A DNA stretch of 64,000 nt from Candidatus Komeilibacteria bacterium RIFOXYD1_FULL_37_29 (GCA_001818495.1 MHKS01000005.1:250038-314037); one strand, 5' to 3'; shown: positions 1-64,000, counted from the first letter of the stretch. Numbers and translations: made by a program. The notes: generated by a model from the sequence alone, not told the origin.

Positions 1-1
1 A

Positions 2-3000
2 GCAACTATCTTTGCTGATAAAGTTTTTGCTCAAGAAGAATTTGGCATCAATGATTTAGCTGATGCTGGGATAGCCTTGGGCACCAGGTCGATTCAAGAG
101 ACCATTGCCGGAATTGTCAATGTATTTTTGGGATTTTTGGGGATACTGGCCACCTTGCTTATTTTGTACGCGGGCTATCTTTGGATGACATCTGCCGGTA
201 ATGCTGAAAAAGTAGCCAAAGCCAAATTATTAATAGCCAGTGCTGTTATTGGCTTGGTGATTATATTGTCGGCTTATGCTATTTCTAGATTTATATTGAG
301 TAGATTATATGAAGAGGCTGGACCAACTGGTCCGGGTGGTGATCCAGGACCTGGTCCGGGTGGATTACCCACTTGTGATGAGCCATTCAATTTAGAAGAT
401 CCTTTGGTCTGCTCTTTAAGTAGAGGTAGTGGACCAGTCGGCAGTGGTTTGACTATCCGCGGTTGGCATTTTGATACTGATAGTGATGGTAATCCTGGCG
501 TTGGTCGAGTAGAAATTGGTGGCGTGGTGGCTGAAGTAGTGGAGTGCGCCGGTTCAGCTATGTGGGATGATAGGCGAGTCAAGGTAAAAATTCCCGATGT
601 TTTAGATCCAGGAAATTATGAAGTTATTTTATATAATGATTTTGTACCAGGTTTAGCCAGTGTAGAAAATCCACATTTTGATTTTACGGTTCTGCCTGGA
701 GTAGCCTCTGTCAATATAGATTGTCTGGTGCCAGATGAAGAAGCTGTTTCAAACCTACCAATTAATGTTCAGATTTTAGGTAATGGTTTTACCGATACTC
801 AAGATAATGTATCTATGACCGCTTGGGTAGCGGGAGCAGAAACGCCAATTGATTTAGCTATTAATTCTTGGTCAGATTTGGAAATCAATGTGGCTGTGCC
901 AGTTGATGCTTTATCTAGTGATATAGTGGTTAGTGTGGGAGCTAGCTTTGACCAAGAATTTTTTAATGTTACTTGCGCTAATGATCCGGAGTGTTCTTCT
1001 GGCTGTTGTAGTGATAATTCTTGCGTTGATTTAGCGATTTGCCAAGGAGCTGATATCCCTGGAGCCAATGCCCCGGTCATACAATCCATATCTCCAGAAG
1101 ATGGAGAAGAAGGAAGTCTCGTTACTATTTTTGGTTATAATTTTGGTAATGACCCGGGGGCAGTTACTTTTGAAGGAGCCCCAGGAGATTTGCCATCGGT
1201 TTTAAGTGGTGGCGTTTGTATTGATGTTTGGACCAATGAATATATTGTGATGGGAGTACCAGCCGGAGCCAACGGAGTTTTAAATGTCGTAATTACTCAA
1301 GCAGCCGGGGCCGGAGGAGAAAGTAGCGATCCTTATCCTGGTTTTGATCGAAATGATATTGTCCGACCAGGTCTTTGTAGTCTTAGCACCGACGAGGGAC
1401 AATACGGCGATGTTTTAGCTATCAGTGGTATAAATTTTGCGGCGACTGACGAAGTTTATTTTGATACAGTCGTTAGTTATGATACCAATATAATTTCAGC
1501 CAACAATGCGACCGCTGAAGTGCCAAATGTAGTTGGTAATCTGGGTGTTAGTTTGCAAACAGTAGCTGATGTGGCTAGTAATTTTTTACCTTTTTCAGCC
1601 TTAGCGATTGGTGGGGGCGGACCAATTATTAGCGAGTTGTCTCCAGACAACGGACCGGTAGATTCTTATGTGACTATTATGGGTTCTAATTTTGGAGATA
1701 ACGTAGGTTTAGTTTTATTTGATCTAGACAATGACCCAGGCAATGGTAATGAAGTACCGGGTAGTTTTGATTTTCCGGTAGTTTGTGGTGATTATTGGTT
1801 TGACAATTATATTATTGTCAAAGTGCCGGCTGGTCCTTGGGTAATTGGTAATGATTATCCAATCAGAGTGCAAAGAAATCCCGACGGTGCTTTGAGTAAT
1901 GATTTTGATTTTACTATTACTGATGTTGAGCCGGGACCACAGATTTGTTCAGTCAGCCCAGACAATGGTCCAATAGGAAATTTGGTAACTATTTCGGGAG
2001 AAAATTTTGGACCAAATTTAGGTAACGTTTTATTTTATAATTCCGTACCAGCCGGAGCTATTGCTAATTGGAGCTCTAATCAGGTTTTTGGAGTAGAGAT
2101 TCCAGTCGGAGCAGTCACTGGCCCTTTGATAGTTAGAGATTCAGCCGGCAATGATAGCAACGGAGTAGCTTTTAGTGTTGGCGCTTGTAGCAATGACTTG
2201 CAATGCGGTGCGGATGTTTGTTGTCCTGGGGAAAATGGTAATTATTGTGCCGCATCCTGCGATATAGTTTTAAATGCTTGTGAATATACCTGGGAAGTTA
2301 GTACCCAAGCGGATCCTTTTGAACTTCATTATAACTATAGTTGTGTTAGTGGTCTTCAATCTCCAACTCCTTGGCCTGATGAGCATGAAGGCGTTGGTGC
2401 CGATGGATTTTTGGCTCCCCAATCATCTCTTGATGCTTTTATTGATACCAATATTTCCGCTTTATTTACTCGCAATGTGGAAGATGTAGATTTTAATACA
2501 AATAATGTAGAGGTGTGGGAGTGTGATGACGGCGCAGTATTTAATCCGGCTACTTGTACGGTTGAAATTTTTGACAATGATGGAATTTTGGAAATTATCA
2601 ATCACAATAGTGACCGAGAAGGTTTTACTTTTAATCCAGCTAATAATTTATTAGCCAATCATTGGTATCAAGTTCGTTTGGGAACATTTAATGCCGAAGT
2701 GGGGGCTGATAGCTGGACACCTGATCCAGTAAATGATGCTTGGCATTTTAAAACTAGGGACAGTGATGTAATGTGCGAGGTTTCTACAGTGGCTGTTACC
2801 CCACAGAGCCCACAGGCCAACATGTATCCTAGTCGAGAAAAGACTTTTACTGCTTCGCCTTTGGCTGATAATTGTAATATCTGCGGTGGAGATTATGATT
2901 GGCAGTGGTCTTTGGGTCCTGACCCAGCGCCGATAGCAGATTATGCTACTATTGTTGGGCCATTTATTAACATGAGTGTTAATCAGGGTTACACTAGGAT

Positions 3001-6000
3001 AGAAGGTGGTCCAATGTCCACACAGTTAGTCACTGATCCAAATCATATTACTTTAATAGCTGAGAATTCTAATTATGGAATATCCGGTGAGTCTTATCCA
3101 ATTATCTTGGCGCCAATTTTAAGAGTAGAAGATAATGTGCCATCTTGTAGTGACTCTTGTACCAATGTAGCAGTCTGGGCAGATTTTAATACAGTGTTGA
3201 GTGGACCATTAAATATAAATGATTTTGCTATCTATCAATGTCTGGATGCTGATTGTAGTGGCTGGGACATTGGTACAAATTATACTAATAATTTAGACTC
3301 TTACGAAGTGCCGGGTGATGGAGTATATCGGGTGGATATTTTGCACGATCCTTTACCAGCCAATGAAAACTATATTGTTATTATTGATGAAACAGTCACC
3401 AATGTTCATGGTTATCCATTGGGATTGGATTATACTTGGGATTTTGGTGTTAGTGATACTAATTGTAGCATCACGGGCGCAGATATTTTGCCAGATAATT
3501 ATACAGCCAACTCTTTAAGCAATATTAATTATCGGGGCTATGCTTTGGCCAATGCTGGCTCTTGCGGTACCCAAGCTATCCAATGTGAAAATTGTCTTTG
3601 GAATTGGAGCAGTAGTAATCCAGCTATCGCTACTATTTTACCAGGCGGAGCAGGAGAACGGACAGTGCCGGCTACGCCAATAGCCAATGGCAATACTAAT
3701 ATAAATTTGGAAATTGATGGTACTCTCTTGGGACTTGGCTCAGCCAACAACAGCACACCTTTGACAGTAGATGTAGCTGGAGCAGATGTAGATTTTACCG
3801 AATTATCCGTTGATAATTATTTCCCCAATTGTGGCGCTTGTACCAATTCTATTGCCGAAGTTTGGTTTAATTCCAATTTGCAATTAGCTACGGTTAATAA
3901 TAATAGCGTCAGAATTTTTGATATTACCGACGGAGTTTATGATAATTCTGGTGTAACAGTTATTGCTAATAGGCATGTGATTTTAGATCATGGGCTATTT
4001 GATTTAGGACATGATTATCGAATTGAAGTAACCGACACAGTTTTAAATAGTAGTAACGATAATATTTTAGGCGGTTGGCAATCGCCAGTGATTACTATTG
4101 AAAATGATGGTTGTCTAGCTGATGCAGCCTGGGTTGATCCAGTGGTGGCTACCGCTGGCGCCAGTGATGCTATAGCTTATCGGGCTGTCACTACGTATGA
4201 TTCTCCAACTTGCGGACCAGCGCCGGTTGATTGTGACAGCTGTACCTTTGATTGGTTAAACAACGCTTTGGGTAGTTTCAATCAAACTGATGTTCAGTAT
4301 CCTATTTTTATGACCTTGGCTAATGTCAATGATGGTGATAGTGCTGTGATGACTTTAAATGTTTGGGAAGGCGCCAACGTTTTGCCAGTCACTGACGGAA
4401 CATTAAATATAGATCTTAGTATTGATGGTGGTAATTCTTTAAATATTATAGATAGTTGGCCGGATTGTGACGGTGCTTGTGATAATTCTCAGGTGGGAGT
4501 CAGGTTTAATACAGCTATAGACGAAACTACTTTGGGCGGTCAATATTCTATCACCGATGTTACCATTGGGGCAGTAGTAACTAGTGGCTATACACTTACC
4601 GGAGGGGACAGAACTTTGATTATAGAACATTTACCTTTGGTTTTGGGTCATGATTATGCGGTGCTGGTTAGTCAGGGCATCGCCAATGTTGATGGTAATT
4701 CTTTGCCAGGGCCGTTTAGTTTTGATTTTACAGTTGGTGAGGCAGAATGTCAGATTACCTCAGTCAATGTTGAGCCGGCTAGTACTACAGCTGTAGCTAG
4801 CCAGGGCATTACTTATAATGTAGAAACTTTGGCCAATACTGTGGCTTGCGGTAATTTGCCAGTTTATTGTGATAGTTGTACTTACAGTTGGTCTGATTTA
4901 CCTGACTTGGGAGCTTTTAATAATGCTACTTTACAAAATCCAATTTTTACCACGTCTCCAGCAGTGGTTAATGGTGATATCATCACTATTGAAGCTGATG
5001 TAGTAGACCAAGGAACTTTGTTTGAAGACAGTGGACAAATAAATATAGTGATTGGTCCAGCAATAAATCCAACGGTTAACTTAATAGGATTTTTCCCGCC
5101 AGATGAAATCTTAATGTGTATCAATGCCGTCCCATATTTCGAATTTGATATTAGTAATGGTGATTTGGATAGGCAGAGTTTGATAGACCAGGCGATTTTC
5201 TTAGAGATAGATGGCACACCAGTTAGTTTTTCAGTGAGATTTTTAGAGTTAAATCCAGGCATTTTATCAGCTATTTACGAGCCAGCTAATGTTTTGGATA
5301 GGGGTACCATTTATTTTTTCGGTTTTATTAACTTAGGACAAGTCAGAGCCGAAGGTGGTGGGCCAGTGGGTGTCAATTTACCAGAACCTTTAAATAATCA
5401 TCTAGGTAATCTCGGCAGATTTTTAATGACCTTAGATGAGGAGTGTCCTATTCAGCATGTAGAAATTTATCCGGCAGCAGATTCTTTTACTTGTATAGAT
5501 AACAATGGTTGTGATGATGATGAGGGGGCTATGATCGGTAACCAGCATTTATACCAGAGTGTAGTCTATGATATTCAAAATAATATACTAGGACAAGCTC
5601 TTTCTACTTATGCTTGGTCCTCTAGTGATAATAATATAGTTGACCCAGAAAGTTTGAATGATCCGGAAATTTTAGGCACAGCTGGGGAAAATGGTATTGC
5701 CCATTTGAATTTAGAAGTTTTCCTAAATACTGATCCAGCTGATGTTTTTAATACTAATAATACAGTGGAGGTAAATACCTGTCAGAATCCTTGGCCAAAT
5801 TTGGCTACTTATCCCTGGAATGACAATACTTTGCCGGATATGAATTTCTCCACTTATTATTGTGAAGAATATGGAATACCAGGCGAAACGATTTTGCCAC
5901 ATATGGATATTCCAAATATTATAAATTCTCCAGATCCCAATGTCATTAGAGAATACATTACTACGATTGAATATCCAATGGCTTTAAATGGGGCTAGTTC

Positions 6001-9000
6001 TTATCTTGGTTCTTTGGCTTATAATGAAAAATCAAACGATGATTCTTGGGCCAAAAAGTTAGTAGCTTTATTTAAACCAGTCAGGGCTAACAGCCAAGGT
6101 AATCCGACAGTTGATATTATCGCTTTTAGAGTCATGAATAATTCAGAGCATCTTTCTATAATCGATTGGTATACCAAAAATGCTCCCAATCCAGAAGGTG
6201 GACAAACTATAACTATCAACGGTTACGAAGCCATGCAAGTCGGCGCTTCAATCTATATAGCGGCCACCAATATTGAAGGTGGAACAATTTATACCAATGT
6301 CTATATAATTGCTCATAATATTGGAGCCAATGCTACGACTTTAGAAATTTATAATCAGTTAGTTGAAAATTTCAAATTAAATGTTAATATTGGTACTACT
6401 TTGGCTGGTACCTGTAATGGTCAGACATCTTTATCGTGTTCTAGTGATTTTGACTGCCCAAATTATTGTGATAATTTTGCTGATAATAATCAGGCCGATT
6501 GTCTAGCCAGTGGCTCAAATTGGCTACCTGATAGTTGTGATGCCTCACTTCTAAAATTGCGTCGGGATACCAAGCGTCTCAGTGATTTGGTTAATATCAA
6601 TGAAGCTGTTTTAGCTTACGGAGAAATGCATAAAGCTTGTGCTAACAACAGCTTGATTTCTTGTCAAAATTCTTCCAATTGTCCGAGCGGGGCAGCTTGT
6701 GTGCCATATTATCCACCTTTAAATTCTGGAACGTATCTAAATGGATCTTCCAATACTCGCTGGCCGTCCTGGCAAGAAACTTTGTCCGGCACTTTGGGCT
6801 ATTCTTTGCCAGAAGATCCAATCAATTTATTTAATGGTTGTAATGATCCTTATAATCCTGAGACTTGTTGGGATGAACAGGCTTTGGAATTTATCTGTCC
6901 AGCCAATTCTTTGGTCTATATGTATAACATCGGGGGCATTGGACAGTCTTACTATTTGGGGGCAAAATTTGAATTTGATATGCAAAATCCTGCCCCGCCA
7001 GTTACTTTTGTTAATAATTTAAATAATCCAGTCACTATGGATTTGGATATCAATACTCCATATTGTGATGCTATTGTGTTAAATCCTCCGGGAGCTTCAG
7101 CTAGCCCCTATTGTGGTAACGGTGTGATTGATAATGATTACTGTACTGAGCCTGTTTATAATAATCAGGCCGCTTGTCTAGCCGCTGGTGCAGATTGGAT
7201 TGTCAGTGAAGAGTGTGATAACGAATTTTGGAGATTTGCTTGTTCAGAGTCTCCGCCAACTGCTAATCCAGCTATACCAACAGTCGGCAACCATGAATGG
7301 TGGAGAGAGCAGACCATTGGTTGTAATCCTCCTGGAACTATCAATAGTACCGGAGAATTGATTGAATGTACTTGGTATAGACCAAGTCCGCCAATTATTG
7401 CCTCTCAATGTGGCGGTTATTGCGGTGATGGAACTCGCCAGCCTTATTATGAAAGATGTGATGGAGGCTTACCAGCTGAACCTTATCATTGTGCTGAGGC
7501 CGGAGTAAACCCATATTGTGCCGATTGTCAGGTGCTTTGTAACAATGGCACAAATATTTATCCAGCTGCTTTATGTGGTGATGGTATTTGGTCACAACCA
7601 ACAGAACAATGTGATCCAACAGCCAACCCAAACGGTAATGCTGGTTGGGATTGTACGGATGGCGGTAACATTGGTTGTAGTAATAGTTGTCAAAGAACTT
7701 GTACAGTAGGTACTCCTTATCCAGGACTTTGTGGTGATGGTTCTTTTAATCCATTAAATGAAGAATGTGATTATTCTAACTACAGTGCACCACTACCAAT
7801 AAATTCTAGCGCCATAGCTAGTTACAGCTGTACTTTATTTTGTGAGATGAATGGTGAATTTTGTGGTGATGGTGTAGCTCAGTATGAATATCAAGAACTA
7901 TGTGATTGGAATGGAGGATCTTATACCAGTCCCACACCATTATTTTCTGATGAATTTCATCAATATGGTTGTCGGGAAAATGGTTTTTATACAGCTTTAA
8001 ATGGAGCAGACTATGGTGCTTGTACAGCTACTTTGGACGGTTGGTGCGGTGACGGTAATATTCAGGACGGTGTAACATTCCCAGATTATGGAGAAGAGTG
8101 TGATCCGGGAGCACCTTGGGATGAAATAGATCAAAACCCTCCACCACCACTGCCGGAAAATAGTAGTATCAACAATCAGTATTCTTGTGATATTGATTGT
8201 GTGGGCAGAATCGGTGGCTATTGTGGCGATAATGCGGCCAATGAACCATTTGAAATTTGTGACGGCTCAGATTATCCAACCAGGCCAATACCATTTTTCT
8301 CTGGACCAAACAATACTTATGCCTGTGATGCTGATTGTAGTGGTGGGGCAGTAGGTGGTGGCTGGTGTGGCGATGGTACCAAAAATAGCAATTATTACGA
8401 AGCCTGTGATTGGGGTATTGAGGGTGCTCAAGATGCAGACAATTATCCATGGCCCCGGGGAGCTAGCTTGAGTAATTTCTCCAGTGAAATGAATCAGTAT
8501 GTTTGTAGCTCCTGTGTAAATTTTGGTGGCTATTGCGGTAACGGTGTAGTGGATGGTGCTTGCACAGTCAATTGTACTGATTGCGATCAAAATAATAATA
8601 ATTGTCAGAGCTCAGTTGGCTGCACTGCCTTTCAGTGTACCTCCAAGAGTGGCACTTTCTTCCCTTATGAGCAGTGCGATAGCGGTTATGACCCGGCCTA
8701 TTTGGTCAATAAAAATGTCGATATTGTTTACATATTTGATACTTCTGGATCTATGAGTGGAGCGGCTGCCCAATTATGTCAATCTACTGCTACAGTAGTT
8801 AACACCTTAAATACTGAGCATCCAGATATAAATTATCGTATTACTATTTTCCCAATGGGCGATGGCGACGGTACAGATGGAGTGGGTTATGAACTGACAG
8901 CTACGGAAACTGATAATATTCAATATTTTTTTGAGTTAGAAAACGGAGAAGGTACTACAGAACCATGGTACGATGAAGTTTTCGATGCCTTGTATTCCAA

Positions 9001-10813
9001 TTGTCCGCAACTGGTCAATCCGGTTACGGGAGCCACTGTTGATCCAAAAATTAGATATCGTAGCTTATACGATGACGCTACCAACGATATTGATGACCCA
9101 GTTGATATCTATGCCGGTGATACAGTTAATGAATTTTGTCCAGCATATGATGCTACAGAGAATTGGGGTTATGATGTCAAGAGAATAGCCGAGGATTATA
9201 ATTGGCTAGAGGGTTATCATAGAATTATTGTACCGGTCAGCAATGAACACGCTGTTTGTGGAGGACAAGGGGGTGCCAGCGCCAACGAAAATTTTGTTGA
9301 GGTTGATGGAATTTATGATATTTTAGCTGAAGCAGTTAGAGCGGCTAAAATTGATCCATCTAATCCAGTCTTTATAAACCCAGTTTTATGGGGAGCTTCG
9401 GGTATTACGACCATTGGTAGCGCCATTGCTGATGCTACTGGTGGACAATTTACTAGCAATACAGCTGGCTGGGAAGTCCAAACCCTTCAAGTAATCAACT
9501 CTACTATTTGTGATGGCGTCGGCGGTGGTGCTGACGGCAATGATCCAGACGGTCATATGGATTGTGTTTTAGACGACACCTGGGTTCCAGCTGAACCGCC
9601 ACCAGCTCCACCTTGTCGTGTCGAAGGACAATCTTGTAGTTTTATTCCTTGTTGTGCTGGACCGGGACTATTTTGTAATGCTTCTCAAGTTTGTGAAGCG
9701 CCAGCTATACCGCCACCAATGATTACTAGTCCACTGACTGCTAGTGGAGCACCTAGTCAGCCATTTACTTATACTATCACCGCCACCAACAATCCCACTT
9801 CATATGGCGCGGCCAATTTACCAGCTGGTTTATCAATCAATACCACTACTGGCGTGATATCGGGCAGTACGGCTGTTTTGGGAACACGCCTAGTCACTAT
9901 CACGGCTACCAATGCTACTGCAACAGACAGCGAAACCCTCAATCTGACTATTGCCGCAGTCCCTGTTATTACTAGCCCCCTAGCTGCCACCGGAACAGCT
10001 AATCAGCCGTTTACTTATACTATTACCGCTACCAATAATCCTACTAGCTTTAACGCTGAGCCATTCTTACCTCAAGGATTATCTATAAATTTAGCCACCG
10101 GAGTAATTTCTGGTGCTACAGCGACTGTGGGGGTACACAATATTACTATTAGTGCCAGCAATAATATCGGTAGTGATTCAGAAACTTTGGTTATTACTAT
10201 TTTGGCGCCTATACCAGTTATTACTTCTCCTTTGACGGCTACTGTGCCAGTTGGCCAGGCTTTTACCTATACTATTACCGCTAGTGGTAACCCTACCAGT
10301 TTTAATGCCGTTGGTTTACCAGCCGGGCTATCTGTAAATACTACTAGTGGTGTAATATCAGGTACGCCAACCATCGCCGGAACCTACAATGTTACTATTA
10401 GCGCTACCAACGGCAGTGGCACCGGTTCAGCTACTTTGGTTTTGACTGTGACGTTAAGCGCGCCAGTCATTACTAGCGCCAATACAGCCACAGCCACACT
10501 AACCAGGTTTTTCGGTTATTTGATTACTGCTACCAACAGTCCAAGCACCTTTAATGCCGTTGGTTTACCAGCCGGACTATCTATTGATACTAATACTGGT
10601 GTAATATCAGGTATTCCGACAGCTACTGGTGTTTACAGTGTCACTATTAGTGCCACTAATGCCGCTGGTACTGGTACTAGCGTATTAACTATTACGGTTA
10701 ATAATTGTAGTGGTGCTAATCAAGCTTGTAGCGCTACTCAACTTTGTTGTTCAGGAACATCTTGTAGTGGTGGTACTTGTTCAATTGTTTCTGATCGAGA
10801 AAGCTCGTTCTAA
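2..10813 (+). CDS. giant surface/adhesin-like protein, 5' end outside window (>3,578 aa): pilin-like double-TM anchor, IPT/TIG-like and Ig-like domains, Cys-rich CGDG..ECD repeat field, vWA domain, four tandem He_PIG-like Ig repeats
   Basis: One uninterrupted frame. It stays open from nt 2 up to the TTG at 77 (ATIFADKVFAQEEFGINDLADAGIAL...), so the true start is probably upstream of the window. Motifs read in the translation: TM-SAGNAEKVAKAK-TM hairpin, G/P linker, repeated SP(E/D)(D/N)GxxGxxVTIxGxNFG, repeated (Y/L/W/F)CGDG...(E/Q)CD, DIVYIFDTSGSMSG (DxSxS MIDAS, nt 8738-8752), and 4x ~82-aa PFTYTITATNNPTSF..LPAGLSINTTTGVISG units. Confidence 0.9.
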   Translation, partial: ATIFADKVFAQEEFGINDLADAGIALGTRSIQETIAGIVNVFLGFLGILATLLILYAGYLWMTSAGNAEKVAKAKLLIASAVIGLVIILSAYAISRFILSRLYEEAGPTGPGGDPGPGPGGLPTCDEPFNLEDPLVCSLSRGSGPVGSGLTIRGWHFDTDSDGNPGVGRVEIGGVVAEVVECAGSAMWDDRRVKVKIPDVLDPGNYEVILYNDFVPGLASVENPHFDFTVLPGVASVNIDCLVPDEEAVSNLPINVQILGNGFTDTQDNVSMTAWVAGAETPIDLAINSWSDLEINVAVPVDALSSDIVVSVGASFDQEFFNVTCANDPECSSGCCSDNSCVDLAICQGADIPGANAPVIQSISPEDGEEGSLVTIFGYNFGNDPGAVTFEGAPGDLPSVLSGGVCIDVWTNEYIVMGVPAGANGVLNVVITQAAGAGGESSDPYPGFDRNDIVRPGLCSLSTDEGQYGDVLAISGINFAATDEVYFDTVVSYDTNIISANNATAEVPNVVGNLGVSLQTVADVASNFLPFSALAIGGGGPIISELSPDNGPVDSYVTIMGSNFGDNVGLVLFDLDNDPGNGNEVPGSFDFPVVCGDYWFDNYIIVKVPAGPWVIGNDYPIRVQRNPDGALSNDFDFTITDVEPGPQICSVSPDNGPIGNLVTISGENFGPNLGNVLFYNSVPAGAIANWSSNQVFGVEIPVGAVTGPLIVRDSAGNDSNGVAFSVGACSNDLQCGADVCCPGENGNYCAASCDIVLNACEYTWEVSTQADPFELHYNYSCVSGLQSPTPWPDEHEGVGADGFLAPQSSLDAFIDTNISALFTRNVEDVDFNTNNVEVWECDDGAVFNPATCTVEIFDNDGILEIINHNSDREGFTFNPANNLLANHWYQVRLGTFNAEVGADSWTPDPVNDAWHFKTRDSDVMCEVSTVAVTPQSPQANMYPSREKTFTASPLADNCNICGGDYDWQWSLGPDPAPIADYATIVGPFINMSVNQGYTRIEGGPMSTQLVTDPNHITLIAENSNYGISGESYPIILAPILRVEDNVPSCSDSCTNVAVWADFNTVLSGPLNINDFAIYQCLDADCSGWDIGTNYTNNLDSYEVPGDGVYRVDILHDPLPANENYIVIIDETVTNVHGYPLGLDYTWDFGVSDTNCSITGADILPDNYTANSLSNINYRGYALANAGSCGTQAIQCENCLWNWSSSNPAIATILPGGAGERTVPATPIANGNTNINLEIDGTLLGLGSANNSTPLTVDVAGADVDFTELSVDNYFPNCGACTNSIAEVWFNSNLQLATVNNNSVRIFDITDGVYDNSGVTVIANRHVILDHGLFDLGHDYRIEVTDTVLNSSNDNILGGWQSPVITIENDGCLADAAWVDPVVATAGASDAIAYRAVTTYDSPTCGPAPVDCDSCTFDWLNNALGSFNQTDVQYPIFMTLANVNDGDSAVMTLNVWEGANVLPVTDGTLNIDLSIDGGNSLNIIDSWPDCDGACDNSQVGVRFNTAIDETTLGGQYSITDVTIGAVVTSGYTLTGGDRTLIIEHLPLVLGHDYAVLVSQGIANVDGNSLPGPFSFDFTVGEAECQITSVNVEPASTTAVASQGITYNVETLANTVACGNLPVYCDSCTYSWSDLPDLGAFNNATLQNPIFTTSPAVVNGDIITIEADVVDQGTLFEDSGQINIVIGPAINPTVNLIGFFPPDEILMCINAVPYFEFDISNGDLDRQSLIDQAIFLEIDGTPVSFSVRFLELNPGILSAIYEPANVLDRGTIYFFGFINLGQVRAEGGGPVGVNLPEPLNNHLGNLGRFLMTLDEECPIQHVEIYPAADSFTCIDNNGCDDDEGAMIGNQHLYQSVVYDIQNNILGQALSTYAWSSSDNNIVDPESLNDPEILGTAGENGIAHLNLEVFLNTDPADVFNTNNTVEVNTCQNPWPNLATYPWNDNTLPDMNFSTYYCEEYGIPGETILPHMDIPNIINSPDPNVIREYITTIEYPMALNGASSYLGSLAYNEKSNDDSWAKKLVALFKPVRANSQGNPTVDIIAFRVMNNSEHLSIIDWYTKNAPNPEGGQTITINGYEAMQVGASIYIAATNIEGGTIYTNVYIIAHNIGANATTLEIYNQLVENFKLNVNIGTTLAGTCNGQTSLSCSSDFDCPNYCDNFADNNQADCLASGSNWLPDSCDASLLKLRRDTKRLSDLVNINEAVLAYGEMHKACANNSLISCQNSSNCPSGAACVPYYPPLNSGTYLNGSSNTRWPSWQETLSGTLGYSLPEDPINLFNGCNDPYNPETCWDEQALEFICPANSLVYMYNIGGIGQSYYLGAKFEFDMQNPAPPVTFVNNLNNPVTMDLDINTPYCDAIVLNPPGASASPYCGNGVIDNDYCTEPVYNNQAACLAAGADWIVSEECDNEFWRFACSESPPTANPAIPTVGNHEWWREQTIGCNPPGTINSTGELIECTWYRPSPPIIASQCGGYCGDGTRQPYYERCDGGLPAEPYHCAEAGVNPYCADCQVLCNNGTNIYPAALCGDGIWSQPTEQCDPTANPNGNAGWDCTDGGNIGCSNSCQRTCTVGTPYPGLCGDGSFNPLNEECDYSNYSAPLPINSSAIASYSCTLFCEMNGEFCGDGVAQYEYQELCDWNGGSYTSPTPLFSDEFHQYGCRENGFYTALNGADYGACTATLDGWCGDGNIQDGVTFPDYGEECDPGAPWDEIDQNPPPPLPENSSINNQYSCDIDCVGRIGGYCGDNAANEPFEICDGSDYPTRPIPFFSGPNNTYACDADCSGGAVGGGWCGDGTKNSNYYEACDWGIEGAQDADNYPWPRGASLSNFSSEMNQYVCSSCVNFGGYCGNGVVDGACTVNCTDCDQNNNNCQSSVGCTAFQCTSKSGTFFPYEQCDSGYDPAYLVNKNVDIVYIFDTSGSMSGAAAQLCQSTATVVNTLNTEHPDINYRITIFPMGDGDGTDGVGYELTATETDNIQYFFELENGEGTTEPWYDEVFDALYSNCPQLVNPVTGATVDPKIRYRSLYDDATNDIDDPVDIYAGDTVNEFCPAYDATENWGYDVKRIAEDYNWLEGYHRIIVPVSNEHAVCGGQGGASANENFVEVDGIYDILAEAVRAAKIDPSNPVFINPVLWGASGITTIGSAIADATGGQFTSNTAGWEVQTLQVINSTICDGVGGGADGNDPDGHMDCVLDDTWVPAEPPPAPPCRVEGQSCSFIPCCAGPGLFCNASQVCEAPAIPPPMITSPLTASGAPSQPFTYTITATNNPTSYGAANLPAGLSINTTTGVISGSTAVLGTRLVTITATNATATDSETLNLTIAAVPVITSPLAATGTANQPFTYTITATNNPTSFNAEPFLPQGLSINLATGVISGATATVGVHNITISASNNIGSDSETLVITILAPIPVITSPLTATVPVGQAFTYTITASGNPTSFNAVGLPAGLSVNTTSGVISGTPTIAGTYNVTISATNGSGTGSATLVLTVTLSAPVITSANTATATLTRFFGYLITATNSPSTFNAVGLPAGLSIDTNTGVISGIPTATGVYSVTISATNAAGTGTSVLTITVNNCSGANQACSATQLCCSGTSCSGGTCSIVSDRESSF

Positions 10814-10834
10814 TATTAAGCTTTAATAATATTT

Positions 10835-11731
10835 ATGTTTGATGACTTAAAACAAGACAGTCCAATAAAATCAACTGCTCCCAATGGAGCGTCCAATACG
10901 AACAACTCGACAGTTCGTCAACCCCAAAGAGCGACTGGTATTGATGATATGTTTGATGATGTGGATCCGGTAGCTAGTGCAAGTAGCGGTGGACCAGTTG
11001 ATCCCAACAAACCTAGTGCTGTAAAGTCGGGTAAGATTAAGGTAGTTTCTCAAACCAACTTACCTACCAGCGCCCAGGCGGCTTCTCAGGTGGCTAGCTA
11101 TCCAGTTATACCACAGCCAGTTCGACCATCTAGCATGCCCACTATGTCACTAGATGATTCTATGGTTGTGACCGACGGAAGATCCAATGGCGTTATGAGA
11201 AAAATAATTATTACTTTTTTAGTCATTGTTCTTTTGGCCTTGGTCGGCGGGGGAGTTTATTATTTCTTTTTAAGAACTAATGGTTTGGACAATAACGCTC
11301 AGCCAAACGATAATGCCAATAATAATGTGGCTAATGAAAATAATAATCAAGTGGATGTATTTAATGAATCCGACCAAGAGCCGACAATCAATGAAGATGA
11401 ATTGGATGATGATTTTGATGGACTGAGCAATGGTTTAGAAAAGACCTATGGCACCAATCCTTTGGAAGTAGATAGTGATAATGACGGAGTTTTTGATCAA
11501 GATGAGGTCGAAACCCACAAGACTGATCCCTTAGCTGATGATAGTGATAGCGACGGACTTAGTGATTATCAGGAAATTATTATTTATAAGTCCGATCCCA
11601 ATGATCCCGATACAGATGGAGACACATTTTTAGACGGTGTGGAGGTGCTAAATGGTTATAATCCACTAGGTGCTGGTAAATTGGAAGAGGCTACTTCTAC
11701 TAGTAATTTAAATACTAACAATACTTTATAA
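10835..11731 (+). CDS. single-pass membrane protein with N-rich linker and thrombospondin type-3-like (DxDxDGxxDxxE) Ca-binding repeats
   Basis: 298-aa ORF starting 22 nt after the giant gene. TM segment IIITFLVIVLLALVGGGVYYFFL. Repeats DSDNDGVFDQDE / DDSDSDGLSDYQE / DPDTDGDTFLDGVE. Confidence 0.75.
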   Translation: MFDDLKQDSPIKSTAPNGASNTNNSTVRQPQRATGIDDMFDDVDPVASASSGGPVDPNKPSAVKSGKIKVVSQTNLPTSAQAASQVASYPVIPQPVRPSSMPTMSLDDSMVVTDGRSNGVMRKIIITFLVIVLLALVGGGVYYFFLRTNGLDNNAQPNDNANNNVANENNNQVDVFNESDQEPTINEDELDDDFDGLSNGLEKTYGTNPLEVDSDNDGVFDQDEVETHKTDPLADDSDSDGLSDYQEIIIYKSDPNDPDTDGDTFLDGVEVLNGYNPLGAGKLEEATSTSNLNTNNTL

Positions 11732-11735
11732 AATT

Positions 11736-12854
11736 ATGTTTAATGATCAGAATGTAAATAATCATTCGAGTGGCTTTGGTCGGGGCGATAATAACGGTTT
11801 TGGTAAAAAAAATAGCGCAGCTTTGGGCAATATTTTAGGTGTACAGAAAGAGGTGGTTAATGTCCATGCTATGCCATCCAAGTTTGTCACCACCACTCAG
11901 CGAACCGGCCATTTAACTACTGCTAGTGGAGCCAAAGGATCGGGGCGCAAATTATTATTAATTACTATTTCCTTGATTTTAGTAATCATTGTAGTAATTG
12001 GGGGAATTATGTATTTTGTTAATGGTGGAAAAGAAAAACTCAATTTTAGCCAACTATTTGGTCAAAATTTAGATTCTAATAATGTAGCCAATGAAAGTGT
12101 CAATCAGAATATAAATGACAACACAAACGACAACACCAATGAAGTAGTCAATGACAATACCAATCAGAATATAAACGACAACACCAACGACAACACCAAT
12201 GAAGTAGTCAATGACAATACCAATCAGAATATAAATGACAACACAAACGACAACACCAACGAAACTCCAAATTATCAGCCCGCTGTTGATACAGATGGAG
12301 ACGGTTTAACTACTGAAGAAGAATTGGTCTTTGGCACCAATCCGGATTTGGAGGACACCGATAAAGATGGTTATAAAGATGGACAAGAAATAACTAGTCT
12401 TTATAATCCTTTAGTACCAGCCCAAGATTTATTTTCTTCGGGCCTAGTTAAAAAATTTATTTCCTCCAATTATGGTTATACATTTTTTAGACCCAACACT
12501 TGGACAGCCAAGGTGGTCGGTACAGTTAGTAATATTATTATTTTGCCGGATTCTGAATCTGGTGAATCATTTAATATTGAAATAACGACTAATCCAGAAA
12601 ATAAAACACTTAGCCAGTTATTAGATGAAACGGGTAGTGTTTTTGTTGACGCTGAAAATTATAGTCTAGCTGGAGCACCGGCCTATCGTTCATTAGATGG
12701 CCGTAAAGTATCGGCTATCAGTAACGGTTTTTTATTCGTTATTTCTCACAATGTTAGTGGTTTAGGTGAAGTTAGTTTTGATAATATTTTTGAGATGATG
12801 TTAAAAAGTTTTACCTGGACGGAAATAGAGAGCCCCGATGTCAATGAATTATAA
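11736..12854 (+). CDS. paralogous single-pass membrane protein with NDNTN tandem repeats, TSP3-like repeats and a C-terminal globular domain
   Basis: 372-aa ORF with the same architecture as the preceding gene: disordered N-terminus, TM LLLITISLILVIIVVIGGIMYFV, N/D/T-rich repeats, DTDGDGLTTEEE / DTDKDGYKDGQE. Confidence 0.75.
   Translation: MFNDQNVNNHSSGFGRGDNNGFGKKNSAALGNILGVQKEVVNVHAMPSKFVTTTQRTGHLTTASGAKGSGRKLLLITISLILVIIVVIGGIMYFVNGGKEKLNFSQLFGQNLDSNNVANESVNQNINDNTNDNTNEVVNDNTNQNINDNTNDNTNEVVNDNTNQNINDNTNDNTNETPNYQPAVDTDGDGLTTEEELVFGTNPDLEDTDKDGYKDGQEITSLYNPLVPAQDLFSSGLVKKFISSNYGYTFFRPNTWTAKVVGTVSNIIILPDSESGESFNIEITTNPENKTLSQLLDETGSVFVDAENYSLAGAPAYRSLDGRKVSAISNGFLFVISHNVSGLGEVSFDNIFEMMLKSFTWTEIESPDVNEL
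12101..12259. repeat. 60-bp tandem repeat, about 2.7 copies, in-frame (NQNINDNTNDNTNEVVNDNT)
   Basis: Units start at 12101, 12161 and 12221 (caatcagaatataaa[t/c]gacaaca[c/]...). Units differ at only a few positions. Confidence 0.9.
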
Positions 12855-13260
12855 GTTATTAAATTTGAATAAAGCCGGTCAGGTGGCTGATTTTTCTTGG
12901 TTGGGTAATCTGGAAAAGATAGTGAGAAATAAGTTTAAATTAAAAAAACAAATATCCATTGCTCTAATTGGAGAAAGGGAAATTAAAAATTTAAATCGTT
13001 TTTATCGGAAGAAAAATAAAATTACGGATGTCCTATCTTTTGGGGTAGCCAATGATTATATTTTAGGGGAAGTATTAATCTGTACCGATCAGGCGCGTCG
13101 GCAGGCTAAAACAAAAAAACAGACTTATCGAGCTGAATTACAGCTTCTGACAATTCATGGAATTTTACATCTTTTGGGTTATGATCATGAAAAGAGTATC
13201 AAAGAGCAAGTTCGTCAGGAGACCACGGAGAACAAAATATTAGTTGATTTAAATACATAA
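12838..13260 (+). CDS. ybeY: rRNA maturation endoribonuclease YbeY
   Basis: 140 aa with the metal-binding motif HGILHLLGYDHE near the C-terminus. Overlaps the upstream gene by 17 nt. Confidence 0.85.
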   Translation: MSMNYKLLNLNKAGQVADFSWLGNLEKIVRNKFKLKKQISIALIGEREIKNLNRFYRKKNKITDVLSFGVANDYILGEVLICTDQARRQAKTKKQTYRAELQLLTIHGILHLLGYDHEKSIKEQVRQETTENKILVDLNT

Positions 13261-13262
13261 TA

Positions 13263-13604
13263 ATGAATTGGAATTTTTATAGAAATTTTAGATTTGCTTT
13301 TCGGGGCCTTAAAAATGTTTTTTATACAGAAAAAACTTTTCGTTTGCATACCTTGATTGCTCTTTTAGTCATTGCCTATTCTTGGTATCAGGGACTGGAA
13401 AAGATTTATTGGGTAGTAGTTTTGATGATTATTGCACTGGTTATGTCTTTGGAAATTTTTAATTCAGCCATTGAGAGACTAGTAGACATGTTGGCTCCGC
13501 GTACCCACAATTTTGCCAAAGAAATCAAAGATCTTTTGGCCGCTATGGTGCTTTTGGTCTCACTTTTTGCCGCGGCCATCGGTTTTATTGTATTTCTATG
13601 GTAG
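13263..13604 (+). CDS. dgkA: diacylglycerol/undecaprenol kinase family protein
   Basis: 113 aa, three hydrophobic segments, and the DAGK_prokar-type motif SLEIFNSAIERLVD. Confidence 0.75.
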   Translation: MNWNFYRNFRFAFRGLKNVFYTEKTFRLHTLIALLVIAYSWYQGLEKIYWVVVLMIIALVMSLEIFNSAIERLVDMLAPRTHNFAKEIKDLLAAMVLLVSLFAAAIGFIVFLW

Positions 13605-13699
13605 TTTATAAATAATTTGTATATTGAGAGTAAAAAAGGGTCTAATCAATTTGGCAAATATAGATAATTTAGTTATAATTAATAATCATAAGACATAAA

Positions 13700-14950
13700 A
13701 TGGTCAGTAACAGGGACATCATTACCGGTTTGGATATCGGCACTAACGCGATTAGGATAGTCATGGGGCAAAGAATGCCCGAGGGCCGTCTTAAGATTAT
13801 TGGTGCGGCTGACACTCCCTCGGAAGGGATTATTAGGGGTAGTATAAATTCTATCGAAGAGGCTGTTTCAGTCATATCCGAGACTATAGAAAAATGTGAA
13901 CGCATGACCGGCATGCGGATTGATAAGATTGTGGTGGGTATTTCTGGTTCACACATTAAAACTATTAGTAGTAAAGGTGTGGTAGCGGTGGCCAAGGCCA
14001 ATGAACAGGTAGAAGACTCAGATGTCGAGAGAGCTTTGGAGGTGGCAGAAAATACCACCACTTTGCCAAATTATGAGATACTACATGTTTTGCCAATTAG
14101 TTACAATTTGGATGATCAAAAGAACATTCGCGAGCCCCAAGGGATGAGTGGCGTGCGTTTGGAAGTAGAAACTCAAGTAGTGCTGGCTTTGTCTTCGCAG
14201 GTCAAAAATATGACCAAAGTTATTTATCGAACGGGAGTAGATATTGAGTTTATAGTTTTTTCTATTTTAGCTACAGCCGAAGCAGTTTTGACTGTCAAGC
14301 AAAAAGAATTGGGTGTGGCTGTAGTCAATATTGGTTCAGCCACCACTTCTTTGGCTGTTTTTGAAGAAGGCAATATTTTACACACCGCAGTTTTACCCGT
14401 TGGTGCTGGACATATCACCAACGATTTAGCGATTGGTCTGAAAACATCAGTGGAAGTAGCCGAGTCTGTCAAGATAGACCACGGTCAAGCCATTGATGAT
14501 GGAATTTCCAAAAGAGATGAAGTGGATTTACACAAATATTCCGAGGAAGAAAAGAAGGGTTCTTATGTTTATAAAAAAGACATTGTTGATATTGCTCAGG
14601 CCAGACTCGAAGAAATATTTTCTTTGGTTAAAGACGAGCTTAAAGCCATTGATCGCGATGGTAAATTGCCGGGCGGTATAATACTGACTGGTGGCGGAGC
14701 CAAGATGCCAATGATCGTTGATCTAGCTAAAGATGTTTTAGAACTGCCAGTTTTTTTGGGCATGCCAGTTGACAGCCATTTTCCCATTGATAAATTAAAC
14801 GATACAGAATATACTACAGCTCTCGGCTTGGTGCTGTGGGCCAATAAAAATATGGAAGGTGGCCGAGGTATCTTGGGTAATATATCCGCAATTTCCCAAA
14901 GTACCGATAGAATGAAACGTTGGTTCAAATCACTTTGGCCATCATCTTAA
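13700..14950 (+). CDS. ftsA: cell division protein FtsA
   Basis: 416 aa. Actin-like ATPase motifs (GLDIGTNAIRIV, VVNIGSATTSLAVF, ILTGGGAKMP). Lies directly upstream of ftsZ. Confidence 0.9.
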   Translation: MVSNRDIITGLDIGTNAIRIVMGQRMPEGRLKIIGAADTPSEGIIRGSINSIEEAVSVISETIEKCERMTGMRIDKIVVGISGSHIKTISSKGVVAVAKANEQVEDSDVERALEVAENTTTLPNYEILHVLPISYNLDDQKNIREPQGMSGVRLEVETQVVLALSSQVKNMTKVIYRTGVDIEFIVFSILATAEAVLTVKQKELGVAVVNIGSATTSLAVFEEGNILHTAVLPVGAGHITNDLAIGLKTSVEVAESVKIDHGQAIDDGISKRDEVDLHKYSEEEKKGSYVYKKDIVDIAQARLEEIFSLVKDELKAIDRDGKLPGGIILTGGGAKMPMIVDLAKDVLELPVFLGMPVDSHFPIDKLNDTEYTTALGLVLWANKNMEGGRGILGNISAISQSTDRMKRWFKSLWPSS

Positions 14951-14977
14951 AAATTATATTTATTTAAATTTAAAATA

Positions 14978-16159
14978 ATGGTAAAAAAGAATATCAAAGA
15001 AGTTATGCCGCCGATAGAGACTTTTGCTAATATCAAAGTAATTGGTGTTGGTGGTTCTGGTGGATCAGCTGTCAATCGTATGGTTGCTTCCAAAATTAGA
15101 GGAGTTGATTTTATTGCTGTAAATACCGATGCCCAGGCTTTACATAGTTCTATTGCTCCTCGCAAAATTCATATTGGTAAAACTACCACCAAAGGATTGG
15201 GGGCTGGCATGGATCCAGATTTGGGCCTAAAGAGTGCCGAAGAAAATGAGCAGGATATCATGGAACATATTGCTGGAGCCGATATGGTGTTTATTACTTG
15301 CGGTTTGGGAGGGGGAACTGGTACTGGGGCGGCACCACTAATTGCTGATTTGGCTAGAGAAGCTGGAGCACTGACTGTCGCGGTAGTGACCAAACCATTT
15401 ACTTTTGAAGGGGTCCAAAGAAAAGCCATTGCTGAAAGAGGACTAGAAAGACTGATTGATAAAGTCGATACTATTATTACCATTCCCAATGATCGCTTAC
15501 TGCAAATTATTGATAAAAAAACTTCATTGCTTGAAGCTTTCTCTATTGTTGATGAGGTTTTAAAACAGGGTGTCCAGGGAATTTCGGAGGTCATTACTGT
15601 TCCGGGACTGGTCAATGTAGACTTTGCCGATGTCAAAGCGATTATGAGTTCAGCCGGTAGCGCTTTGATGGGCATTGGTACAGCTAGTGGTGAAAACAGA
15701 GCTCGGGATGCTGCTAAAGCTGCTATTGATAGTCCGCTTTTGGAGCTATCAATAAATGGCGCCACTGGTGTGCTATTTACTATTTCTGGTGCTAGCGATT
15801 TGACTATGTATGAGGTCAATGAAGCAGCCGAGGTGATTACTGGTAGCTGTGATCCAGAAGCAAAAATAATTTTTGGTACAGTGATTGATGAGGCCTTGGG
15901 TGATAAAGTAAAGGTAACGGTTATTGCCACCGGCTTTAAGGGCAATGATAATATGACTGTAAAGTCCAATGTTTCTTCTAGCCACAGTATGAGTCATCCG
16001 GAAAATTTTGCCAAAAAATCTGAAGAAAGAAAAATGAAGCAGGCTTTTGAAAAAGAAAGAGATGATAGAGTAGAAGAAGTAGTGGATGTGCCAAAAACTC
16101 AAAAAGAAGAAGAACTTGATATACCGGCATTTTTACGAAAAAAACTAAGGAACAGATAA
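14978..16159 (+). CDS. ftsZ: cell division GTPase FtsZ
   Basis: Tubulin signature GGGTGTGAAP, an N-terminal IKVIGVGGSGGSAVNRM motif, and the C-terminal DIPAFLRKK peptide. Confidence 0.97.
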   Translation: MVKKNIKEVMPPIETFANIKVIGVGGSGGSAVNRMVASKIRGVDFIAVNTDAQALHSSIAPRKIHIGKTTTKGLGAGMDPDLGLKSAEENEQDIMEHIAGADMVFITCGLGGGTGTGAAPLIADLAREAGALTVAVVTKPFTFEGVQRKAIAERGLERLIDKVDTIITIPNDRLLQIIDKKTSLLEAFSIVDEVLKQGVQGISEVITVPGLVNVDFADVKAIMSSAGSALMGIGTASGENRARDAAKAAIDSPLLELSINGATGVLFTISGASDLTMYEVNEAAEVITGSCDPEAKIIFGTVIDEALGDKVKVTVIATGFKGNDNMTVKSNVSSSHSMSHPENFAKKSEERKMKQAFEKERDDRVEEVVDVPKTQKEEELDIPAFLRKKLRNR

Positions 16160-16160
16160 A

Positions 16161-16233
16161 ATGAATCCCGTTAGAAATTCAAATTGTATTACTAATGGGA
16201 TAATATAAACAAGTATAAATTTCTAACGGGATG
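16161..16233 (+). promoter_or_regulatory. perfect 15-bp inverted repeat (atcccgttagaaatt / aatttctaacgggat) abutting the nrdR start codon; the left arm lies inside a mini-ORF MNPVRNS...
   Basis: Left arm 16165-16179, right arm 16218-16232; nrdR ATG at 16231. An ATG at 16161 opens atg aat ccc gtt aga aat tca... (15 codons). Confidence 0.5.
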
Positions 16234-16704
16234 AACTGTCCGGTTTGTGCTAATAAAGATACTAAAGTAGTAGACTCTCGTCTGGGTGGCGAGGGTTTTA
16301 GTATTCGCCGTCGTCGTTTATGTGCCAAATGTAGTTTTCGTTTTTCTACAGTGGAAAAGATGGAAATCTTGGATTTGACCGTGATCAAACGCGATGGTCG
16401 TCGGGAAAATTATAATAAAGAAAAATTAATCAGAGGTCTTAGAACATCTTTAGAAAAAAGACAGTATTTGGAGGATGATTTTTATAAATTGATCAACGAG
16501 ATTGAAAAAGATATTCAAAAAGACGCTAAAAACGAGATAACTTCTAAAAAAATTGGTGAAATAGTCATGAAGCAGCTGAAATCTTTTGATCAGGTGGCTT
16601 ATATCCGCTATGCTTCAGTTTATCGGTCTTTTAAAGATGTCCAGACATTTCAAAAAGAACTCAATCAACTACTGAGAAAAAAGAAAATCAGGCCTCGCTT
16701 GTAG
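16231..16704 (+). CDS. nrdR: transcriptional repressor NrdR
   Basis: Canonical N-terminus MNCPVCANKDTKVVDSRLGGEGFSIRRRRLCAKCSFRFSTVE (zinc ribbon) followed by an ATP-cone region. Confidence 0.95.
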   Translation: MNCPVCANKDTKVVDSRLGGEGFSIRRRRLCAKCSFRFSTVEKMEILDLTVIKRDGRRENYNKEKLIRGLRTSLEKRQYLEDDFYKLINEIEKDIQKDAKNEITSKKIGEIVMKQLKSFDQVAYIRYASVYRSFKDVQTFQKELNQLLRKKKIRPRL

Positions 16705-16716
16705 GCTACGGTCGAG

Positions 16717-16751
16717 GGAAAATAGTTATCCACTTGTGGGCTATTTTTTTT
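16717..16751 (+). terminator. putative intrinsic terminator after nrdR
   Basis: Imperfect hairpin gaaaatag..ccac/gtgg..ctatttt followed by a T8 run (16743-16750). Confidence 0.5.
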
Positions 16752-16779
16752 CATGTTAAGATCATATTACTTTGACAAT

Positions 16780-16952
16780 TCAATCAGGGAAGTGAGGTGT
16801 GAATCCTCTACAGTCCTAGCTACGGTAAGCTCCATGCAAGTATTATGGGGACAAGTCCGATACCTGAGATATTTGCTTTCTCCTAAGGAGAGAAGAGCTA
16901 AATTTATTAACCAATAACTTTAACTCTGCTTTTCTTAGGGCAGAGATTTTTT
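16780..16952 (+). promoter_or_regulatory. cobalamin (B12) riboswitch-like leader with terminator expression platform
   Basis: aatcaGGGAAgtgaGGTGtgAATCCtctaCAGtCCtaGCtACgGTaagc (16783-16830) matches the conserved cobalamin-aptamer core (GGGAA..GGTG..AATCC..GC.G.CC..AC.GT). A B12-box-like agtccgatacctg lies at 16854-16866. Terminator hairpin ctctgc/gcagag plus T-run at 16924-16952. Confidence 0.6.
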
Positions 16953-16978
16953 GTATATAATTTATAATTTAAAATATT

Positions 16979-17065
16979 ATGAACCCCGTTAGAAATTCAT
17001 AAAATATAGCGGGGGAATAAAGAGTAAATATAATATTATGAAAGTTACTAAAATTTTTAACGGGG
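16979..17065 (+). promoter_or_regulatory. second copy of the start-codon-flanking hairpin plus MNPVRNS mini-ORF
   Basis: atg aac ccc gtt aga aat tca taa at 16979-17002. Left arm ccccgttagaaatt (16984-16997) pairs with aatttttaacgggg (17052-17065; 14 bp, one G.U). The loop contains the ATG at 17038. Confidence 0.5.
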
Positions 17066-18837
17066 CGAAAAAAATTATTCTTATTATTTTGGCCATAATT
17101 ACTTTGGTTATTCCCAGTTTGATTTTGGCAGACAATAATACCACCATTAGTTATTTAAAAGGACAAAATCAAAATGCCTGGATTAGTCAGGCTCTTACGG
17201 CTGCTTCAGTAGAAGAAGTGGATATTTCCTATCTAGACTATCAAACTACTGACTTGATGACAGCTGCTAAAAATATTTTGGTTTTAGCCGCTGTAAAATC
17301 TCCGGAAACAGTCAAAATAAATCAGCTAGTAGAAGTTATAGTTACTAGCAAAAATAATGGCCAATTTGGTTCAGTAGATTTATTAAATGATGATTTTTGG
17401 GCTATTTTAGCTTTGGCCTCAGTCAAGCATTTAGATAATACTCAAGATGTTAAAAATTTTATTTTAGAGCACCAAAACAGCGACGGTGGTTGGAGTTGGG
17501 CCAAAAATGGCGCCTCTGATAGCAACGACACAGCCGCCGCTATTATGGCTTTACTTGATTGGGGACTTACTAGCTCATCAACCGAGATCACCAGAGCTTT
17601 GGGTTATTTAAAGAGCGTTCAAAATGATGATGGTGGTTTTGCTTATGATATAGGTAGTCTATCTGATGGAGCTTCGACCGCTTGGATTATGGCGTCTTTA
17701 AATAAAGCAGAGATTAGCGCTAGTAGTTGGCAAAAAAATAATAATAACCCCGTAGCTTTTTTAGAAAATCTTAGACAAGATGACGGGTCATTTTTGTGGA
17801 TGCCGTCTGATGACCACGGTTCTAGTATGGTCACAGCTTATGCTTTATTAGCCCTAAGTGGCCAGAGCTATCCAGTAAATTATATAGACATAGGTACAGA
17901 AGACGAAGAACCGATTTCTGGTCATAGTTTGCGGATTGAAGGGCCAGAGGGCACTATTTGTTTGGCTAGTGGCTTACAGGCCCAAACAGTTTTGGATTTA
18001 TTGGAATTGGGCGCTGAGGTCTGTGATTTTGAATATGTGCTTCAAGACAGCTCTTATGGTACTTATGTTTCGGCTATTGGTGGCTTGAGTGGTCAGGGGA
18101 TGAATGGCTGGCAATATTTTGTCGATTGGCAACCGGCTATGGTAGCGGCTCCTGATTATATTTTAGAGGGTCATCAGGGTGTCTTGTGGGCTTATGGTGG
18201 TTGGCCTTTTTATCCGGTCAGAGTAGAAATAAATAATACCCGTTTTCAAACCGGAGATACTTTGCTAGCTAGTTTCAATTATTATGATGGAGAAAAGTGG
18301 CTACCGCTTGCCAGTCAAGCTGTGATTTTTGGTAGCGATACCTATCAAACAGATAATTTGGGTAAATTTATTTTTACTTTAAACACGGACGGCATTTGGC
18401 CGCTATTTTCTCAACAGTCCGATCAGTATGTTAGAAGTAATCGGGAGTATATTATTGTTGGTAGTGGAGTGTCTAAAGTAGTGGACTTATCAGTCAAAAT
18501 AGAATCTGGTAGTGGTGGAGTAGGTGATAATACTATTGCTTTTAGTATTGATAAATCTAGCATTGATTTTGGTACCTTAAAACCCGGCCAAGCAGCTGAC
18601 ACTATTGTTTCGCTGGTTAATACCGGCAATGTGGATATTCATATTGAAGCCAGTGTCTTGGGTGATCAGCTTTTTCAAAATTTTACTAGCTTAGATCAGA
18701 ATTTATGGGAAGATTATAATATAGCTTTGTCTAGCAGTGCTTCTCGTCCAGTCAATGTCGGATTGTCTGTCCCTACTACTTTTAATACCCCTGGTCAAAA
18801 GGCCGGTCAATTGATTTTTTGGGCCACTAGTCAATAA
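17038..18837 (+). CDS. secreted/membrane-anchored transcobalamin-like protein: prenyltransferase-like alpha/alpha-toroid repeats + DUF4430 (transcobalamin-like C-terminal) domain + Ig-like C-terminal domain; candidate B12-capture protein
   Basis: N-terminal signal/TM KKIILIILAIITLVIPSLILA. Toroid repeats SDGGWSW, DDGGFAY, DDGSFLW. DUF4430-like block SLRIEGPEGTI...TVLDLL...SSYGTYVSAIGGL..GMNGWQYFVDWQPA..APDYILEGHQGVLWAYG. Preceded by the cobalamin-riboswitch-like leader. Confidence 0.6.
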   Translation: MKVTKIFNGAKKIILIILAIITLVIPSLILADNNTTISYLKGQNQNAWISQALTAASVEEVDISYLDYQTTDLMTAAKNILVLAAVKSPETVKINQLVEVIVTSKNNGQFGSVDLLNDDFWAILALASVKHLDNTQDVKNFILEHQNSDGGWSWAKNGASDSNDTAAAIMALLDWGLTSSSTEITRALGYLKSVQNDDGGFAYDIGSLSDGASTAWIMASLNKAEISASSWQKNNNNPVAFLENLRQDDGSFLWMPSDDHGSSMVTAYALLALSGQSYPVNYIDIGTEDEEPISGHSLRIEGPEGTICLASGLQAQTVLDLLELGAEVCDFEYVLQDSSYGTYVSAIGGLSGQGMNGWQYFVDWQPAMVAAPDYILEGHQGVLWAYGGWPFYPVRVEINNTRFQTGDTLLASFNYYDGEKWLPLASQAVIFGSDTYQTDNLGKFIFTLNTDGIWPLFSQQSDQYVRSNREYIIVGSGVSKVVDLSVKIESGSGGVGDNTIAFSIDKSSIDFGTLKPGQAADTIVSLVNTGNVDIHIEASVLGDQLFQNFTSLDQNLWEDYNIALSSSASRPVNVGLSVPTTFNTPGQKAGQLIFWATSQ

Positions 18838-18839
18838 AT

Positions 18840-19406
18840 ATGCTAAAAATTTTCTCAGTTCTATTAGTCGTGTTGTTTGGACTACCTCTCACAGTCCAAG
18901 CCGTTGGTTTGTCTGTTTCGCCGTCTTCTCTGGATATTTTTTATCCGGATGTTTTAACACAAAAAATAAAAATACAAAATATTTCTAGTGAGCCTATAAA
19001 AATCTATGTGCGGGCTGATGATTTTTCAAAAGAGATTAGCTTAGAACCGTCGGAGTTTAATTTGTTACCCCAAGAGATTGCTCTGGTAAATATTTCAGCT
19101 GATTTTAAGCATTTATCAGCCGGTGTTAGAAAAACCAATATTTCTGTTTTGTCCCAAGCTCTAGATAAAAAGAGTTTCAATGCTATCTCTGGTATCAAGG
19201 TGCCAGTCAGTATTTATGTTACGGAAAGTTATTTCAAGTGGTCAGGACCAGCTGTCTTTGTCGTAGTGTTTTTGGGCTTGGGAGTTATTTTTATGCTTTG
19301 GTATTTATTGGTTTATATTTTCCGGCTTAAACCCAAGAAAAATAAATTAGCGGGTTTTAACTTTTTGTTACATCATAAGCGGAAAAAGTGGTATAAATGG
19401 TGGTAA
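18840..19406 (+). CDS. signal-peptide protein with Ig-like/PapD-like body and C-terminal TM anchor (hypothetical)
   Basis: 188 aa. Signal peptide ends ...LPLTVQA. C-terminal TM AVFVVVFLGLGVIFMLWYLLVYIF plus a basic tail. Starts 3 nt after the upstream stop, so probably co-transcribed. Confidence 0.6.
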   Translation: MLKIFSVLLVVLFGLPLTVQAVGLSVSPSSLDIFYPDVLTQKIKIQNISSEPIKIYVRADDFSKEISLEPSEFNLLPQEIALVNISADFKHLSAGVRKTNISVLSQALDKKSFNAISGIKVPVSIYVTESYFKWSGPAVFVVVFLGLGVIFMLWYLLVYIFRLKPKKNKLAGFNFLLHHKRKKWYKWW

Positions 19407-19428
19407 TTTGTTATGATATTTGGAGTAG

Positions 19429-19596
19429 GGAGAGGTAGCAGATCCCGCGTAGCGGGACCCCGCTTTGCGGGGGTGGTTTAGAAATAGTAAGTTGATAATT
19501 TCATTTAGTTTTGGAGAGGTGGCAGCTCCCGCGCAGCGGGACCCCGCTTTGCGGGGGTGGTTTAGAAATAGTAAGTTGATAATTTCATTTAGTTTT
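19429..19596. repeat. two tandem 84-bp units, each beginning with the first 8-9 nt of the downstream tRNA-Ser and carrying twin GC-rich hairpins
   Basis: Units 19429-19512 and 19513-19596 (ggagaggt[a/g]gcag[a/c]tcccgcg[t/c]agcgggaccccgctttgcgggggtggtttagaaatagtaagttgataatttcatttagtttt). Three differences between units. Confidence 0.9.
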
Positions 19597-19686
19597 GGAG
19601 AGGTGCTAGAGTGGTTGAATAGGGTGCTCTCGAAAAGCACTAGTCCTGAAAGGGACTCGGGGGTTCAAATCCCTCCCTCTCCGCCA
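19597..19686 (+). tRNA. tRNA-Ser (anticodon CGA), class II with long variable arm, CCA encoded
   Basis: Hand-folded cloverleaf. Acceptor GGAGAGG/CCTCTCC; D stem CTA/TAG; anticodon stem GTGCT/AGCAC with loop CTCGAAA; variable-arm hairpin AGTCC/GGACT; T arm GGGGG-TTCAAAT-CCCTC; discriminator G plus CCA. Confidence 0.9.
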
Positions 19687-20051
19687 TCCTTCGCTAAAGC
19701 TACGGAATGACTAGCCATATGTTATATTATACTTACATTTTATTAAGCTCAAAATCTCATATTTTTTATTTTGGTTCAACGAATAATTTAAAAAATAGAT
19801 TGGAGCTGCATAATAGCGGCAAGGTAACATCAACTAAATCGCATATACCTTGGAAATTAGTTTGGTATTGTGTATTTGAAACGGAAAAACAGGCAAGAGA
19901 TTTTGAGCTTTATTTAAAAACAGGGTCAGGAAAATCTTTTGCTTATAAAAGACTTATTTCCGTGGCTTTAGAGAAGGATTTCAGGGAAGGGAGAATAGGT
20001 AGTCCGAAGCGGAAGCCTTAGCTTTTGCGAAGGATACCTCCCTCTCCGCCA
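19687..20051 (+). mobile_element. 365-bp GIY-YIG gene cassette bounded by 14-bp inverted repeats and a 15-bp duplication of the tRNA-Ser 3' end
   Basis: cctccctctccgcca occurs at 19672-19686 (tRNA 3' end) and again at 20037-20051. IR-L tccttcgctaaagc is at 19687-19700 and IR-R gcttttgcgaagga at 20021-20034 (1 mismatch). Confidence 0.55.
19707..20021 (+). CDS. small GIY-YIG (URI-domain) nuclease family protein
   Basis: YYTYILL...IFYFGSTNNLKNRLELHN...E...K matches the GIY...YIG...R...E layout of COG2827-type proteins. The start may instead be the ATG at 19719. Confidence 0.8.
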   Translation: MTSHMLYYTYILLSSKSHIFYFGSTNNLKNRLELHNSGKVTSTKSHIPWKLVWYCVFETEKQARDFELYLKTGSGKSFAYKRLISVALEKDFREGRIGSPKRKP

Positions 20052-20158
20052 GATTACCAAGTTTGAACCCAAGCAAAATAAGGGTTTTGTGCTATTGAAA
20101 AGCCGGTGTCCGAATAAGGTGCTGATTTTTTAAAATCCTTATCAAATGAGTAAATTTT

Positions 20159-20167
20159 TGGTAAAAT
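20159..20167 (+). promoter_or_regulatory. extended -10 promoter element (tggtaaaat) upstream of mod
   Basis: A TGn-TAAAAT element 24 nt upstream of the ATG at 20191. The same TGnTAnAAT style recurs at other operon starts in this window. Confidence 0.4.
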
Positions 20168-20190
20168 AGAGTTAATAAGAATAGAATTAT

Positions 20191-22020
20191 ATGTCTAAAA
20201 AAATTGATTACGACAACTGGTCAAAAGATGAGATAATCAAGGAGATTAGGCGAATCAAAGAAACTACATACGGACTTGTGTGGCATCGCGACTTACCTGA
20301 GGAAAAAATTGATATTCTTATAAACCCAGATGCTCGGACTCCAAATGAAATGTTCCCTAACGAAATGGCGGGCAAGCCATTTCCAGTTTTGAAAGAGGCA
20401 AAAACAAAAACAATTGAGACTGATAAAAATAAGCCGACAAATATTTTGATTGAGGGTGATAATTATCATTCTCTTGCCGTTTTGAATTTTACTCATCAAG
20501 AAGCAATTGATTTGATTTACATTGATCCGCCTTACAATACTGGCCACAACGATTTTGTTTACAATGATAAAATTAAAAGCGGTTATGTTGTTAAAGATGA
20601 TCCATTTAGGCATAGTAAATGGATTTCTTTCATGGAAAAAAGGTTAAAACTCGCAAAAAATTTATTGAAATCGTCGGGTGTTATTTTTATTAGTATTGAC
20701 GACAATGAATTTGCTCCATTAAAAATGCTGTGTGACGAGATTTTTGATGAAAGTAATTTCATCTCTATGTTGTCAATTGAAAATAATCCTAAGGGACGGA
20801 AAAACTCCGATTTTATATCTATTTGTAATGATTATTGTCTTATATACGCTAAAGACAAAGGTAAAAGTTATTTTGTTGAAAATATTCCCAAACAAGCTGA
20901 CGACTTAACGATTGATGATAATGGAGACTATGTACACAATAGCGGCAAACGGGTCCTTGTTGGAGAAAATAAATTTAATCCGCTTGTAGAAGATTTTGAA
21001 TCAGCTAAGCATTATAGTGTTTATTACAATCAGACTGATAATAAAATTAAAATAGAGGTGGAAAAAAATATTCACGAGGCAAACAAAGATTTATTAAAAA
21101 ACGGATATAAAAGATACTATTCTTATTTTGGAGACAGATTTGTCTTGAATACTTATACAAAATCAAAAATCATAGAGCTTTTCGAAGATGAGGCTCTCGA
21201 ATTCAAAAATGGGAGTATATATGAAAAAAATTTCAGCACAACAATTAGACTAAAAAGTCTTGTTATCAATAAAAAATATGAGGCAGTAATAAATAATGAA
21301 AAAGCAGAATATCAAATAGATGTTAAAACGACTTCAGCGAAGACTGAATTAAAGGATATTTTCAACACTGACCAAATTCCATTTGATAACCCCAAGAATA
21401 TTGGTTTGATAAAATTATTGGTAACATTATTTGAAAATAAATCAATAACTATTTTAGATTTTTTTGCAGGATCGGGAACGACCGGGCATGCAGTCCTTGG
21501 TCAAAATAAAGAAGATGGAGGAAATCGACAATTTATTCTGTGCACGAATAATGAAAATAATATATGCACTGATATCTGCTATCCCCGTCTTGGAAAAGTT
21601 ATAAAGGGATATAAAAATTCAAGAAATGAAAAAATTGATGGTTTGGGTGGAAACCTGAGATATTTTACTGCTTATGACTTTGTAGAAGCTAAGGAAACAG
21701 ATAGAAACAAAAGAAAACTAGTAAACCAATCAACAGAAATGCTTTGCATTAAGGAAAATGCTTTTGAGCTTGTGCAAGAAGTTGAAGATTATAAAATCTT
21801 CAAGAATCATGATAAATATTTGGGAATTATTTTTCATGAAGATTCTATATCGGACTATGTCAAAGCAATAAAAAAGATAAAAGGACACTTTAATACTTAT
21901 ACATTTTCAATGACGGATGATCCTCACAAAGAGGAATTTACTGATGTTGCGGACAAAGTAACTCTTTGTGCAATTCCAGAAATGATTTTGAAAGTATATC
22001 ATGAGATTTTCAAGGAATAA
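20191..22020 (+). CDS. mod: Type III restriction-modification DNA methyltransferase (Mod, beta-class N6A/N4C)
   Basis: 609 aa. Catalytic IDPPYNTG sits near the N-terminus (nt 20524-20535) and the SAM-binding FFAGSGTTGHAV near the C-terminus, with a variable middle region (TRD). Followed directly by a res-like helicase-nuclease gene. Confidence 0.85.
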   Translation: MSKKIDYDNWSKDEIIKEIRRIKETTYGLVWHRDLPEEKIDILINPDARTPNEMFPNEMAGKPFPVLKEAKTKTIETDKNKPTNILIEGDNYHSLAVLNFTHQEAIDLIYIDPPYNTGHNDFVYNDKIKSGYVVKDDPFRHSKWISFMEKRLKLAKNLLKSSGVIFISIDDNEFAPLKMLCDEIFDESNFISMLSIENNPKGRKNSDFISICNDYCLIYAKDKGKSYFVENIPKQADDLTIDDNGDYVHNSGKRVLVGENKFNPLVEDFESAKHYSVYYNQTDNKIKIEVEKNIHEANKDLLKNGYKRYYSYFGDRFVLNTYTKSKIIELFEDEALEFKNGSIYEKNFSTTIRLKSLVINKKYEAVINNEKAEYQIDVKTTSAKTELKDIFNTDQIPFDNPKNIGLIKLLVTLFENKSITILDFFAGSGTTGHAVLGQNKEDGGNRQFILCTNNENNICTDICYPRLGKVIKGYKNSRNEKIDGLGGNLRYFTAYDFVEAKETDRNKRKLVNQSTEMLCIKENAFELVQEVEDYKIFKNHDKYLGIIFHEDSISDYVKAIKKIKGHFNTYTFSMTDDPHKEEFTDVADKVTLCAIPEMILKVYHEIFKE

Positions 22021-22024
22021 TTAT

Positions 22025-24262
22025 ATGTCATGGATTAATTTTAAAAATTATCAAGAAACTGCAATCGATGAAATACGCGACAAGATTAATGCCCTGCTCA
22101 AAAAAGAGGGTAATAGACTTTGCGTATTCAAAGCTCCGACTGGTTCGGGGAAAACTTTAATGATGGCGGAATGGATGATGAGGTTTTGTGACCCATATTC
22201 GCGAATTGATGGGAAAACTTTTTCTTTTGTATGGATAGCAGTAAATAAATTACATGATCAAAGCCATGACAGTTTAAAAAAGTTTTATGAGCTCAAAGGA
22301 GCGGGGCTTCGTTGTTCATATTTTCACGAACTTGAGGATAGAAAAATAAAACAGAACGAGATTTTATTTTTGAATTGGGCAAGTATCAATAATGAAGACA
22401 AGATTATTGTTCGCGCGAATGAAAGAGATAATAATCTCTCAACAATAATTGATCGGACCAAAGATGCCAGTCGGACAATTATTTTGATTATCGACGAAAG
22501 CCACCATACCGCAAAAAGTAAAAATTCAAAGGCTTTAATAAAAAATATTGACCCTAAAATTACGATCGAGGTTTCTGCTACACCAGAAATTTTTGATTTT
22601 GATGAGCGGGTAACCATTGATATTGAGGATGTACGAAGCGAGGAAATGATAAAGAAAGAAATTGTAGTGAACCCTGGCTTCAAAAATTACACAGTTGATC
22701 CAAAAAAGAACGATCAAACAGCAGACGAATTAATCTTGAAGTCTGCTTTGCAAAAAAGGATTGATTTGCGAAAAAAATTAGAAAAAGATGGTTCAAATGT
22801 CAATCCCTTATTACTTATTCAATTACCGGATACAAAAAAAGGAGTTCCTGATAAAAAAGAGGAGATTGAAACACTTCTTGCTAAATTTGGCTATACAACA
22901 AAAAATGGAAAGTTGGCTGTCTATCTTTCTGAAAAAGATAACAAAATAAATCTTGCTAATATTGAGAAAAATGAAAACGAAGTGGAGGTAATGATGTTCA
23001 AGCAAGCGATTGCACTTGGTTGGGATTGTCCAAGAGCTACAATTCTTGTGCTTTTCCGTCAATGGAAAGATGAAACGATAACATTCTCAATCCAAACATT
23101 GGGAAGAATCATGCGTATGCCTGAGCAAAAACATTATAAAGATCAAGAGTTGAATATTGCTTATCTTTATACTAGTTTACAAGACATTAATACTCGTATT
23201 TTGAAAGGTGCTTCGTCGGGAATAAAATCTCTTACGAGTTATCGCAATGAGAAATATAAAAATATTGACCTAATTTCATATCACTCAAAACGATTCCGTG
23301 AGGAAACTCGTTTGTCTTCTGATTTTGTGAAAATTTTTATCGAAGCCGCTAAAAAAACAAATTTAAAAGATGTTTCGCTAAAAGTCGGGATTGTGAAAAC
23401 AACAATGATCAAAGATGGACGCGTGGAAAATGCGGATAAAGAAATAACAAAGATTGAAAGTGATACTTTTTCTATACCCAAAACAGAGACGGAGCTGCAA
23501 TATACTTTTGATATGTTTGTGCTTGATAATCTTGATCCGTTTGAACATGAAGCCCGTTCTATAAAACGCATAAACGATTCAATTTATACTTTCTTTGGCG
23601 CACGACGCAAAGAAGATGAATGGCCTAAAATACAAGCCACGATACTTTCGTATGAAAAGAATCGCCAAGCTGTAATTGATGCTATTAATCTAGCAAAAGA
23701 TTTATATAAAACCGAAGTTGGAAAAGGCAAAAAAGAACTGATACAAAATGATGAGCCGTGGAATGTGCCAGAAGCTATTAATTTTGATCCGTCATTTGTA
23801 GAGCAAAATTATAAAAAATCTATAATGCAACCATATTACGCTCGTTCTCGGGATGGAGAAAACGGACGATTGTTTGAGGACAGTGAAATTGAAAATGATT
23901 TTATTAAATACCTAGAAAAAGCACAGAAAGTTGTTTGGTGGTTCAGAAATGGGAAACAAGACGGATCATTTTTTGCTGTCCCGCACATTGAACACGGACA
24001 AGAAAAGCCGTTTTATGTTGATTTTATAGTTATGATGAAAAATGGAACTGTTGGGCTTTTTGATACAAAATCAGGATATACTGCCGAACTAGCAAAATCT
24101 CGCTCTGATGGACTTGTAAAATATATTAATGAGCAGAAAAAGAAAAAAATTACTGGCGGAATTGTGAGATACGAAAAGAAAAGTTGGCTATATTTTACTA
24201 ACAAAGAATATAAATATAATCCGAATGATATAAAGGATTGGGAATTTTTGGATTTGAATTAA
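22025..24262 (+). CDS. res: Type III restriction enzyme Res subunit (SF2 helicase + PD-(D/E)xK nuclease)
   Basis: Helicase motifs FKAPTGSGKT, IIDESHH and QTLGRIMR. C-terminal nuclease-like FYVDFIV...GLFDTKSG. The ATG at 22025 has an aagga SD-like element; the alternative start at 22001 overlaps mod. Confidence 0.85.
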   Translation: MSWINFKNYQETAIDEIRDKINALLKKEGNRLCVFKAPTGSGKTLMMAEWMMRFCDPYSRIDGKTFSFVWIAVNKLHDQSHDSLKKFYELKGAGLRCSYFHELEDRKIKQNEILFLNWASINNEDKIIVRANERDNNLSTIIDRTKDASRTIILIIDESHHTAKSKNSKALIKNIDPKITIEVSATPEIFDFDERVTIDIEDVRSEEMIKKEIVVNPGFKNYTVDPKKNDQTADELILKSALQKRIDLRKKLEKDGSNVNPLLLIQLPDTKKGVPDKKEEIETLLAKFGYTTKNGKLAVYLSEKDNKINLANIEKNENEVEVMMFKQAIALGWDCPRATILVLFRQWKDETITFSIQTLGRIMRMPEQKHYKDQELNIAYLYTSLQDINTRILKGASSGIKSLTSYRNEKYKNIDLISYHSKRFREETRLSSDFVKIFIEAAKKTNLKDVSLKVGIVKTTMIKDGRVENADKEITKIESDTFSIPKTETELQYTFDMFVLDNLDPFEHEARSIKRINDSIYTFFGARRKEDEWPKIQATILSYEKNRQAVIDAINLAKDLYKTEVGKGKKELIQNDEPWNVPEAINFDPSFVEQNYKKSIMQPYYARSRDGENGRLFEDSEIENDFIKYLEKAQKVVWWFRNGKQDGSFFAVPHIEHGQEKPFYVDFIVMMKNGTVGLFDTKSGYTAELAKSRSDGLVKYINEQKKKKITGGIVRYEKKSWLYFTNKEYKYNPNDIKDWEFLDLN

Positions 24263-24265
24263 ATT

Positions 24266-25450
24266 ATGGCATTAGAATCAGAAAAATTGGAAGAAAAAAT
24301 AGTTGATAATTATTTTACTGATACTCTATATAGTAGTCGGGAATTTAAGGGTGGAGTAGGTAAATTTTTTACAATAGTATCTCAGGATGAAAATGATATC
24401 CCAAATGTAGTTGATGTTGAGCATTCGTATCCTATACGCAATAAAATAAAGACAACGCTGACATTTATCAAAAAAGAAAACGAAATTACAGCCATTTCCT
24501 TTAAGCGTTTTAAATATTATAAAAAAGAACATTGGGTTGAACAACCAGAAGAACAGATTACTTTTTCATACAGTCTTTTTAAAAAAATTATTGGGTATTT
24601 ACAGTTACTATCAGAATTAAATTTGTCGGCTATTAGTGAGCGAAGAATTGCTTTAGCCGATGACACATTACCGAATATTGACGATGAAACAAAAAAGAAG
24701 ATTAAAACATTGCTTTTACGCAAAGATGGGCAAAAAATTATTGAGGAATTAATAAATAGCGGAATAATTACATCAACCGATATTGTAAATATCGGGTATC
24801 GAAAAAAACAACTTGATGTTTTTGAGAAGCTCCTGACACAACCCGATTATTTTGCAACCTATATAACTGAAAGTAAAATTACAGATACTCGTCATGAGTC
24901 TGTTTGGCAACATTTCTTCCATTCTAATGATTGGATTTTTGGATATGGACTAGATTATCGCTTTCTTGGCATCCTGCAAAAAGAAGCTCATATTTCAAAT
25001 ACAGACGTCGCAGGAAAAGGGGCTGTTATAAATGATTTTCTACTCGGGTGCAATAAATTCACCGTTTTGGTTGAATTAAAAAAACACGACACACCATTAT
25101 TTGGAAAAGACAAAAACCGGTCAAACTCTTGGACACTTTCAGATGATTTAATATCTGGTCTATCTCAAATATTAGAGCAAAAAGCTAGTTGGCAGGTTTC
25201 GGCCGAGACAAATGCAAGTGGAAATTTTGACGATAAGGGTAATTTGATAAAACAAAAAACTATCGATCCAAAAAGTATCTTAGTTATCGGATCAACAAAG
25301 CAATTTGATGGTGATGATAAAGAAAATCAAATTAAAGCAAAAACCTTTGAACTTTTTAGACGAGATTCAAGAAATATAGAAATTCTTACTTATGACGAAC
25401 TGTATGAGAGAGCGAAGTTTATTGTTGAACATAAACAGAAAGACAACTAG
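24266..25450 (+). CDS. DUF4263 / Shedu (SduA)-like PD-(D/E)xK nuclease-domain protein
   Basis: 394 aa. The C-terminal half reads WQHFFHSNDWIFGYGLDY...VINDFLLGC..FTVLVELKKHDTPLF...ILVIG...FELFRRDSRNIEILTYDELYERAKF, the layout I associate with DUF4263. Starts 4 nt after the res stop. Confidence 0.6.
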   Translation: MALESEKLEEKIVDNYFTDTLYSSREFKGGVGKFFTIVSQDENDIPNVVDVEHSYPIRNKIKTTLTFIKKENEITAISFKRFKYYKKEHWVEQPEEQITFSYSLFKKIIGYLQLLSELNLSAISERRIALADDTLPNIDDETKKKIKTLLLRKDGQKIIEELINSGIITSTDIVNIGYRKKQLDVFEKLLTQPDYFATYITESKITDTRHESVWQHFFHSNDWIFGYGLDYRFLGILQKEAHISNTDVAGKGAVINDFLLGCNKFTVLVELKKHDTPLFGKDKNRSNSWTLSDDLISGLSQILEQKASWQVSAETNASGNFDDKGNLIKQKTIDPKSILVIGSTKQFDGDDKENQIKAKTFELFRRDSRNIEILTYDELYERAKFIVEHKQKDN

Positions 25451-25793
25451 GTTTAAATAGAATAATCCACCTCATTTTTGCTCTTATCTGATTTTAGCTT
25501 CGGTGTCTCAAACCATTCTGGATGAACCTTGAACATAGCCCTTAATTCGCGTATACTTTTATCAATATCCTTAAATTTGAACCACTTTTTTGGTTCAAAC
25601 TTCGGGACATCGCCACCGCCACTCGATTCGCATTTTGCTTCGCAAAAAGCTCACTCGTGATCTACGGTGCTAAAGCACCTTCGACCATTCTAATTCTAGA
25701 ATCGAGTGTATTGAGCGAGCGTAGCGAGTCGAAAGGCACGCGCTATCGTGCTAGCATAAGTGTATTAAAAAATTTCTATATAGTTATTAAAAT

Positions 25794-26387
25794 ATGGATC
25801 AACAAACAATCAATACATACAACAGGATGTCACAAGAGTATGATGATGAAACAGCTGATTTTTGGGAGCGATTTCCTCGAACATTTCTTGATAAATTTAT
25901 TAAGCTATCCGGTAATAAAATACTTGATGTTGGGAGCGGACCAGGTAGAGATGGTTTGATACTTCAACAGGCCGGTAAAAATGTTGTCTGTGTGGATGCT
26001 TCTGCAGCAATGGTGAAATTGTCTTCAGACAGAGGTTTAAACTCTATAGTAGCCAGTTTCGACAATTTACCATTTGAAAATAATTCATTTGACGGCGTAT
26101 GGTCATATACTGCTCTTTTACATATTCCCAAAAAATCTATCGATACCCCTCTTCAAGAGATTTTTCGTATTATCAAACCTTCAGGTATTTTTGCTCTTGG
26201 TCTGATTGAAGGGGACACAGAAGGATACAAAGAAAGCTCTGAAGTGACTATGCCTCGTTGGTTTAGTTTCTATCAGAAAGACGAAGTTGAAAATTTATGC
26301 CAAAAGCACGGATTTGAGCTGGTTTACTTTGAGACTTTTAAACCAGGGTCCAAGCCCTATTTGAATTTTATTTTTCGAAAAATATAA
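25794..26387 (+). CDS. class I SAM-dependent methyltransferase
   Basis: 197 aa with motif I ILDVGSGPGRDG and post-I/II motifs (VVCVDAS, FDGVWSYTALLHI). Confidence 0.8.
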   Translation: MDQQTINTYNRMSQEYDDETADFWERFPRTFLDKFIKLSGNKILDVGSGPGRDGLILQQAGKNVVCVDASAAMVKLSSDRGLNSIVASFDNLPFENNSFDGVWSYTALLHIPKKSIDTPLQEIFRIIKPSGIFALGLIEGDTEGYKESSEVTMPRWFSFYQKDEVENLCQKHGFELVYFETFKPGSKPYLNFIFRKI

Positions 26388-26416
26388 TACTACTAGAACA
26401 TTTTTATCTATCTCAA

Positions 26417-26666
26417 TTTTCACTGTCTTTTCAGGCAGTTTTTTGGTATAATCAAAGCATTAATTAATAAAAATATTATGATTGACGAAGAAATAAAGCA
26501 AATTATTCAGGAAAATAAGGACACTTTGGCTAATATTGATAAAAGGATTGGTCGGATTGAGAAAAATTTTATTTGGAGTTCAATTTTTGGTTTTATAAAG
26601 ATTGTTATTATTGTAGCACCGATTGTTTTTGGTATTATTTATTTTACGCCATTTTTGAAAGATTTA
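26417..26666 (+). repeat. left copy of a ~250-bp direct repeat (promoter + 5' part of a small TM-protein gene)
   Basis: Aligns with 33400-33649 at a fixed offset of 6,983 nt. I count about 9 mismatches, and the first ~104 nt are identical. Contains tggtataat (26444-26452). Confidence 0.9.
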
Positions 26667-26690
26667 AATAAATTGGGTATTATTACATAA
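26478..26690 (+). CDS. small TM protein, truncated paralog of the 33461-33811 gene
   Basis: 70 aa. MIDEEIKQIIQENK..NIDKRIGRIEKNFIWSSIFGF.KIVII is nearly identical to the N-terminus of the downstream paralog and diverges after FTPFLKD. Confidence 0.6.
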   Translation: MIDEEIKQIIQENKDTLANIDKRIGRIEKNFIWSSIFGFIKIVIIVAPIVFGIIYFTPFLKDLNKLGIIT

Positions 26691-26707
26691 TTAAGAAATG
26701 GTAGTAT

Positions 26708-28426
26708 ATGAAAAAGTCAAAAGTCATATTAGGGATTACTGCCTTTAATCATGATTCTTCGGCGTGCTTAATTTATCAAGGTAGAGTAATTGCATTTTGT
26801 GAGGAGGAAAGATTCAATGGCATAAAACATACCGGAGATTTTCCGATAAAATCAATTTTATTTTGTTTAGAAAAAGCTGGTTTGTCATTAAATGATGTGA
26901 CTGATGTAGCTTTTTATTTTAATATTAAAAAATGTTTATTGAGTTATATAAAGAACAATAATCCACTCTATTATATTATTCATCCATCTTTATTTAAGAG
27001 GAAAAGATTTTATTATGAAATTATTTGGTTATTTAGTTTTATAAACAAAATTAATTCAATTAAAAAACTCCTTAATAATTATAAGATAAAGATTACTTAT
27101 GTAGATCATCATATGGCGCACGCTTGGTATGGGTATTTTTCTTCAAATTTTAAAAATTGCACGGTAGTTTCTAATGACAGCGTAGGCGAGAGTGTGAGTA
27201 GTTTAGCCGTAAAGATACAGAGAGAAGATAAAAAAATTATTTTTGGTAAGACATTCAGTCAAACAGACCCTCACTCTATTGGGTATTTGTATGGTGCTAT
27301 AACTGAATTTTTAGGATTCAAAAGAGGTCAAGACGAAGGAAAGGTTATGGCTATGGCGGCTTTAGGGAAAGATAAATATGTAAAATATTTTGATGACTTG
27401 ATTAGATATTTACCTAATGGGGAATTTAGAATAAGTAAGGAGTTGATTTCCTTACGTAATTTTCAGCCAAAATCACAAAGATTAAGCAATGATTTTTTAA
27501 AAAAATTTGGATATTATCGTCAACCCCAAGAACCATTTATCCAAAAGCATTATGATATTGCTTATGCAATACAAGGGGTAACGGAAAAAATTTTATATCA
27601 CCAATTAAAATATATTAATGATGATAATATAGTCATTACTGGTGGTATTGCTCAAAATAGTGTAGCCAACGGGAAACTCAACAATTTTTTTTATAAAAGA
27701 AATATATTTATTCCTCCGATTCCTAATGATGCCGGGTGTGGTATTGGCGCGGCGCTTTCTTTATATTATAAGTATTATGAAGATTTACCAGAGTTTGTGG
27801 ATACTGCGTTTTTAGGCCCAGAATTTTCTGATCATAAAATCATTAAAACATTAGAAAATAATAAAATAAATTTTAAAATTATAAAAAATCAGACGGAATT
27901 CATTATTAATGAGCTTTTGAAAAATAAGATTATCGCTATATATAGAAATGAGATGGAGTGTGGTCCTAGGGCATTAGGTAATAGGAGTATAATAGCCAAT
28001 CCAATTGATCCGGCGATGAAGAATTACATCAATGAAAAAATAAAACACCGTGAATTTTTTCAGCCATACGGCGGGTTGATTATTGATAAAAATGTTAAAG
28101 AAGTATTTGATTATAAGAATAAAAATATTTCCGGACCATATATGTCTTTTGTTTATCCAATTAAAGATAAATGGTTAAAAATGTTTCCATCTTTGGTTCA
28201 TTTTGATAAAACTTCTAGAATTCAAATAATAAAGAAGGAACAAAATTTTTTATATAGTCTCTTGGAAGAATTTTATAAAAAAACAGGTGTCCCCGTAATT
28301 ATAAATACTTCCCTTAATTTAAGAGGGCAGCCTATGGCAAGAAGCCATCAAGATGCTTTAAACACATTTTATAATTCGGGGATTCATTATATTTTATTTA
28401 ATAACAGTATTCTAGTTTCAAAATGA
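26708..28426 (+). CDS. NodU/CmcH/TobZ-family O-carbamoyltransferase
   Basis: 572 aa. N-terminal ILGITAFNHDSSACLIYQGRVIAFCEEERFNGIKH, VDHHMAHAWYGYF, and C-terminal domain ECGPRALGNRSIIANP. Confidence 0.85.
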   Translation: MKKSKVILGITAFNHDSSACLIYQGRVIAFCEEERFNGIKHTGDFPIKSILFCLEKAGLSLNDVTDVAFYFNIKKCLLSYIKNNNPLYYIIHPSLFKRKRFYYEIIWLFSFINKINSIKKLLNNYKIKITYVDHHMAHAWYGYFSSNFKNCTVVSNDSVGESVSSLAVKIQREDKKIIFGKTFSQTDPHSIGYLYGAITEFLGFKRGQDEGKVMAMAALGKDKYVKYFDDLIRYLPNGEFRISKELISLRNFQPKSQRLSNDFLKKFGYYRQPQEPFIQKHYDIAYAIQGVTEKILYHQLKYINDDNIVITGGIAQNSVANGKLNNFFYKRNIFIPPIPNDAGCGIGAALSLYYKYYEDLPEFVDTAFLGPEFSDHKIIKTLENNKINFKIIKNQTEFIINELLKNKIIAIYRNEMECGPRALGNRSIIANPIDPAMKNYINEKIKHREFFQPYGGLIIDKNVKEVFDYKNKNISGPYMSFVYPIKDKWLKMFPSLVHFDKTSRIQIIKKEQNFLYSLLEEFYKKTGVPVIINTSLNLRGQPMARSHQDALNTFYNSGIHYILFNNSILVSK

Positions 28427-29247
28427 TTAAAGATTTTCAAAAGATAGAGTTTTTAAAATCACTTTACAGTGATAAAGACTTAATATCGTTTCGTGGCAAT
28501 TTTTTAAAAAATAATTCCAACCGTAAATTCTCATTAAGATCTTTTATTATTAAACTTTTGCCGATGCTAAAGGATAAAAAAATATTAGACATTGGTTGCG
28601 GAGACGGGTCATTCCTCAATAAATTACATACGGTATATCCTCAAAATAAATATTTTGGTTTGGATGTAGTAGATAATGCTAAATGCCATAAATTGAAATT
28701 TCTTGACTACAAAATTTATGATGGTAAATCCAGGGTTTATTATACGGAAAAATTTGATGTGATATTTTGTATGCACACTGTTTATCATATCGAAGATTTA
28801 TTCACTTTTTTTACAACGATGAAAGACTATTTAAAGCCCCATGGCATTATTATCATTACTACGAAGTCTAAATTGACTTTTCCTAAAATAGAATCAATCT
28901 TTTTAAAGATTGTCGGTAAGCTTGACTTAAAAAAATATTTAAAAATTAGCAAACACAGAGAGGAATCAAAATTTTGTTTGGAGAACGGATTAAACAGATT
29001 AAAAAAACACTTCGCTAGGCGGTCATTTAGTATAAATGAGTATGTTTTAGAAACGCAGGTTTTTGTTAATGACAAAAAAGATCTTTTGAAATATGTTTTT
29101 TCTACAAATAGATATAATATTTTGAAAGATACTTTAAACAAAAAAATTGTTGAAAAATATACAAAACTTTGGTTTGAAGAAATTGATAAAGATCAGATAT
29201 TCATTGATAAATATACGGAGGCTGTTTATTTAATAAAAAAATTATGA
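28423..29247 (+). CDS. class I SAM-dependent methyltransferase
   Basis: 274 aa with ILDIGCGDGSF motif I, YFGLDVV and FDVIFCMHTVYHIEDL. ATGA overlap with the carbamoyltransferase stop. Confidence 0.75.
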   Translation: MIKDFQKIEFLKSLYSDKDLISFRGNFLKNNSNRKFSLRSFIIKLLPMLKDKKILDIGCGDGSFLNKLHTVYPQNKYFGLDVVDNAKCHKLKFLDYKIYDGKSRVYYTEKFDVIFCMHTVYHIEDLFTFFTTMKDYLKPHGIIIITTKSKLTFPKIESIFLKIVGKLDLKKYLKISKHREESKFCLENGLNRLKKHFARRSFSINEYVLETQVFVNDKKDLLKYVFSTNRYNILKDTLNKKIVEKYTKLWFEEIDKDQIFIDKYTEAVYLIKKL

Positions 29248-30311
29248 AAATAGGTTATAGTTGCTGGGGATTTTTGGGTAACGGAATAAAGGATACACCG
29301 GATGGCGGGAGGAGTCACCGGTTGACTTTATTGAAAGAATTAATCCGTCAAGGAGTTGAAATAGTAATGTTGCAAAAGAATAGAGACCTCATTGAAGGCA
29401 ATCAAAGTTTTTCACGAAAGAATTTAATATTTAGTGGTGAGTTACCGGAAATAGATGCTCTATTTGTAGAATATAGATGGAAGATAGTAGGAAGGAATTA
29501 TAAGGTGAGAAAAAATAATCCAGCCTATACTCCGGATTTCGATAGACAGAGTGAATTAATTAATTTTTATAATAATAGAAATATTCCTATTATTATTTGG
29601 GATAAAGATCAGAAACTTGGTAAGAATGAAATAAAAGGCATTAAAAATTTGATTGTATTTGAACCTGCTTTAAAGCCAAGGTTTAATAGAAAAAGTTTAT
29701 TGTTTCCGATGGACAATCATAGAACAAAAATTGTCCTCAAATTGATAGGTAAGTATAAAAAAAATATTAAGAGCTCCAAGTTGTGTTACATTGGAAATCA
29801 ATATGAGAGAGATGGTAGTTTTAAAGAGTTTATTAATAAGCCAGCCAGTATGCTCGATACCAAAACACCAGTATTTGGTAATTGGAACAAATATCCAGAA
29901 AAGTATAAGCAAAATATGCAAAAATTTTCCAATGTTGAATTTAAAGGTAGGGTGCAGTTTAATAAAGTTAATAATATTTATAAAAAATCTTTTTCTACAG
30001 TTCTTATCGCGCCACGGAGATATTATATCACGGGTCATTTTACACAAAGATTATTTGAGGCAATGTGGGGCTTATGCATTCCTTTTACCCCGCAGCAATA
30101 TCATGGATGGCAGGGTTTAATAATAAAAGATTTTATAATTAGATCTGGCAAAGATTTAATAAATAAGATAAAAAAATTAGAAACAACGCCCGATTCAGAT
30201 ATAAGGAGAATGTTTGATAGACAGTTTGAGAAACTTAATTTATTTAATGCCAGTAAACAAGCCAGTATAATTATAAACGAAATCAATAATCATAATGGTA
30301 GACTCGGGTAA
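29244..30311 (+). CDS. hypothetical protein, possibly GT-B-fold (CgeB/DUF3880-like) glycosyltransferase
   Basis: 355 aa. The C-terminal half (YIGNQYERD...VEFKGRV...YKKSFSTVLIAPRRYYITGHFTQRLFEAMWGLCIPF) resembles the donor-binding half of GT-B enzymes. The assignment is by eye only. ATGA overlap with the upstream gene. Confidence 0.3.
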   Translation: MKIGYSCWGFLGNGIKDTPDGGRSHRLTLLKELIRQGVEIVMLQKNRDLIEGNQSFSRKNLIFSGELPEIDALFVEYRWKIVGRNYKVRKNNPAYTPDFDRQSELINFYNNRNIPIIIWDKDQKLGKNEIKGIKNLIVFEPALKPRFNRKSLLFPMDNHRTKIVLKLIGKYKKNIKSSKLCYIGNQYERDGSFKEFINKPASMLDTKTPVFGNWNKYPEKYKQNMQKFSNVEFKGRVQFNKVNNIYKKSFSTVLIAPRRYYITGHFTQRLFEAMWGLCIPFTPQQYHGWQGLIIKDFIIRSGKDLINKIKKLETTPDSDIRRMFDRQFEKLNLFNASKQASIIINEINNHNGRLG

Positions 30312-31074
30312 TAAAAATAAATCTTTAGAAATTGTAATTGATTCTAAACACTATATTAAAAAAAGATATTCTGATATCCAACGTTTTTTTTGTGAATTAA
30401 AATATCTTAAATATTTTAAAGATGAAGATATCAATGTTCCTTTTATATATAAATTTGATAAAATCCAAAAAACAATAATAATAGATAAAATAAAGGGGAA
30501 AATCGGCGATTCATTAAATAATAGAGACACAAAACTATGCATTGATGTGCTTGTCAAAATAATTTTTATTTTTGGTTTGGAAAAGAAAAATAATAATGAA
30601 ATTGATAGGTATATTTCAAAAGTCAGGTCAAATATAATATGGTGGTGTGAAAATAATAATTATATAGTAGAAAAAGAAAAATTAAATATTTTACTTCAAA
30701 AGTTAAGAAAAGTGTGTTATATATCTTTATTCAAAGATGCCAAACCATCTAATTGGATTTTTCAAAAAGATAAAATATACGCAATAGACTTTGATTATGT
30801 AAAAAAATCATTTTTTTTAGCAGATTTAGCACAACTTTTAAGTTATATTTCATTAAGGAAAAAAATAAGTTATATTTTCTTTGTAAATTATTATCTAAAG
30901 CAAATATTCCCAAAAATGAAGGATTATGATAAATTTTATATACCTTTTAAATTAGCGCTTGTTAATTCCAACATTGCTTCTGAACTTCACAGAGAGAATT
31001 TAGGAGCCTATGTAAAAAGGGGTTTTGCCAAACAAAACAGGTTTATTTTGAGTGAATTTAAGATAATATTATAA
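30295..31074 (+). CDS. protein-kinase-like fold kinase (APH/Bud32/LPS-kinase-like)
   Basis: 259 aa. Catalytic-loop-like FKDAKPSNWIF followed by IYAIDFDYV (DFG-equivalent). Overlaps the upstream gene by 17 nt. Confidence 0.5.
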   Translation: MVDSGNKNKSLEIVIDSKHYIKKRYSDIQRFFCELKYLKYFKDEDINVPFIYKFDKIQKTIIIDKIKGKIGDSLNNRDTKLCIDVLVKIIFIFGLEKKNNNEIDRYISKVRSNIIWWCENNNYIVEKEKLNILLQKLRKVCYISLFKDAKPSNWIFQKDKIYAIDFDYVKKSFFLADLAQLLSYISLRKKISYIFFVNYYLKQIFPKMKDYDKFYIPFKLALVNSNIASELHRENLGAYVKRGFAKQNRFILSEFKIIL

Positions 31075-31955
31075 TGTCAATATCAATAACCGCCAAATCA
31101 GCTAATGAAGCATTCATTAAAATAGCTGATAAATTGTATAATAATCCGGAATATGTTTCTAGTCCTCGAAGCTGGGAAACAAGGGAGTTATTAGGGGCTT
31201 TTATTGTTATCAACAATCCCTATGATCGTTTTATAAATAATGTTCATAGGAAGATTTCTTTAAAGTATCTTATTGGTGAATGGTTATGGTATGAGCGAGG
31301 ATCCAATTCTTTAAATGAAATTAATTATTATGCAAAATTTTGGAGCAGTATTTCGGATGATAAAATAACTGCCAATTCAGCTTATGGTCATAGAATTTTA
31401 GGGATCAATAAGTTCGTGATTATTAATCAATGGAAGTGGGCCAAACGGCAAATAATAAAAGATAAGGAAACAAGGAGAGCCATCATTTTTATTGGATTGC
31501 CAAGTGATATGAAAAACGAAACGAAAGATTTTCCTTGCACTATGTCACTCCAGTTTTTAATAAGAAATAATGAGTTACATTTAATTTGCAATATGAGGAG
31601 CAATGATTTAGTATTGGGTTTTACTTATGATGTAGCTACCTTTACTTTATATCAAGAAAAAATGTTGTTGGAGTTGAAAAAATATTATCCAAAATTAAAG
31701 ATAGGTAAATATTTTCATATGGTAGGCAGTTTACACGTATATAAGAAAAACTATGAGATGATAAAAAAAGTGATAAATGATCAGGACAATAATTTGAAAA
31801 TTACCATGCCTCGCATGGGTGATTTAAAAGAAATAAAAAAACTCCAGTATAACGAGAGTATTATAAGAGAAAATAAAAATAAAAAGTTTAAAAAAATTGA
31901 AGATAGATTCTGTATCTGGTGTCAGAATATTTTATTAAATAAAATTAAATACTAA
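31074..31955 (+). CDS. thymidylate synthase (ThyA) superfamily enzyme with Asp at the Asn177-equivalent position; candidate deoxycytidylate/cytidylate C5-hydroxymethylase or methylase
   Basis: Hand alignment to E. coli ThyA. GEWLWYERG ~ ELLWFLQG; TRRAIIF ~ SRRIIVSAW; FPCTMSLQF ~ APCHAFFQF (Cys codon 31536-31538); MRSNDLVLGFTYDVATF ~ QRSCDVFLGLPFNIASY (Asp codon 31629-31631 replaces Asn177); GSLHVY ~ GDTHLY. TAATG overlap with the upstream gene. Confidence 0.7.
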   Translation: MSISITAKSANEAFIKIADKLYNNPEYVSSPRSWETRELLGAFIVINNPYDRFINNVHRKISLKYLIGEWLWYERGSNSLNEINYYAKFWSSISDDKITANSAYGHRILGINKFVIINQWKWAKRQIIKDKETRRAIIFIGLPSDMKNETKDFPCTMSLQFLIRNNELHLICNMRSNDLVLGFTYDVATFTLYQEKMLLELKKYYPKLKIGKYFHMVGSLHVYKKNYEMIKKVINDQDNNLKITMPRMGDLKEIKKLQYNESIIRENKNKKFKKIEDRFCIWCQNILLNKIKY

Positions 31956-31956
31956 A

Positions 31957-32628
31957 ATGAAAGGCATAATTATAGACGGAGTTGTTTCTTCTGGTAAAAC
32001 GTCTATCTTAAAACATCTTCATCGTCTGATTTCAGAACAAAACCCTACTTCAACCAAGTTTTTTATTAGTGAACACTATACTGAGAGAATGTTGGAGCAT
32101 TTGAAAGATAAAGGTGAATTAGACGGTAGCCATATAAAAGCCCACGTTGATCAGTTAATCCATACTTTAGCTTCTTTTCAGTCTATGTTGGATAATTCTA
32201 AGTTTCGTGATAACCCGAAAGGAGCAGATTTGTTTGTTACTTTAGAAAGATTTATTCTAACCCATTTGTCCTCAGTGGACATAGGAGATAAATATAGTCT
32301 TGATGAAGTCAAAGCTCATTTTGAAATTTTAAACAAGCTAGGAGTAAAACAAGTAGCTTTAATAATTCCCGAATCAAGACTAAAAGAAAATATCATGTCG
32401 ACTCTGCAATATCGAAATGACGCCTGGTTGGATTATTTGTATTCTAGGGGTGGAGAAAAAGAAATTATAGAATATTATATCAATTGGCAGAATAATTTTT
32501 TAGAGTATATCAACAAATTTAAAGATATAATAGATACCTTAGTCATCGAAGTAAAAGATCAAGACTATCTTCAATATAGTAATACTATTTTTAATAGTTG
32601 TATTAAATCAGATATTCTCTCAAAATAA
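31957..32628 (+). CDS. P-loop kinase, (deoxy)nucleoside/nucleotide-kinase-like
   Basis: 223 aa. Walker A IIIDGVVSSGKTS at the N-terminus and a possible ERS-like LERF motif. Starts 2 nt after the ThyA-like stop. Confidence 0.4.
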   Translation: MKGIIIDGVVSSGKTSILKHLHRLISEQNPTSTKFFISEHYTERMLEHLKDKGELDGSHIKAHVDQLIHTLASFQSMLDNSKFRDNPKGADLFVTLERFILTHLSSVDIGDKYSLDEVKAHFEILNKLGVKQVALIIPESRLKENIMSTLQYRNDAWLDYLYSRGGEKEIIEYYINWQNNFLEYINKFKDIIDTLVIEVKDQDYLQYSNTIFNSCIKSDILSK

Positions 32629-33114
32629 ATGTTTTTTAATTTTATGTTTTTTATACTTTACCCCGGCTAAATCAAAGAGTTTTTTAGAAACGATAAAATT
32701 ATTCGCATCTTTGTCTGATCTATCATCTTGATAGATTATATTTTTTATGCCGCTTTGGATAATAATTTTTGCACACTCATTGCAGGGGAAGAGTAAACAG
32801 TAAAGTTTTGCATTTTCGGCTGATTGATTAGTATTTAAAATGGCATTTACTTCAGCGTGAACAACATACGGATATTTTGTATTTAAGATATTTTTTTTGT
32901 TATGCCCGTAATTATTACTCCAAGAAAAATGCCCTTCCTTAATACCTCTAGGCCAACCGTTGTAGCCAACTCCTAAAACAACATTATTTTTATCAACCAC
33001 GACAGCTCCGGTTTGAGTTGATGGGTCTTTTGATCTCTGAGCTATAACTTGAGCCATTAGCATAAATGTTTCATCCCACGATAAATAGTTTTTTCTAGCT
33101 TTTATATTATCCAT
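32620..33114 (-). CDS. dCMP deaminase (ComEB/Cd family)
   Basis: 164 aa. Zinc motifs VHAEVNAI and PCNECAKII, with N-terminal SWDETFMLMAQVIAQRSKDPSTQTGAVVV. Convergent with the operon, with a 9-nt 3' overlap. Confidence 0.9.
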   Translation of the reverse strand: MDNIKARKNYLSWDETFMLMAQVIAQRSKDPSTQTGAVVVDKNNVVLGVGYNGWPRGIKEGHFSWSNNYGHNKKNILNTKYPYVVHAEVNAILNTNQSAENAKLYCLLFPCNECAKIIIQSGIKNIIYQDDRSDKDANNFIVSKKLFDLAGVKYKKHKIKKHLF

Positions 33115-33399
33115 TTTTGTAGGTTAGATCACTTTATAAGAATATAATACCCCATACTTATCTTAAAAGTCAAAGATTATAACTATTATTTTTATGTCGA
33201 AACTAGTCAACAAACTAAAACCGAGAAAAATTTTTGGTTGTCAGAAAGAAGCTTGAATAATATAGGCAAGAAAGAGAGTTTTATTATAATGCTCGGAGGA
33301 GATATGTGAAATATTATGAACCAAACATTTAATTCGCAATGATTACTGGTTGTTCTATATAAAAAGATAGAGCCGTTAGTGTTAGTTGACGATTTCTGT

Positions 33400-33649
33400 T
33401 TTTCACTGTCTTTTCAGGCAGTTTTTTGGTATAATCAAAGCATTAATTAATAAAAATATTATGATTGACGAAGAAATAAAGCAAATTATTCAGGAAAATA
33501 AGGAAACTTTAGCTAATATTGATAAAAGAATTGGTCGGATTGAGAAAAATTTTATTTGGAGTTCAATTTTTGGTTTTGTAAAGATTGTTATTATTTTAGG
33601 GCCGATTATTTTTGGTATTATTTATTTTACGCCATTTTTAAAAGATTTT
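33400..33649 (+). repeat. right copy of the ~250-bp direct repeat
   Basis: See the left copy. Contains tggtataat at 33427-33435 and the ATG at 33461. Confidence 0.9.
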
Positions 33650-33811
33650 ATTCGTATTTATGAACCATTTTTCAAGAATCTACCGATTACTTTACAAAAT
33701 TTAAACAATCCTTCTTCGGACTCAAATATTCCAACTGGCGCTCAGGCTGGGTTAGAAAATTTTTGTGATCCACAAGTTCGCGAGGCCATGATCGATAGTC
33801 TTTGTAAATAA
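33461..33811 (+). CDS. small TM protein (full-length paralog), hypothetical
   Basis: ATG at 33461 corresponds to the start of the left-copy ORF and sits downstream of the repeated promoter. The ORF-track start at 33386 would place the promoter inside the coding region. Confidence 0.6.
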   Translation: MIDEEIKQIIQENKETLANIDKRIGRIEKNFIWSSIFGFVKIVIILGPIIFGIIYFTPFLKDFIRIYEPFFKNLPITLQNLNNPSSDSNIPTGAQAGLENFCDPQVREAMIDSLCK

Positions 33812-33817
33812 AAAATC

Positions 33818-34903
33818 ATGGAAGAATTACGCAGTAAAATAAAAACTTTATTTTTGGAGATTTCTAAATCTTTGAAAATTTTTGATTTAGAAAATAAAAA
33901 AAGTAAATTGGGAGAACTCAAAAACGAAATGACCAGACCAGACTTTTGGAATGACCAAGAACGAGCCAAAAATATTAGCTGGCAAGCCAGTGTTTTGGAG
34001 AAGGGTATCAATGACTGGCAGAATATAGCCAAGGAAGTAGCCGAGCTTAATGATTTGTCTCAAGATCAGCAGGCTGAGGAGTTATTAAAAGAATTGGAAA
34101 ATAAGTATAATATTCTTTATAATCAATTTACATCTTTGGCCGTTCAACTTTTTCTGCAAGGAAAATATGACGAGCTAGCCGCTATCATCACTGTCAATGC
34201 TGGAGCCGGAGGAGTAGATGCTCAAGACTGGGCGCAAATGATCGAAAGAATGTATTTACGACTAGCTGAGAAAAATAATTGGCAGGTCCATTTGATGTCG
34301 CGTTCAGTCGGCTCGGAAGCAGGGATTAAAAGTGTGATTTTTAAAGTCCAAGGTCCTTATGCTTATGGCTATTTAAAAAACGAAGCTGGAGTACATCGTT
34401 TGGTCCGTTTGTCGCCTTATGATGCTGATCACGCCCGGCATACTTCTTTTGCTATGTTAGAAGTTTTGCCGGAGATAATCAATCCGGAGATAGATATCAA
34501 AGAAGAAGATATCAAAGTTGATACTTTTCGGTCTTCTGGTAATGGCGGTCAGTCGGTCAATACTACTGATTCGGCTGTGCGGGTGACACATCTACCAACG
34601 GGAATTTCCGCTGGCTGTCAAAACGAGAGATCACAGATACAAAATAAAAAGCAAGCTCTCAGTCATCTCTACGCCAAATTGCAAAAATATTATGAGGCCG
34701 AGCAAGAAGACGAAAGAAAAATGATAAAGGGAGAATATACCGAAGCGGCTTGGGGCAATCAAATTCGCTCTTATGTTATTCATCCGTATAAAATGGTCAA
34801 AGACCATCGGACAAATTTTCAGTCCAAAGATCCAGACAGGGTCTTAGGTGGAGATTTAATGCCATTTATTAAGGCCAATTTGGAAAAAAATGTAGTGGCC
34901 TAA
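33818..34903 (+). CDS. prfB: peptide chain release factor 2, encoded without the programmed +1 frameshift
   Basis: 361 aa. HRLVRLSPYDADHARHTSFAMLEVLPE (RF2 SPF-region, here SPY) and SGNGGQSVNTTDSAVRVTHLPTG (GGQ). The N-terminus IFDLENKKSKLGELKNEMTRPDFWND is contiguous in one frame. Confidence 0.9.
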   Translation: MEELRSKIKTLFLEISKSLKIFDLENKKSKLGELKNEMTRPDFWNDQERAKNISWQASVLEKGINDWQNIAKEVAELNDLSQDQQAEELLKELENKYNILYNQFTSLAVQLFLQGKYDELAAIITVNAGAGGVDAQDWAQMIERMYLRLAEKNNWQVHLMSRSVGSEAGIKSVIFKVQGPYAYGYLKNEAGVHRLVRLSPYDADHARHTSFAMLEVLPEIINPEIDIKEEDIKVDTFRSSGNGGQSVNTTDSAVRVTHLPTGISAGCQNERSQIQNKKQALSHLYAKLQKYYEAEQEDERKMIKGEYTEAAWGNQIRSYVIHPYKMVKDHRTNFQSKDPDRVLGGDLMPFIKANLEKNVVA

Positions 34904-34928
34904 ACAATTTTGTGCTATAATAGACTAT

Positions 34929-36407
34929 ATGTTTGAGCATTTGGGTCCAGCACCAGAAGTAGGAATGTATAGACCAGGACCAAAATACAAATTGTATTTG
35001 AGTCTGCTTTTTTTGGCTATCTTAGGATTTATTTTCTCGGCTGCTATTAGCCGTGGGCCCAGCTCTCGGGCTATGGAGCCGGAGATTTTATCATCCGAGG
35101 TGTTAGTTGACAGTAGTGATAAAAAAATTGTTTCTAGCGCCAAAAATTTTCCGATTTTTGATTTTGTAGTCGAGGTTGATAATGCCAATACCTCTCTTTA
35201 TAAGCTAAATATTTTAGTAGAAGGTATTTATGATTTGAATTTACTCAAAGATTTAAAGTTGTTTCATGAAAATGTCCAACTCGGTCAAATAGAGCAAATA
35301 GACAGCACTGGTAAAATATATTTTGATTTAAAAGAGTACCAGCTACCAGTGGGTCAGAATAGGTTTTCTTTATTTTTTAGCAGTGGCGATAGTCTCAAAG
35401 ACAGTCCAGTTTTAAAGTTTAGTATTCCCACCAAAGATGACATCTTTCTTATTAGCTCTGGTCAAGTTTTTAGACCACGGGCTGATTTTCCTGTTAGTAG
35501 CGGGCTCATTTCTATTTCTGATCAGGGGCAAATCATGGCTTCTAACAGTTATATTATTGATGATTTTATTGTTGATTCAGAGGTGCCTCAACCGGTTTCA
35601 TCTTTTGAGCTTAGGTCTATTGGTGAAAAAGCTGATTTAAAACAAATAATATTATCCTATCAAAATTTAAGTGACGGGGCTGATACAAAGGCAGATTTCT
35701 TTTTATCTTTAGAGGGAGCACCCATTGCTCAAGCGTCATCTCAAGATGGCCAGATTATTTTTGATATTAAAAAAGGTATACTGCTAGAAGAGTTGTCTAG
35801 AAAAATATTTGAGTTGCACACCTTTGCTTTACCAGAGGGAAGCTATCAGTTTTCTTTAGACAATGTTTCTGCTCAAGGTGTCTGGTCCGGAGCTGACATT
35901 GCACTGCCAGCGCCAATTGCTTTAAGCCAAGTGGAAGCTAGAGCCTATTTTATGCAGTTTCAAGCCAAGGAGTTGGATCAGCGATTAACAGAGGGTTGGA
36001 ATAAAATTTATAATTTACAAATTAGCGCCAGAGGGGCTAAGACACTTTATTTAAATAAATTTACTTGGAGTATTGCCCCACAAAATTTGGATATAACCGC
36101 TTTGGAAATTTGGTACAGTGGTCAGCCCTATATTGCCGATATCATCTTTGAAGACGGCCAAGTAATTGTTAAAACAGACGGTCAAGATCCTTTGCCGATT
36201 GGTCAAGAGCCAACTGAATTATTACTTTTAGCCAAGGTAGAAAATATCAAAAACAAAGCCAAAATAGAGGCCTTTATTTTACCAGATGATAGTCCACTTG
36301 ATCAGGAAAATATTTTTGGCCATATTATCTGGTCAGATGGGCAAGATTTTTATAACGGTTATAAAATGCCATATTTACCGCTTCAGCCGAGTATCTTAAA
36401 CAATTAA
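34929..36407 (+). CDS. membrane-anchored hypothetical protein
   Basis: 492 aa. TM LYLSLLFLAILGFIFSAAI. No recognisable motif. tgctataat at 34913-34921 ends 8 nt before the ATG, so the transcript may be leaderless. Confidence 0.6.
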   Translation: MFEHLGPAPEVGMYRPGPKYKLYLSLLFLAILGFIFSAAISRGPSSRAMEPEILSSEVLVDSSDKKIVSSAKNFPIFDFVVEVDNANTSLYKLNILVEGIYDLNLLKDLKLFHENVQLGQIEQIDSTGKIYFDLKEYQLPVGQNRFSLFFSSGDSLKDSPVLKFSIPTKDDIFLISSGQVFRPRADFPVSSGLISISDQGQIMASNSYIIDDFIVDSEVPQPVSSFELRSIGEKADLKQIILSYQNLSDGADTKADFFLSLEGAPIAQASSQDGQIIFDIKKGILLEELSRKIFELHTFALPEGSYQFSLDNVSAQGVWSGADIALPAPIALSQVEARAYFMQFQAKELDQRLTEGWNKIYNLQISARGAKTLYLNKFTWSIAPQNLDITALEIWYSGQPYIADIIFEDGQVIVKTDGQDPLPIGQEPTELLLLAKVENIKNKAKIEAFILPDDSPLDQENIFGHIIWSDGQDFYNGYKMPYLPLQPSILNN

Positions 36408-36432
36408 ATCCTGCCTTAGAGCAGGATTTTTT
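36406..36432 (+). terminator. intrinsic terminator
   Basis: aaatcctgc-cttaga-gcaggattt followed by a T-run. Confidence 0.8.
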
Positions 36433-36488
36433 GACAAAGATGTTTTTCTTTGTTTAAATATAGCCAAGAAAAGTAAAAAGCGGTTTTG

Positions 36489-37799
36489 ATGAGCAAAAGC
36501 AAAATATTTTTGTTGGTTAGTTTTATTTTTTTAGCTGGTAATTTTTTTTGGTTGTTATATTTTGAAGATAGGGGAAACCATAATTTTAATTATGGTTCTT
36601 TTTATAGTTTCACCGCCCAGGTAGTCAGAGTTGATAAAAAAATTAATGGTTATAATATTGTGGTCCGTCCCGAAGGACTGGCCGATTTTTTCGGTCAGAT
36701 TTTGTTGTATACGCCACTTTACCCGGAGTATTATTATGGCGATATTTTGCAAATCTCCGGCAAGATTTATCAGCCGGAAAAACTAGCTGGCGACGATGGT
36801 CAGGTTTTTGCTTATGATAAATATCTCGCCAAAGATAATATTTTTGGCACCAGCTTCCGGCCGATTTTAAAAAAAATTGGTCAGTCAAAAAATCTGACTT
36901 TTTATGTTTATCAGGCCAGGCATTATTTTTGGCAAAACCTCAATGATTATTTGAGAGAGCCAGCTTCGGCTTTGGCCAAGGCCATGTTTTTGTCTCCTCA
37001 GCGGGAAATCAGCCCAGAGCTTTGGGATGTTTTTGCCAAAGTCGGCGTCAGTCATATGATCTCTATTTCCGGTTCGCATATGGTGATTATTATTTGGTTG
37101 TTGCAGTCTTTTTTGATTGCCGTGGGGTTTAGCAGAAAATCAGCTTGGTGGTGGCTGGTGATTTTTTTGTTGTTTTATTTATATTTGATTGGTTTTATCA
37201 GTCCGGCGGTACGCTCGGCCGCCATGGCTATCATTTTATTGTCCGGGCCATTTGTGGGTCGTCAGACTGATTCAGTTTATAGTCTGTTTTTGGTGGCCGA
37301 TATTTTGGTAGCTTTAAATCCTTTTATTATTTTATATGATATTGGTTTTCAGTTGTCTTTTTTGGCGGTTTTGGGATTGGTGTATTATGCTAGATTTTTT
37401 AATAAAATTTTGATTTTTATTCCTAGTAAATTCAAATTGCGCGAAGTCTTGGCCATGACTTTGGCCTCACAAGTGTTTACTTGGCCAATTACTGTTTATA
37501 ATTTTGGTATATTTTCCATTGTGGCTCCTTTGGCCAATTTTTTGATTCTGCCACTACTTCCAGCAGTTTTAGTTTTGTCCATGGCTTTAAGTGTCTGTGG
37601 CTTTTGGCCGTTTTTAGCCGAGCTTATCTCCTGGTCATTATTTTTGCTTTTAAAAATCATTGTCTTGATCAGTCAGCTGTTATCGCAAGTGTCTTATGCT
37701 TCTGTTTATATCAAAGGTTTTGATATTTGGTCTTTGTTTTTGTCTTTATTTTTTATAGGTGTTATTACTTGGATTTTAAAGCCACGGTCTTATGAATAA
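36489..37799 (+). CDS. comEC: ComEC/Rec2 DNA-uptake channel, membrane (Competence) domain only
   Basis: Polytopic membrane protein with the Competence-domain motif FAKVGVSHMISISGSHM. The ATG at 36489 is preferred over the TTG at 36486. Confidence 0.8.
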   Translation: MSKSKIFLLVSFIFLAGNFFWLLYFEDRGNHNFNYGSFYSFTAQVVRVDKKINGYNIVVRPEGLADFFGQILLYTPLYPEYYYGDILQISGKIYQPEKLAGDDGQVFAYDKYLAKDNIFGTSFRPILKKIGQSKNLTFYVYQARHYFWQNLNDYLREPASALAKAMFLSPQREISPELWDVFAKVGVSHMISISGSHMVIIIWLLQSFLIAVGFSRKSAWWWLVIFLLFYLYLIGFISPAVRSAAMAIILLSGPFVGRQTDSVYSLFLVADILVALNPFIILYDIGFQLSFLAVLGLVYYARFFNKILIFIPSKFKLREVLAMTLASQVFTWPITVYNFGIFSIVAPLANFLILPLLPAVLVLSMALSVCGFWPFLAELISWSLFLLLKIIVLISQLLSQVSYASVYIKGFDIWSLFLSLFFIGVITWILKPRSYE

Positions 37800-38586
37800 A
37801 ATAATATTATTAATACTGGTTATTGGTGGAATTTTATTTTTTTCTTTATATTACGAAAAAAAACAACTTGAGATATATTTTTTAGATGTTGGCCAAGGCG
37901 ATGCTATTTTAATTCGTAGCCCCCAGGGACAAAATATACTGATTGATGGCGGTCCAGACAACCAATTGCTCTCCGAGCTTGGCCAAGTCCTGCCTTGGTG
38001 GGAAAGGCAAATTGATTATGTGATCGTTAGCCATTATCATGATGATCATTTGACCGGACTGATAGAATTGTTAAATAAGTACAAGATTAAAAATGTTTTA
38101 GTGACCGCTCATCAACCTGATGATTTTTTATATCAGGTTTGGGCAGATAAATTGTTAGCAAAAAATATTAAGCCAACAGTAGTTAAAGCCGGTGATAGTT
38201 TTGTTGCCTCTGATGGTCTCTCCTGGCAAGTTATTTTAGCTGACTCAGAGCATGAGGATTATAATGAGAATTCTTTGGTTATTAGACTGACTTATCATAA
38301 TAAAAGTTTTTTATTGACCGGAGATTTGGGCAAAGTCGGGGAGGATAAAATTTTATCTGCTGGCTTAGCCATTGATGCTGATTATCTCAAAGTCGGCCAT
38401 CACGGCAGCAAGTATTCTTCTTCGGCCGAGTTTTTAGAAGTAGTCAGTCCAGAGATTTGTATTATACAATCGGGAAAAGATAATAAGTTTGGTCATCCGC
38501 ATCTGGAGACACTCAAAAGATTGTCAGCGGTGGGTTGTCAGATTATGAACACCCAAGATTTGGGCACAATTAGCTTTAATTTTTAG
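37792..38586 (+). CDS. ComEC-type metallo-beta-lactamase domain protein (separate ORF with its own TM anchor)
   Basis: 264 aa. N-terminal TM, then DVGQGDAILI, SHYHDDHLTG and VGHHGSKYSS (MBL motifs). The start overlaps the comEC stop by 8 nt. Confidence 0.8.
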   Translation: MNKIILLILVIGGILFFSLYYEKKQLEIYFLDVGQGDAILIRSPQGQNILIDGGPDNQLLSELGQVLPWWERQIDYVIVSHYHDDHLTGLIELLNKYKIKNVLVTAHQPDDFLYQVWADKLLAKNIKPTVVKAGDSFVASDGLSWQVILADSEHEDYNENSLVIRLTYHNKSFLLTGDLGKVGEDKILSAGLAIDADYLKVGHHGSKYSSSAEFLEVVSPEICIIQSGKDNKFGHPHLETLKRLSAVGCQIMNTQDLGTISFNF

Positions 38587-38696
38587 GGTTGTTATATTTA
38601 TTTTTTGGTATTATAATTTAACAAAGTCCACATATAGTATGTGGATTGTCGTACATATCAACCGATGCTTTATAAGCATCAGCAAGGAGTTTCTAT

Positions 38697-38798
38697 TATG
38701 AAACGCTTGAATCCACTTCGTATGAAGTGGCAAGAAGGTTTAGGCGGCAACAAGATCGAGAAGAACAAGGTCGTATCTGACCCGACAGACGGCCGCTA
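38697..38798 (+). CDS. candidate 33-aa small protein (MKRLNPLRMKWQEGLGGNKIEKNKVVSDPTDGR)
   Basis: Strong aaggag SD 8 nt upstream of the ATG, which is unusual in this window. Upstream -10-like tattataat at 38609-38617, two leader hairpins, and an intrinsic terminator downstream. Confidence 0.35.
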
Positions 38799-38821
38799 AC
38801 CAAGAAGGTCGCCGGTTCGCA

Positions 38822-38861
38822 GGGGGTCCAAAGTGTAGTCTTTGGCCCCCTTATTTATTTT
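38822..38861 (+). terminator. intrinsic terminator
   Basis: gggggtccaaag / ctttggccccc hairpin followed by ttatttatttt. Confidence 0.75.
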
Positions 38862-38862
38862 C

Positions 38863-38891
38863 TTGATTTTTGTATAGATTTGACCTATAAT
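38863..38891 (+). promoter_or_regulatory. sigma70-type promoter for the response-regulator gene
   Basis: -35 ttgatt (38863-38868), 17-nt spacer, -10 tataat (38886-38891). Confidence 0.5.
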
Positions 38892-38921
38892 AAAGGCACT
38901 AAATCATTAAATTTTTGCTTT

Positions 38922-39308
38922 ATGGCCAGTGATAAGAAAATTAAAATTTTACTCATCGAAGACGAGGAAATGCTCGCCAATATGTACGAGGTCAAGTTTA
39001 AAAACGAAGGTTTTGACTTGGAAAAAGCTTTAGATGGAGCTGAGGGTTTGGCTAAAGCCAAGGCCAATGTGCCAGATTTTATATTGTTGGATATTATTAT
39101 GCCAAAAATGGACGGCTTTTCAGTCTTGAAAGCTCTCAAAGATGATCCAGCTACCAAAAATGTGCCAGTTATTTTACTGACCAATCTTGGTCAGGAAGAA
39201 GATGTTGAAAAGGGTAAAGAATTGGGAGCAGTTGGTTATTTGGTTAAGGCCAATATTACTCCTTCCGAAGTAGTGGCCGAAGTAAAGAAAAAGCTTGGCA
39301 AAAAATAA
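38922..39308 (+). CDS. receiver-domain-only response regulator (CheY-like)
   Basis: KILLIEDEE...DFILLDIIMPKMDGFSVLKALK...PVILLTNLG...K. The ATG at 38922 is preferred because the TTG at 38880 lies inside the promoter. Confidence 0.85.
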   Translation: MASDKKIKILLIEDEEMLANMYEVKFKNEGFDLEKALDGAEGLAKAKANVPDFILLDIIMPKMDGFSVLKALKDDPATKNVPVILLTNLGQEEDVEKGKELGAVGYLVKANITPSEVVAEVKKKLGKK

Positions 39309-39381
39309 AATTTTTGTTAGTATATAGCCACCGCACCTCGCTTCGGCGGGGTGAGTTTAAATAATTAATAGTTTACGGAGT

Positions 39382-39960
39382 ATGAATTTTAAAGAGGAAA
39401 AAACATTTGTGATGATCAAGCCGGACGGTGTCCGCAAGAATCTGATTGGCGAAATTATTGCTCGTTTTGAACAACGCGATTTAAAAATAGTAGCTTTGGA
39501 AATGTTTCAGCCAACTGTTGCCCAGATTGATGAGCATTATCCCAAGGATAAGGCTTGGATCGCTCGCTTGGGTCAAAAAACTTTAAGTACTTATGAAAAA
39601 TACGGAGTTGATCCGATTAAAGAGCTGGGTACTGACAATGATTTTGAAATTGGTCAGATGGTCCGCAAGTGGTTGGTTGATTATATGACCTCTGCTCCTT
39701 TGGTTAGAATGGTGGTCCAAGGTATTCATGCGGTTGATATGGTTCGTAAAATTTGCGGTGTCACTATTCCCAATATGGCTGACATGGGTACTATTCGTGG
39801 TGATTTTTCCTCTGATTCTCCTTCAGTAGCTAATAGTGAAAAAAGAGCAGTAATGAATTTGATCCATGCGTCTGAAACTCCGCAAGAAGCTGAACACGAA
39901 ATGAAACATTGGTTTGGAAGCAGAAAGGTTATATTCAATTACGAGCGTTACCAAGATTAA
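39382..39960 (+). CDS. ndk: nucleoside diphosphate kinase (long form)
   Basis: KTFVMIKPDGVRKNLIGEIIARFEQRDLKIVALEM, RGDFS, and NLIHASE (catalytic His). Confidence 0.9.
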   Translation: MNFKEEKTFVMIKPDGVRKNLIGEIIARFEQRDLKIVALEMFQPTVAQIDEHYPKDKAWIARLGQKTLSTYEKYGVDPIKELGTDNDFEIGQMVRKWLVDYMTSAPLVRMVVQGIHAVDMVRKICGVTIPNMADMGTIRGDFSSDSPSVANSEKRAVMNLIHASETPQEAEHEMKHWFGSRKVIFNYERYQD

Positions 39961-39965
39961 AAATT

Positions 39966-39993
39966 AAAAAGAGCTAGGTTTAGCTCTTTTTTT
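39966..39993 (+). terminator. intrinsic terminator after ndk
   Basis: aaaaagagcta-ggtt-tagctcttttt plus a T-run. Confidence 0.8.
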
Positions 39994-40037
39994 GTTTTAG
40001 TTTGCTAGGATATTTTTCCGGTGTTATAATGGCTTTG

Positions 40038-40268
40038 TAGCCTCTTCTTTTAAAAATATGTAACTCTACAACAATTGCTATCGGTGTTTTATATTAGCTT
40101 AGACCTTGGTCTTATGTTTGCGAACACCACCCTTTTAAATAGGGGTTATACATATAGGAAAGAATGCTACTTAGTCAATTTTATCAGTAACCAATCAAAC
40201 ATGCTGACATGTGACTAGCAAAAAGGTGTTTTATAAGTTTTGCACTATACAAACGCCTTTTTGTTTTG
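40038..40268 (+). ncRNA. candidate ~230-nt non-coding RNA (orphan promoter-to-terminator unit), identity unknown
   Basis: Near-consensus promoter: -35 ttgcta 40002-40007, 18-nt spacer, extended -10 tgttataat 40023-40031. A 12-bp terminator stem (40221-40232 / 40252-40263) plus T-run. No ORF with a start context in between; internal pairings include cggtgtt/gaacacc. Confidence 0.3.
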
Positions 40269-40291
40269 GTTTAAAAAATATTTTTGTCAAT

Positions 40292-40351
40292 AAAAAAATC
40301 CAGTTGCCCTTAGTTGCTATATAAACATTAATTAGCAGGAGCCACTGGATT
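40292..40351 (-). terminator. putative terminator of rpmB
   Basis: Imperfect long hairpin closed by atccagt/actggat, followed on the minus strand by T7. Confidence 0.5.
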
Positions 40352-40362
40352 AAATAATAAAA

Positions 40363-40554
40363 TTATTTTGAAGTTTGTTTTTTCTTTAATTTGTTGAGAG
40401 TCTTTAAACAAGAAGTGCAAATAGTCATTCTAGCACCACCCAATTTTTTGGATTGCAAGTTGATTTTCATGGTTCGGCGGCTGGCCATATTGGAATGGCT
40501 GCGTGAATTACCACTTACTTTCCCTCGGTTACAGATATCACATACTTTGGCCAT
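40363..40554 (-). CDS. rpmB: 50S ribosomal protein L28
   Basis: MAKVCDICNRGKVSGNSRSHSNMASRRTMKINLQ matches the L28 N-terminal pattern. Confidence 0.85.
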   Translation of the reverse strand: MAKVCDICNRGKVSGNSRSHSNMASRRTMKINLQSKKLGGARMTICTSCLKTLNKLKKKQTSK

Positions 40555-40638
40555 ATGCTTGAATTTCTAATTAATTAAGCTATAATTATTAATACGACGT
40601 AGAATAATTTAGCATAAAAGTAACTTTTTGTCAAAGCT

Positions 40639-41268
40639 ATGTTAATATCAACTTTGTTTTCCGAGCCATCTCTATTTTTAATTGTTATATTGTCTATTAT
40701 TTATGCCTTAACGGTTCATGAGTTTTCTCATGCTCTAGCCGCCACTTATTTGGGGGATAATACAGCCAAATATAGCGGTCGGCTAAATTTAAATCCCTTA
40801 TCTCATCTGGAGATCTTTGGTACTTTGATGTTACTTTTTGCCGGCTTTGGCTGGGGTAAACCAGTGCCGGTCAATCCTTTTAATCTTCGTTTTAAACGAT
40901 GGGGGGAGGCCATAGTTTCTTTGGCTGGTCCGGTTTCAAATTTTATATCGGCGGCCATTTTTGTTGCTTTGGCTAGTTTACTGGTCAGATTTATGCCAGC
41001 TGGTAGTTTATTGTTTGATTTCTTGTTTTATTTGATTTTTATCAATTTTGTTTTAGGAGTTTTTAATCTTATTCCTATTCCGCCACTAGATGGCTCCAAG
41101 GTTCTTTTTGCCATATTGCCCGCCAATTTTGAAGGTTTTAAGCGTAGTTTTTCTGTTAATGGACCATGGGTACTGCTCGGTTTGATATTTTTGGATAATT
41201 TTGTTGGTGTCAACATTTTTGGTCATATTTTTCAGTTTTTCATAAATATAATATATTTGCTATTCTAA
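40639..41268 (+). CDS. M50-family (site-2 protease-like) zinc metalloprotease
   Basis: Polytopic membrane protein with HEFSHALAA (HExxH) and NLIPIPPLDGSKV. Confidence 0.85.
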   Translation: MLISTLFSEPSLFLIVILSIIYALTVHEFSHALAATYLGDNTAKYSGRLNLNPLSHLEIFGTLMLLFAGFGWGKPVPVNPFNLRFKRWGEAIVSLAGPVSNFISAAIFVALASLLVRFMPAGSLLFDFLFYLIFINFVLGVFNLIPIPPLDGSKVLFAILPANFEGFKRSFSVNGPWVLLGLIFLDNFVGVNIFGHIFQFFINIIYLLF

Positions 41269-41297
41269 AATTTATTCAAATCTTAGCTAAAGACCAG

Positions 41298-41330
41298 ATT
41301 TGCCAAGATTATTTTGGCAAATTTTTATTT
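41298..41330 (+). terminator. intrinsic terminator
   Basis: atttgccaa / ttggcaaat hairpin plus a T-run. Confidence 0.7.
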
Positions 41331-41346
41331 AAATAGTAGACAATCC

Positions 41347-41375
41347 TTGACTTTGTTAATTTTTTATGCTATTTT
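41347..41375 (+). promoter_or_regulatory. candidate str-operon promoter
   Basis: -35 ttgact (41347-41352), 17-nt spacer, TG-extended -10 tgctatttt (41367-41375). Confidence 0.4.
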
Positions 41376-41452
41376 ATTGGGGACTTTTCTTTGGAAACAA
41401 TGGGTTGTTTTTGGAGAAAAATTAGTCGCATTTTTATTTTTTTTAATACAAT

Positions 41453-41890
41453 ATGCCAACAGTCAATCAATTATTGAGACATCCTAGAAGAAAACAGAAA
41501 GCCAAGAGTTCTACACCGGCTTTACATACTGTTTTAAATAGCTTAAGAAGAAGAAAAAGAGAGCTTCCCGAAGGTGCTCCTTTTAAGCGTGGTGTTTGCA
41601 TTAAGGTAACTACCAGCACCCCCAAAAAACCGAACTCTGCTCTTCGTAAAATTGCTAGGGTTAGATTATCGAACGGTATGGAAGTAACTGCTTATATTCC
41701 CGGCGAAGGTCACAACTTACAAGAGCACAGCATTGTGTTAATTCGTGGTGGTAGGGTCAAAGATTTACCTGGTGTCCGTTATCATATTGTCCGTGGTGTT
41801 TATGACACCCAAGGTGTGGCTAGTAGAAAACAGGGCCGATCTTTGTATGGTACTAAAAAGGAAAAAGCTGCCAAAAAAAAAGTAAAATAA
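41453..41890 (+). CDS. rpsL: 30S ribosomal protein S12
   Basis: MPTVNQLLR..., [10 protein letters not shown], and operon context. Confidence 0.97.
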
Positions 41891-41914
41891 TATTTCAATA
41901 AACCTAATCAAATT

Positions 41915-42379
41915 ATGAGAGGAAAAAGAAGTCCCAAGAGAGATATTTTGCCAGATCCTAAATTTCAAAGGATTGACATTGCTAAGTTGATCAACAAAGT
42001 AATGACCAGAGGTAAAAAAACTACCGCCCAAAAAGTTGTTTATGAGGCCTTTGAGTATATTTCTGAGAAAACCAAACAGGATCCGATTGGTATCTATGAC
42101 GCGGCTATTAGAAATGTTTCCCCCAGTCTAGAAGTAAAAGGTAAAAGAATTGGTGGCGCCAATTATCAGGTGCCGATTGTAGTGACTGGTGAAAGAAAAC
42201 TTATTTTAGCTTACCGTTGGATTTTGGAAGCGGCGCGCAGTCGCAAAGGTTCGGCTATGTATAAAAGATTGGGTGATGAGTTGATATCAGCGTCTACCGG
42301 AGAAGGAACAGCTATGAAAAAGCGTGAAGATGTCCAGAAAATGGCTGAATCAAACAAAGCCTTTGCTCACTTTGCTTAA
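41915..42379 (+). CDS. rpsG: 30S ribosomal protein S7
   Basis: Sequence family match (..DPKFQRIDIAKLINKVM..GKK..A..I) and position after rpsL. Confidence 0.95.
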   Translation: MRGKRSPKRDILPDPKFQRIDIAKLINKVMTRGKKTTAQKVVYEAFEYISEKTKQDPIGIYDAAIRNVSPSLEVKGKRIGGANYQVPIVVTGERKLILAYRWILEAARSRKGSAMYKRLGDELISASTGEGTAMKKREDVQKMAESNKAFAHFA

Positions 42380-42463
42380 ATTAAAAATTTTTAAATAAAA
42401 GGCAGACATTGTCTGCATTTTATTTTTAACCCATAAACCAATCCATTAAATCAAAACAATATT

Positions 42464-44560
42464 ATGGCCAGACAACCATTGGAAAAAGTAAGAAATATCG
42501 GAATTATCGCTCACATTGATGCTGGAAAGACCACAGTCACCGAGCGTATACTTTTTTATACTGGTAAAAAACATAAGATTGGAGAAGTGCACGAAGGTAA
42601 GGCTGAAATGGACTGGATGGAGCAGGAAAAAGAGCGCGGTATTACCATTACCTCGGCCGCTACGACTTGTTTTTGGCCATTACCAGATTGGTTGGGAGGC
42701 GACAAAGCCAACGTCAATATTATTGATACTCCTGGTCACGTGGACTTTACAGTGGAAGTAGAAAGATCATTGCGTGTGCTAGATGGCGGTGTCATTGTCT
42801 TTGACGGTGTAGCTGGTGTGGAACCACAATCAGAAACTGTTTGGCGTCAAGCTGATAAATATCATGTTCCTAGACTGGCCTTTATCAACAAGATGGACAG
42901 AATGGGAGCGGATTTTTATTTTGATATGAAGACCATCTATGAGAGATTGACCAAGCACGCTCATCCAGTACAGTTACCGATTGGAGCCGCTGAAACTTTT
43001 GTTGGTATAGTCAATTTATTGGAACGGGAAGCCTGGTATTATTTGGATGAAGATGGCAAACAATATGAAAAAAGAGATATTCCAGCCGATATGAAAGATA
43101 AGGTAGAGCAGTATCGCTCTCAGCTGATTGAAGCCGTGGTAGAGCACGATGACGTCTTGATGGAAAAATATCTAGCTGGCGAAGAATTAGCTATAAATGA
43201 TATTAAAAAAGTTTTACGTAAAGCTGTTATTAGTAATAAAATAGTGCCGATATTTTGCGGCTCAGCTTTGAAAAACAAAGGAGTCCAATTCTTATTGGAT
43301 GCTATTGTTTCTTATTTGCCGTCACCACTTGATGTACCACCAATTGAAGGTACTGAGCCAAGAAATGAAGAAAATAAAATCAAAGTAAAAATTGGAGATA
43401 ATGAGCCATTTGTTGGCCTAGCTTTTAAAGTAGCTACCGATCCTTATGTCGGACGACTCACTTATGTGCGTGTTTATGCCGGTACCCTAAAATCCGGATC
43501 TTATGTCTATAATGCTAACACCGAAAAGAAAGAAAGAATCGGTCGTATTTTGAGAATGCACGCCAATGCTCGAGAAGAAGTACAGGAAATTTTTAGTGGA
43601 GATATAGTGGCTGTAGTGGGACTAAAAGATACTACCACTGGTCATTCTTTGTGTGATCCAGATCATCCAGTAGTTTTGGAAAGTATGGATTTTCCTGATC
43701 CAGTAATTTTTGTGGCTGTCGAGCCAAAGACCAAAGCTGACCAAGAAAAGATGGGTATGGCCTTAGCCAAATTGACCGAAGAAGATCCTACCTTTACTGT
43801 TAGGTCAGATGAAGAAACCAATCAAACTGTTCTTGGTGGTATGGGAGAATTACATTTGGATATCATTGTCGATCGTATGAAACGAGAGTTTTCTGTTGAG
43901 GCCAATGTCGGTGCTCCACAGGTAGCCTATAAAGAAACTATTATGGGTACGGCTGAAGCGGAAGGAAAATATATCAAACAATCCGGTGGTCGCGGTCAAT
44001 ACGGACATTGTTGGCTTCGTTTAGAGCCACAAGAACGCGGTAAGGGCTTTGAATTTATTGATGAAATTAAAGGTGGAGCTATTCCTCGAGAATATATTCC
44101 AGCTATTCAAAAAGGTGTTAAGGAAACTATGGACAATGGTATTTTGGCTGGTTATCAAATTCAGGATATCAAGGTAGCTGTCTATGATGGATCTTTCCAT
44201 GATGTTGATTCATCTGAAGCTGCTTTTAAAGTAGCTGGCTCTATGGCTTTTAAAGCTGCTTTTAGGTTGGCTAAGCCGGTTATTTTGGAGCCGATTATGA
44301 AAGTAGAAGCTGTTACTCCGGAACAATACATGGGTGATGTAATTGGTGATTTAAATTCCAAGAGAGGACAAGTATCAGAAATGAGTGATCGGGCTGGTGT
44401 CAAAGTAATTGCTGCTGAAGTGCCTTTATCAGAAATGTTTGGTTATGCTACGGCCCTTCGCTCAATGACTCAAGGCAGAGCTAGTTATAGTATGGAATTT
44501 TCCAAATATCAGGAAGTGCCTCGTAGTGTTGCTGAAGCCATCATCAGTAAAAAAGCTTAA
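42464..44560 (+). CDS. fusA: translation elongation factor G
   Basis: [24 protein letters not shown] and NKMD GTPase motifs; 698 aa. Confidence 0.97.
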
Positions 44561-44573
44561 TGATTATAATTTT

Positions 44574-44606
44574 ATCCCGCCGCGTTTGACGCGGCGGGAT
44601 TTTTTT
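44574..44606 (+). terminator. intrinsic terminator after fusA (GC-rich palindrome + T-run)
   Basis: atcccgccgcg-tttga-cgcggcgggat followed by tttttt. A second hairpin (aagaagcg...cgcttctt plus T-run) follows at 44613-44643. Confidence 0.8.
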
Positions 44607-44670
44607 AATTTTAAGAAGCGCCTCAGTGGAGACGCTTCTTTTTACAGGGAGGGAGGGGGAGCAACACAGG

Positions 44671-45114
44671 TTATTCTGTGATATCGTCGACAAGCTTGTG
44701 GTAGCCGACACTGATATGATCCTGATTTGGCAGGTTCCACCAGAAAGCCAGGCCGTAGCGGCCGACTTCGATTAGAGCTTTGTCTATGAGTTCAGGGAAC
44801 TCCATGCGCAGATACAGCTTCATTAAGCTGCGGAGTAGAAAGAGCCGATCTTCCAGCGGAGAAACAAAGTCGTTGTAGAATTCGTTGCTCTCATCTGATT
44901 TGCACGGCAGTTTTTTATGTCTCCTTTTGAGATCTTTGAGTGCCCATTCAGTTTCCTGAATCAGGCGATAGAACTTCTTGATCAGCGGGCTAGCAGTACC
45001 CACTACGACTTGATGGGGACCGATTTTTATGTTCGGCCACAACATTGATTTTTTCAAATCAACTGCCTTTACCTCTTCAATGAGTTCTAGTGCCAGATCT
45101 TTTTCTGCTGTCAA
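44671..45114 (-). CDS. hypothetical protein, compositionally atypical (GC-richer), antisense to the str operon
   Basis: 147-aa ORF. TTG start preceded by a strong aaggagga SD (rare in this window). No family recognised by eye. Confidence 0.55.
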   Translation of the reverse strand: MTAEKDLALELIEEVKAVDLKKSMLWPNIKIGPHQVVVGTASPLIKKFYRLIQETEWALKDLKRRHKKLPCKSDESNEFYNDFVSPLEDRLFLLRSLMKLYLRMEFPELIDKALIEVGRYGLAFWWNLPNQDHISVGYHKLVDDITE

Positions 45115-45461
45115 AATATCCTCCTTGTGAGTGATTGTTAATTCTCTTCCAGTGAGAAGAAATGGAGGCGAAGAGCTAGGGTTTTGACCGTGGTCACCGC
45201 TAACCAGATAAATATACCGAAGTAATCAAGCTAAAGCCCAATTAAATCTGGCTAAGCTTATCTGTTTCGCTGCTCCAATTCTCCTCACTGGAAAAAGTAA
45301 TTGTAAATAACTTTTATAATGATAAATCATAGCATATATTTAAATTATTGTCAATAGTTACTGCTCTTGTTTTTGTTTGACAAAATAAAGCTTTTTGCTA
45401 TAAAATACCAACACTTTCCCCATTGAATGGGGTGCAGTAATTTACCTAAAAGCGTAATAAT

Positions 45462-45836
45462 ATGCCAAATTATAAGCAAATGGAAAGGGTGTTAGATTTA
45501 GCCGCTAAGACTGGCGATAAAGTGATTGTTTTATCAGATCATCATGATCCTTATGTTTTGATGACTATCAAGGAATATGAGGCTCTATTACACGGTCCGT
45601 CTTCAGTCAAAAATTTATCAGAAGATGAATTGCTTAGTAAAATTAACCGCGATATAGCCATTTGGAAAGCCTCCCAGGAGAGTTTAAGTGACTATAGTTT
45701 AGAGGATTTTAAGGTGGATAGCATTAGAAAAGATGAAAAAAAGCCTGAAATATCTAAGAAAAATGCCGATAAGCCTATTGTTGATAAGTCAGTTAATCCA
45801 GAGGAAGATAGGTATTATATTGAGCCAGTAGATTAA
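45462..45836 (+). CDS. hypothetical protein with possible Phd/YefM-like N-terminal region
   Basis: 124 aa. KVIVLSDHHDPYVLMTIKEYEALL resembles antitoxin-type N-termini. The acidic/lysine-rich C-terminal half looks disordered. Weak assignment. Confidence 0.5.
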   Translation: MPNYKQMERVLDLAAKTGDKVIVLSDHHDPYVLMTIKEYEALLHGPSSVKNLSEDELLSKINRDIAIWKASQESLSDYSLEDFKVDSIRKDEKKPEISKKNADKPIVDKSVNPEEDRYYIEPVD

Positions 45837-45893
45837 AATATTGGCTAATATTAGATAAAAGATTTGATAAATCAAAGCGGGTCCCTTAGGGGC

Positions 45894-45922
45894 TTGTCAA
45901 ATTTTTAAAACAGTGCTATAAT
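45894..45922 (+). promoter_or_regulatory. sigma70-type promoter upstream of tuf
   Basis: -35 ttgtca (45894-45899), 17-nt spacer, extended -10 tgctataat (45914-45922). About 110-nt leader with a gaaggag RBS. Confidence 0.55.
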
Positions 45923-46031
45923 CTGTTTGTTTTAAAAAAACAATATATAGATAATTAATAAATAATTTTTAAGATAGCTGGTTTACAAACCCCTGTATTT
46001 AAGGAGGGCTATCACGAAGGAGAAAAATAAA

Positions 46032-47219
46032 ATGGCAAATGTTTTCAAACGTGAAAAGCCGCACGTAAATATTGGCACCATTGGTCATGTAGACCATGGT
46101 AAAACTACTCTCACTGCAGCTATTTTAAAAGTATTATCCGCCGCCGGTGGTGTAGCTCAACAGAAGGACGTTGATCAAATTGATAATGCTCCAGAAGAAA
46201 GAGAACGTGGTATTACTATTGCTACATCTCATGTTGAGTATGAATCAGATAAGAGACACTATGCACACGTTGACTGTCCCGGTCATGCTGACTATGTCAA
46301 AAACATGATTACTGGTGCAGCTCAAATGGATGGTGCTATTTTAGTGGTATCCGCCGCTGATGGTCCAATGCCTCAAACCAGAGAACACATTCTATTAGCT
46401 CGTCAGGTTGGCGTGCCTTATATTGTTGTTTTCTTAAACAAAATGGATCAAGTAGACGATCCAGAATTGGTTGATCTAGTAGAAGAAGAAATCAGAGATT
46501 TACTTAAAAAATACGAATTCCCTGGAGACAAAACTCCAATTATTCGTGGTAGTGCTTTAAAAGCTTTGGAAAATCCAATTGGCGAATATGCCAAACCTAT
46601 TTTAGATCTTATTAAAGCCGTTGATGAATATATTCCTGAACCAAAACGTGATACTGATAAACCATTTTTGATGCCGATTGAAGACATCTTCTCAATTGAA
46701 GGTCGTGGTACTGTAGTAACCGGCCGTATTGACAGAGGTATTGTCAAACTAAACGATGAAGTAGCCTTAGTTGGTATCCATGACACTACTAAAACAGTAG
46801 TGACTGGTATTGAGATGTTTAACAAACAATTGGACGAAGGTAGAGCTGGTGATAATGCTGGACTACTTTTACGCGGTACTAAGAAAGAAGAAGTTGAGCG
46901 CGGTCAAGTTTTGGCCAAGCCAGGTTCTATTACTCCTCATACCGAATTTGAAGCTGAAACTTATGTTTTAAGCAAAGAAGAAGGTGGTCGTCATACCCCA
47001 TTTTTCAAAGGTTATAAACCACAGTTCTATATCCGTACTACAGATATTACTGGTGAAGTAGAACTTCCAGAAGGTACTGAGATGGTTATGCCAGGGGACA
47101 CCATCAATTTAAAAATTAAATTGATTGCTCCAGTCGCCCTTGAAGAGAAATCCAAGTTTGCTATCCGCGAAGGCGGACGCACTGTTGGTGCTGGTGTAGT
47201 AACCAAGATTATCAAATAA
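46032..47219 (+). CDS. tuf: translation elongation factor Tu
   Basis: [34 protein letters not shown]; 395 aa. Confidence 0.98.
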
Positions 47220-47226
47220 ATTTACA

Positions 47227-47259
47227 TTTACCCAGCCGCGTCAAACGCGGCTGGGTAAA
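47227..47259. repeat. GC-rich palindrome after tuf; same stem as the fusA terminator with the loop inverted and no T-run
   Basis: tttacccagccgcg-tcaaa-cgcggctgggtaaa. The core gccgcg-tcaaa-cgcggc is the reverse complement of gccgcg-tttga-cgcggc at 44579-44595. Confidence 0.7.
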
Positions 47260-47300
47260 GGGGTTTAAATAATTTAAGTAAATTAACAATTCACAATTTC

Positions 47301-47630
47301 ATGCCAGTCAAAGCTAAAGAAGATACTCAGTCAAGAATTCGTATCAAGATTAGAGCCTATGATCACAAAATCATTGATCAGTCTACCAAGACTATCATTG
47401 AGACTGTTGATCGTAGTGGAGCTAAGATTATCGGACCCATTCCGCTGCCTACCGAAAAAAAGAAATTCACGGTTCTTCGTTCAACTTTTGTTCACAAAGA
47501 TGCCCGTGATCAGTATGAAATGAGAGTTCACAAAAGACTTTTGGATATTATTGATCCTACTCCGCAAACTGTTGATGCTTTACAGAGCCTCAATTTACCA
47601 GCCGGTGTAGATTTGGAAATAAAAATGTAA
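47301..47630 (+). CDS. rpsJ: 30S ribosomal protein S10
   Basis: [24 protein letters not shown]...GPIPLPT. Confidence 0.97.
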
Positions 47631-47959
47631 TCATTGCTTGTTCATTGGGTAATTAAAAATTCTTTGTTTGTTTAGACAACCCCAATCCCATAATCTATCT
47701 AGATTATTTGCTTGGGAAGTGTATAGATAGATAAAGTTTTGTAAGAAGGATAAAAATAGTAAAATTGTTTAAACACTACTGCTAATCAGGCAGTAGCCAT
47801 AAAGCGAAAAAATTAGCCCGAGGCTAATAGTCGCGATTTTATCCTTAAAAGTATTTTGTCAGTATTTTTGAAGATAGAATCGCGATTTTTTTCACCTACA
47901 TAAATTTATATAAAAAAGGTGATCCCGCTCTGCGGGGTAAAAGAGTAGATTTAAATTAT

Positions 47960-48736
47960 ATGGCCAAGTTTATCTTAGGAAGAAAATTGAATATGACCCA
48001 AAAGTTTTTGGCAGACGGTCGTTTGGTCCCAGTTACAGTAGTAGAAGCTGGTCCTTGTACAGTTGTTCAAGTAAAGAGCAAAGATAAGGAAAAATACACT
48101 TCTATTCAGGTGGGATTTGCCCAAAAACCCCAGGTCAATAAACCACTGGCAGGTCATCTAAAAGGATTGGAAAATTTTAGATACTTGAAAGAATTTAGAT
48201 TAGATAATATTGAGAATTTCACCAAAGGGAAAGTTTTTGATGTTACTAGTTTTTCAGCTGGTGATAATTTGAAAATTACCGCTACATCCAAAGGAAAGGG
48301 TTTTCAAGGCGTGGTAAAAAGACACGGTTTTCACGGTTCTCCAGCTAGTCATGGTCACAAAGACCAGCTTAGAATGTCTGGTTCTGTCGGAGCAACCGAC
48401 CCAGCTAGAGTTTTTAAAGGCACTCGCATGGGTGGACGCATGGGTTCAGATACAGTGACTGTTAACAATCTGGAATTAATCGAAGTAGATGTAGCTAAAA
48501 ATTTGCTTTATATTAAAGGAGCTGTGCCCGGTTCTAGAAATGCTTTGGTAACTATTTGGTCCGATGGTGGTCAAATTGTTTTTGTAGAAAAGCCAAAGGA
48601 AGTGGTAAAAACAGAAGTTGTTAAAGAAGCAGTGGCTGCCAAACCAGCCGGAGAAGTAAAAACCGAACTAGCTGTTGAGCCAAAAGAGCTTGAAAAAAAA
48701 GCAGTCAAACAAGAAGAAAATAAGGAAGAGAAATAA
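47960..48736 (+). CDS. rplC: 50S ribosomal protein L3 (with K/E-rich C-terminal extension)
   Basis: ILGRKLNMTQKF..DGRLVPVTVVEAGPC, FQGVVKRHGF. Confidence 0.95.
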   Translation: MAKFILGRKLNMTQKFLADGRLVPVTVVEAGPCTVVQVKSKDKEKYTSIQVGFAQKPQVNKPLAGHLKGLENFRYLKEFRLDNIENFTKGKVFDVTSFSAGDNLKITATSKGKGFQGVVKRHGFHGSPASHGHKDQLRMSGSVGATDPARVFKGTRMGGRMGSDTVTVNNLELIEVDVAKNLLYIKGAVPGSRNALVTIWSDGGQIVFVEKPKEVVKTEVVKEAVAAKPAGEVKTELAVEPKELEKKAVKQEENKEEK

Positions 48737-48741
48737 ATTAT

Positions 48742-49377
48742 ATGGCAGAGATTAAAGTAAAATTATATGATTTTCAGGGTAAGGAGCTAGGAGAAGAAAT
48801 TCTAGATTCCAAACTTTTTGGTGTAGCCGTTGATCCCCAGATTATCCAGGAAATAGTTGTTTCCCAAAGAAAAAATGCTCGGGAAGTATTGGCTCATACC
48901 AAAGGAAGATCAGAAGTTCGCGGTGGTGGTAAAAAACCATGGAAGCAAAAAGGAACCGGTCGGGCTCGTCATGGTTCTATCCGTTCTCCACTTTGGATTG
49001 GTGGTGGTATTACTTTTGGTCCAACTAGAGAAAGAAATTTTTCTGTCAAAGTTAATAAAAAAGTCAAAAAGAAAGCCATGGCCATGGTCTTATCTGATAA
49101 AGTAGCTAATAGTAAATTAGTTTTAGTAGAATCATACAATCTTCCAGAAGCCAAAACCAAGCTTTTACAAACTGCTTTTACAAAATTACCAAATAAGAAT
49201 AAATCAACTTTGGTAGTTACTAAGAGTGCTGAGGAAAATATTGTCCGAGCTTCAAAAAATTTACCAAAAGTGCATACTATCAATTATGGTAGTTTGAATT
49301 TGGTAGATTTGATGAAAAATGAATATTTGGTTCTTAATAAGGAATTACTTAAAAAAGTAAGCGAACATTATTTATAA
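48742..49377 (+). CDS. rplD: 50S ribosomal protein L4
   Basis: GGGKKPWKQKGTGRARHGSIRSPLWIGGG. Confidence 0.95.
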   Translation: MAEIKVKLYDFQGKELGEEILDSKLFGVAVDPQIIQEIVVSQRKNAREVLAHTKGRSEVRGGGKKPWKQKGTGRARHGSIRSPLWIGGGITFGPTRERNFSVKVNKKVKKKAMAMVLSDKVANSKLVLVESYNLPEAKTKLLQTAFTKLPNKNKSTLVVTKSAEENIVRASKNLPKVHTINYGSLNLVDLMKNEYLVLNKELLKKVSEHYL

Positions 49378-49381
49378 ACAT

Positions 49382-49861
49382 ATGGGTTTGTTCAGTAAAA
49401 AAAATAAAGAAGTAGCTAAGGACACGGTTAGTCAAACCGCTAAAGATTCTGTGTCTAGTCAGGCCAGTAGCCAGCTTAAGGTAGTTGATAAAAAAGTTAA
49501 GGCTTTGAAAAACAGTCAACCCAAAAGTAAAAAAGTTACTGATAAAAAAGATGGCCATAAGTTCGGTGGACAAAATGCCCAAGCGCATCGATTTTTACTT
49601 AGACCAGTTATTTCTGAAAAGGCCACCATTAGTGTCAGCGACGGAAAATATACTTTTGAAGTATCTGGCGATTCTAATAAAGTAGCTATTAAAAAAGCGA
49701 TTGAAGAAATATATGGAGTCAGGCCAATCGGAGTAAATATTATCAACCAATGCGGTAAAAATGTTCGTTTTGGTAGAAAATTTGGACAAACCAAAAATGT
49801 TAAAAAAGCCATTGTTACTCTGAAAAAGGGTGATAGTATAAAACTATACGAGGGTATTTAA
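49382..49861 (+). CDS. rplW: 50S ribosomal protein L23 (with ~65-aa K/S-rich N-terminal extension)
   Basis: The C-terminal ~95 aa are L23-like (LLRPVISEKAT...YTFEV...KKAIEEIYGV...KKAIVTL). Confidence 0.9.
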   Translation: MGLFSKKNKEVAKDTVSQTAKDSVSSQASSQLKVVDKKVKALKNSQPKSKKVTDKKDGHKFGGQNAQAHRFLLRPVISEKATISVSDGKYTFEVSGDSNKVAIKKAIEEIYGVRPIGVNIINQCGKNVRFGRKFGQTKNVKKAIVTLKKGDSIKLYEGI

Positions 49862-49872
49862 TATAGATCTAT

Positions 49873-50721
49873 ATGCCAATTAAAGTTTACAAACCAACCA
49901 CACCAGCTCGCCGTAAAACCAGCGTTTTGATAAATAAAAATTTATCTAAAAAACGTCCGGAGAAATCTTTGGTTATTATTAGAAAAGAACAAGCTGGTCG
50001 TAACAACCAAGGCCGTATTTCTGTCAGACACAAGGGTGGTGGAGAAAAAAGATATATCAGATTGATTGACTTTAAACAATCTAAATTTGATATGCCCGCT
50101 AAAGTAACAGCCGTAGAGTATGACCCAAATAGAAACGCTGATATTGCTTTAGTTGTTTATCCAGACGGTGTAAAGAGTTATATTGTTGCCGCCGAAGGAA
50201 TGGCTGTTGGTCACGAAGTATTGTCTTCCGAGAAAAAAATTGATATTAAAGTTGGCAATCGTTTAGTTTTAAAAAATATTCCTACCGGTACGATTGTTTA
50301 TAATGTAGAAATGGTTCCGGGTAAAGGCGGTCAATTGGCTCGCAGTGCTGGAAATGGTTTAGTGTTGATGGCTATTTATGATGGTAAAGCTCAACTAAAG
50401 ATGCCAAGTGGAGAAATCAGAGTTGTCCCAGAAAATTGTATGGCTTCTATTGGTATGCCTAGCAATTCTGAACACAGAAATATCCGTTATGGTAAAGCTG
50501 GCCGGAAGCGTCATATGGGTATCAGACCAACTGTTCGTGGTAAAGTTATGAACCCGGTCGATCACCCTCATGGTGGTGGAGAAGGTCATAATCCGATTGG
50601 TATGAAACATCCTAAGACCTACAAAGGTAAACCGGCTTATGGTGTCAAAACTAGAAAGAGAAATAAGAGGAGTGATCGGATGATTATCAAACGTCGTTTA
50701 TCTAGAACGGGTAGAAAATAA
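49873..50721 (+). CDS. rplB: 50S ribosomal protein L2
   Basis: [14 protein letters not shown]..., HPHGGGEG. Confidence 0.97.
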
Positions 50722-50741
50722 TTGGTAAATATTTATAAATT

Positions 50742-51026
50742 ATGTCAAGAAGTTTAAAAAAAGGTCCGTTTACAGATCCAAAGTTGCTCAAAAAAGTAGC
50801 CGGTCTAAAACCAGAAAGCGGTTCAGTGATCAAAACTTGGTCACGTTCTTCAGTTATTACACCGGAGATGGTTGGTTTTACTTTTGGAGTGCATAATGGT
50901 CGGATTCATTCCAACGTTTATGTAGTGGAAAACATGGTTGGACATCGTTTGGGAGAATTTGCTCCAACCAGAAAATTTGTTGTTCACGGTGGTAAAATGG
51001 CCAAGAGTCAAACCCAGGAAAGTTAA
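50742..51026 (+). CDS. rpsS: 30S ribosomal protein S19
   Basis: [12 protein letters not shown]...[11 protein letters not shown]. Confidence 0.97.
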
Positions 51027-51049
51027 TTTAGGTAAATTATTTATATTGT

Positions 51050-51571
51050 ATGGTTGAATCAAAAGCACAATTGAAAAATCTTCGCATCTCCTACAAGAAA
51101 GTCGGTTTGGTAGCCGGCGCTATTCGTGGTTTGGATGTCAGTGTTGCTTTGGCTAAACTTCAGATTGTTTTTAAAAAATCTTCTCCAGAAATTGAGAAAT
51201 TGCTTAAATCAGCTGTCGCCAATGCTATTGATAGATACAGTGTTAAAGAAGAGGACTTGAAGATTAAGAGCATTATAGTTAATAAAGCCATGGATCTAAA
51301 GCGTTGGAAACCAGCGGCTTTTGGTCGGGCCCATCCTTTCCGCAAGGCTTCTTGTCATGTAGCCATTATTTTGCAAACCAAAGAAGGAGTCAAAGTTGTG
51401 GCTAAAGAAAAGGTTAAAAAAGTCATAGACACGGTTGATTTGACCAAAACTGATAAGAAATTGGGTTCTCGGGTTGATAGCAAAAAAGTCAATAGTAATA
51501 TAAGCAAGAAAACAGTTAAGGAATCTACGACTGGTGCAGCCAAAGATAAATCTAAAGTAAAAAAGGGTTAA
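51050..51571 (+). CDS. rplV: 50S ribosomal protein L22 (with K-rich C-terminal extension)
   Basis: LRISYKKVGLVAGAIRG...RWKPAAFGRAHPFRK. Confidence 0.93.
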   Translation: MVESKAQLKNLRISYKKVGLVAGAIRGLDVSVALAKLQIVFKKSSPEIEKLLKSAVANAIDRYSVKEEDLKIKSIIVNKAMDLKRWKPAAFGRAHPFRKASCHVAIILQTKEGVKVVAKEKVKKVIDTVDLTKTDKKLGSRVDSKKVNSNISKKTVKESTTGAAKDKSKVKKG

Positions 51572-51575
51572 TTAT

Positions 51576-52367
51576 ATGGGAAAAAAGGTAAATCCAAGAG
51601 TATTTAGATTAGGCTTGAGTGAGAAATGGAGATCTCGCTGGTATTCTGGTAGGGATTTTTCTAAATTTTTACAACAAGATGTTTGTCTCAGAAGGGGTCT
51701 AAATCATGAATTAAAAGAAGCCGGTATTGATCGGATTGAGATTGAAAGAAATAGAGGCGAAATTATTGTCAATATTTTGGCTGCCAAACCAGGTATTATC
51801 ATCGGTCGTGGTGGTAGTGGTATTGAAGATCTAAAGAAAAAGATTAAAAGTAAATATTTAGACAAGGATATTAAGTTGAGTGTTAATATTAGAGAAGTCG
51901 CCATTCCTAATCAATCAGCCAATATCATTGTTGATGCGGTCAGAGTTGATTTGGAAAAGCGTATTCCTTTTAGACGAGTACTGAAGCAAAATGTAGATAA
52001 GGTTATGAAAGCTGGCGCTAAGGGAGTAAAGATTTTGGTTGCCGGTCGTTTAAACGGAGTAGATATTGCCCGTCGTGAAAAAATCGTCCAAGGTAAAATT
52101 CCTCTACAAACTTTAAGATCAAATATTGATTATAGTCGTGGCGTTGCTCAGACTATGTATGGAGTGATTGGTATTAAAGTGTGGGTTTATAAGGGAGAAT
52201 ATTTTACTAAAAAAGAAGAAAAAGAAGCTACCAAGAAACTGGCTCCGGTTAAAAGCGCCAAGCTATTTTCCGGCGATGATATGAAGCGAAGACCAATAGA
52301 AAAACCTAGCACCAGTCGACGTGAAACCGGCACTCGTGTTCATCCTAGAGCAAAAACCAAGAAATAA
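51576..52367 (+). CDS. rpsC: 30S ribosomal protein S3
   Basis: MGKKVNPRVFRLG...KH domain IIGRGGSGIEDLKK. Confidence 0.97.
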   Translation: MGKKVNPRVFRLGLSEKWRSRWYSGRDFSKFLQQDVCLRRGLNHELKEAGIDRIEIERNRGEIIVNILAAKPGIIIGRGGSGIEDLKKKIKSKYLDKDIKLSVNIREVAIPNQSANIIVDAVRVDLEKRIPFRRVLKQNVDKVMKAGAKGVKILVAGRLNGVDIARREKIVQGKIPLQTLRSNIDYSRGVAQTMYGVIGIKVWVYKGEYFTKKEEKEATKKLAPVKSAKLFSGDDMKRRPIEKPSTSRRETGTRVHPRAKTKK

Positions 52368-52397
52368 TATTTCAAATAATTTCCACATAATAAATAT

Positions 52398-52814
52398 ATG
52401 TTAGCACCAAAGAAAGTAAAACATAGAAAATGGCATAGAGGAGATCAAATAAAAGGTAAGGCTACCCGTATGAATAGGGTGAGCTTTGGCGACTATGGTT
52501 TGAAAAGTTTACAGACCGGTTGGATTACTGCTCGTCAAATTGAATCTGCTCGTCGAGCTGTGGTTGGACATATGCAACGCGGTGGGGAAATGTTTATTCG
52601 TATTTTTCCAGATAAGCCTATTACCGCCAAAGGTAGCGAGATGCCGATGGGTAAAGGTAAAGGAGCTGTTGATCATTATGTAGCGACAGTTAAGCCAGGC
52701 ACCATTATGTTGGAAATTGGTGGAGTAGATGCAGAAACCGCTAAGCGTTCTTTACAATTAGCCGGTTACAAATTGCCAGTCAAAACAAAATTGGTCAGCA
52801 AGGAATTATTATAA
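52398..52814 (+). CDS. rplP: 50S ribosomal protein L16
   Basis: MLAPKKVKHRKWHRG...ARQIESARRA. Confidence 0.97.
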   Translation: MLAPKKVKHRKWHRGDQIKGKATRMNRVSFGDYGLKSLQTGWITARQIESARRAVVGHMQRGGEMFIRIFPDKPITAKGSEMPMGKGKGAVDHYVATVKPGTIMLEIGGVDAETAKRSLQLAGYKLPVKTKLVSKELL

Positions 52815-52819
52815 AATAT

Positions 52820-53035
52820 ATGAAAATTTCAGAATTAAGAAAATTAGATATAGAAAAGCTAAACGACACATTGGCAGAATTGCGTAATAAAAATCGTGAG
52901 CTTAGGTTTTCTATTACTAATAATCAATTGAAGAATGTCAGACAGGCCCGAGTAGTTAAAAAGGAGATTGCTAAAATTTTGACAGCTTTAAATGAAAAAA
53001 GAACAGTGGCTGAAGATTTGAAACAAGAAAAATAA
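52820..53035 (+). CDS. rpmC: 50S ribosomal protein L29
   Basis: ELRKL...L..L..ELR.LRF pattern and operon position. Confidence 0.9.
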   Translation: MKISELRKLDIEKLNDTLAELRNKNRELRFSITNNQLKNVRQARVVKKEIAKILTALNEKRTVAEDLKQEK

Positions 53036-53046
53036 TTTGAAATAAG

Positions 53047-53295
53047 ATGGAAAAGACATTAATAAAAAAGAAATTAGAGGGTCAGGTAGTCAGCGATAAG
53101 ATGGATAAAACCGTTGTAGTTTTGGTGACGACCATAAAAACCCACCCTAAGTATGGTAAACAATTCAAGGCATCTAAAAAATACAAAGCTCATGATGAAA
53201 AAAATGAGTATAAAGTAGGTGACCAAGTATTGCTCCAGGCCTGTCGTCCACTATCTAAAGATAAAAGATGGCGAGTAATTAAAAAAGTAAAGTAA
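53047..53295 (+). CDS. rpsQ: 30S ribosomal protein S17
   Basis: [18 protein letters not shown]...HPKYGK...KYKAHDE. Confidence 0.95.
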
Positions 53296-53305
53296 ACATA
53301 CAGAT

Positions 53306-53677
53306 ATGATTCAACACATGTCACTATTAAAAGTCGCAGATAATTCTGGTGCAAAATTGGTAAAATGCATTAGGGTTTTAGGTGGCTATAAAAAAAGATA
53401 TGCTCGTGTTGGCGATTTGATTACGGTAGCTGTCAGAAGCGCCCAGCCTCATAGTGCTGTTAAAAAAGGTCAGGTACTACATGCGGTCATTGTCAGACAA
53501 AGAAAAGAAATTCGTAGAATCAACGGTACTTATATTCGTTTTGACGATAACGCTGTGGTCATTGTGGATAAGAAAAATAAAGAGTTAAAAGGTACTCGTA
53601 TTTTTGGGCCAGTCGCTCGCGAGCTTCGAGCCGCCGGCTATACCAAGCTTATTTCATTAGCCCCAGAAGTTTTATAA
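53306..53677 (+). CDS. rplN: 50S ribosomal protein L14
   Basis: [17 protein letters not shown]... Confidence 0.97.
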
Positions 53678-53681
53678 ACAT

Positions 53682-54008
53682 ATGAACATCAAGATAAAAG
53701 TAAATGATAAAGTACAAGTGCTGTCCGGCAAGGATAAGGGTAAAACTGGTAAAGTTTTACAGATTTTGCCTGGCCTAAACAAAGCAGTGGTTGAAGGTAT
53801 CAATACTATGTACAAGCACATTAAGTCACGTAAAAAAGGGGAGAAGGGCCAAAGAGTTCAATTTAATGGTCCAGTGATTGGCAGTAACTTGATGTTGGTT
53901 TGTCCAAAATGCAACAAACCTAGTCGCTTGGGAGTGAAGATTTCCGAAATGGCCAATAAAAAAACCAAAGTAAGATTTTGTAAAAAATGTAAGGAAGTAA
54001 TTGATTAG
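53682..54008 (+). CDS. rplX: 50S ribosomal protein L24
   Basis: KVNDKVQVLSGKDKGKTGKVLQI (KOW motif) and operon position. Confidence 0.95.
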   Translation: MNIKIKVNDKVQVLSGKDKGKTGKVLQILPGLNKAVVEGINTMYKHIKSRKKGEKGQRVQFNGPVIGSNLMLVCPKCNKPSRLGVKISEMANKKTKVRFCKKCKEVID

Positions 54009-54040
54009 GTTTTACTAGATGTAGTTAAATATATAAAAAT

Positions 54041-54592
54041 ATGAGCAGATTAGCAGACAAATATAAAAAAGATTTAAAGCCTCAATTGGCCAAAACTTTG
54101 GGTTTAAAAAATCTAATGGCCGCTCCCAAAGTAGAAAAAGTGGTACTTAATATTGGTATTGGAAAAGCCACCCAAGACAAACAATGGATTGATTTGGCTA
54201 CTTCTATTTTAGGTCGGATTACCGGTCAAAAAGCCGTTACTACTAAATCTAGAAAATCAATTTCTAATTTTAAAGTACGTAAAGGTATGGTAGTGGGAGC
54301 CAAAGTAACCTTACGCGGTGAGAAGATGTATGATTTTTTGGATAGATTGGTCAATGTCACTATTCCACGATTGCGAGATTTTTTTGGCTTAGATCTTAAA
54401 AAGGGCTTTGACAAGCACGGAAATTATACTATTGGTTTTAAAGAACACATTGTTTTTCCGGAGATTGGTATGGACGATTTGGATAAAATACATGGGTTAG
54501 AACTCACCGTAGTTACTTCTGCTAAAAATGATCAAGATACTTTAGAATTGCTCAAGGTCTTGGGATTTCCTTTTAAAAAAAGTAAAAAATAA
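54041..54592 (+). CDS. rplE: 50S ribosomal protein L5
   Basis: Family match (..[13 protein letters not shown]...FPEI..D) and operon position. Confidence 0.95.
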
Positions 54593-54609
54593 TTGTAAAA
54601 ATTCTTAAT

Positions 54610-54795
54610 ATGGCAACATCAGCACAAATTGCAAAATCAAACAGAACACCAAAGTATTCAACACGAATTACCCGTCGTTGTTGGCGATGTGGCAGACACC
54701 GTTCTTATATGAGAAGATTCGACCTTTGTCGCATTTGTTTTAGGGAGTTAGCTGATAAAGGCGAAATTCCGGGAATTAAAAAATCAAGTTGGTAA
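54610..54795 (+). CDS. rpsN: 30S ribosomal protein S14, type Z (zinc-binding)
   Basis: 61 aa with CWRCGR...CRIC. Confidence 0.95.
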
Positions 54796-54815
54796 TTAAT
54801 TATAATTAAAATATC

Positions 54816-55205
54816 ATGACAGATCCTATTGCAGACATGTTAACAAGAATAAGGAATGCCGCAGCCGTTAAAAAGGTGGAGGTAGTTTTGCCTTATTCAA
54901 AGTTAAAGTTTAATATAGCCAAGATTTTGGAAAAAGAAAGTTATATATCCAAAGTAGAAAAGATCAAGACTGGAAAGTTTGATGAACTTAAAATTGAATT
55001 GAAATACACCAGTCATGGTCCAGCCATTAGGCATATTAAGAGAATTTCTAAACCTGGTCAGAGAATTTATTCTGCTGGAAAAGAATTGCCCCGTGTTTTA
55101 AACGGCTATGGCTTGGCTATCCTTTCTACTTCCAAAGGAATTATGACTAATAAGGAAGCAAAAAGTCAGAATATAGGTGGAGAATTAGTTTGTGAAATTT
55201 GGTAA
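54816..55205 (+). CDS. rpsH: 30S ribosomal protein S8
   Basis: MTDPIADMLTRIRNA... Confidence 0.97.
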   Translation: MTDPIADMLTRIRNAAAVKKVEVVLPYSKLKFNIAKILEKESYISKVEKIKTGKFDELKIELKYTSHGPAIRHIKRISKPGQRIYSAGKELPRVLNGYGLAILSTSKGIMTNKEAKSQNIGGELVCEIW

Positions 55206-55214
55206 TAAAAAATT

Positions 55215-55769
55215 ATGTCAAGAGTTGGAAAAAAACCAATAGAAATACCCAAAGGCGTTGAAGTAAAAATAAACGCCGAAAAAATGGGTTATCAAGTAGG
55301 CATTAAAGGACCGAAAGGATCTTTGAATGTTGCTTTACCACAGGGAGTGGTTGTTGAACAAAAAGATAATCAGCTTGTTTTAAGTGTACAGAATTCTGAA
55401 GATGGGCATGAAAAGGCTCTCTGGGGTCTATCTAGATCATTGATCAACAATGCTGTTTTAGGAGTGACTGGTGGATTTTCTAAAGAATTAGAAATCAACG
55501 GTGTCGGTTTTAAAGTGGCTTTGCAAGGAAAGAAATTGGTATTAAATGTTGGATTTTCTCATCCAGTAGAATATGCTTTACCCGATGGTATCGTGGCGGT
55601 TGTAGAAAAAAATAACATTAAAATATCAGGTATTGATAAGCAGCTATTGGGCCAGGTCACCGCTGAAATCAGGGCTATTAAAAAACCAGAGCCATATAAA
55701 GGTAAAGGTATTAAATATATTGACGAACATATTCGCAGAAAAGCTGGTAAAGTTGTCAAAGCTGCCTAA
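55215..55769 (+). CDS. rplF: 50S ribosomal protein L6
   Basis: MSRVGKKPIEIPKGV... Confidence 0.97.
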   Translation: MSRVGKKPIEIPKGVEVKINAEKMGYQVGIKGPKGSLNVALPQGVVVEQKDNQLVLSVQNSEDGHEKALWGLSRSLINNAVLGVTGGFSKELEINGVGFKVALQGKKLVLNVGFSHPVEYALPDGIVAVVEKNNIKISGIDKQLLGQVTAEIRAIKKPEPYKGKGIKYIDEHIRRKAGKVVKAA

Positions 55770-55789
55770 GTCCATTAATATAAAATATT

Positions 55790-56146
55790 ATGAAGGATAA
55801 AAATAAAGTAAAACTAAGCAATATTATCAGACGACAGCGTCGAACCAGGGCTAAAATTAGTGGTACTGCTGTTCGGCCGAGAGTTTCTGTTTTCAAGAGT
55901 TTGATGCATACTAGCGTTCAAGCGATTGATGATGTAGCCAGAAAGACTTTGGCTGCTATGACTGATAAAACTCTTAAAGTTAAGGGTACCAAATCAGACA
56001 AAGCAGCTGCTTTGGGCGAGGAGTTTGGTAAAAAATTGAAAACTCTTAAGATTGAGGCCATCATTTTTGATAAAGGAGCTTATAAATACCACGGCCGAGT
56101 AAAAGCTTTAGCCGACGGCATTAGAAAAGCAGGTATAAATTTTTAA
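55790..56146 (+). CDS. rplR: 50S ribosomal protein L18
   Basis: RPRVSVFKSLMHTSVQAIDD...YHGRVKALADGIRKAG. Confidence 0.95.
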   Translation: MKDKNKVKLSNIIRRQRRTRAKISGTAVRPRVSVFKSLMHTSVQAIDDVARKTLAAMTDKTLKVKGTKSDKAAALGEEFGKKLKTLKIEAIIFDKGAYKYHGRVKALADGIRKAGINF

Positions 56147-56150
56147 TATT

Positions 56151-56888
56151 ATGGAAGAAAAAAATATAAAAGAAATTGAGCCTAAGGTTTTGGAACAAAG
56201 TAGCGATGATTTACAAGTCATTGATGATTTGGTCAAAACCCCCGCTGATCAAAAAGTTTTTACCAAAGTAAAGGTTAACTTTAGACGGGCTCCTATTAAG
56301 AGACGACAGTCAGATAAACCAAAAGATGATTTTGAACAAAAAGTTTTGGATTTAGCTAGAGTTACTCGTGTGATGGCCGGTGGTAAGAGAATGAAATTTA
56401 GAGCCACTATGGTTATTGGTGATAAAAAAGGTAAAGTTGGTATCGGCATTGCTAAAGGTATGGATGTTTCTATGGCTATTTCTAAAGCAGTGTCTAAAGC
56501 CAGGAAAAATTTGGTGGAAGTACCGATTATTGATGGTACAGTACCTCATCAGGTACGGATCAATGATCATTCAGCTAAACTGATGATTCGTCCAGCTCGT
56601 TCTGGTAGTGGTATCAAAGCTGGTGGTGTAATGCGTATTGTTTTTGAGTTAGCTGGAATCAAGGACGTAGTAGCCAAAATTTTGGGTACCAGTAATAAAG
56701 TAAACAACGCCAAAGCTACTGTTAAGGCTTTAAATTCTTTTATTCCTCAGGCTGTTGAAGCAGCTCGAGCTAGTAAAAAAGCGCCAGCTCAGCCAGCCAC
56801 TTATAGTGCTCATAATCAAAATAGGGGAGCTTTTGTTAGAAAAGATAAACCCACCGGTCACAAAAAAGACCGAGGAGAAAGTAAATAA
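56151..56888 (+). CDS. rpsE: 30S ribosomal protein S5 (with N- and C-terminal extensions)
   Basis: VTRVMAGGKRMKFRATMVIGDKKGKVGIGIAKG. Confidence 0.95.
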   Translation: MEEKNIKEIEPKVLEQSSDDLQVIDDLVKTPADQKVFTKVKVNFRRAPIKRRQSDKPKDDFEQKVLDLARVTRVMAGGKRMKFRATMVIGDKKGKVGIGIAKGMDVSMAISKAVSKARKNLVEVPIIDGTVPHQVRINDHSAKLMIRPARSGSGIKAGGVMRIVFELAGIKDVVAKILGTSNKVNNAKATVKALNSFIPQAVEAARASKKAPAQPATYSAHNQNRGAFVRKDKPTGHKKDRGESK

Positions 56889-56890
56889 AT

Positions 56891-57412
56891 ATGTTGAATC
56901 TACACAGTCTAAAAAAATCAAAAGGAACCAAAAGAAAGAGAGAAAGATTGGGACGCGGTAATGCTACTGGCAGTGGAAATTATTCTACTCGTGGTATGAA
57001 GGGTCAGCGCGCTCGTTCTGGCGGTAAATCTGGTTTGGCTTTACGCAGTATCAGAAGCTATCTTTTGGCTGTACCAAAAGTTAGGGGTTTTAAATCTCTA
57101 AGTATTCCTCGATCAGTTGTTAATGTGGGTGATTTGGAAAAGAATTTCTCTAGCGGTGAGAAAGTTAATATTAGAGCAATGCTTAAGGCCGGATTAATTA
57201 TGACCATTTCTGGCGGCGTTAAAGTATTGTCTTTGGGTAAAATTAGTAAAAATTTAATTGTTGAGGCCAATGCTTTTTCAGCTGAAGCTAAAGGAAAGAT
57301 TGAAGCAGCTGGTGGTAAGGCTATTGTAGTTTACGGTAGTAAGCGGGCCAAAGAATTATCGGCCAAAGCTGGTCAAAAAGATGATCAGGCCACAGCAGAA
57401 ATTAAGGCTTAA
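56891..57412 (+). CDS. rplO: 50S ribosomal protein L15
   Basis: LNLHSL...KRKRERLGRGNATGSGNYSTRGMKGQRARSGG. Starts 3 nt after the rpsE stop, leaving no room for rpmD. Confidence 0.95.
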   Translation: MLNLHSLKKSKGTKRKRERLGRGNATGSGNYSTRGMKGQRARSGGKSGLALRSIRSYLLAVPKVRGFKSLSIPRSVVNVGDLEKNFSSGEKVNIRAMLKAGLIMTISGGVKVLSLGKISKNLIVEANAFSAEAKGKIEAAGGKAIVVYGSKRAKELSAKAGQKDDQATAEIKA

Positions 57413-57429
57413 GAAATAAATAAAAATTT

Positions 57430-58707
57430 ATGTTAGCCAAACTACAACAAATTTTCAAGGCTAAGGATATTAGAAACAATATTCTCTTTGTTTTGGCTCT
57501 CTTGATAGTATTTAGAATAGCCGCTCATATTCCAGTACCAGGAGTTAATGTCATGGATTTGCAGGCATATTTTTCTGGCAATCAGGTTTTAGGATTGTTG
57601 GATTTATTTTCCGGCGGGGCCATGCAAAATTTTTCTATTGTAATGTTGGGAGTTGGTCCTTATATCACTGCTTCCATTATTTTTCAATTATTGGTCATGA
57701 TTGTCCCAAAACTAGAAGCTATGTCTAAAGAGGGAGAATACGGTCGTCAAAAAATCAATCAATATACTAGAATCGCTACTGTGCCCTTGGCCATAATCCA
57801 GGGTTACAGCTTTCTTAAACTTTTATCCAATCAGACTAATGGTCAGTTATTAGCCAATATTACTTCTATGCAACTTATTGCCACTTTACTGATAGTGACC
57901 GCCGGTACTATATTTTTGATGTGGATTGGAGAACTTATTAGCGAACGTCATATTGGAAATGGTGTATCACTTATTATCTTTGCTGGTATTGTCAGCGGTT
58001 TGCCCCAGTCAATTAGAAATACTTTTATATCAGTGGATAATACTATGGTATTAAATTTGGTAATATTTGCCGTGATTGCTTTAATTACCATTGCCGCCAT
58101 TGTGCTTATTACTGAAGGTACTAGAAATATCCCAGTTTCTTATGCTCGGCATGTGGTGGGACAGAAAAATCTGGGTGGAGTCAAAACTCATTTACCACTT
58201 CGTGTTAATCAAGCCGGAGTAATTCCAATTATCTTTGCTATTTCAGTGATTATTTTTCCACCAATGGTAGCCCAGTTTTTTATCCGTTCGCAAGTAAATT
58301 GGATTGCTGATTCTTCCCAATGGATTATTGATATTTTTGCCAATCAAACTTTTTATGCTATTTTTTATTTTTTAATGGTAGTATTTTTTACCTATTTTTA
58401 CACTTCCGTCATTTTCAAACCAACAGAAATAGCTGAAAATCTTCAAAAACAAGGAGGCTTTATTCCAGGCATTAGACCAGGTAAAAATACTTCGGATTAT
58501 TTAAATTTTACTATGAACCGAGTGGTTTTTGCTGGAGCAGTATTTTTGGGTCTCGTCGCCATATTACCGCTTATCGTTGGTCCGGTGACTGGTATTGCTA
58601 CTATCAATATTGGTGGTACTAGTCTGCTCATTACCGTAGCCGTGGTTATTGAAACAGTCAAACAAATTGATGCCCAATTAGTTATGAGAGACTACGAAGG
58701 ATTTTAA
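57430..58707 (+). CDS. secY: preprotein translocase subunit SecY
   Basis: 425-aa polytopic protein with SecY motifs (GVNVMDL, LFSGGA..NFSIVMLGVGPYITASII) and operon position. Confidence 0.97.
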   Translation: MLAKLQQIFKAKDIRNNILFVLALLIVFRIAAHIPVPGVNVMDLQAYFSGNQVLGLLDLFSGGAMQNFSIVMLGVGPYITASIIFQLLVMIVPKLEAMSKEGEYGRQKINQYTRIATVPLAIIQGYSFLKLLSNQTNGQLLANITSMQLIATLLIVTAGTIFLMWIGELISERHIGNGVSLIIFAGIVSGLPQSIRNTFISVDNTMVLNLVIFAVIALITIAAIVLITEGTRNIPVSYARHVVGQKNLGGVKTHLPLRVNQAGVIPIIFAISVIIFPPMVAQFFIRSQVNWIADSSQWIIDIFANQTFYAIFYFLMVVFFTYFYTSVIFKPTEIAENLQKQGGFIPGIRPGKNTSDYLNFTMNRVVFAGAVFLGLVAILPLIVGPVTGIATINIGGTSLLITVAVVIETVKQIDAQLVMRDYEGF

Positions 58708-58727
58708 TTTTTACATTTATTTTTAAT

Positions 58728-58770
58728 CAAAACCCCTTCCAAAATATCTCTGGCGGGGGTTTTGATTTTA
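58728..58770 (+). terminator. putative terminator after secY
   Basis: caaaacccc / ggggttttg stem with a 19-nt loop and a U-rich tail. Confidence 0.5.
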
Positions 58771-58781
58771 AGTAGTTAATT

Positions 58782-58790
58782 TGCTATAAT
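58782..58790 (+). promoter_or_regulatory. extended -10 element (tgctataat) upstream of adk
   Basis: A TGnTATAAT element 25 nt upstream of the ATG at 58815. Confidence 0.4.
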
Positions 58791-58814
58791 CTTATTGACA
58801 ATATAAGGAATAAT

Positions 58815-59465
58815 ATGGCACAACAAATGAAAAGAATAGTACTTTTAGGGCCACAAGCTTCTGGCAAAAGTACTCAATCTAAAGTCATTACGGATTTTTT
58901 AAAAATACCCCTGGTTTCAGCTAGTCATAGTTTACGTAAGATGATAGGGCGTGGTACTGTTTTGGGTAAAAAAATCAAAGAACTGATGGACCAAGGGTCC
59001 TTGGTGCCAGATGATCAGATGATCAGTTTGATTTTGGGAGAGTTGGGCAGTGAATATTGTCTGAATGGTTATTTATTAGATGGTTTTCCTAGAAATATAC
59101 GTCAAGCTCAAGTTTTGGATAGCAGTTGTGGGGTAGATAAGGTTTTTAATATTGAAATATCTGATGAAGAGGCTATTAAGCGCATGGCTGGTAGGCGGAT
59201 GTGTTCCAATGGTCATGTTTTTCATATTAAGTTTAAGCCTTCTGGCAAAGGGGATATTTGTGATATCTGTGACCAAGAGCTTTATCAGCGTGAAGATGAT
59301 AAGGAAGAAATAGTTAAAAAAAGATTGGGTATTTATCGAAGAGACACTTCCAAGTTATTGGATTATTATGATAAGCAAAATAAATTAGTCAGTTTTGATG
59401 GGGAAAAAGATATTAGTGAAGTTTCAGAGGATATTTTAAATTATTTAAAAGCCAATGTTGGATAA
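58815..59465 (+). CDS. adk: adenylate kinase (zinc-lid type)
   Basis: LLGPQASGKSTQ P-loop; lid CSNGHVFH...CDICD. Confidence 0.93.
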   Translation: MAQQMKRIVLLGPQASGKSTQSKVITDFLKIPLVSASHSLRKMIGRGTVLGKKIKELMDQGSLVPDDQMISLILGELGSEYCLNGYLLDGFPRNIRQAQVLDSSCGVDKVFNIEISDEEAIKRMAGRRMCSNGHVFHIKFKPSGKGDICDICDQELYQREDDKEEIVKKRLGIYRRDTSKLLDYYDKQNKLVSFDGEKDISEVSEDILNYLKANVG

Positions 59466-60201
59466 AAAAACTCCCGAGGAAATCAAAATTTTAAGAGAAG
59501 GCGGTAAAAAACTAGGTCAGATTTTGCGTCAGCTTGTTGAAGAGACAGTAGTGGGAAATACCGGTCGAAAATTAAATGACCGGGCGGAAAAATTAATCAA
59601 ACAAGCTGGTGGTGTTCCATCTTTTAAGAATTATCAAGGTTTTCCAGCGGCTTTATGTGTATCGATAAATGATGTGGTAGTGCATGGCATACCGACCGAT
59701 GAATCTTTTCAAGAAGGTGATCTAGTAGGGCTTGATTTGGGTATGCAATACAAAGGCCTTTATACCGATACAGCTATTACCGTAGGGGTTGGTCGGATCA
59801 GTTCAGCCGCTGAAAAGCTTCTTTTTGCTACTAAAAAGTCTTTAGATTTAGCCATTTCTCAACTTAAAGTCGGTGGCTATATTTCTGATATTGGTCAAAC
59901 TATTGAGCAATTTATCAAGCCTTATGGCTATGGGATAGTCAGAGATTTAGCTGGTCATGGTGTTGGTCGGCAGGTGCACGAAAATCCTAGTATCCCCAAT
60001 TATTACATTGGCCGAAATTCAGTAAAAATATTTGATGGTATGGTCATTGCTATTGAGCCAATGTTGATTATAAATAACAATTGGAGAATAAAGATCAAAA
60101 ATAATAAATGGGATGTTGTTTCTCAAGACGGCAGTTTAACCGCTCATTTTGAACATTCGGTCGCTATTACTCAGGATGGGCCAATTATTTTGACAGAATA
60201 A
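59455..60201 (+). CDS. map: type I methionine aminopeptidase
   Basis: Metal ligands in context: GDLVGLDLG, DTAITV, GHGVGRQVHE, IAIEPM, HFEHSV. Confidence 0.95.
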   Translation: MLDKKTPEEIKILREGGKKLGQILRQLVEETVVGNTGRKLNDRAEKLIKQAGGVPSFKNYQGFPAALCVSINDVVVHGIPTDESFQEGDLVGLDLGMQYKGLYTDTAITVGVGRISSAAEKLLFATKKSLDLAISQLKVGGYISDIGQTIEQFIKPYGYGIVRDLAGHGVGRQVHENPSIPNYYIGRNSVKIFDGMVIAIEPMLIINNNWRIKIKNNKWDVVSQDGSLTAHFEHSVAITQDGPIILTE

Positions 60202-60207
60202 ATAATC

Positions 60208-60594
60208 ATGACGAAGAAAAAATTTTTAGGCATTGATTTTGGAGATAAAAGAGTCGGTTTGGCTTTGGCAGAGGACAAAGGACCGGCTCTGCCTTTTAAA
60301 GTGATTCCCAATGATTCCAAATTAGTGGCTTCTTTACAAGAGATTATCAAGCAAGAAAATATCACCGCTGTAGTGGTAGGCTTACCACATAGTTTTTCTG
60401 GCCAAGAAAATGAGCGAATGTTTTTGACTAAAAAATTTGTCGAAATATTACAGCATAATTTGAGTATAGAAGTCTATACTATTGATGAACAATTTACTTC
60501 TAAGCTTTATGAGAAAATGGGTGTGACTAAAGATTTAGACAAACATGCCGCTACCGCTATTTTAGATACTTATTTGATTAAAAATGATTTTTAA
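60208..60594 (+). CDS. ruvX: YqgF/RuvX-family putative pre-16S rRNA nuclease / Holliday-junction resolvase-like protein
   Basis: FLGIDFGDKRVGLALAE N-terminus; 128 aa. Confidence 0.85.
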   Translation: MTKKKFLGIDFGDKRVGLALAEDKGPALPFKVIPNDSKLVASLQEIIKQENITAVVVGLPHSFSGQENERMFLTKKFVEILQHNLSIEVYTIDEQFTSKLYEKMGVTKDLDKHAATAILDTYLIKNDF

Positions 60595-61654
60595 TATTCC
60601 CAAATTTATTTTTGTTTTTATCTTGGCTCTAGTTTTATCTGGGGTCTTGGTAAAATTGGTCATGATTTTAGCGCGCCGTTTAAAGATTTTAGATTATCCC
60701 AATACTGATCGAAAGATTCATCAAAAACCCATACCGCTTTTAGGGGGCTTGGCTATCTACGGAGCTTTCTTACTAACGGTGTTTATTTTATGGCAACAGA
60801 AGCTACTACTAGATGGCCGAGTAGATTTGTCTATCATTGTCTGGTTTTTGCTAGCAGGCCTGGTTTTAATGATTAATGGCTATTTGGATGATAAATACTC
60901 CTTAGCCCCTAAAATAAGCATTGGGGGGCCTATTTTGGCCTCTCTGATAGTGATTGTCGGGGGTTTAAAGATTGCGTACATTACTAATCCGAGTGGTGGG
61001 GTATTATATCTAGATGGTTTGTTTAATTGGGATTTTATTGGGTTGGCTATTACATTTTTGTGGCTGATGGGGATTACTTATACTACCAAACTTTTAGATG
61101 GTATTGACGGCCTGACTTCCAGTATTGGACTGATTGCTAGCTTGGTTATCTTTGGCGTTAGTATGAGTTGGGATGTAGCTGGCTCAAGTACTTCTCTTTT
61201 ATCTTTAGCTTTGGCTGGTTCTATTCTTGGTTTTTTGATTTTTAATTGGCATCCCGCTAAGATATTTTTGGGAGAAGCTGGTAGTACATTTATTGGTTTT
61301 GCTCTCGGTGTTTTATCGATTATTTCTGGTTCTAAAATAGCTACAGCTCTTTTAGTTATGGGGCTACCGGTTTTGGATATTTTTTGGGTAATTATAAAAA
61401 GAATTAAGCGCGGTCAGGTTTTTTGGCATAGCGATCAGGAACACTTACATTTTCGACTGTTAAAAAGCGGGTTTTCCCAAAAACAGATTGTTTTATTTCT
61501 CAGCGCCGTTTCTTTGTCATTTGGAATAATTTCCATATTCTTTACTACTAAAATTAAAATCAGTGCTTTACTTATTGTAATAATTTTAATGATTATATTA
61601 AGTAGTTGGATAAATTATCGTTTAAGAGAACAAGATGAAAAAACAAAAATTTAA
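60584..61654 (+). CDS. glycosyltransferase family 4 polyprenyl-phosphate sugar-1-phosphate transferase (WecA/TagO/MraY-like)
   Basis: Polytopic membrane protein with INGYLDDKYSLAPK and TKLLDGIDGLTS motifs. Confidence 0.8.
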   Translation: MIFNIPKFIFVFILALVLSGVLVKLVMILARRLKILDYPNTDRKIHQKPIPLLGGLAIYGAFLLTVFILWQQKLLLDGRVDLSIIVWFLLAGLVLMINGYLDDKYSLAPKISIGGPILASLIVIVGGLKIAYITNPSGGVLYLDGLFNWDFIGLAITFLWLMGITYTTKLLDGIDGLTSSIGLIASLVIFGVSMSWDVAGSSTSLLSLALAGSILGFLIFNWHPAKIFLGEAGSTFIGFALGVLSIISGSKIATALLVMGLPVLDIFWVIIKRIKRGQVFWHSDQEHLHFRLLKSGFSQKQIVLFLSAVSLSFGIISIFFTTKIKISALLIVIILMIILSSWINYRLREQDEKTKI

Positions 61655-62099
61655 ATTAGTTATCTTGATAGCCGTCTTGGGCCTATTGACTATTGCTTAT
61701 TACAGTTTTGCTTATTTTAATAATAAGCCAACGGTGACTATCAATGGCCATGTCTTTGAGGTTGATGTGGCCGAAGAGGCTGATGATATAGAAAGAGGTT
61801 TGTCTGGGCGTAAAGATTTGGCTGATGACCAGGCTATGCTTTTTATTTTTCCTAGGAAGCAGGAATTAGCTTTTTGGATGCATGGCATGAATTTTAATGT
61901 TGATCTTTTATGGATAGATGGTAATAAGGTATTAGATTATGAAAAAAATATGCCAGCTCCAGGTGATAATACAGCCATTAGAGATTTGCCTAGATTTTTT
62001 CCGTCTCAGCCAGTTGATAAGGTTTTGGAAATAAAAGCCGGGCTGATTGATTTATTGGGTATAAAAATAGGGGACTCAGTTGATATAAATATTGACTAG
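61635..62099 (+). CDS. DUF192 family protein
   Basis: N-terminal TM, then ERGLSGRKDLADDQAMLFIF and FWMHGMNFNVDLLWID. Confidence 0.7.
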   Translation: MKKQKFKLVILIAVLGLLTIAYYSFAYFNNKPTVTINGHVFEVDVAEEADDIERGLSGRKDLADDQAMLFIFPRKQELAFWMHGMNFNVDLLWIDGNKVLDYEKNMPAPGDNTAIRDLPRFFPSQPVDKVLEIKAGLIDLLGIKIGDSVDINID

Positions 62100-62130
62100 T
62101 GTTAATTTATCAGGTAAGAGGTTTAAATAT

Positions 62131-62448
62131 ATGACAGCAGAGCGTTGGCAGGAGATAAAATTTCATATTAAGGAAAATTTTGGCATAGAAGACGAGTATG
62201 AAGAAGATTTAGATCCGGGGTTGGCTGAAGTTATACAATTTACCGGACCGCGGGGAAAAATGTTGGCCCGTTTTGTTACTCGGCCAAAATTATTGGATAA
62301 AAAGACTAGTTTTTCCAATCGAGTTGGCTCAAATGTCAAGGTGGATTATGTTTATTCGCCTGATGAGACAGCCTCTCATGTGGAAATGTATAGTTGGTCA
62401 GAACAGAAAGATGATTGGGTAAAACTGGATTCGGAGTCTTTATTGTAA
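62131..62448 (+). CDS. hypothetical protein
   Basis: The ATG at 62131 is preceded by a taagagg SD-like element. The ORF-track TTG at 62092 overlaps the DUF192 gene. Confidence 0.5.
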   Translation: MTAERWQEIKFHIKENFGIEDEYEEDLDPGLAEVIQFTGPRGKMLARFVTRPKLLDKKTSFSNRVGSNVKVDYVYSPDETASHVEMYSWSEQKDDWVKLDSESLL

Positions 62449-62461
62449 GTATTTAATAAGT

Positions 62462-62872
62462 ATGCAACAGACAAAACGTGTTTTAATGTTGATCCTAGCT
62501 TTTGCGGGGCTTGGTTTAGTGGCTGTATTTTTTACTCATGAAGCAGCTAAGCCGAGTGAATTAGTTTCTATGGAAAATTATGTTATTCATGTCGAACCGT
62601 GGATTAGTCAAGCCCACCGCGATCAATCTCTGGCCAATATAACAGTCGTAAGAGATAATTTTTTAAATTTTAAAGGTTCTGATCATTCTATGGGGGCAAC
62701 CCATCTAGCTCTATTTTTAGCTTTTGATGCTTGGCAGAGATTTTTAATAACTGGTGATAATAATAATATAAATCAGTCCCTCAAACATTTTTCTGTAGCC
62801 AAGGATTTGTTACCGGAACTGAGAGTAGAAATAGAAAATTTGGAAAATTTATTAAGACAAAAAAATGCTTAA
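62462..62872 (+). CDS. hypothetical membrane-anchored protein
   Basis: 136 aa with N-terminal TM VLMLILAFAGLGLVAVFF. Confidence 0.55.
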   Translation: MQQTKRVLMLILAFAGLGLVAVFFTHEAAKPSELVSMENYVIHVEPWISQAHRDQSLANITVVRDNFLNFKGSDHSMGATHLALFLAFDAWQRFLITGDNNNINQSLKHFSVAKDLLPELRVEIENLENLLRQKNA

Positions 62873-63590
62873 ATACTTAACAATTTTTATCAGCTCACTG
62901 TTACTGCTAGCTGGATTTTGGTCTTTATTTTATAGTCAAAAAAATATACATTATTGGTTAGTGGCCATAGCGGTGGCGGTGATTTTATTGTCTGGGCGTA
63001 TTTTATCCCGAAATAGATTTTTTCGTTTTAAGATATTGTGGCTCAATCTTATTTTTGTTTACATATCTCAGTTATTATTTCTTTTACTCTTGATTTCTGA
63101 AGAATGGCGATATCTTTTATCTCTGGTTTTGTCTTTATTATGGATGTTGATTTGGTGGCTCTTGGCCAAGTATTTTGAAAATATAGATAATATAGAAAAT
63201 AGCAATTATTTGGTAGTTAATAAGTTTTTTTATTATTTAGCTTTTTGGTTTTTAGCCACTAGTTTGTATTCCTTAGTTATTTTTATACACTTTCCCTTGC
63301 TTTATGCTTATTTGATCTGTATTGTTTTTACATTTTTTTGGTTAGTTGATATTGTCCGATATCAGGATAATTTTAGTTGGGTTAATCTAATTTTTTCCCT
63401 ATTTATTTTAAGCCAAATTTTGGTGGCAGTTTATTTATTGCCAGTTAGTTTTTATGTGGCTGGTACTATTGCAACTTTATGGTTTTTCTTTATAATAGAT
63501 AATACGGCCAATACTTTGAGGTCTTTTAAGCTATACTTAGGCCTATTTTTATTGATAACGATACTTTTATTAACTACTTCTATAATATAA
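62865..63590 (+). CDS. hypothetical polytopic membrane protein
   Basis: 241 aa with about 6-7 hydrophobic segments. Overlaps the upstream gene by 8 nt. Confidence 0.6.
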   Translation: MLKYLTIFISSLLLLAGFWSLFYSQKNIHYWLVAIAVAVILLSGRILSRNRFFRFKILWLNLIFVYISQLLFLLLLISEEWRYLLSLVLSLLWMLIWWLLAKYFENIDNIENSNYLVVNKFFYYLAFWFLATSLYSLVIFIHFPLLYAYLICIVFTFFWLVDIVRYQDNFSWVNLIFSLFILSQILVAVYLLPVSFYVAGTIATLWFFFIIDNTANTLRSFKLYLGLFLLITILLLTTSII

Positions 63591-63655
63591 TAAAATATAC
63601 GTGCTCGGTTAGAAATTTGTGGTAATAACCGGGCTAACAATTAATTTGATACTTT

Positions 63656-64000
63656 ATGCTTGATAATAAAATTTCTAATAGGACAGAAGATAGACACAAA
63701 CATTTTGAAAGGCCCACTACACAGCGGCCACCGTCCATGTTTAACCTGACTTTATGGGCTATTTTTGTCAGTCTAGCGGCTGGTTTTGGGGGTTATTTAT
63801 TGGCCAATTATATACTGCCGAGCAGTAATACCAATTATTTTAGCGTCGATAATTTAGGTCGAAATATCAATGTTGATATTGATCAACCTATGGTAGATAT
63901 TGGTAATCAACATCAAAAAAGCATAGCGGGAGTTTATAAAAAAGTAGCTACGGCTACTAGTATTGGCCAGACTATTTTTTCCCAAGAAGATTTTTTGGGA
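63656..64000 (+). CDS. membrane-anchored hypothetical protein, 3' end outside window
   Basis: ATG at 63656. I read 115 stop-free codons to the window edge, including TM LTLWAIFVSLAAGFGGYLLANYIL. Absent from the ORF track because it has no stop. Confidence 0.55.
   Translation, partial: MLDNKISNRTEDRHKHFERPTTQRPPSMFNLTLWAIFVSLAAGFGGYLLANYILPSSNTNYFSVDNLGRNINVDIDQPMVDIGNQHQKSIAGVYKKVATATSIGQTIFSQEDFLG

Follow-up and report, generated by a model that had tools for sequence, protein, structure and literature searches.

The protein encoded upstream of a P-loop gene in the genome of Candidatus Komeilibacteria bacterium RIFOXYD1_FULL_37_29 has the fold of thymidylate synthase (TS) and is, judged by its active site, very probably a cytosine-nucleotide C5-hydroxymethylase rather than a dTMP synthase. 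The stretch analysed, here called the window, comprises 64,000 nucleotides (GCA_001818495.1 MHKS01000005.1:250038-314037). The enzyme, termed the hydroxymethylase below, is a new member of an already known class. Its gene belongs to a single translationally coupled operon of six genes encoding, in order, a carbamoyltransferase, a SAM-dependent methyltransferase, a GT-B glycosyltransferase (GT), an APH-like kinase, the hydroxymethylase and a protein with the NMP-kinase fold (Table 1). This operon appears to be undescribed so far; a description of the gene combination was not found in the open-access full-text literature, which is weak evidence of absence. We consider it quite likely that, as a whole, the system consists of a dCMP hydroxymethylase feeding nucleotide phosphorylation, glycosylation and further decoration.

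Table 1. Features of the operon, the hydroxymethylase active site and the flanking repeats, numbered from the first nucleotide of the window.
Feature	Position	Strand	Basis or remark
Direct repeat of 249 nt, left copy	26417..26665	.	Contains a small membrane-protein gene's 5′ end as a duplicate truncated to 70 aa
O-carbamoyltransferase (NodU/TobZ/GdmN type), first operon gene	26708..28426	+	PF02543 and PF16861; phrog_1601 (E 1.7e-112)
Class I SAM-dependent methyltransferase (BioC/UbiG-like)	28423..29247	+	Start overlaps carbamoyltransferase stop; kept in CPR cassettes
GT-B glycosyltransferase resembling T4 DNA beta-glucosyltransferase	29244..30311	+	AF2 model, Foldseek, hhalign
APH/Bud32-like small-molecule kinase	30295..31074	+	Weak PF01636 and Bud32 matches; stop overlaps hydroxymethylase start (TAATG)
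TS-fold pyrimidine C5-hydroxymethylase, predicted dCMP 5-hydroxymethylase	31074..31955	+	293 aa, ATG start; PF00303, PDB matches, active-site signature
Arg134, deoxyribose-type partner of Ser176	31473..31475	+	MAFFT
Asp152 at Cys-3 (E. coli L143, T4 D145), water-activating in hydroxymethylases	31527..31529	+	MAFFT
Cys155, catalytic nucleophile (E. coli C146)	31536..31538	+	Codon TGC; MAFFT
Ser176 (E. coli S167, T4 S169, MilA Ala176)	31599..31601	+	MAFFT
Asp186, cytosine-specifying (E. coli N177, T4 D179, MilA D186)	31629..31631	+	Codon GAT; MAFFT and phmmer
P-loop protein, nucleoside-monophosphate-kinase fold	31957..32628	+	AF2 pLDDT 89; starts 1 nt past the hydroxymethylase stop
dCMP deaminase (ComEB type)	32620..33114	-	PF00383 (E 2e-23); phrog_174; convergent with the operon, inside the repeat-bracketed unit
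Direct repeat of 249 nt, right copy, 96% identical	33400..33648	.	Overlaps the intact small membrane-protein gene at its 5′ end

The hydroxymethylase matched Pfam PF00303 with an E-value of 5e-22, with the TS fold and the catalytic Cys. In a phmmer search of the PDB the CMP 5-hydroxymethylase MilA ranked above T4 dCMP hydroxymethylase and ThyA (E 1.5e-30, 1.3e-17 and about 1e-13, respectively). The best score against the NCBIfam ThyA equivalog models was 62.7 bits, below every cut-off, these being 327 or more. Sources that name the gene or its homologues nevertheless call them 'thymidylate synthase', a name that hides a cytosine-modifying pathway and would wrongly ascribe dTMP synthesis to these minimal CPR genomes.

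Active-site residues were mapped in a MAFFT L-INS-i alignment of the hydroxymethylase, E. coli ThyA, T4 gp42 and MilA. An initial sequence-only reading had placed Asp instead of Asn at the position of E. coli N177 and had named a rigorous alignment as a check; Asp186 occupied this position in the MAFFT alignment, in independent phmmer alignments to solved structures and in alignments of homologues. The retention of the nucleophile, claimed in the same reading, was borne out by the pairing of Cys155 with C146, and the motifs it had quoted (FPCT, TRRAIIF, RS, the Glu of GEWLWY and the H..Y of GSLHVY) are all present in the reading frame. With E. coli ThyA (EC 2.1.1.45) the enzyme shares the fold, the catalytic Cys, the phosphate-binding Arg residues (Arg134/Arg135 = R126/R127) as well as the equivalents of E58 (Glu69), Y94 (Tyr104), R166/S167 (Arg175/Ser176), D169 (Asp178) and H207/Y209 (His221/Tyr223). 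It differs at H147 (Thr156), Q165 (Met174) and W83, which is Ile93 here and Val in T4, in addition to L143 and N177. The local motifs are K-D152-F-P-C155 and N-S102-A-Y104.

At all 13 scored active-site positions (E/Y/R/R/D/C/T/M/S/D/D/H/Y) the hydroxymethylase and T4 gp42 carry the same residue, and the changes relative to E. coli ThyA within this signature are L143D, H147T, Q165M and N177D. The sequence-only reading had regarded Thr in place of the His after the catalytic Cys as a further departure from ThyA. The substitution is real, but it is no additional oddity, as T4 gp42 and MilA share it. D177, T147 and C146 were found in all of 120 database homologues and M165 in 119, the remaining one having Leu. 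The same signature was present in 74 of the 76 TS genes located in syntenic cassettes of other species. Given this invariance, chance does not account for the Asp at the N177 position.

The literature agrees with the earlier claim that this Asn/Asp position determines the recognition of cytosine, which is specified by Asp179 or Asp186 (PMC5175136). Positions 177 (Asn to Asp) and 147 (His to another residue) were moreover the two TS positions that best discriminated cytosine-modified phage DNA (PMC8670742). The proposal that the enzyme acts on a cytosine nucleotide and does not make dTMP is thus supported by Asp177, by the scores against the ThyA models and by MilA and gp42 being the nearest solved relatives.

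Between the two cytosine nucleotides, dCMP is the probable substrate, and CMP the less probable one. In MilA the ribose type is constituted by Lys133 and Ala176, the deoxyribose determinants are Ser and Arg, and the double mutant A176S/K133R moves the preference from CMP to dCMP (PMC5175136). The window enzyme has the deoxyribose-type pair, Arg134 and Ser176, which favours dCMP over CMP. In sequence it matches the CMP-specific MilA best, and not a dCMP enzyme. MilA of Streptomyces rimofaciens and BcmA (PDB 5B6D, 5JNH, 5JP9) are of cellular origin like the window protein and have a C-terminal extension in common with it; the match to MilA extends over residues 12-235, and Cys155 and Asp186 are even numbered alike. 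An orthologue of MilA was therefore considered, and is disfavoured by the Arg/Ser pair in place of Lys/Ala and, as judged by Pfam and NCBIfam for the cassette proteins, by the missing MilB-like gene; the N-glycosidase MilB/BcmB releases the free hydroxymethylcytosine base, and the partner genes of the window cassette are otherwise different too. Among the 76 cassette TSs, Ser167 is replaced by Gly in 33, from Streptomyces, so that ribose would be admitted in these.

From the residues around the nucleophile we infer a hydroxymethyl product. A D or E at Cys-3 together with Ser/Thr-x-Tyr (here S-x-Y) constitutes the hydroxymethylase signature (PMC6400193, PMC13326640), and Asp152, Ser102-x-Tyr104 and the Asp169 equivalent argue for hydroxymethylation rather than methylation or hydroxylation. 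T4 gp42 (PDB 1B5E, 6A9A; EC 2.1.2.8) has the same fold and shares the Cys, the Thr following it, the Cys-3 Asp (Asp145), the S-x-Y motif (Ser94, Tyr96), the Arg pair, the Ser167 equivalent (Ser169, with Arg123′), Asp169 and the Asp177 equivalent (Asp179), although overall similarity is weak and the window protein is longer by a C-terminal extension of about 55 residues. By analogy with gp42, Cys155 would attack C6 of dCMP, Asp186 would serve binding and protonation at cytosine N3/N4, and the methylene group of CH2-THF would be transferred to C5. A water molecule activated by Asp152 would then quench the exocyclic methylene in place of hydride transfer, and 5-hydroxymethyl-dCMP and THF would be released.

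It is very improbable that the enzyme is instead a dCMP C5-methyltransferase yielding 5-methyl-dCMP, as in XP12, or a flavin-dependent 5-hydroxy-dCMP synthase resembling RB69 gp48. Both subtypes have Asp177 and the TS fold, but an Asp instead of a hydrophobic residue at Cys-3 goes with hydroxymethyl products and not with methyl ones. All 5-hydroxy-dCMP synthases tested carry D169N (PMC13326640), and this subtype is disfavoured by the retained Asp178. The downstream O-transferases require a hydroxyl group and thereby exclude a methyl product, not a 5-hydroxy product. That the protein is a true but divergent thymidylate synthase, completing a route from dCMP over dUMP to dTMP, is scarcely credible: the PF00303 match, the database names and the adjoining dCMP deaminase fit such a role, but N177D, H147T, L143D, Q165M and W83I leave neither His147 nor the hydrophobic seal for hydride transfer (Leu143, Trp83), the scores fall far under the ThyA cut-offs, the protein groups with hydroxymethylases and lies within a transferase operon, and the canonical L/H/Q/N signature is kept by the real ThyA that an Amoebophilaceae genome encodes close to a GT homologue.

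The coupling of the six genes is apparent from overlapping stops and starts at 28423/28426, 29244/29247, 30295/30311 and 31074, and from a gap of a single nucleotide at 31955/31957. PDB matches of the carbamoyltransferase were the carbamoyltransferase 7xb6, GdmN, NovN and TobZ. The GT (355 aa) gave an AF2 model with a pLDDT of 95, for which the top five Foldseek matches in the PDB were all T4 beta-glucosyltransferase (BGT; E 9e-11), only marginally ahead of other GT-B enzymes. The hhalign comparison with T4 BGT gave an E-value of 4e-5 and a common motif T-x-R269-x-[FW]-E272, and direct BLASTP an E-value of 0.09, which is suggestive only. A plain phmmer search of the PDB gave no useful match for this protein, and the structure model and hhalign were needed to recognise its kinship to T4 BGT. 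Orthologues of the APH-like kinase in other cassettes score as APH.

The P-loop protein (223 aa) has the Walker motif DGxxSGKT, and its model resembled adenylate kinases, dTMP kinases and nucleoside kinases in Foldseek, at fold level only (TM about 0.5). Searches of the PDB by phmmer and by profile returned noise or P-loop motif matches, and hhalign comparisons to a phage TS::Tmk fusion and to a Streptomyces P-loop protein of 169 aa aligned the Walker motif alone. The dCMP deaminase gene has counterparts (24% identity over 136 aa) directly after the TS gene, and in the same orientation, in the cassettes of Woesebacteria and Saccharibacteria.

In the pathway we infer from this gene content, the hydroxymethylase would be the entry enzyme and the NMP-kinase-fold protein would phosphorylate the modified nucleotide; a TS homologue and a dNMP kinase suffice for modified C in E. 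coli DNA (PMC13326640). The T4-BGT-like GT may glycosylate the 5-hydroxymethyl group, and the O-carbamoyltransferase, the SAM methyltransferase and the APH-like kinase may decorate it further. The adjoining dCMP deaminase could balance the dC and dU pools, as in T-even phages.

A total of 335 species-level genomes contained relatives of the GT; in 76 of the best 80 species-level loci of these 335 the core of the cassette was confirmed (actinomycetes, CPR and others). Of those 80 loci, 76 contained the TS, 77 the carbamoyltransferase, 69 the APH-like kinase and 68 a small P-loop protein, and the carbamoyltransferase was paired with an Asp177 TS homologue in at least 74. The cassette is commonest in actinomycetes, including cultivable strains of Streptomyces, Kitasatospora and Micromonospora, among them Streptomyces tanashiensis JCM 4086, Kitasatospora phosalacinea NRRL B-16228 and Micromonospora pattaloongensis DSM 45245. 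The same genes occur in Woesebacteria, another Patescibacteria genome, Streptomyces and Agrobacterium, and further host-dependent carriers are Rickettsiales and Bdellovibrionales.

As to the final acceptor of the modification, we tentatively favour, at somewhere near even chances, the organism's DNA over a free nucleoside, by a T4-like pre-replicative route. This reading draws on the T4 BGT structures as top structural matches of the GT and on viral GT orthologues located beside TS genes. In the window, too, an Asp177 TS homologue clusters with a T4-BGT-like GT-B, as in the pre-replicative hydroxymethylcytosine (hmC) pathways of phages, with DNA as the putative acceptor. All 34 invariant residues are retained in the viral GT orthologues, which lie beside TS homologues in phage replication modules; no GT homologue was found in 50,697 deposited phage genomes. 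T4 itself likewise combines its hydroxymethylase with a beta-glucosyltransferase, gene 42 and beta-gt being adjacent, and an NMP-kinase-fold protein and a dCMP deaminase accompany the enzyme here as well. The window cassette differs from that of T4 by its additional carbamoyltransferase, methyltransferase and APH-like kinase and by its location in a cellular chromosome.

Known phage pathways cover parts of the cassette. The triad of TS, carbamoyltransferase and dCMP deaminase marks cytosine-modified phage DNA, and the pairing of an Asp177 TS homologue with a carbamoyltransferase is known from phages with 5-carbamoyloxymethylcytosine (MetaGPA, eLife 2021, PMC8670742). The window shares with this pathway the Asp177 TS, the NodU/TobZ-type carbamoyltransferase and the deaminase, and a phage-like contig so arranged, with the order carbamoyltransferase, TS::kinase fusion and DNA polymerase, has a TS 45% identical to the window hydroxymethylase. 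The phage carbamoyltransferases are only about 24-30% identical to that of the window (26-30% for cultured phages), where the pair shares a bacterial chromosomal operon with a GT-B, a methyltransferase and two kinases. Pathways with GT-B, APH-like kinase and ThyS yield glycosyl-hmC on DNA, and in the phage GT-B 'subclass III' DNA glycan clusters the GT-B has a T4-BGT-like architecture in common with the GT of the window, with associated APH-like kinase, epimerase, ThyS and dCMP deaminase (bioRxiv 10.1101/2023.12.21.572611). These clusters were, however, characterised with 5hmC made by 5mYOX/TET in phages, and the paper contains neither a carbamoyltransferase nor a cellular distribution. The cassette thus merges hmC carbamoylation with GT-B glycosylation, modules that in the literature searched are described only in phages.

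A dCTP-clearing pyrophosphatase (gp56/MazG type), by which T4 also differs, was not detected by Pfam and NCBIfam in the cassette or in the genes directly next to it in the window; neither was a DNA polymerase or DNA-binding component identified in the cassette, nor phage structural genes near it. These observations count against DNA as the acceptor.

In its more specific form, the DNA-level reading says that cellular organisms encode a T4-like cytosine hypermodification acting on their own chromosomal DNA, which we regard as possible but doubtful. In that case dCMP would be converted to hm-dCMP, raised to the triphosphate and incorporated into DNA, with decoration by glycosyl, carbamoyl and methyl groups as the last stage. 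To our knowledge, TS-route hmC is not known from any cellular genome. If true, neither TS-route hydroxymethylcytosine nor a carbamoylated or glycosylated cytosine would have a precedent outside viral genomes, and the modification could shield the DNA of the parasite or producer from nucleases. Hypermodified cytosine would then no longer be a virus-only trait, with bearing on sequencing, restriction biology and the interactions of CPR symbionts with their hosts.

A free and possibly secreted hydroxymethylcytosine nucleoside or nucleotide, similar to an antibiotic or antimetabolite, is an unlikely product, though one with several points in its favour. The TS homologue would then have the role of MilA/BcmA, the transferases would perform tailoring and the APH-like kinase would confer self-resistance or activation. 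MilA as nearest solved relative, the abundance of the cassette in actinomycetes, the ribose-permissive Gly167 of the Streptomyces TSs and the natural-product enzymes GdmN, NovN and TobZ as nearest solved relatives of the carbamoyltransferase all fit such a product. So do the longer actinomycete versions of the cassette, which add HAD and His_Phos phosphatases, NUDIX, a sugar-nucleotide epimerase and a cytidylyltransferase, and the Agrobacterium locus, in which an ABC exporter is located directly downstream. Sugar-activation genes and APH-like kinases are, however, also normal parts of phage DNA-glycan pathways (bioRxiv 10.1101/2023.12.21.572611). In the window enzyme, Arg and Ser of the deoxy type take the place of the Lys and Ala of MilA/BcmA, and no MilB/BcmB-type N-glycosidase domain was found by Pfam and NCBIfam in the cassette proteins of the window. 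In addition, the CPR cassette is accompanied by the NMP-kinase-fold gene and the dCMP deaminase, and the exact orthologues of the GT reside in phage replication modules, a setting in which a secreted metabolite would be hard to explain. A free nucleoside would imply a widespread, uncharacterised family of hydroxymethylcytosine natural products.

ABC-transporter genes were located beside the cassette in the Agrobacterium locus and in 3 of the 80 scanned loci, and together with them the longer actinomycete versions look like a nucleoside natural-product cluster. A disubstituted cytidine nucleoside, agrocin 434, is known from Agrobacterium; the literature found on it consisted of review mentions only.

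The cassette directly follows a Type III R-M system and Shedu and is part of a low-GC island located downstream of tRNA-Ser, and the 249-nt direct repeats bracket the operon and the dCMP deaminase gene as expected of a mobile cassette. The Streptomyces copies adjoin a GmrSD-type Type IV restriction gene. This setting is consistent with an inducible antiviral system which on infection would convert the dCMP/dCTP pool into bulky hydroxymethyl-derived analogues that starve or poison phage replication. Such a function seems improbable to us, since the association with defence genes was examined in only a few loci, no sensor or regulator was identified, and six enzymatic steps are elaborate for the depletion of a pool. 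PADLOC returned no match for the TS, the GT, the carbamoyltransferase or the kinases; the matches of the methyltransferase to mad2 and of the dCMP deaminase to a dCTPase model were at domain level only. The wider surroundings are chromosomal, with ftsA, ftsZ, nrdR, prfB and ribosomal protein genes.

The 293-aa product of the TS-fold ORF matched the thymidylate synthase (TS) family (Pfam PF00303, E 5e-22), and its best score against the NCBIfam ThyA equivalogs was 62.7 bits, where the cut-offs are at least 327. Among PDB sequences the CMP 5-hydroxymethylase MilA ranked first (1.5e-30), T4 dCMP hydroxymethylase second (1.3e-17) and true thymidylate synthases third (E ~1e-13 and weaker). In a MAFFT L-INS-i alignment with E. 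coli K-12 thyA, T4 gene 42 and MilA residues 7-226 (taken from the PDB alignment), query residues Glu69 and Tyr104 corresponded to E. coli E58 and Y94, Arg134/Arg135 to R126/R127, Asp152 to L143, Cys155 (codon TGC, 31536-31538) to C146, Thr156 to H147, Met174 to Q165, Arg175/Ser176 to R166/S167, Asp178 to D169, Asp186 (codon GAT, 31629-31631) to N177 and His221/Tyr223 to H207/Y209. Independent HMMER alignments to solved structures placed Asp186 opposite Asp186 of MilA and Asp179 of T4. The sequence-only reading had assigned Asp to the N177 position and a retained catalytic Cys to these same codons, as both alignments bore out, and every motif it quoted was found in the DNA and its translation. 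It had also regarded the Thr replacing His after the Cys as another departure from ThyA; the PCT is present, but it belongs to the same signature, the corresponding residues being MCT in T4 and ACT in MilA. Because Cys146, Thr147 and Asp177 (E. coli ThyA numbering) were invariant in 120 of 120 database homologues, and Met165 was found in 119 with Leu in the remaining one, the Asp177 substitution is, at the level of sequence, a clade character and not noise.

Residue 177 directs recognition of cytosine (Asp) or uracil (Asn) (PMC5175136; PMC8670742), and in phage contigs with modified cytosine position 147 ranks second in discriminating power (PMC8670742). Deoxyribose specificity depends on Ser167/169 with Arg126'/123', where MilA and BcmA carry Ala and Lys, and the A176S/K133R exchange in MilA reverses the preference from CMP to dCMP (PMC5175136). 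The hydroxymethylase signature comprises an acidic residue at Cys-3 (Asp145 in T4, Leu143 in E. coli TS) and Ser/Thr-x-Tyr, and T4 D145N is inactive (PMC6400193; PMC13326640). Flavin-dependent 5-hydroxy-dCMP synthases are marked by D169N (PMC13326640). The query displayed Asp177, Thr147, the Ser and Arg pair, Asp at Cys-3, S-x-Y and Asp169, and equalled T4 gp42 at all 13 scored positions. Based on these discriminators and the 13 matches, dCMP 5-hydroxymethylase is the best-supported assignment; the case for a cytosine nucleotide hydroxymethylase is strong, and dCMP is probably the substrate. The earlier proposal of an enzyme acting on a cytosine nucleotide instead of making dTMP thus agrees with the Asp177 signature, the low ThyA score and the proximity of MilA and the T4 enzyme. 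On residue-level grounds the enzyme is unlikely to be a genuine ThyA, a dCMP methylase or, with Asp169 kept, a 5-hydroxy-dCMP synthase of the D169N type. The hydroxymethylase belongs to a known enzyme class, and 'thymidylate synthase' is a misnomer wherever any source so names the gene. By analogy to the T4 enzyme, Cys155 would attack C6, Asp186 would protonate and orient the cytosine, CH2-THF would donate the methylene, and water activated by Asp152 would quench the exocyclic methylene, releasing THF and not DHF.

The TS homologues P0012, P0015 and L094 (Salinispora) carry Lys126 and Gly167, together with Glu207 or Asn209, in place of Arg/Ser/His/Tyr. This Lys126/Gly167 pattern is MilA-like and ribose-permissive, and sugar specificity may differ among cassette lineages.

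The operon is translationally coupled through stop/start overlaps at 28423/28426, 29244/29247, 30295/30311 and 31074 (TAATG), with 1 nt between the hydroxymethylase and P-loop genes (31955/31957). Hundreds of homologues were found for the 355-aa GT, some with a weak CgeB-type GT domain (PF13524). The five best PDB matches of its AlphaFold model (input alignment of 52 sequences, pLDDT 95) were all T4 DNA beta-glucosyltransferase (BGT; E 9e-11 to 1.5e-9, TM 0.59-0.66), with other GT-B enzymes close behind. By hhalign the donor-binding domain aligned with T4 BGT (E 4.4e-5), Y-x-G...R189 and T-x-R269-x-[FW]-E272 falling on the BGT UDP-binding residues. The model of the 223-aa P-loop protein (pLDDT 89) matched adenylate kinases, many dTMP kinases and nucleoside kinases, and predicts an NMP-kinase-fold protein whose likeness to Tmk beyond the fold is confined to the Walker motif. 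From folds and analogy, roles were assigned provisionally to the methyltransferase, APH-like kinase and P-loop protein. The CPR GT homologues P0126, P0130 and P0134 are 592-618 aa long, approximately the summed lengths of the GT and the APH-like kinase, and may be natural GT::kinase fusions.

Features of the cassette and of the adjoining upstream region.
Feature	Position	Strand	Remarks
tRNA-Ser(CGA)	19597-19686		
GIY-YIG gene	19707-20021		
Type III R-M Mod	20191-22020		
Type III R-M Res	22001-24262		
Shedu SduA	24266-25450		PADLOC E 1.7e-154
Second SAM methyltransferase, 197 aa	25794-26387		Methyltransf_11/25; just outside left repeat
O-carbamoyltransferase	26708-28426	+	PF02543 + PF16861; phrog_1601 1.7e-112
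Class I SAM methyltransferase	28423-29247	+	
355-aa protein (GT)	29244-30311	+	No Pfam match
APH/Bud32-like kinase	30295-31074	+	Weak likeness
TS-fold ORF	31074-31955	+	ATG start, 293 aa
P-loop protein, 223 aa	31957-32628	+	
dCMP deaminase, ComEB type	32620-33114	-	Convergent with operon end

The window is chromosomal DNA of Patescibacteria (CPR), with the housekeeping genes ybeY, dagK, ftsA, ftsZ and nrdR upstream and prfB, comEC, ndk and rpsL downstream. Proteins around the operon were 100% identical to those of Candidatus Komeilibacteria RIFOXYC1_FULL_37_11, and identical loci were present in several Rifle groundwater assemblies. The GC content falls from ~0.36-0.40 to 0.27-0.30 between 26 and 33 kb. 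Direct repeats of 249 nt at 26417-26665 and 33400-33648 (96% identical, 6983 bp start to start) bracket exactly the carbamoyltransferase-to-P-loop operon and the dCMP deaminase. An identical terminator-like hairpin (ACTGTCTTTTCAGGCAGT, then a T-run) opens both copies. The left one carries a truncated second version (70 aa, 26478-26690) of the 5' part of a small membrane-protein gene, which is intact at 33461-33811 and begins inside the right repeat. Bracketed in this way, with a truncated duplicate in the left repeat, the ~7-kb unit looks like a discrete insertion, which suggests that it entered, or can leave, in one piece; an integrase was not seen. The tRNA-Ser is followed by the GIY-YIG gene, the Type III R-M pair, Shedu SduA, the second SAM methyltransferase and then the operon. 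The stretch 19597-25450, with GC below its flanks, looks like a tRNA-adjacent defence island adjoining the cassette. A gene similar to that of the 197-aa methyltransferase lies upstream of a Woesebacteria cassette (L029), on the opposite strand.

The cassette was kept in diverged CPR genomes (TS 51-58% identical to the query), sometimes with an inserted sulfotransferase, and in Woesebacteria the dCMP deaminase gene follows directly after the TS gene, co-oriented. GT homologues of 36-41% identity reached the same gene set in Streptomyces and Agrobacterium. The Streptomyces core consists of TS, carbamoyltransferase, GT, small P-loop, methyltransferase and APH genes, extended by HAD, His_Phos, epimerase, NUDIX and cytidylyltransferase genes, while the Agrobacterium locus has the same core and an ABC exporter. 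When one genome per GTDB species was scanned and the loci were ranked by similarity to the CPR query, 335 GT relatives were obtained. The best 80 of these 335 loci held a TS in 76 cases, a carbamoyltransferase in 77, an APH-like kinase in 69, a small P-loop protein in 68 and a methyltransferase in about 70. Their carriers were mostly actinomycetes, others being Paceibacterota, Saccharibacteria, Woesebacteria, a Rickettsiales MAG, a Bdellovibrionales MAG and Anaerolineae. The hydroxymethylase/cytosine signature was present in 74 of the 76 TSs; 39 had Ser167 and 33 had Gly167, the Gly form belonging to the long Streptomyces cassettes and accompanied by Arg126. At an Amoebophilaceae MAG locus (L031) the GT relative stood beside just a methyltransferase and a canonical ThyA, without the cassette, and this ThyA provided an internal control for signature scoring.

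Several non-actinomycete carriers (L027-L032 apart from L031, L042, L065) are host-dependent or predatory (CPR phyla and the Rickettsiales and Bdellovibrionales MAGs), with L065 (Anaerolineae) as the exception; the skew may be sampling bias, the loci having been ranked against a CPR query. In the Streptomyces loci L011 and L012 (1-996), a GmrSD-family Type IV restriction gene (GmrSD_N, GmrSD_C and DNA_binding_1 domains) lies ~6 kb upstream of the cassette. The GmrSD family attacks glucosyl-hydroxymethylcytosine (hmC) DNA, and the proximity may be coincidence or a functional link, for example self versus non-self modified DNA. In A. tumefaciens L013 (QSNR01000020.1, 14585-17223), genes for an ABC ATPase and for two ABC2_membrane_6 permeases come directly after the TS and resemble an exporter. 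Agrocin 434 is a disubstituted cytidine nucleoside from Agrobacterium, and may be connected with this locus.

Relatives were also found on phage-like and viral contigs. TS homologues fused to a thymidylate-kinase-like domain were 44-46% identical to the query; one of them, on a phage-like contig, is flanked by a carbamoyltransferase gene and a DNA polymerase III alpha gene. Twelve IMG/VR viral contigs carried GT relatives, and on nine of them a TS homologue lies no more than 8 kb away, often as the direct neighbour. In three viral GTs the 34 invariant residues of the cellular GT family are all conserved, and one of the three belongs to a replication module on a 330-kb phage contig, surrounded by helicase, exonuclease and split DNA polymerase genes. 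The gene order at a further viral locus is DNA pol III alpha, GT, TS, sugar epimerase, thymidine kinase. Phage contigs with modified cytosine are the only ones on which carbamoyltransferase, Asp177 TS and dCMP deaminase are found together, and the phage carbamoyltransferase converts 5hmC to 5-carbamoyloxymethylcytosine in ssDNA, dNTP and RNA (PMC8670742). A T4-BGT-like GT-B, an APH-like kinase and a cytidylyltransferase, mostly ThyS-associated, place heptose onto 5hmC DNA (bioRxiv 10.1101/2023.12.21.572611), and a TS homologue with its own dNMP kinase suffices for a modified base in E. coli DNA (PMC13326640). The present cassette combines modules for carbamoylation and for GT-B glycosylation, a methyltransferase and two kinases, and is cell-encoded rather than viral, in several phyla. 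No description of it was found in the open-access literature searched, which is weak evidence of novelty.

Two main readings of the cassette's function remain. In the first, a T4-like pre-replicative route would lead to hypermodified hmC in the cell's own DNA. This reading is modestly favoured, at little short of an even chance, because the window enzyme carries deoxy-type determinants and is translationally coupled to the NMP-kinase-fold gene, the dCMP deaminase accompanies the unit, the nearest structure to the GT is a DNA enzyme (T4 BGT) and the exact GT orthologues sit in phage replication modules. Against it, a dCTPase was not found among the cassette genes and their immediate neighbours in the window, nor a DNA-binding component in the cassette, and TS-route hmC is, to our knowledge, without precedent in cellular genomes. 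The other main reading, a natural product in the form of a free hydroxymethylcytosine nucleoside, is rather less likely, but would fit MilA as the closest solved relative, the abundance of the cassette in actinomycetes, the phosphatases and NUDIX added in its long versions, the ABC-transporter genes beside it in the Agrobacterium locus and in 3 of the 80 scanned loci, and Gly167 in many Streptomyces TSs. An inducible nucleotide-analogue defence is suggested by the defence-island position, but PADLOC gives it no support and it appears improbable.

Elsewhere in the window, the ORF at 77-10813 encodes 3578 aa, with a segment resembling T4SS pilin at the N-terminus and Ig-like domains (He_PIG, Big_5) in repeated copies. 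Its product is probably a giant protein for surface display or adhesion, of the sort typical of CPR episymbionts, and the ORF is followed by two TSP3-repeat proteins (10835-12854). The prfB gene (33818-34903) is a single uninterrupted 361-aa ORF with PCRF and RF-1 domains. In L001, the same locus in a separate assembly, gene calling splits it into two (259 and 108 aa; 9000-10113), which may reflect a misassembly in L001 or a polymorphic frameshift.
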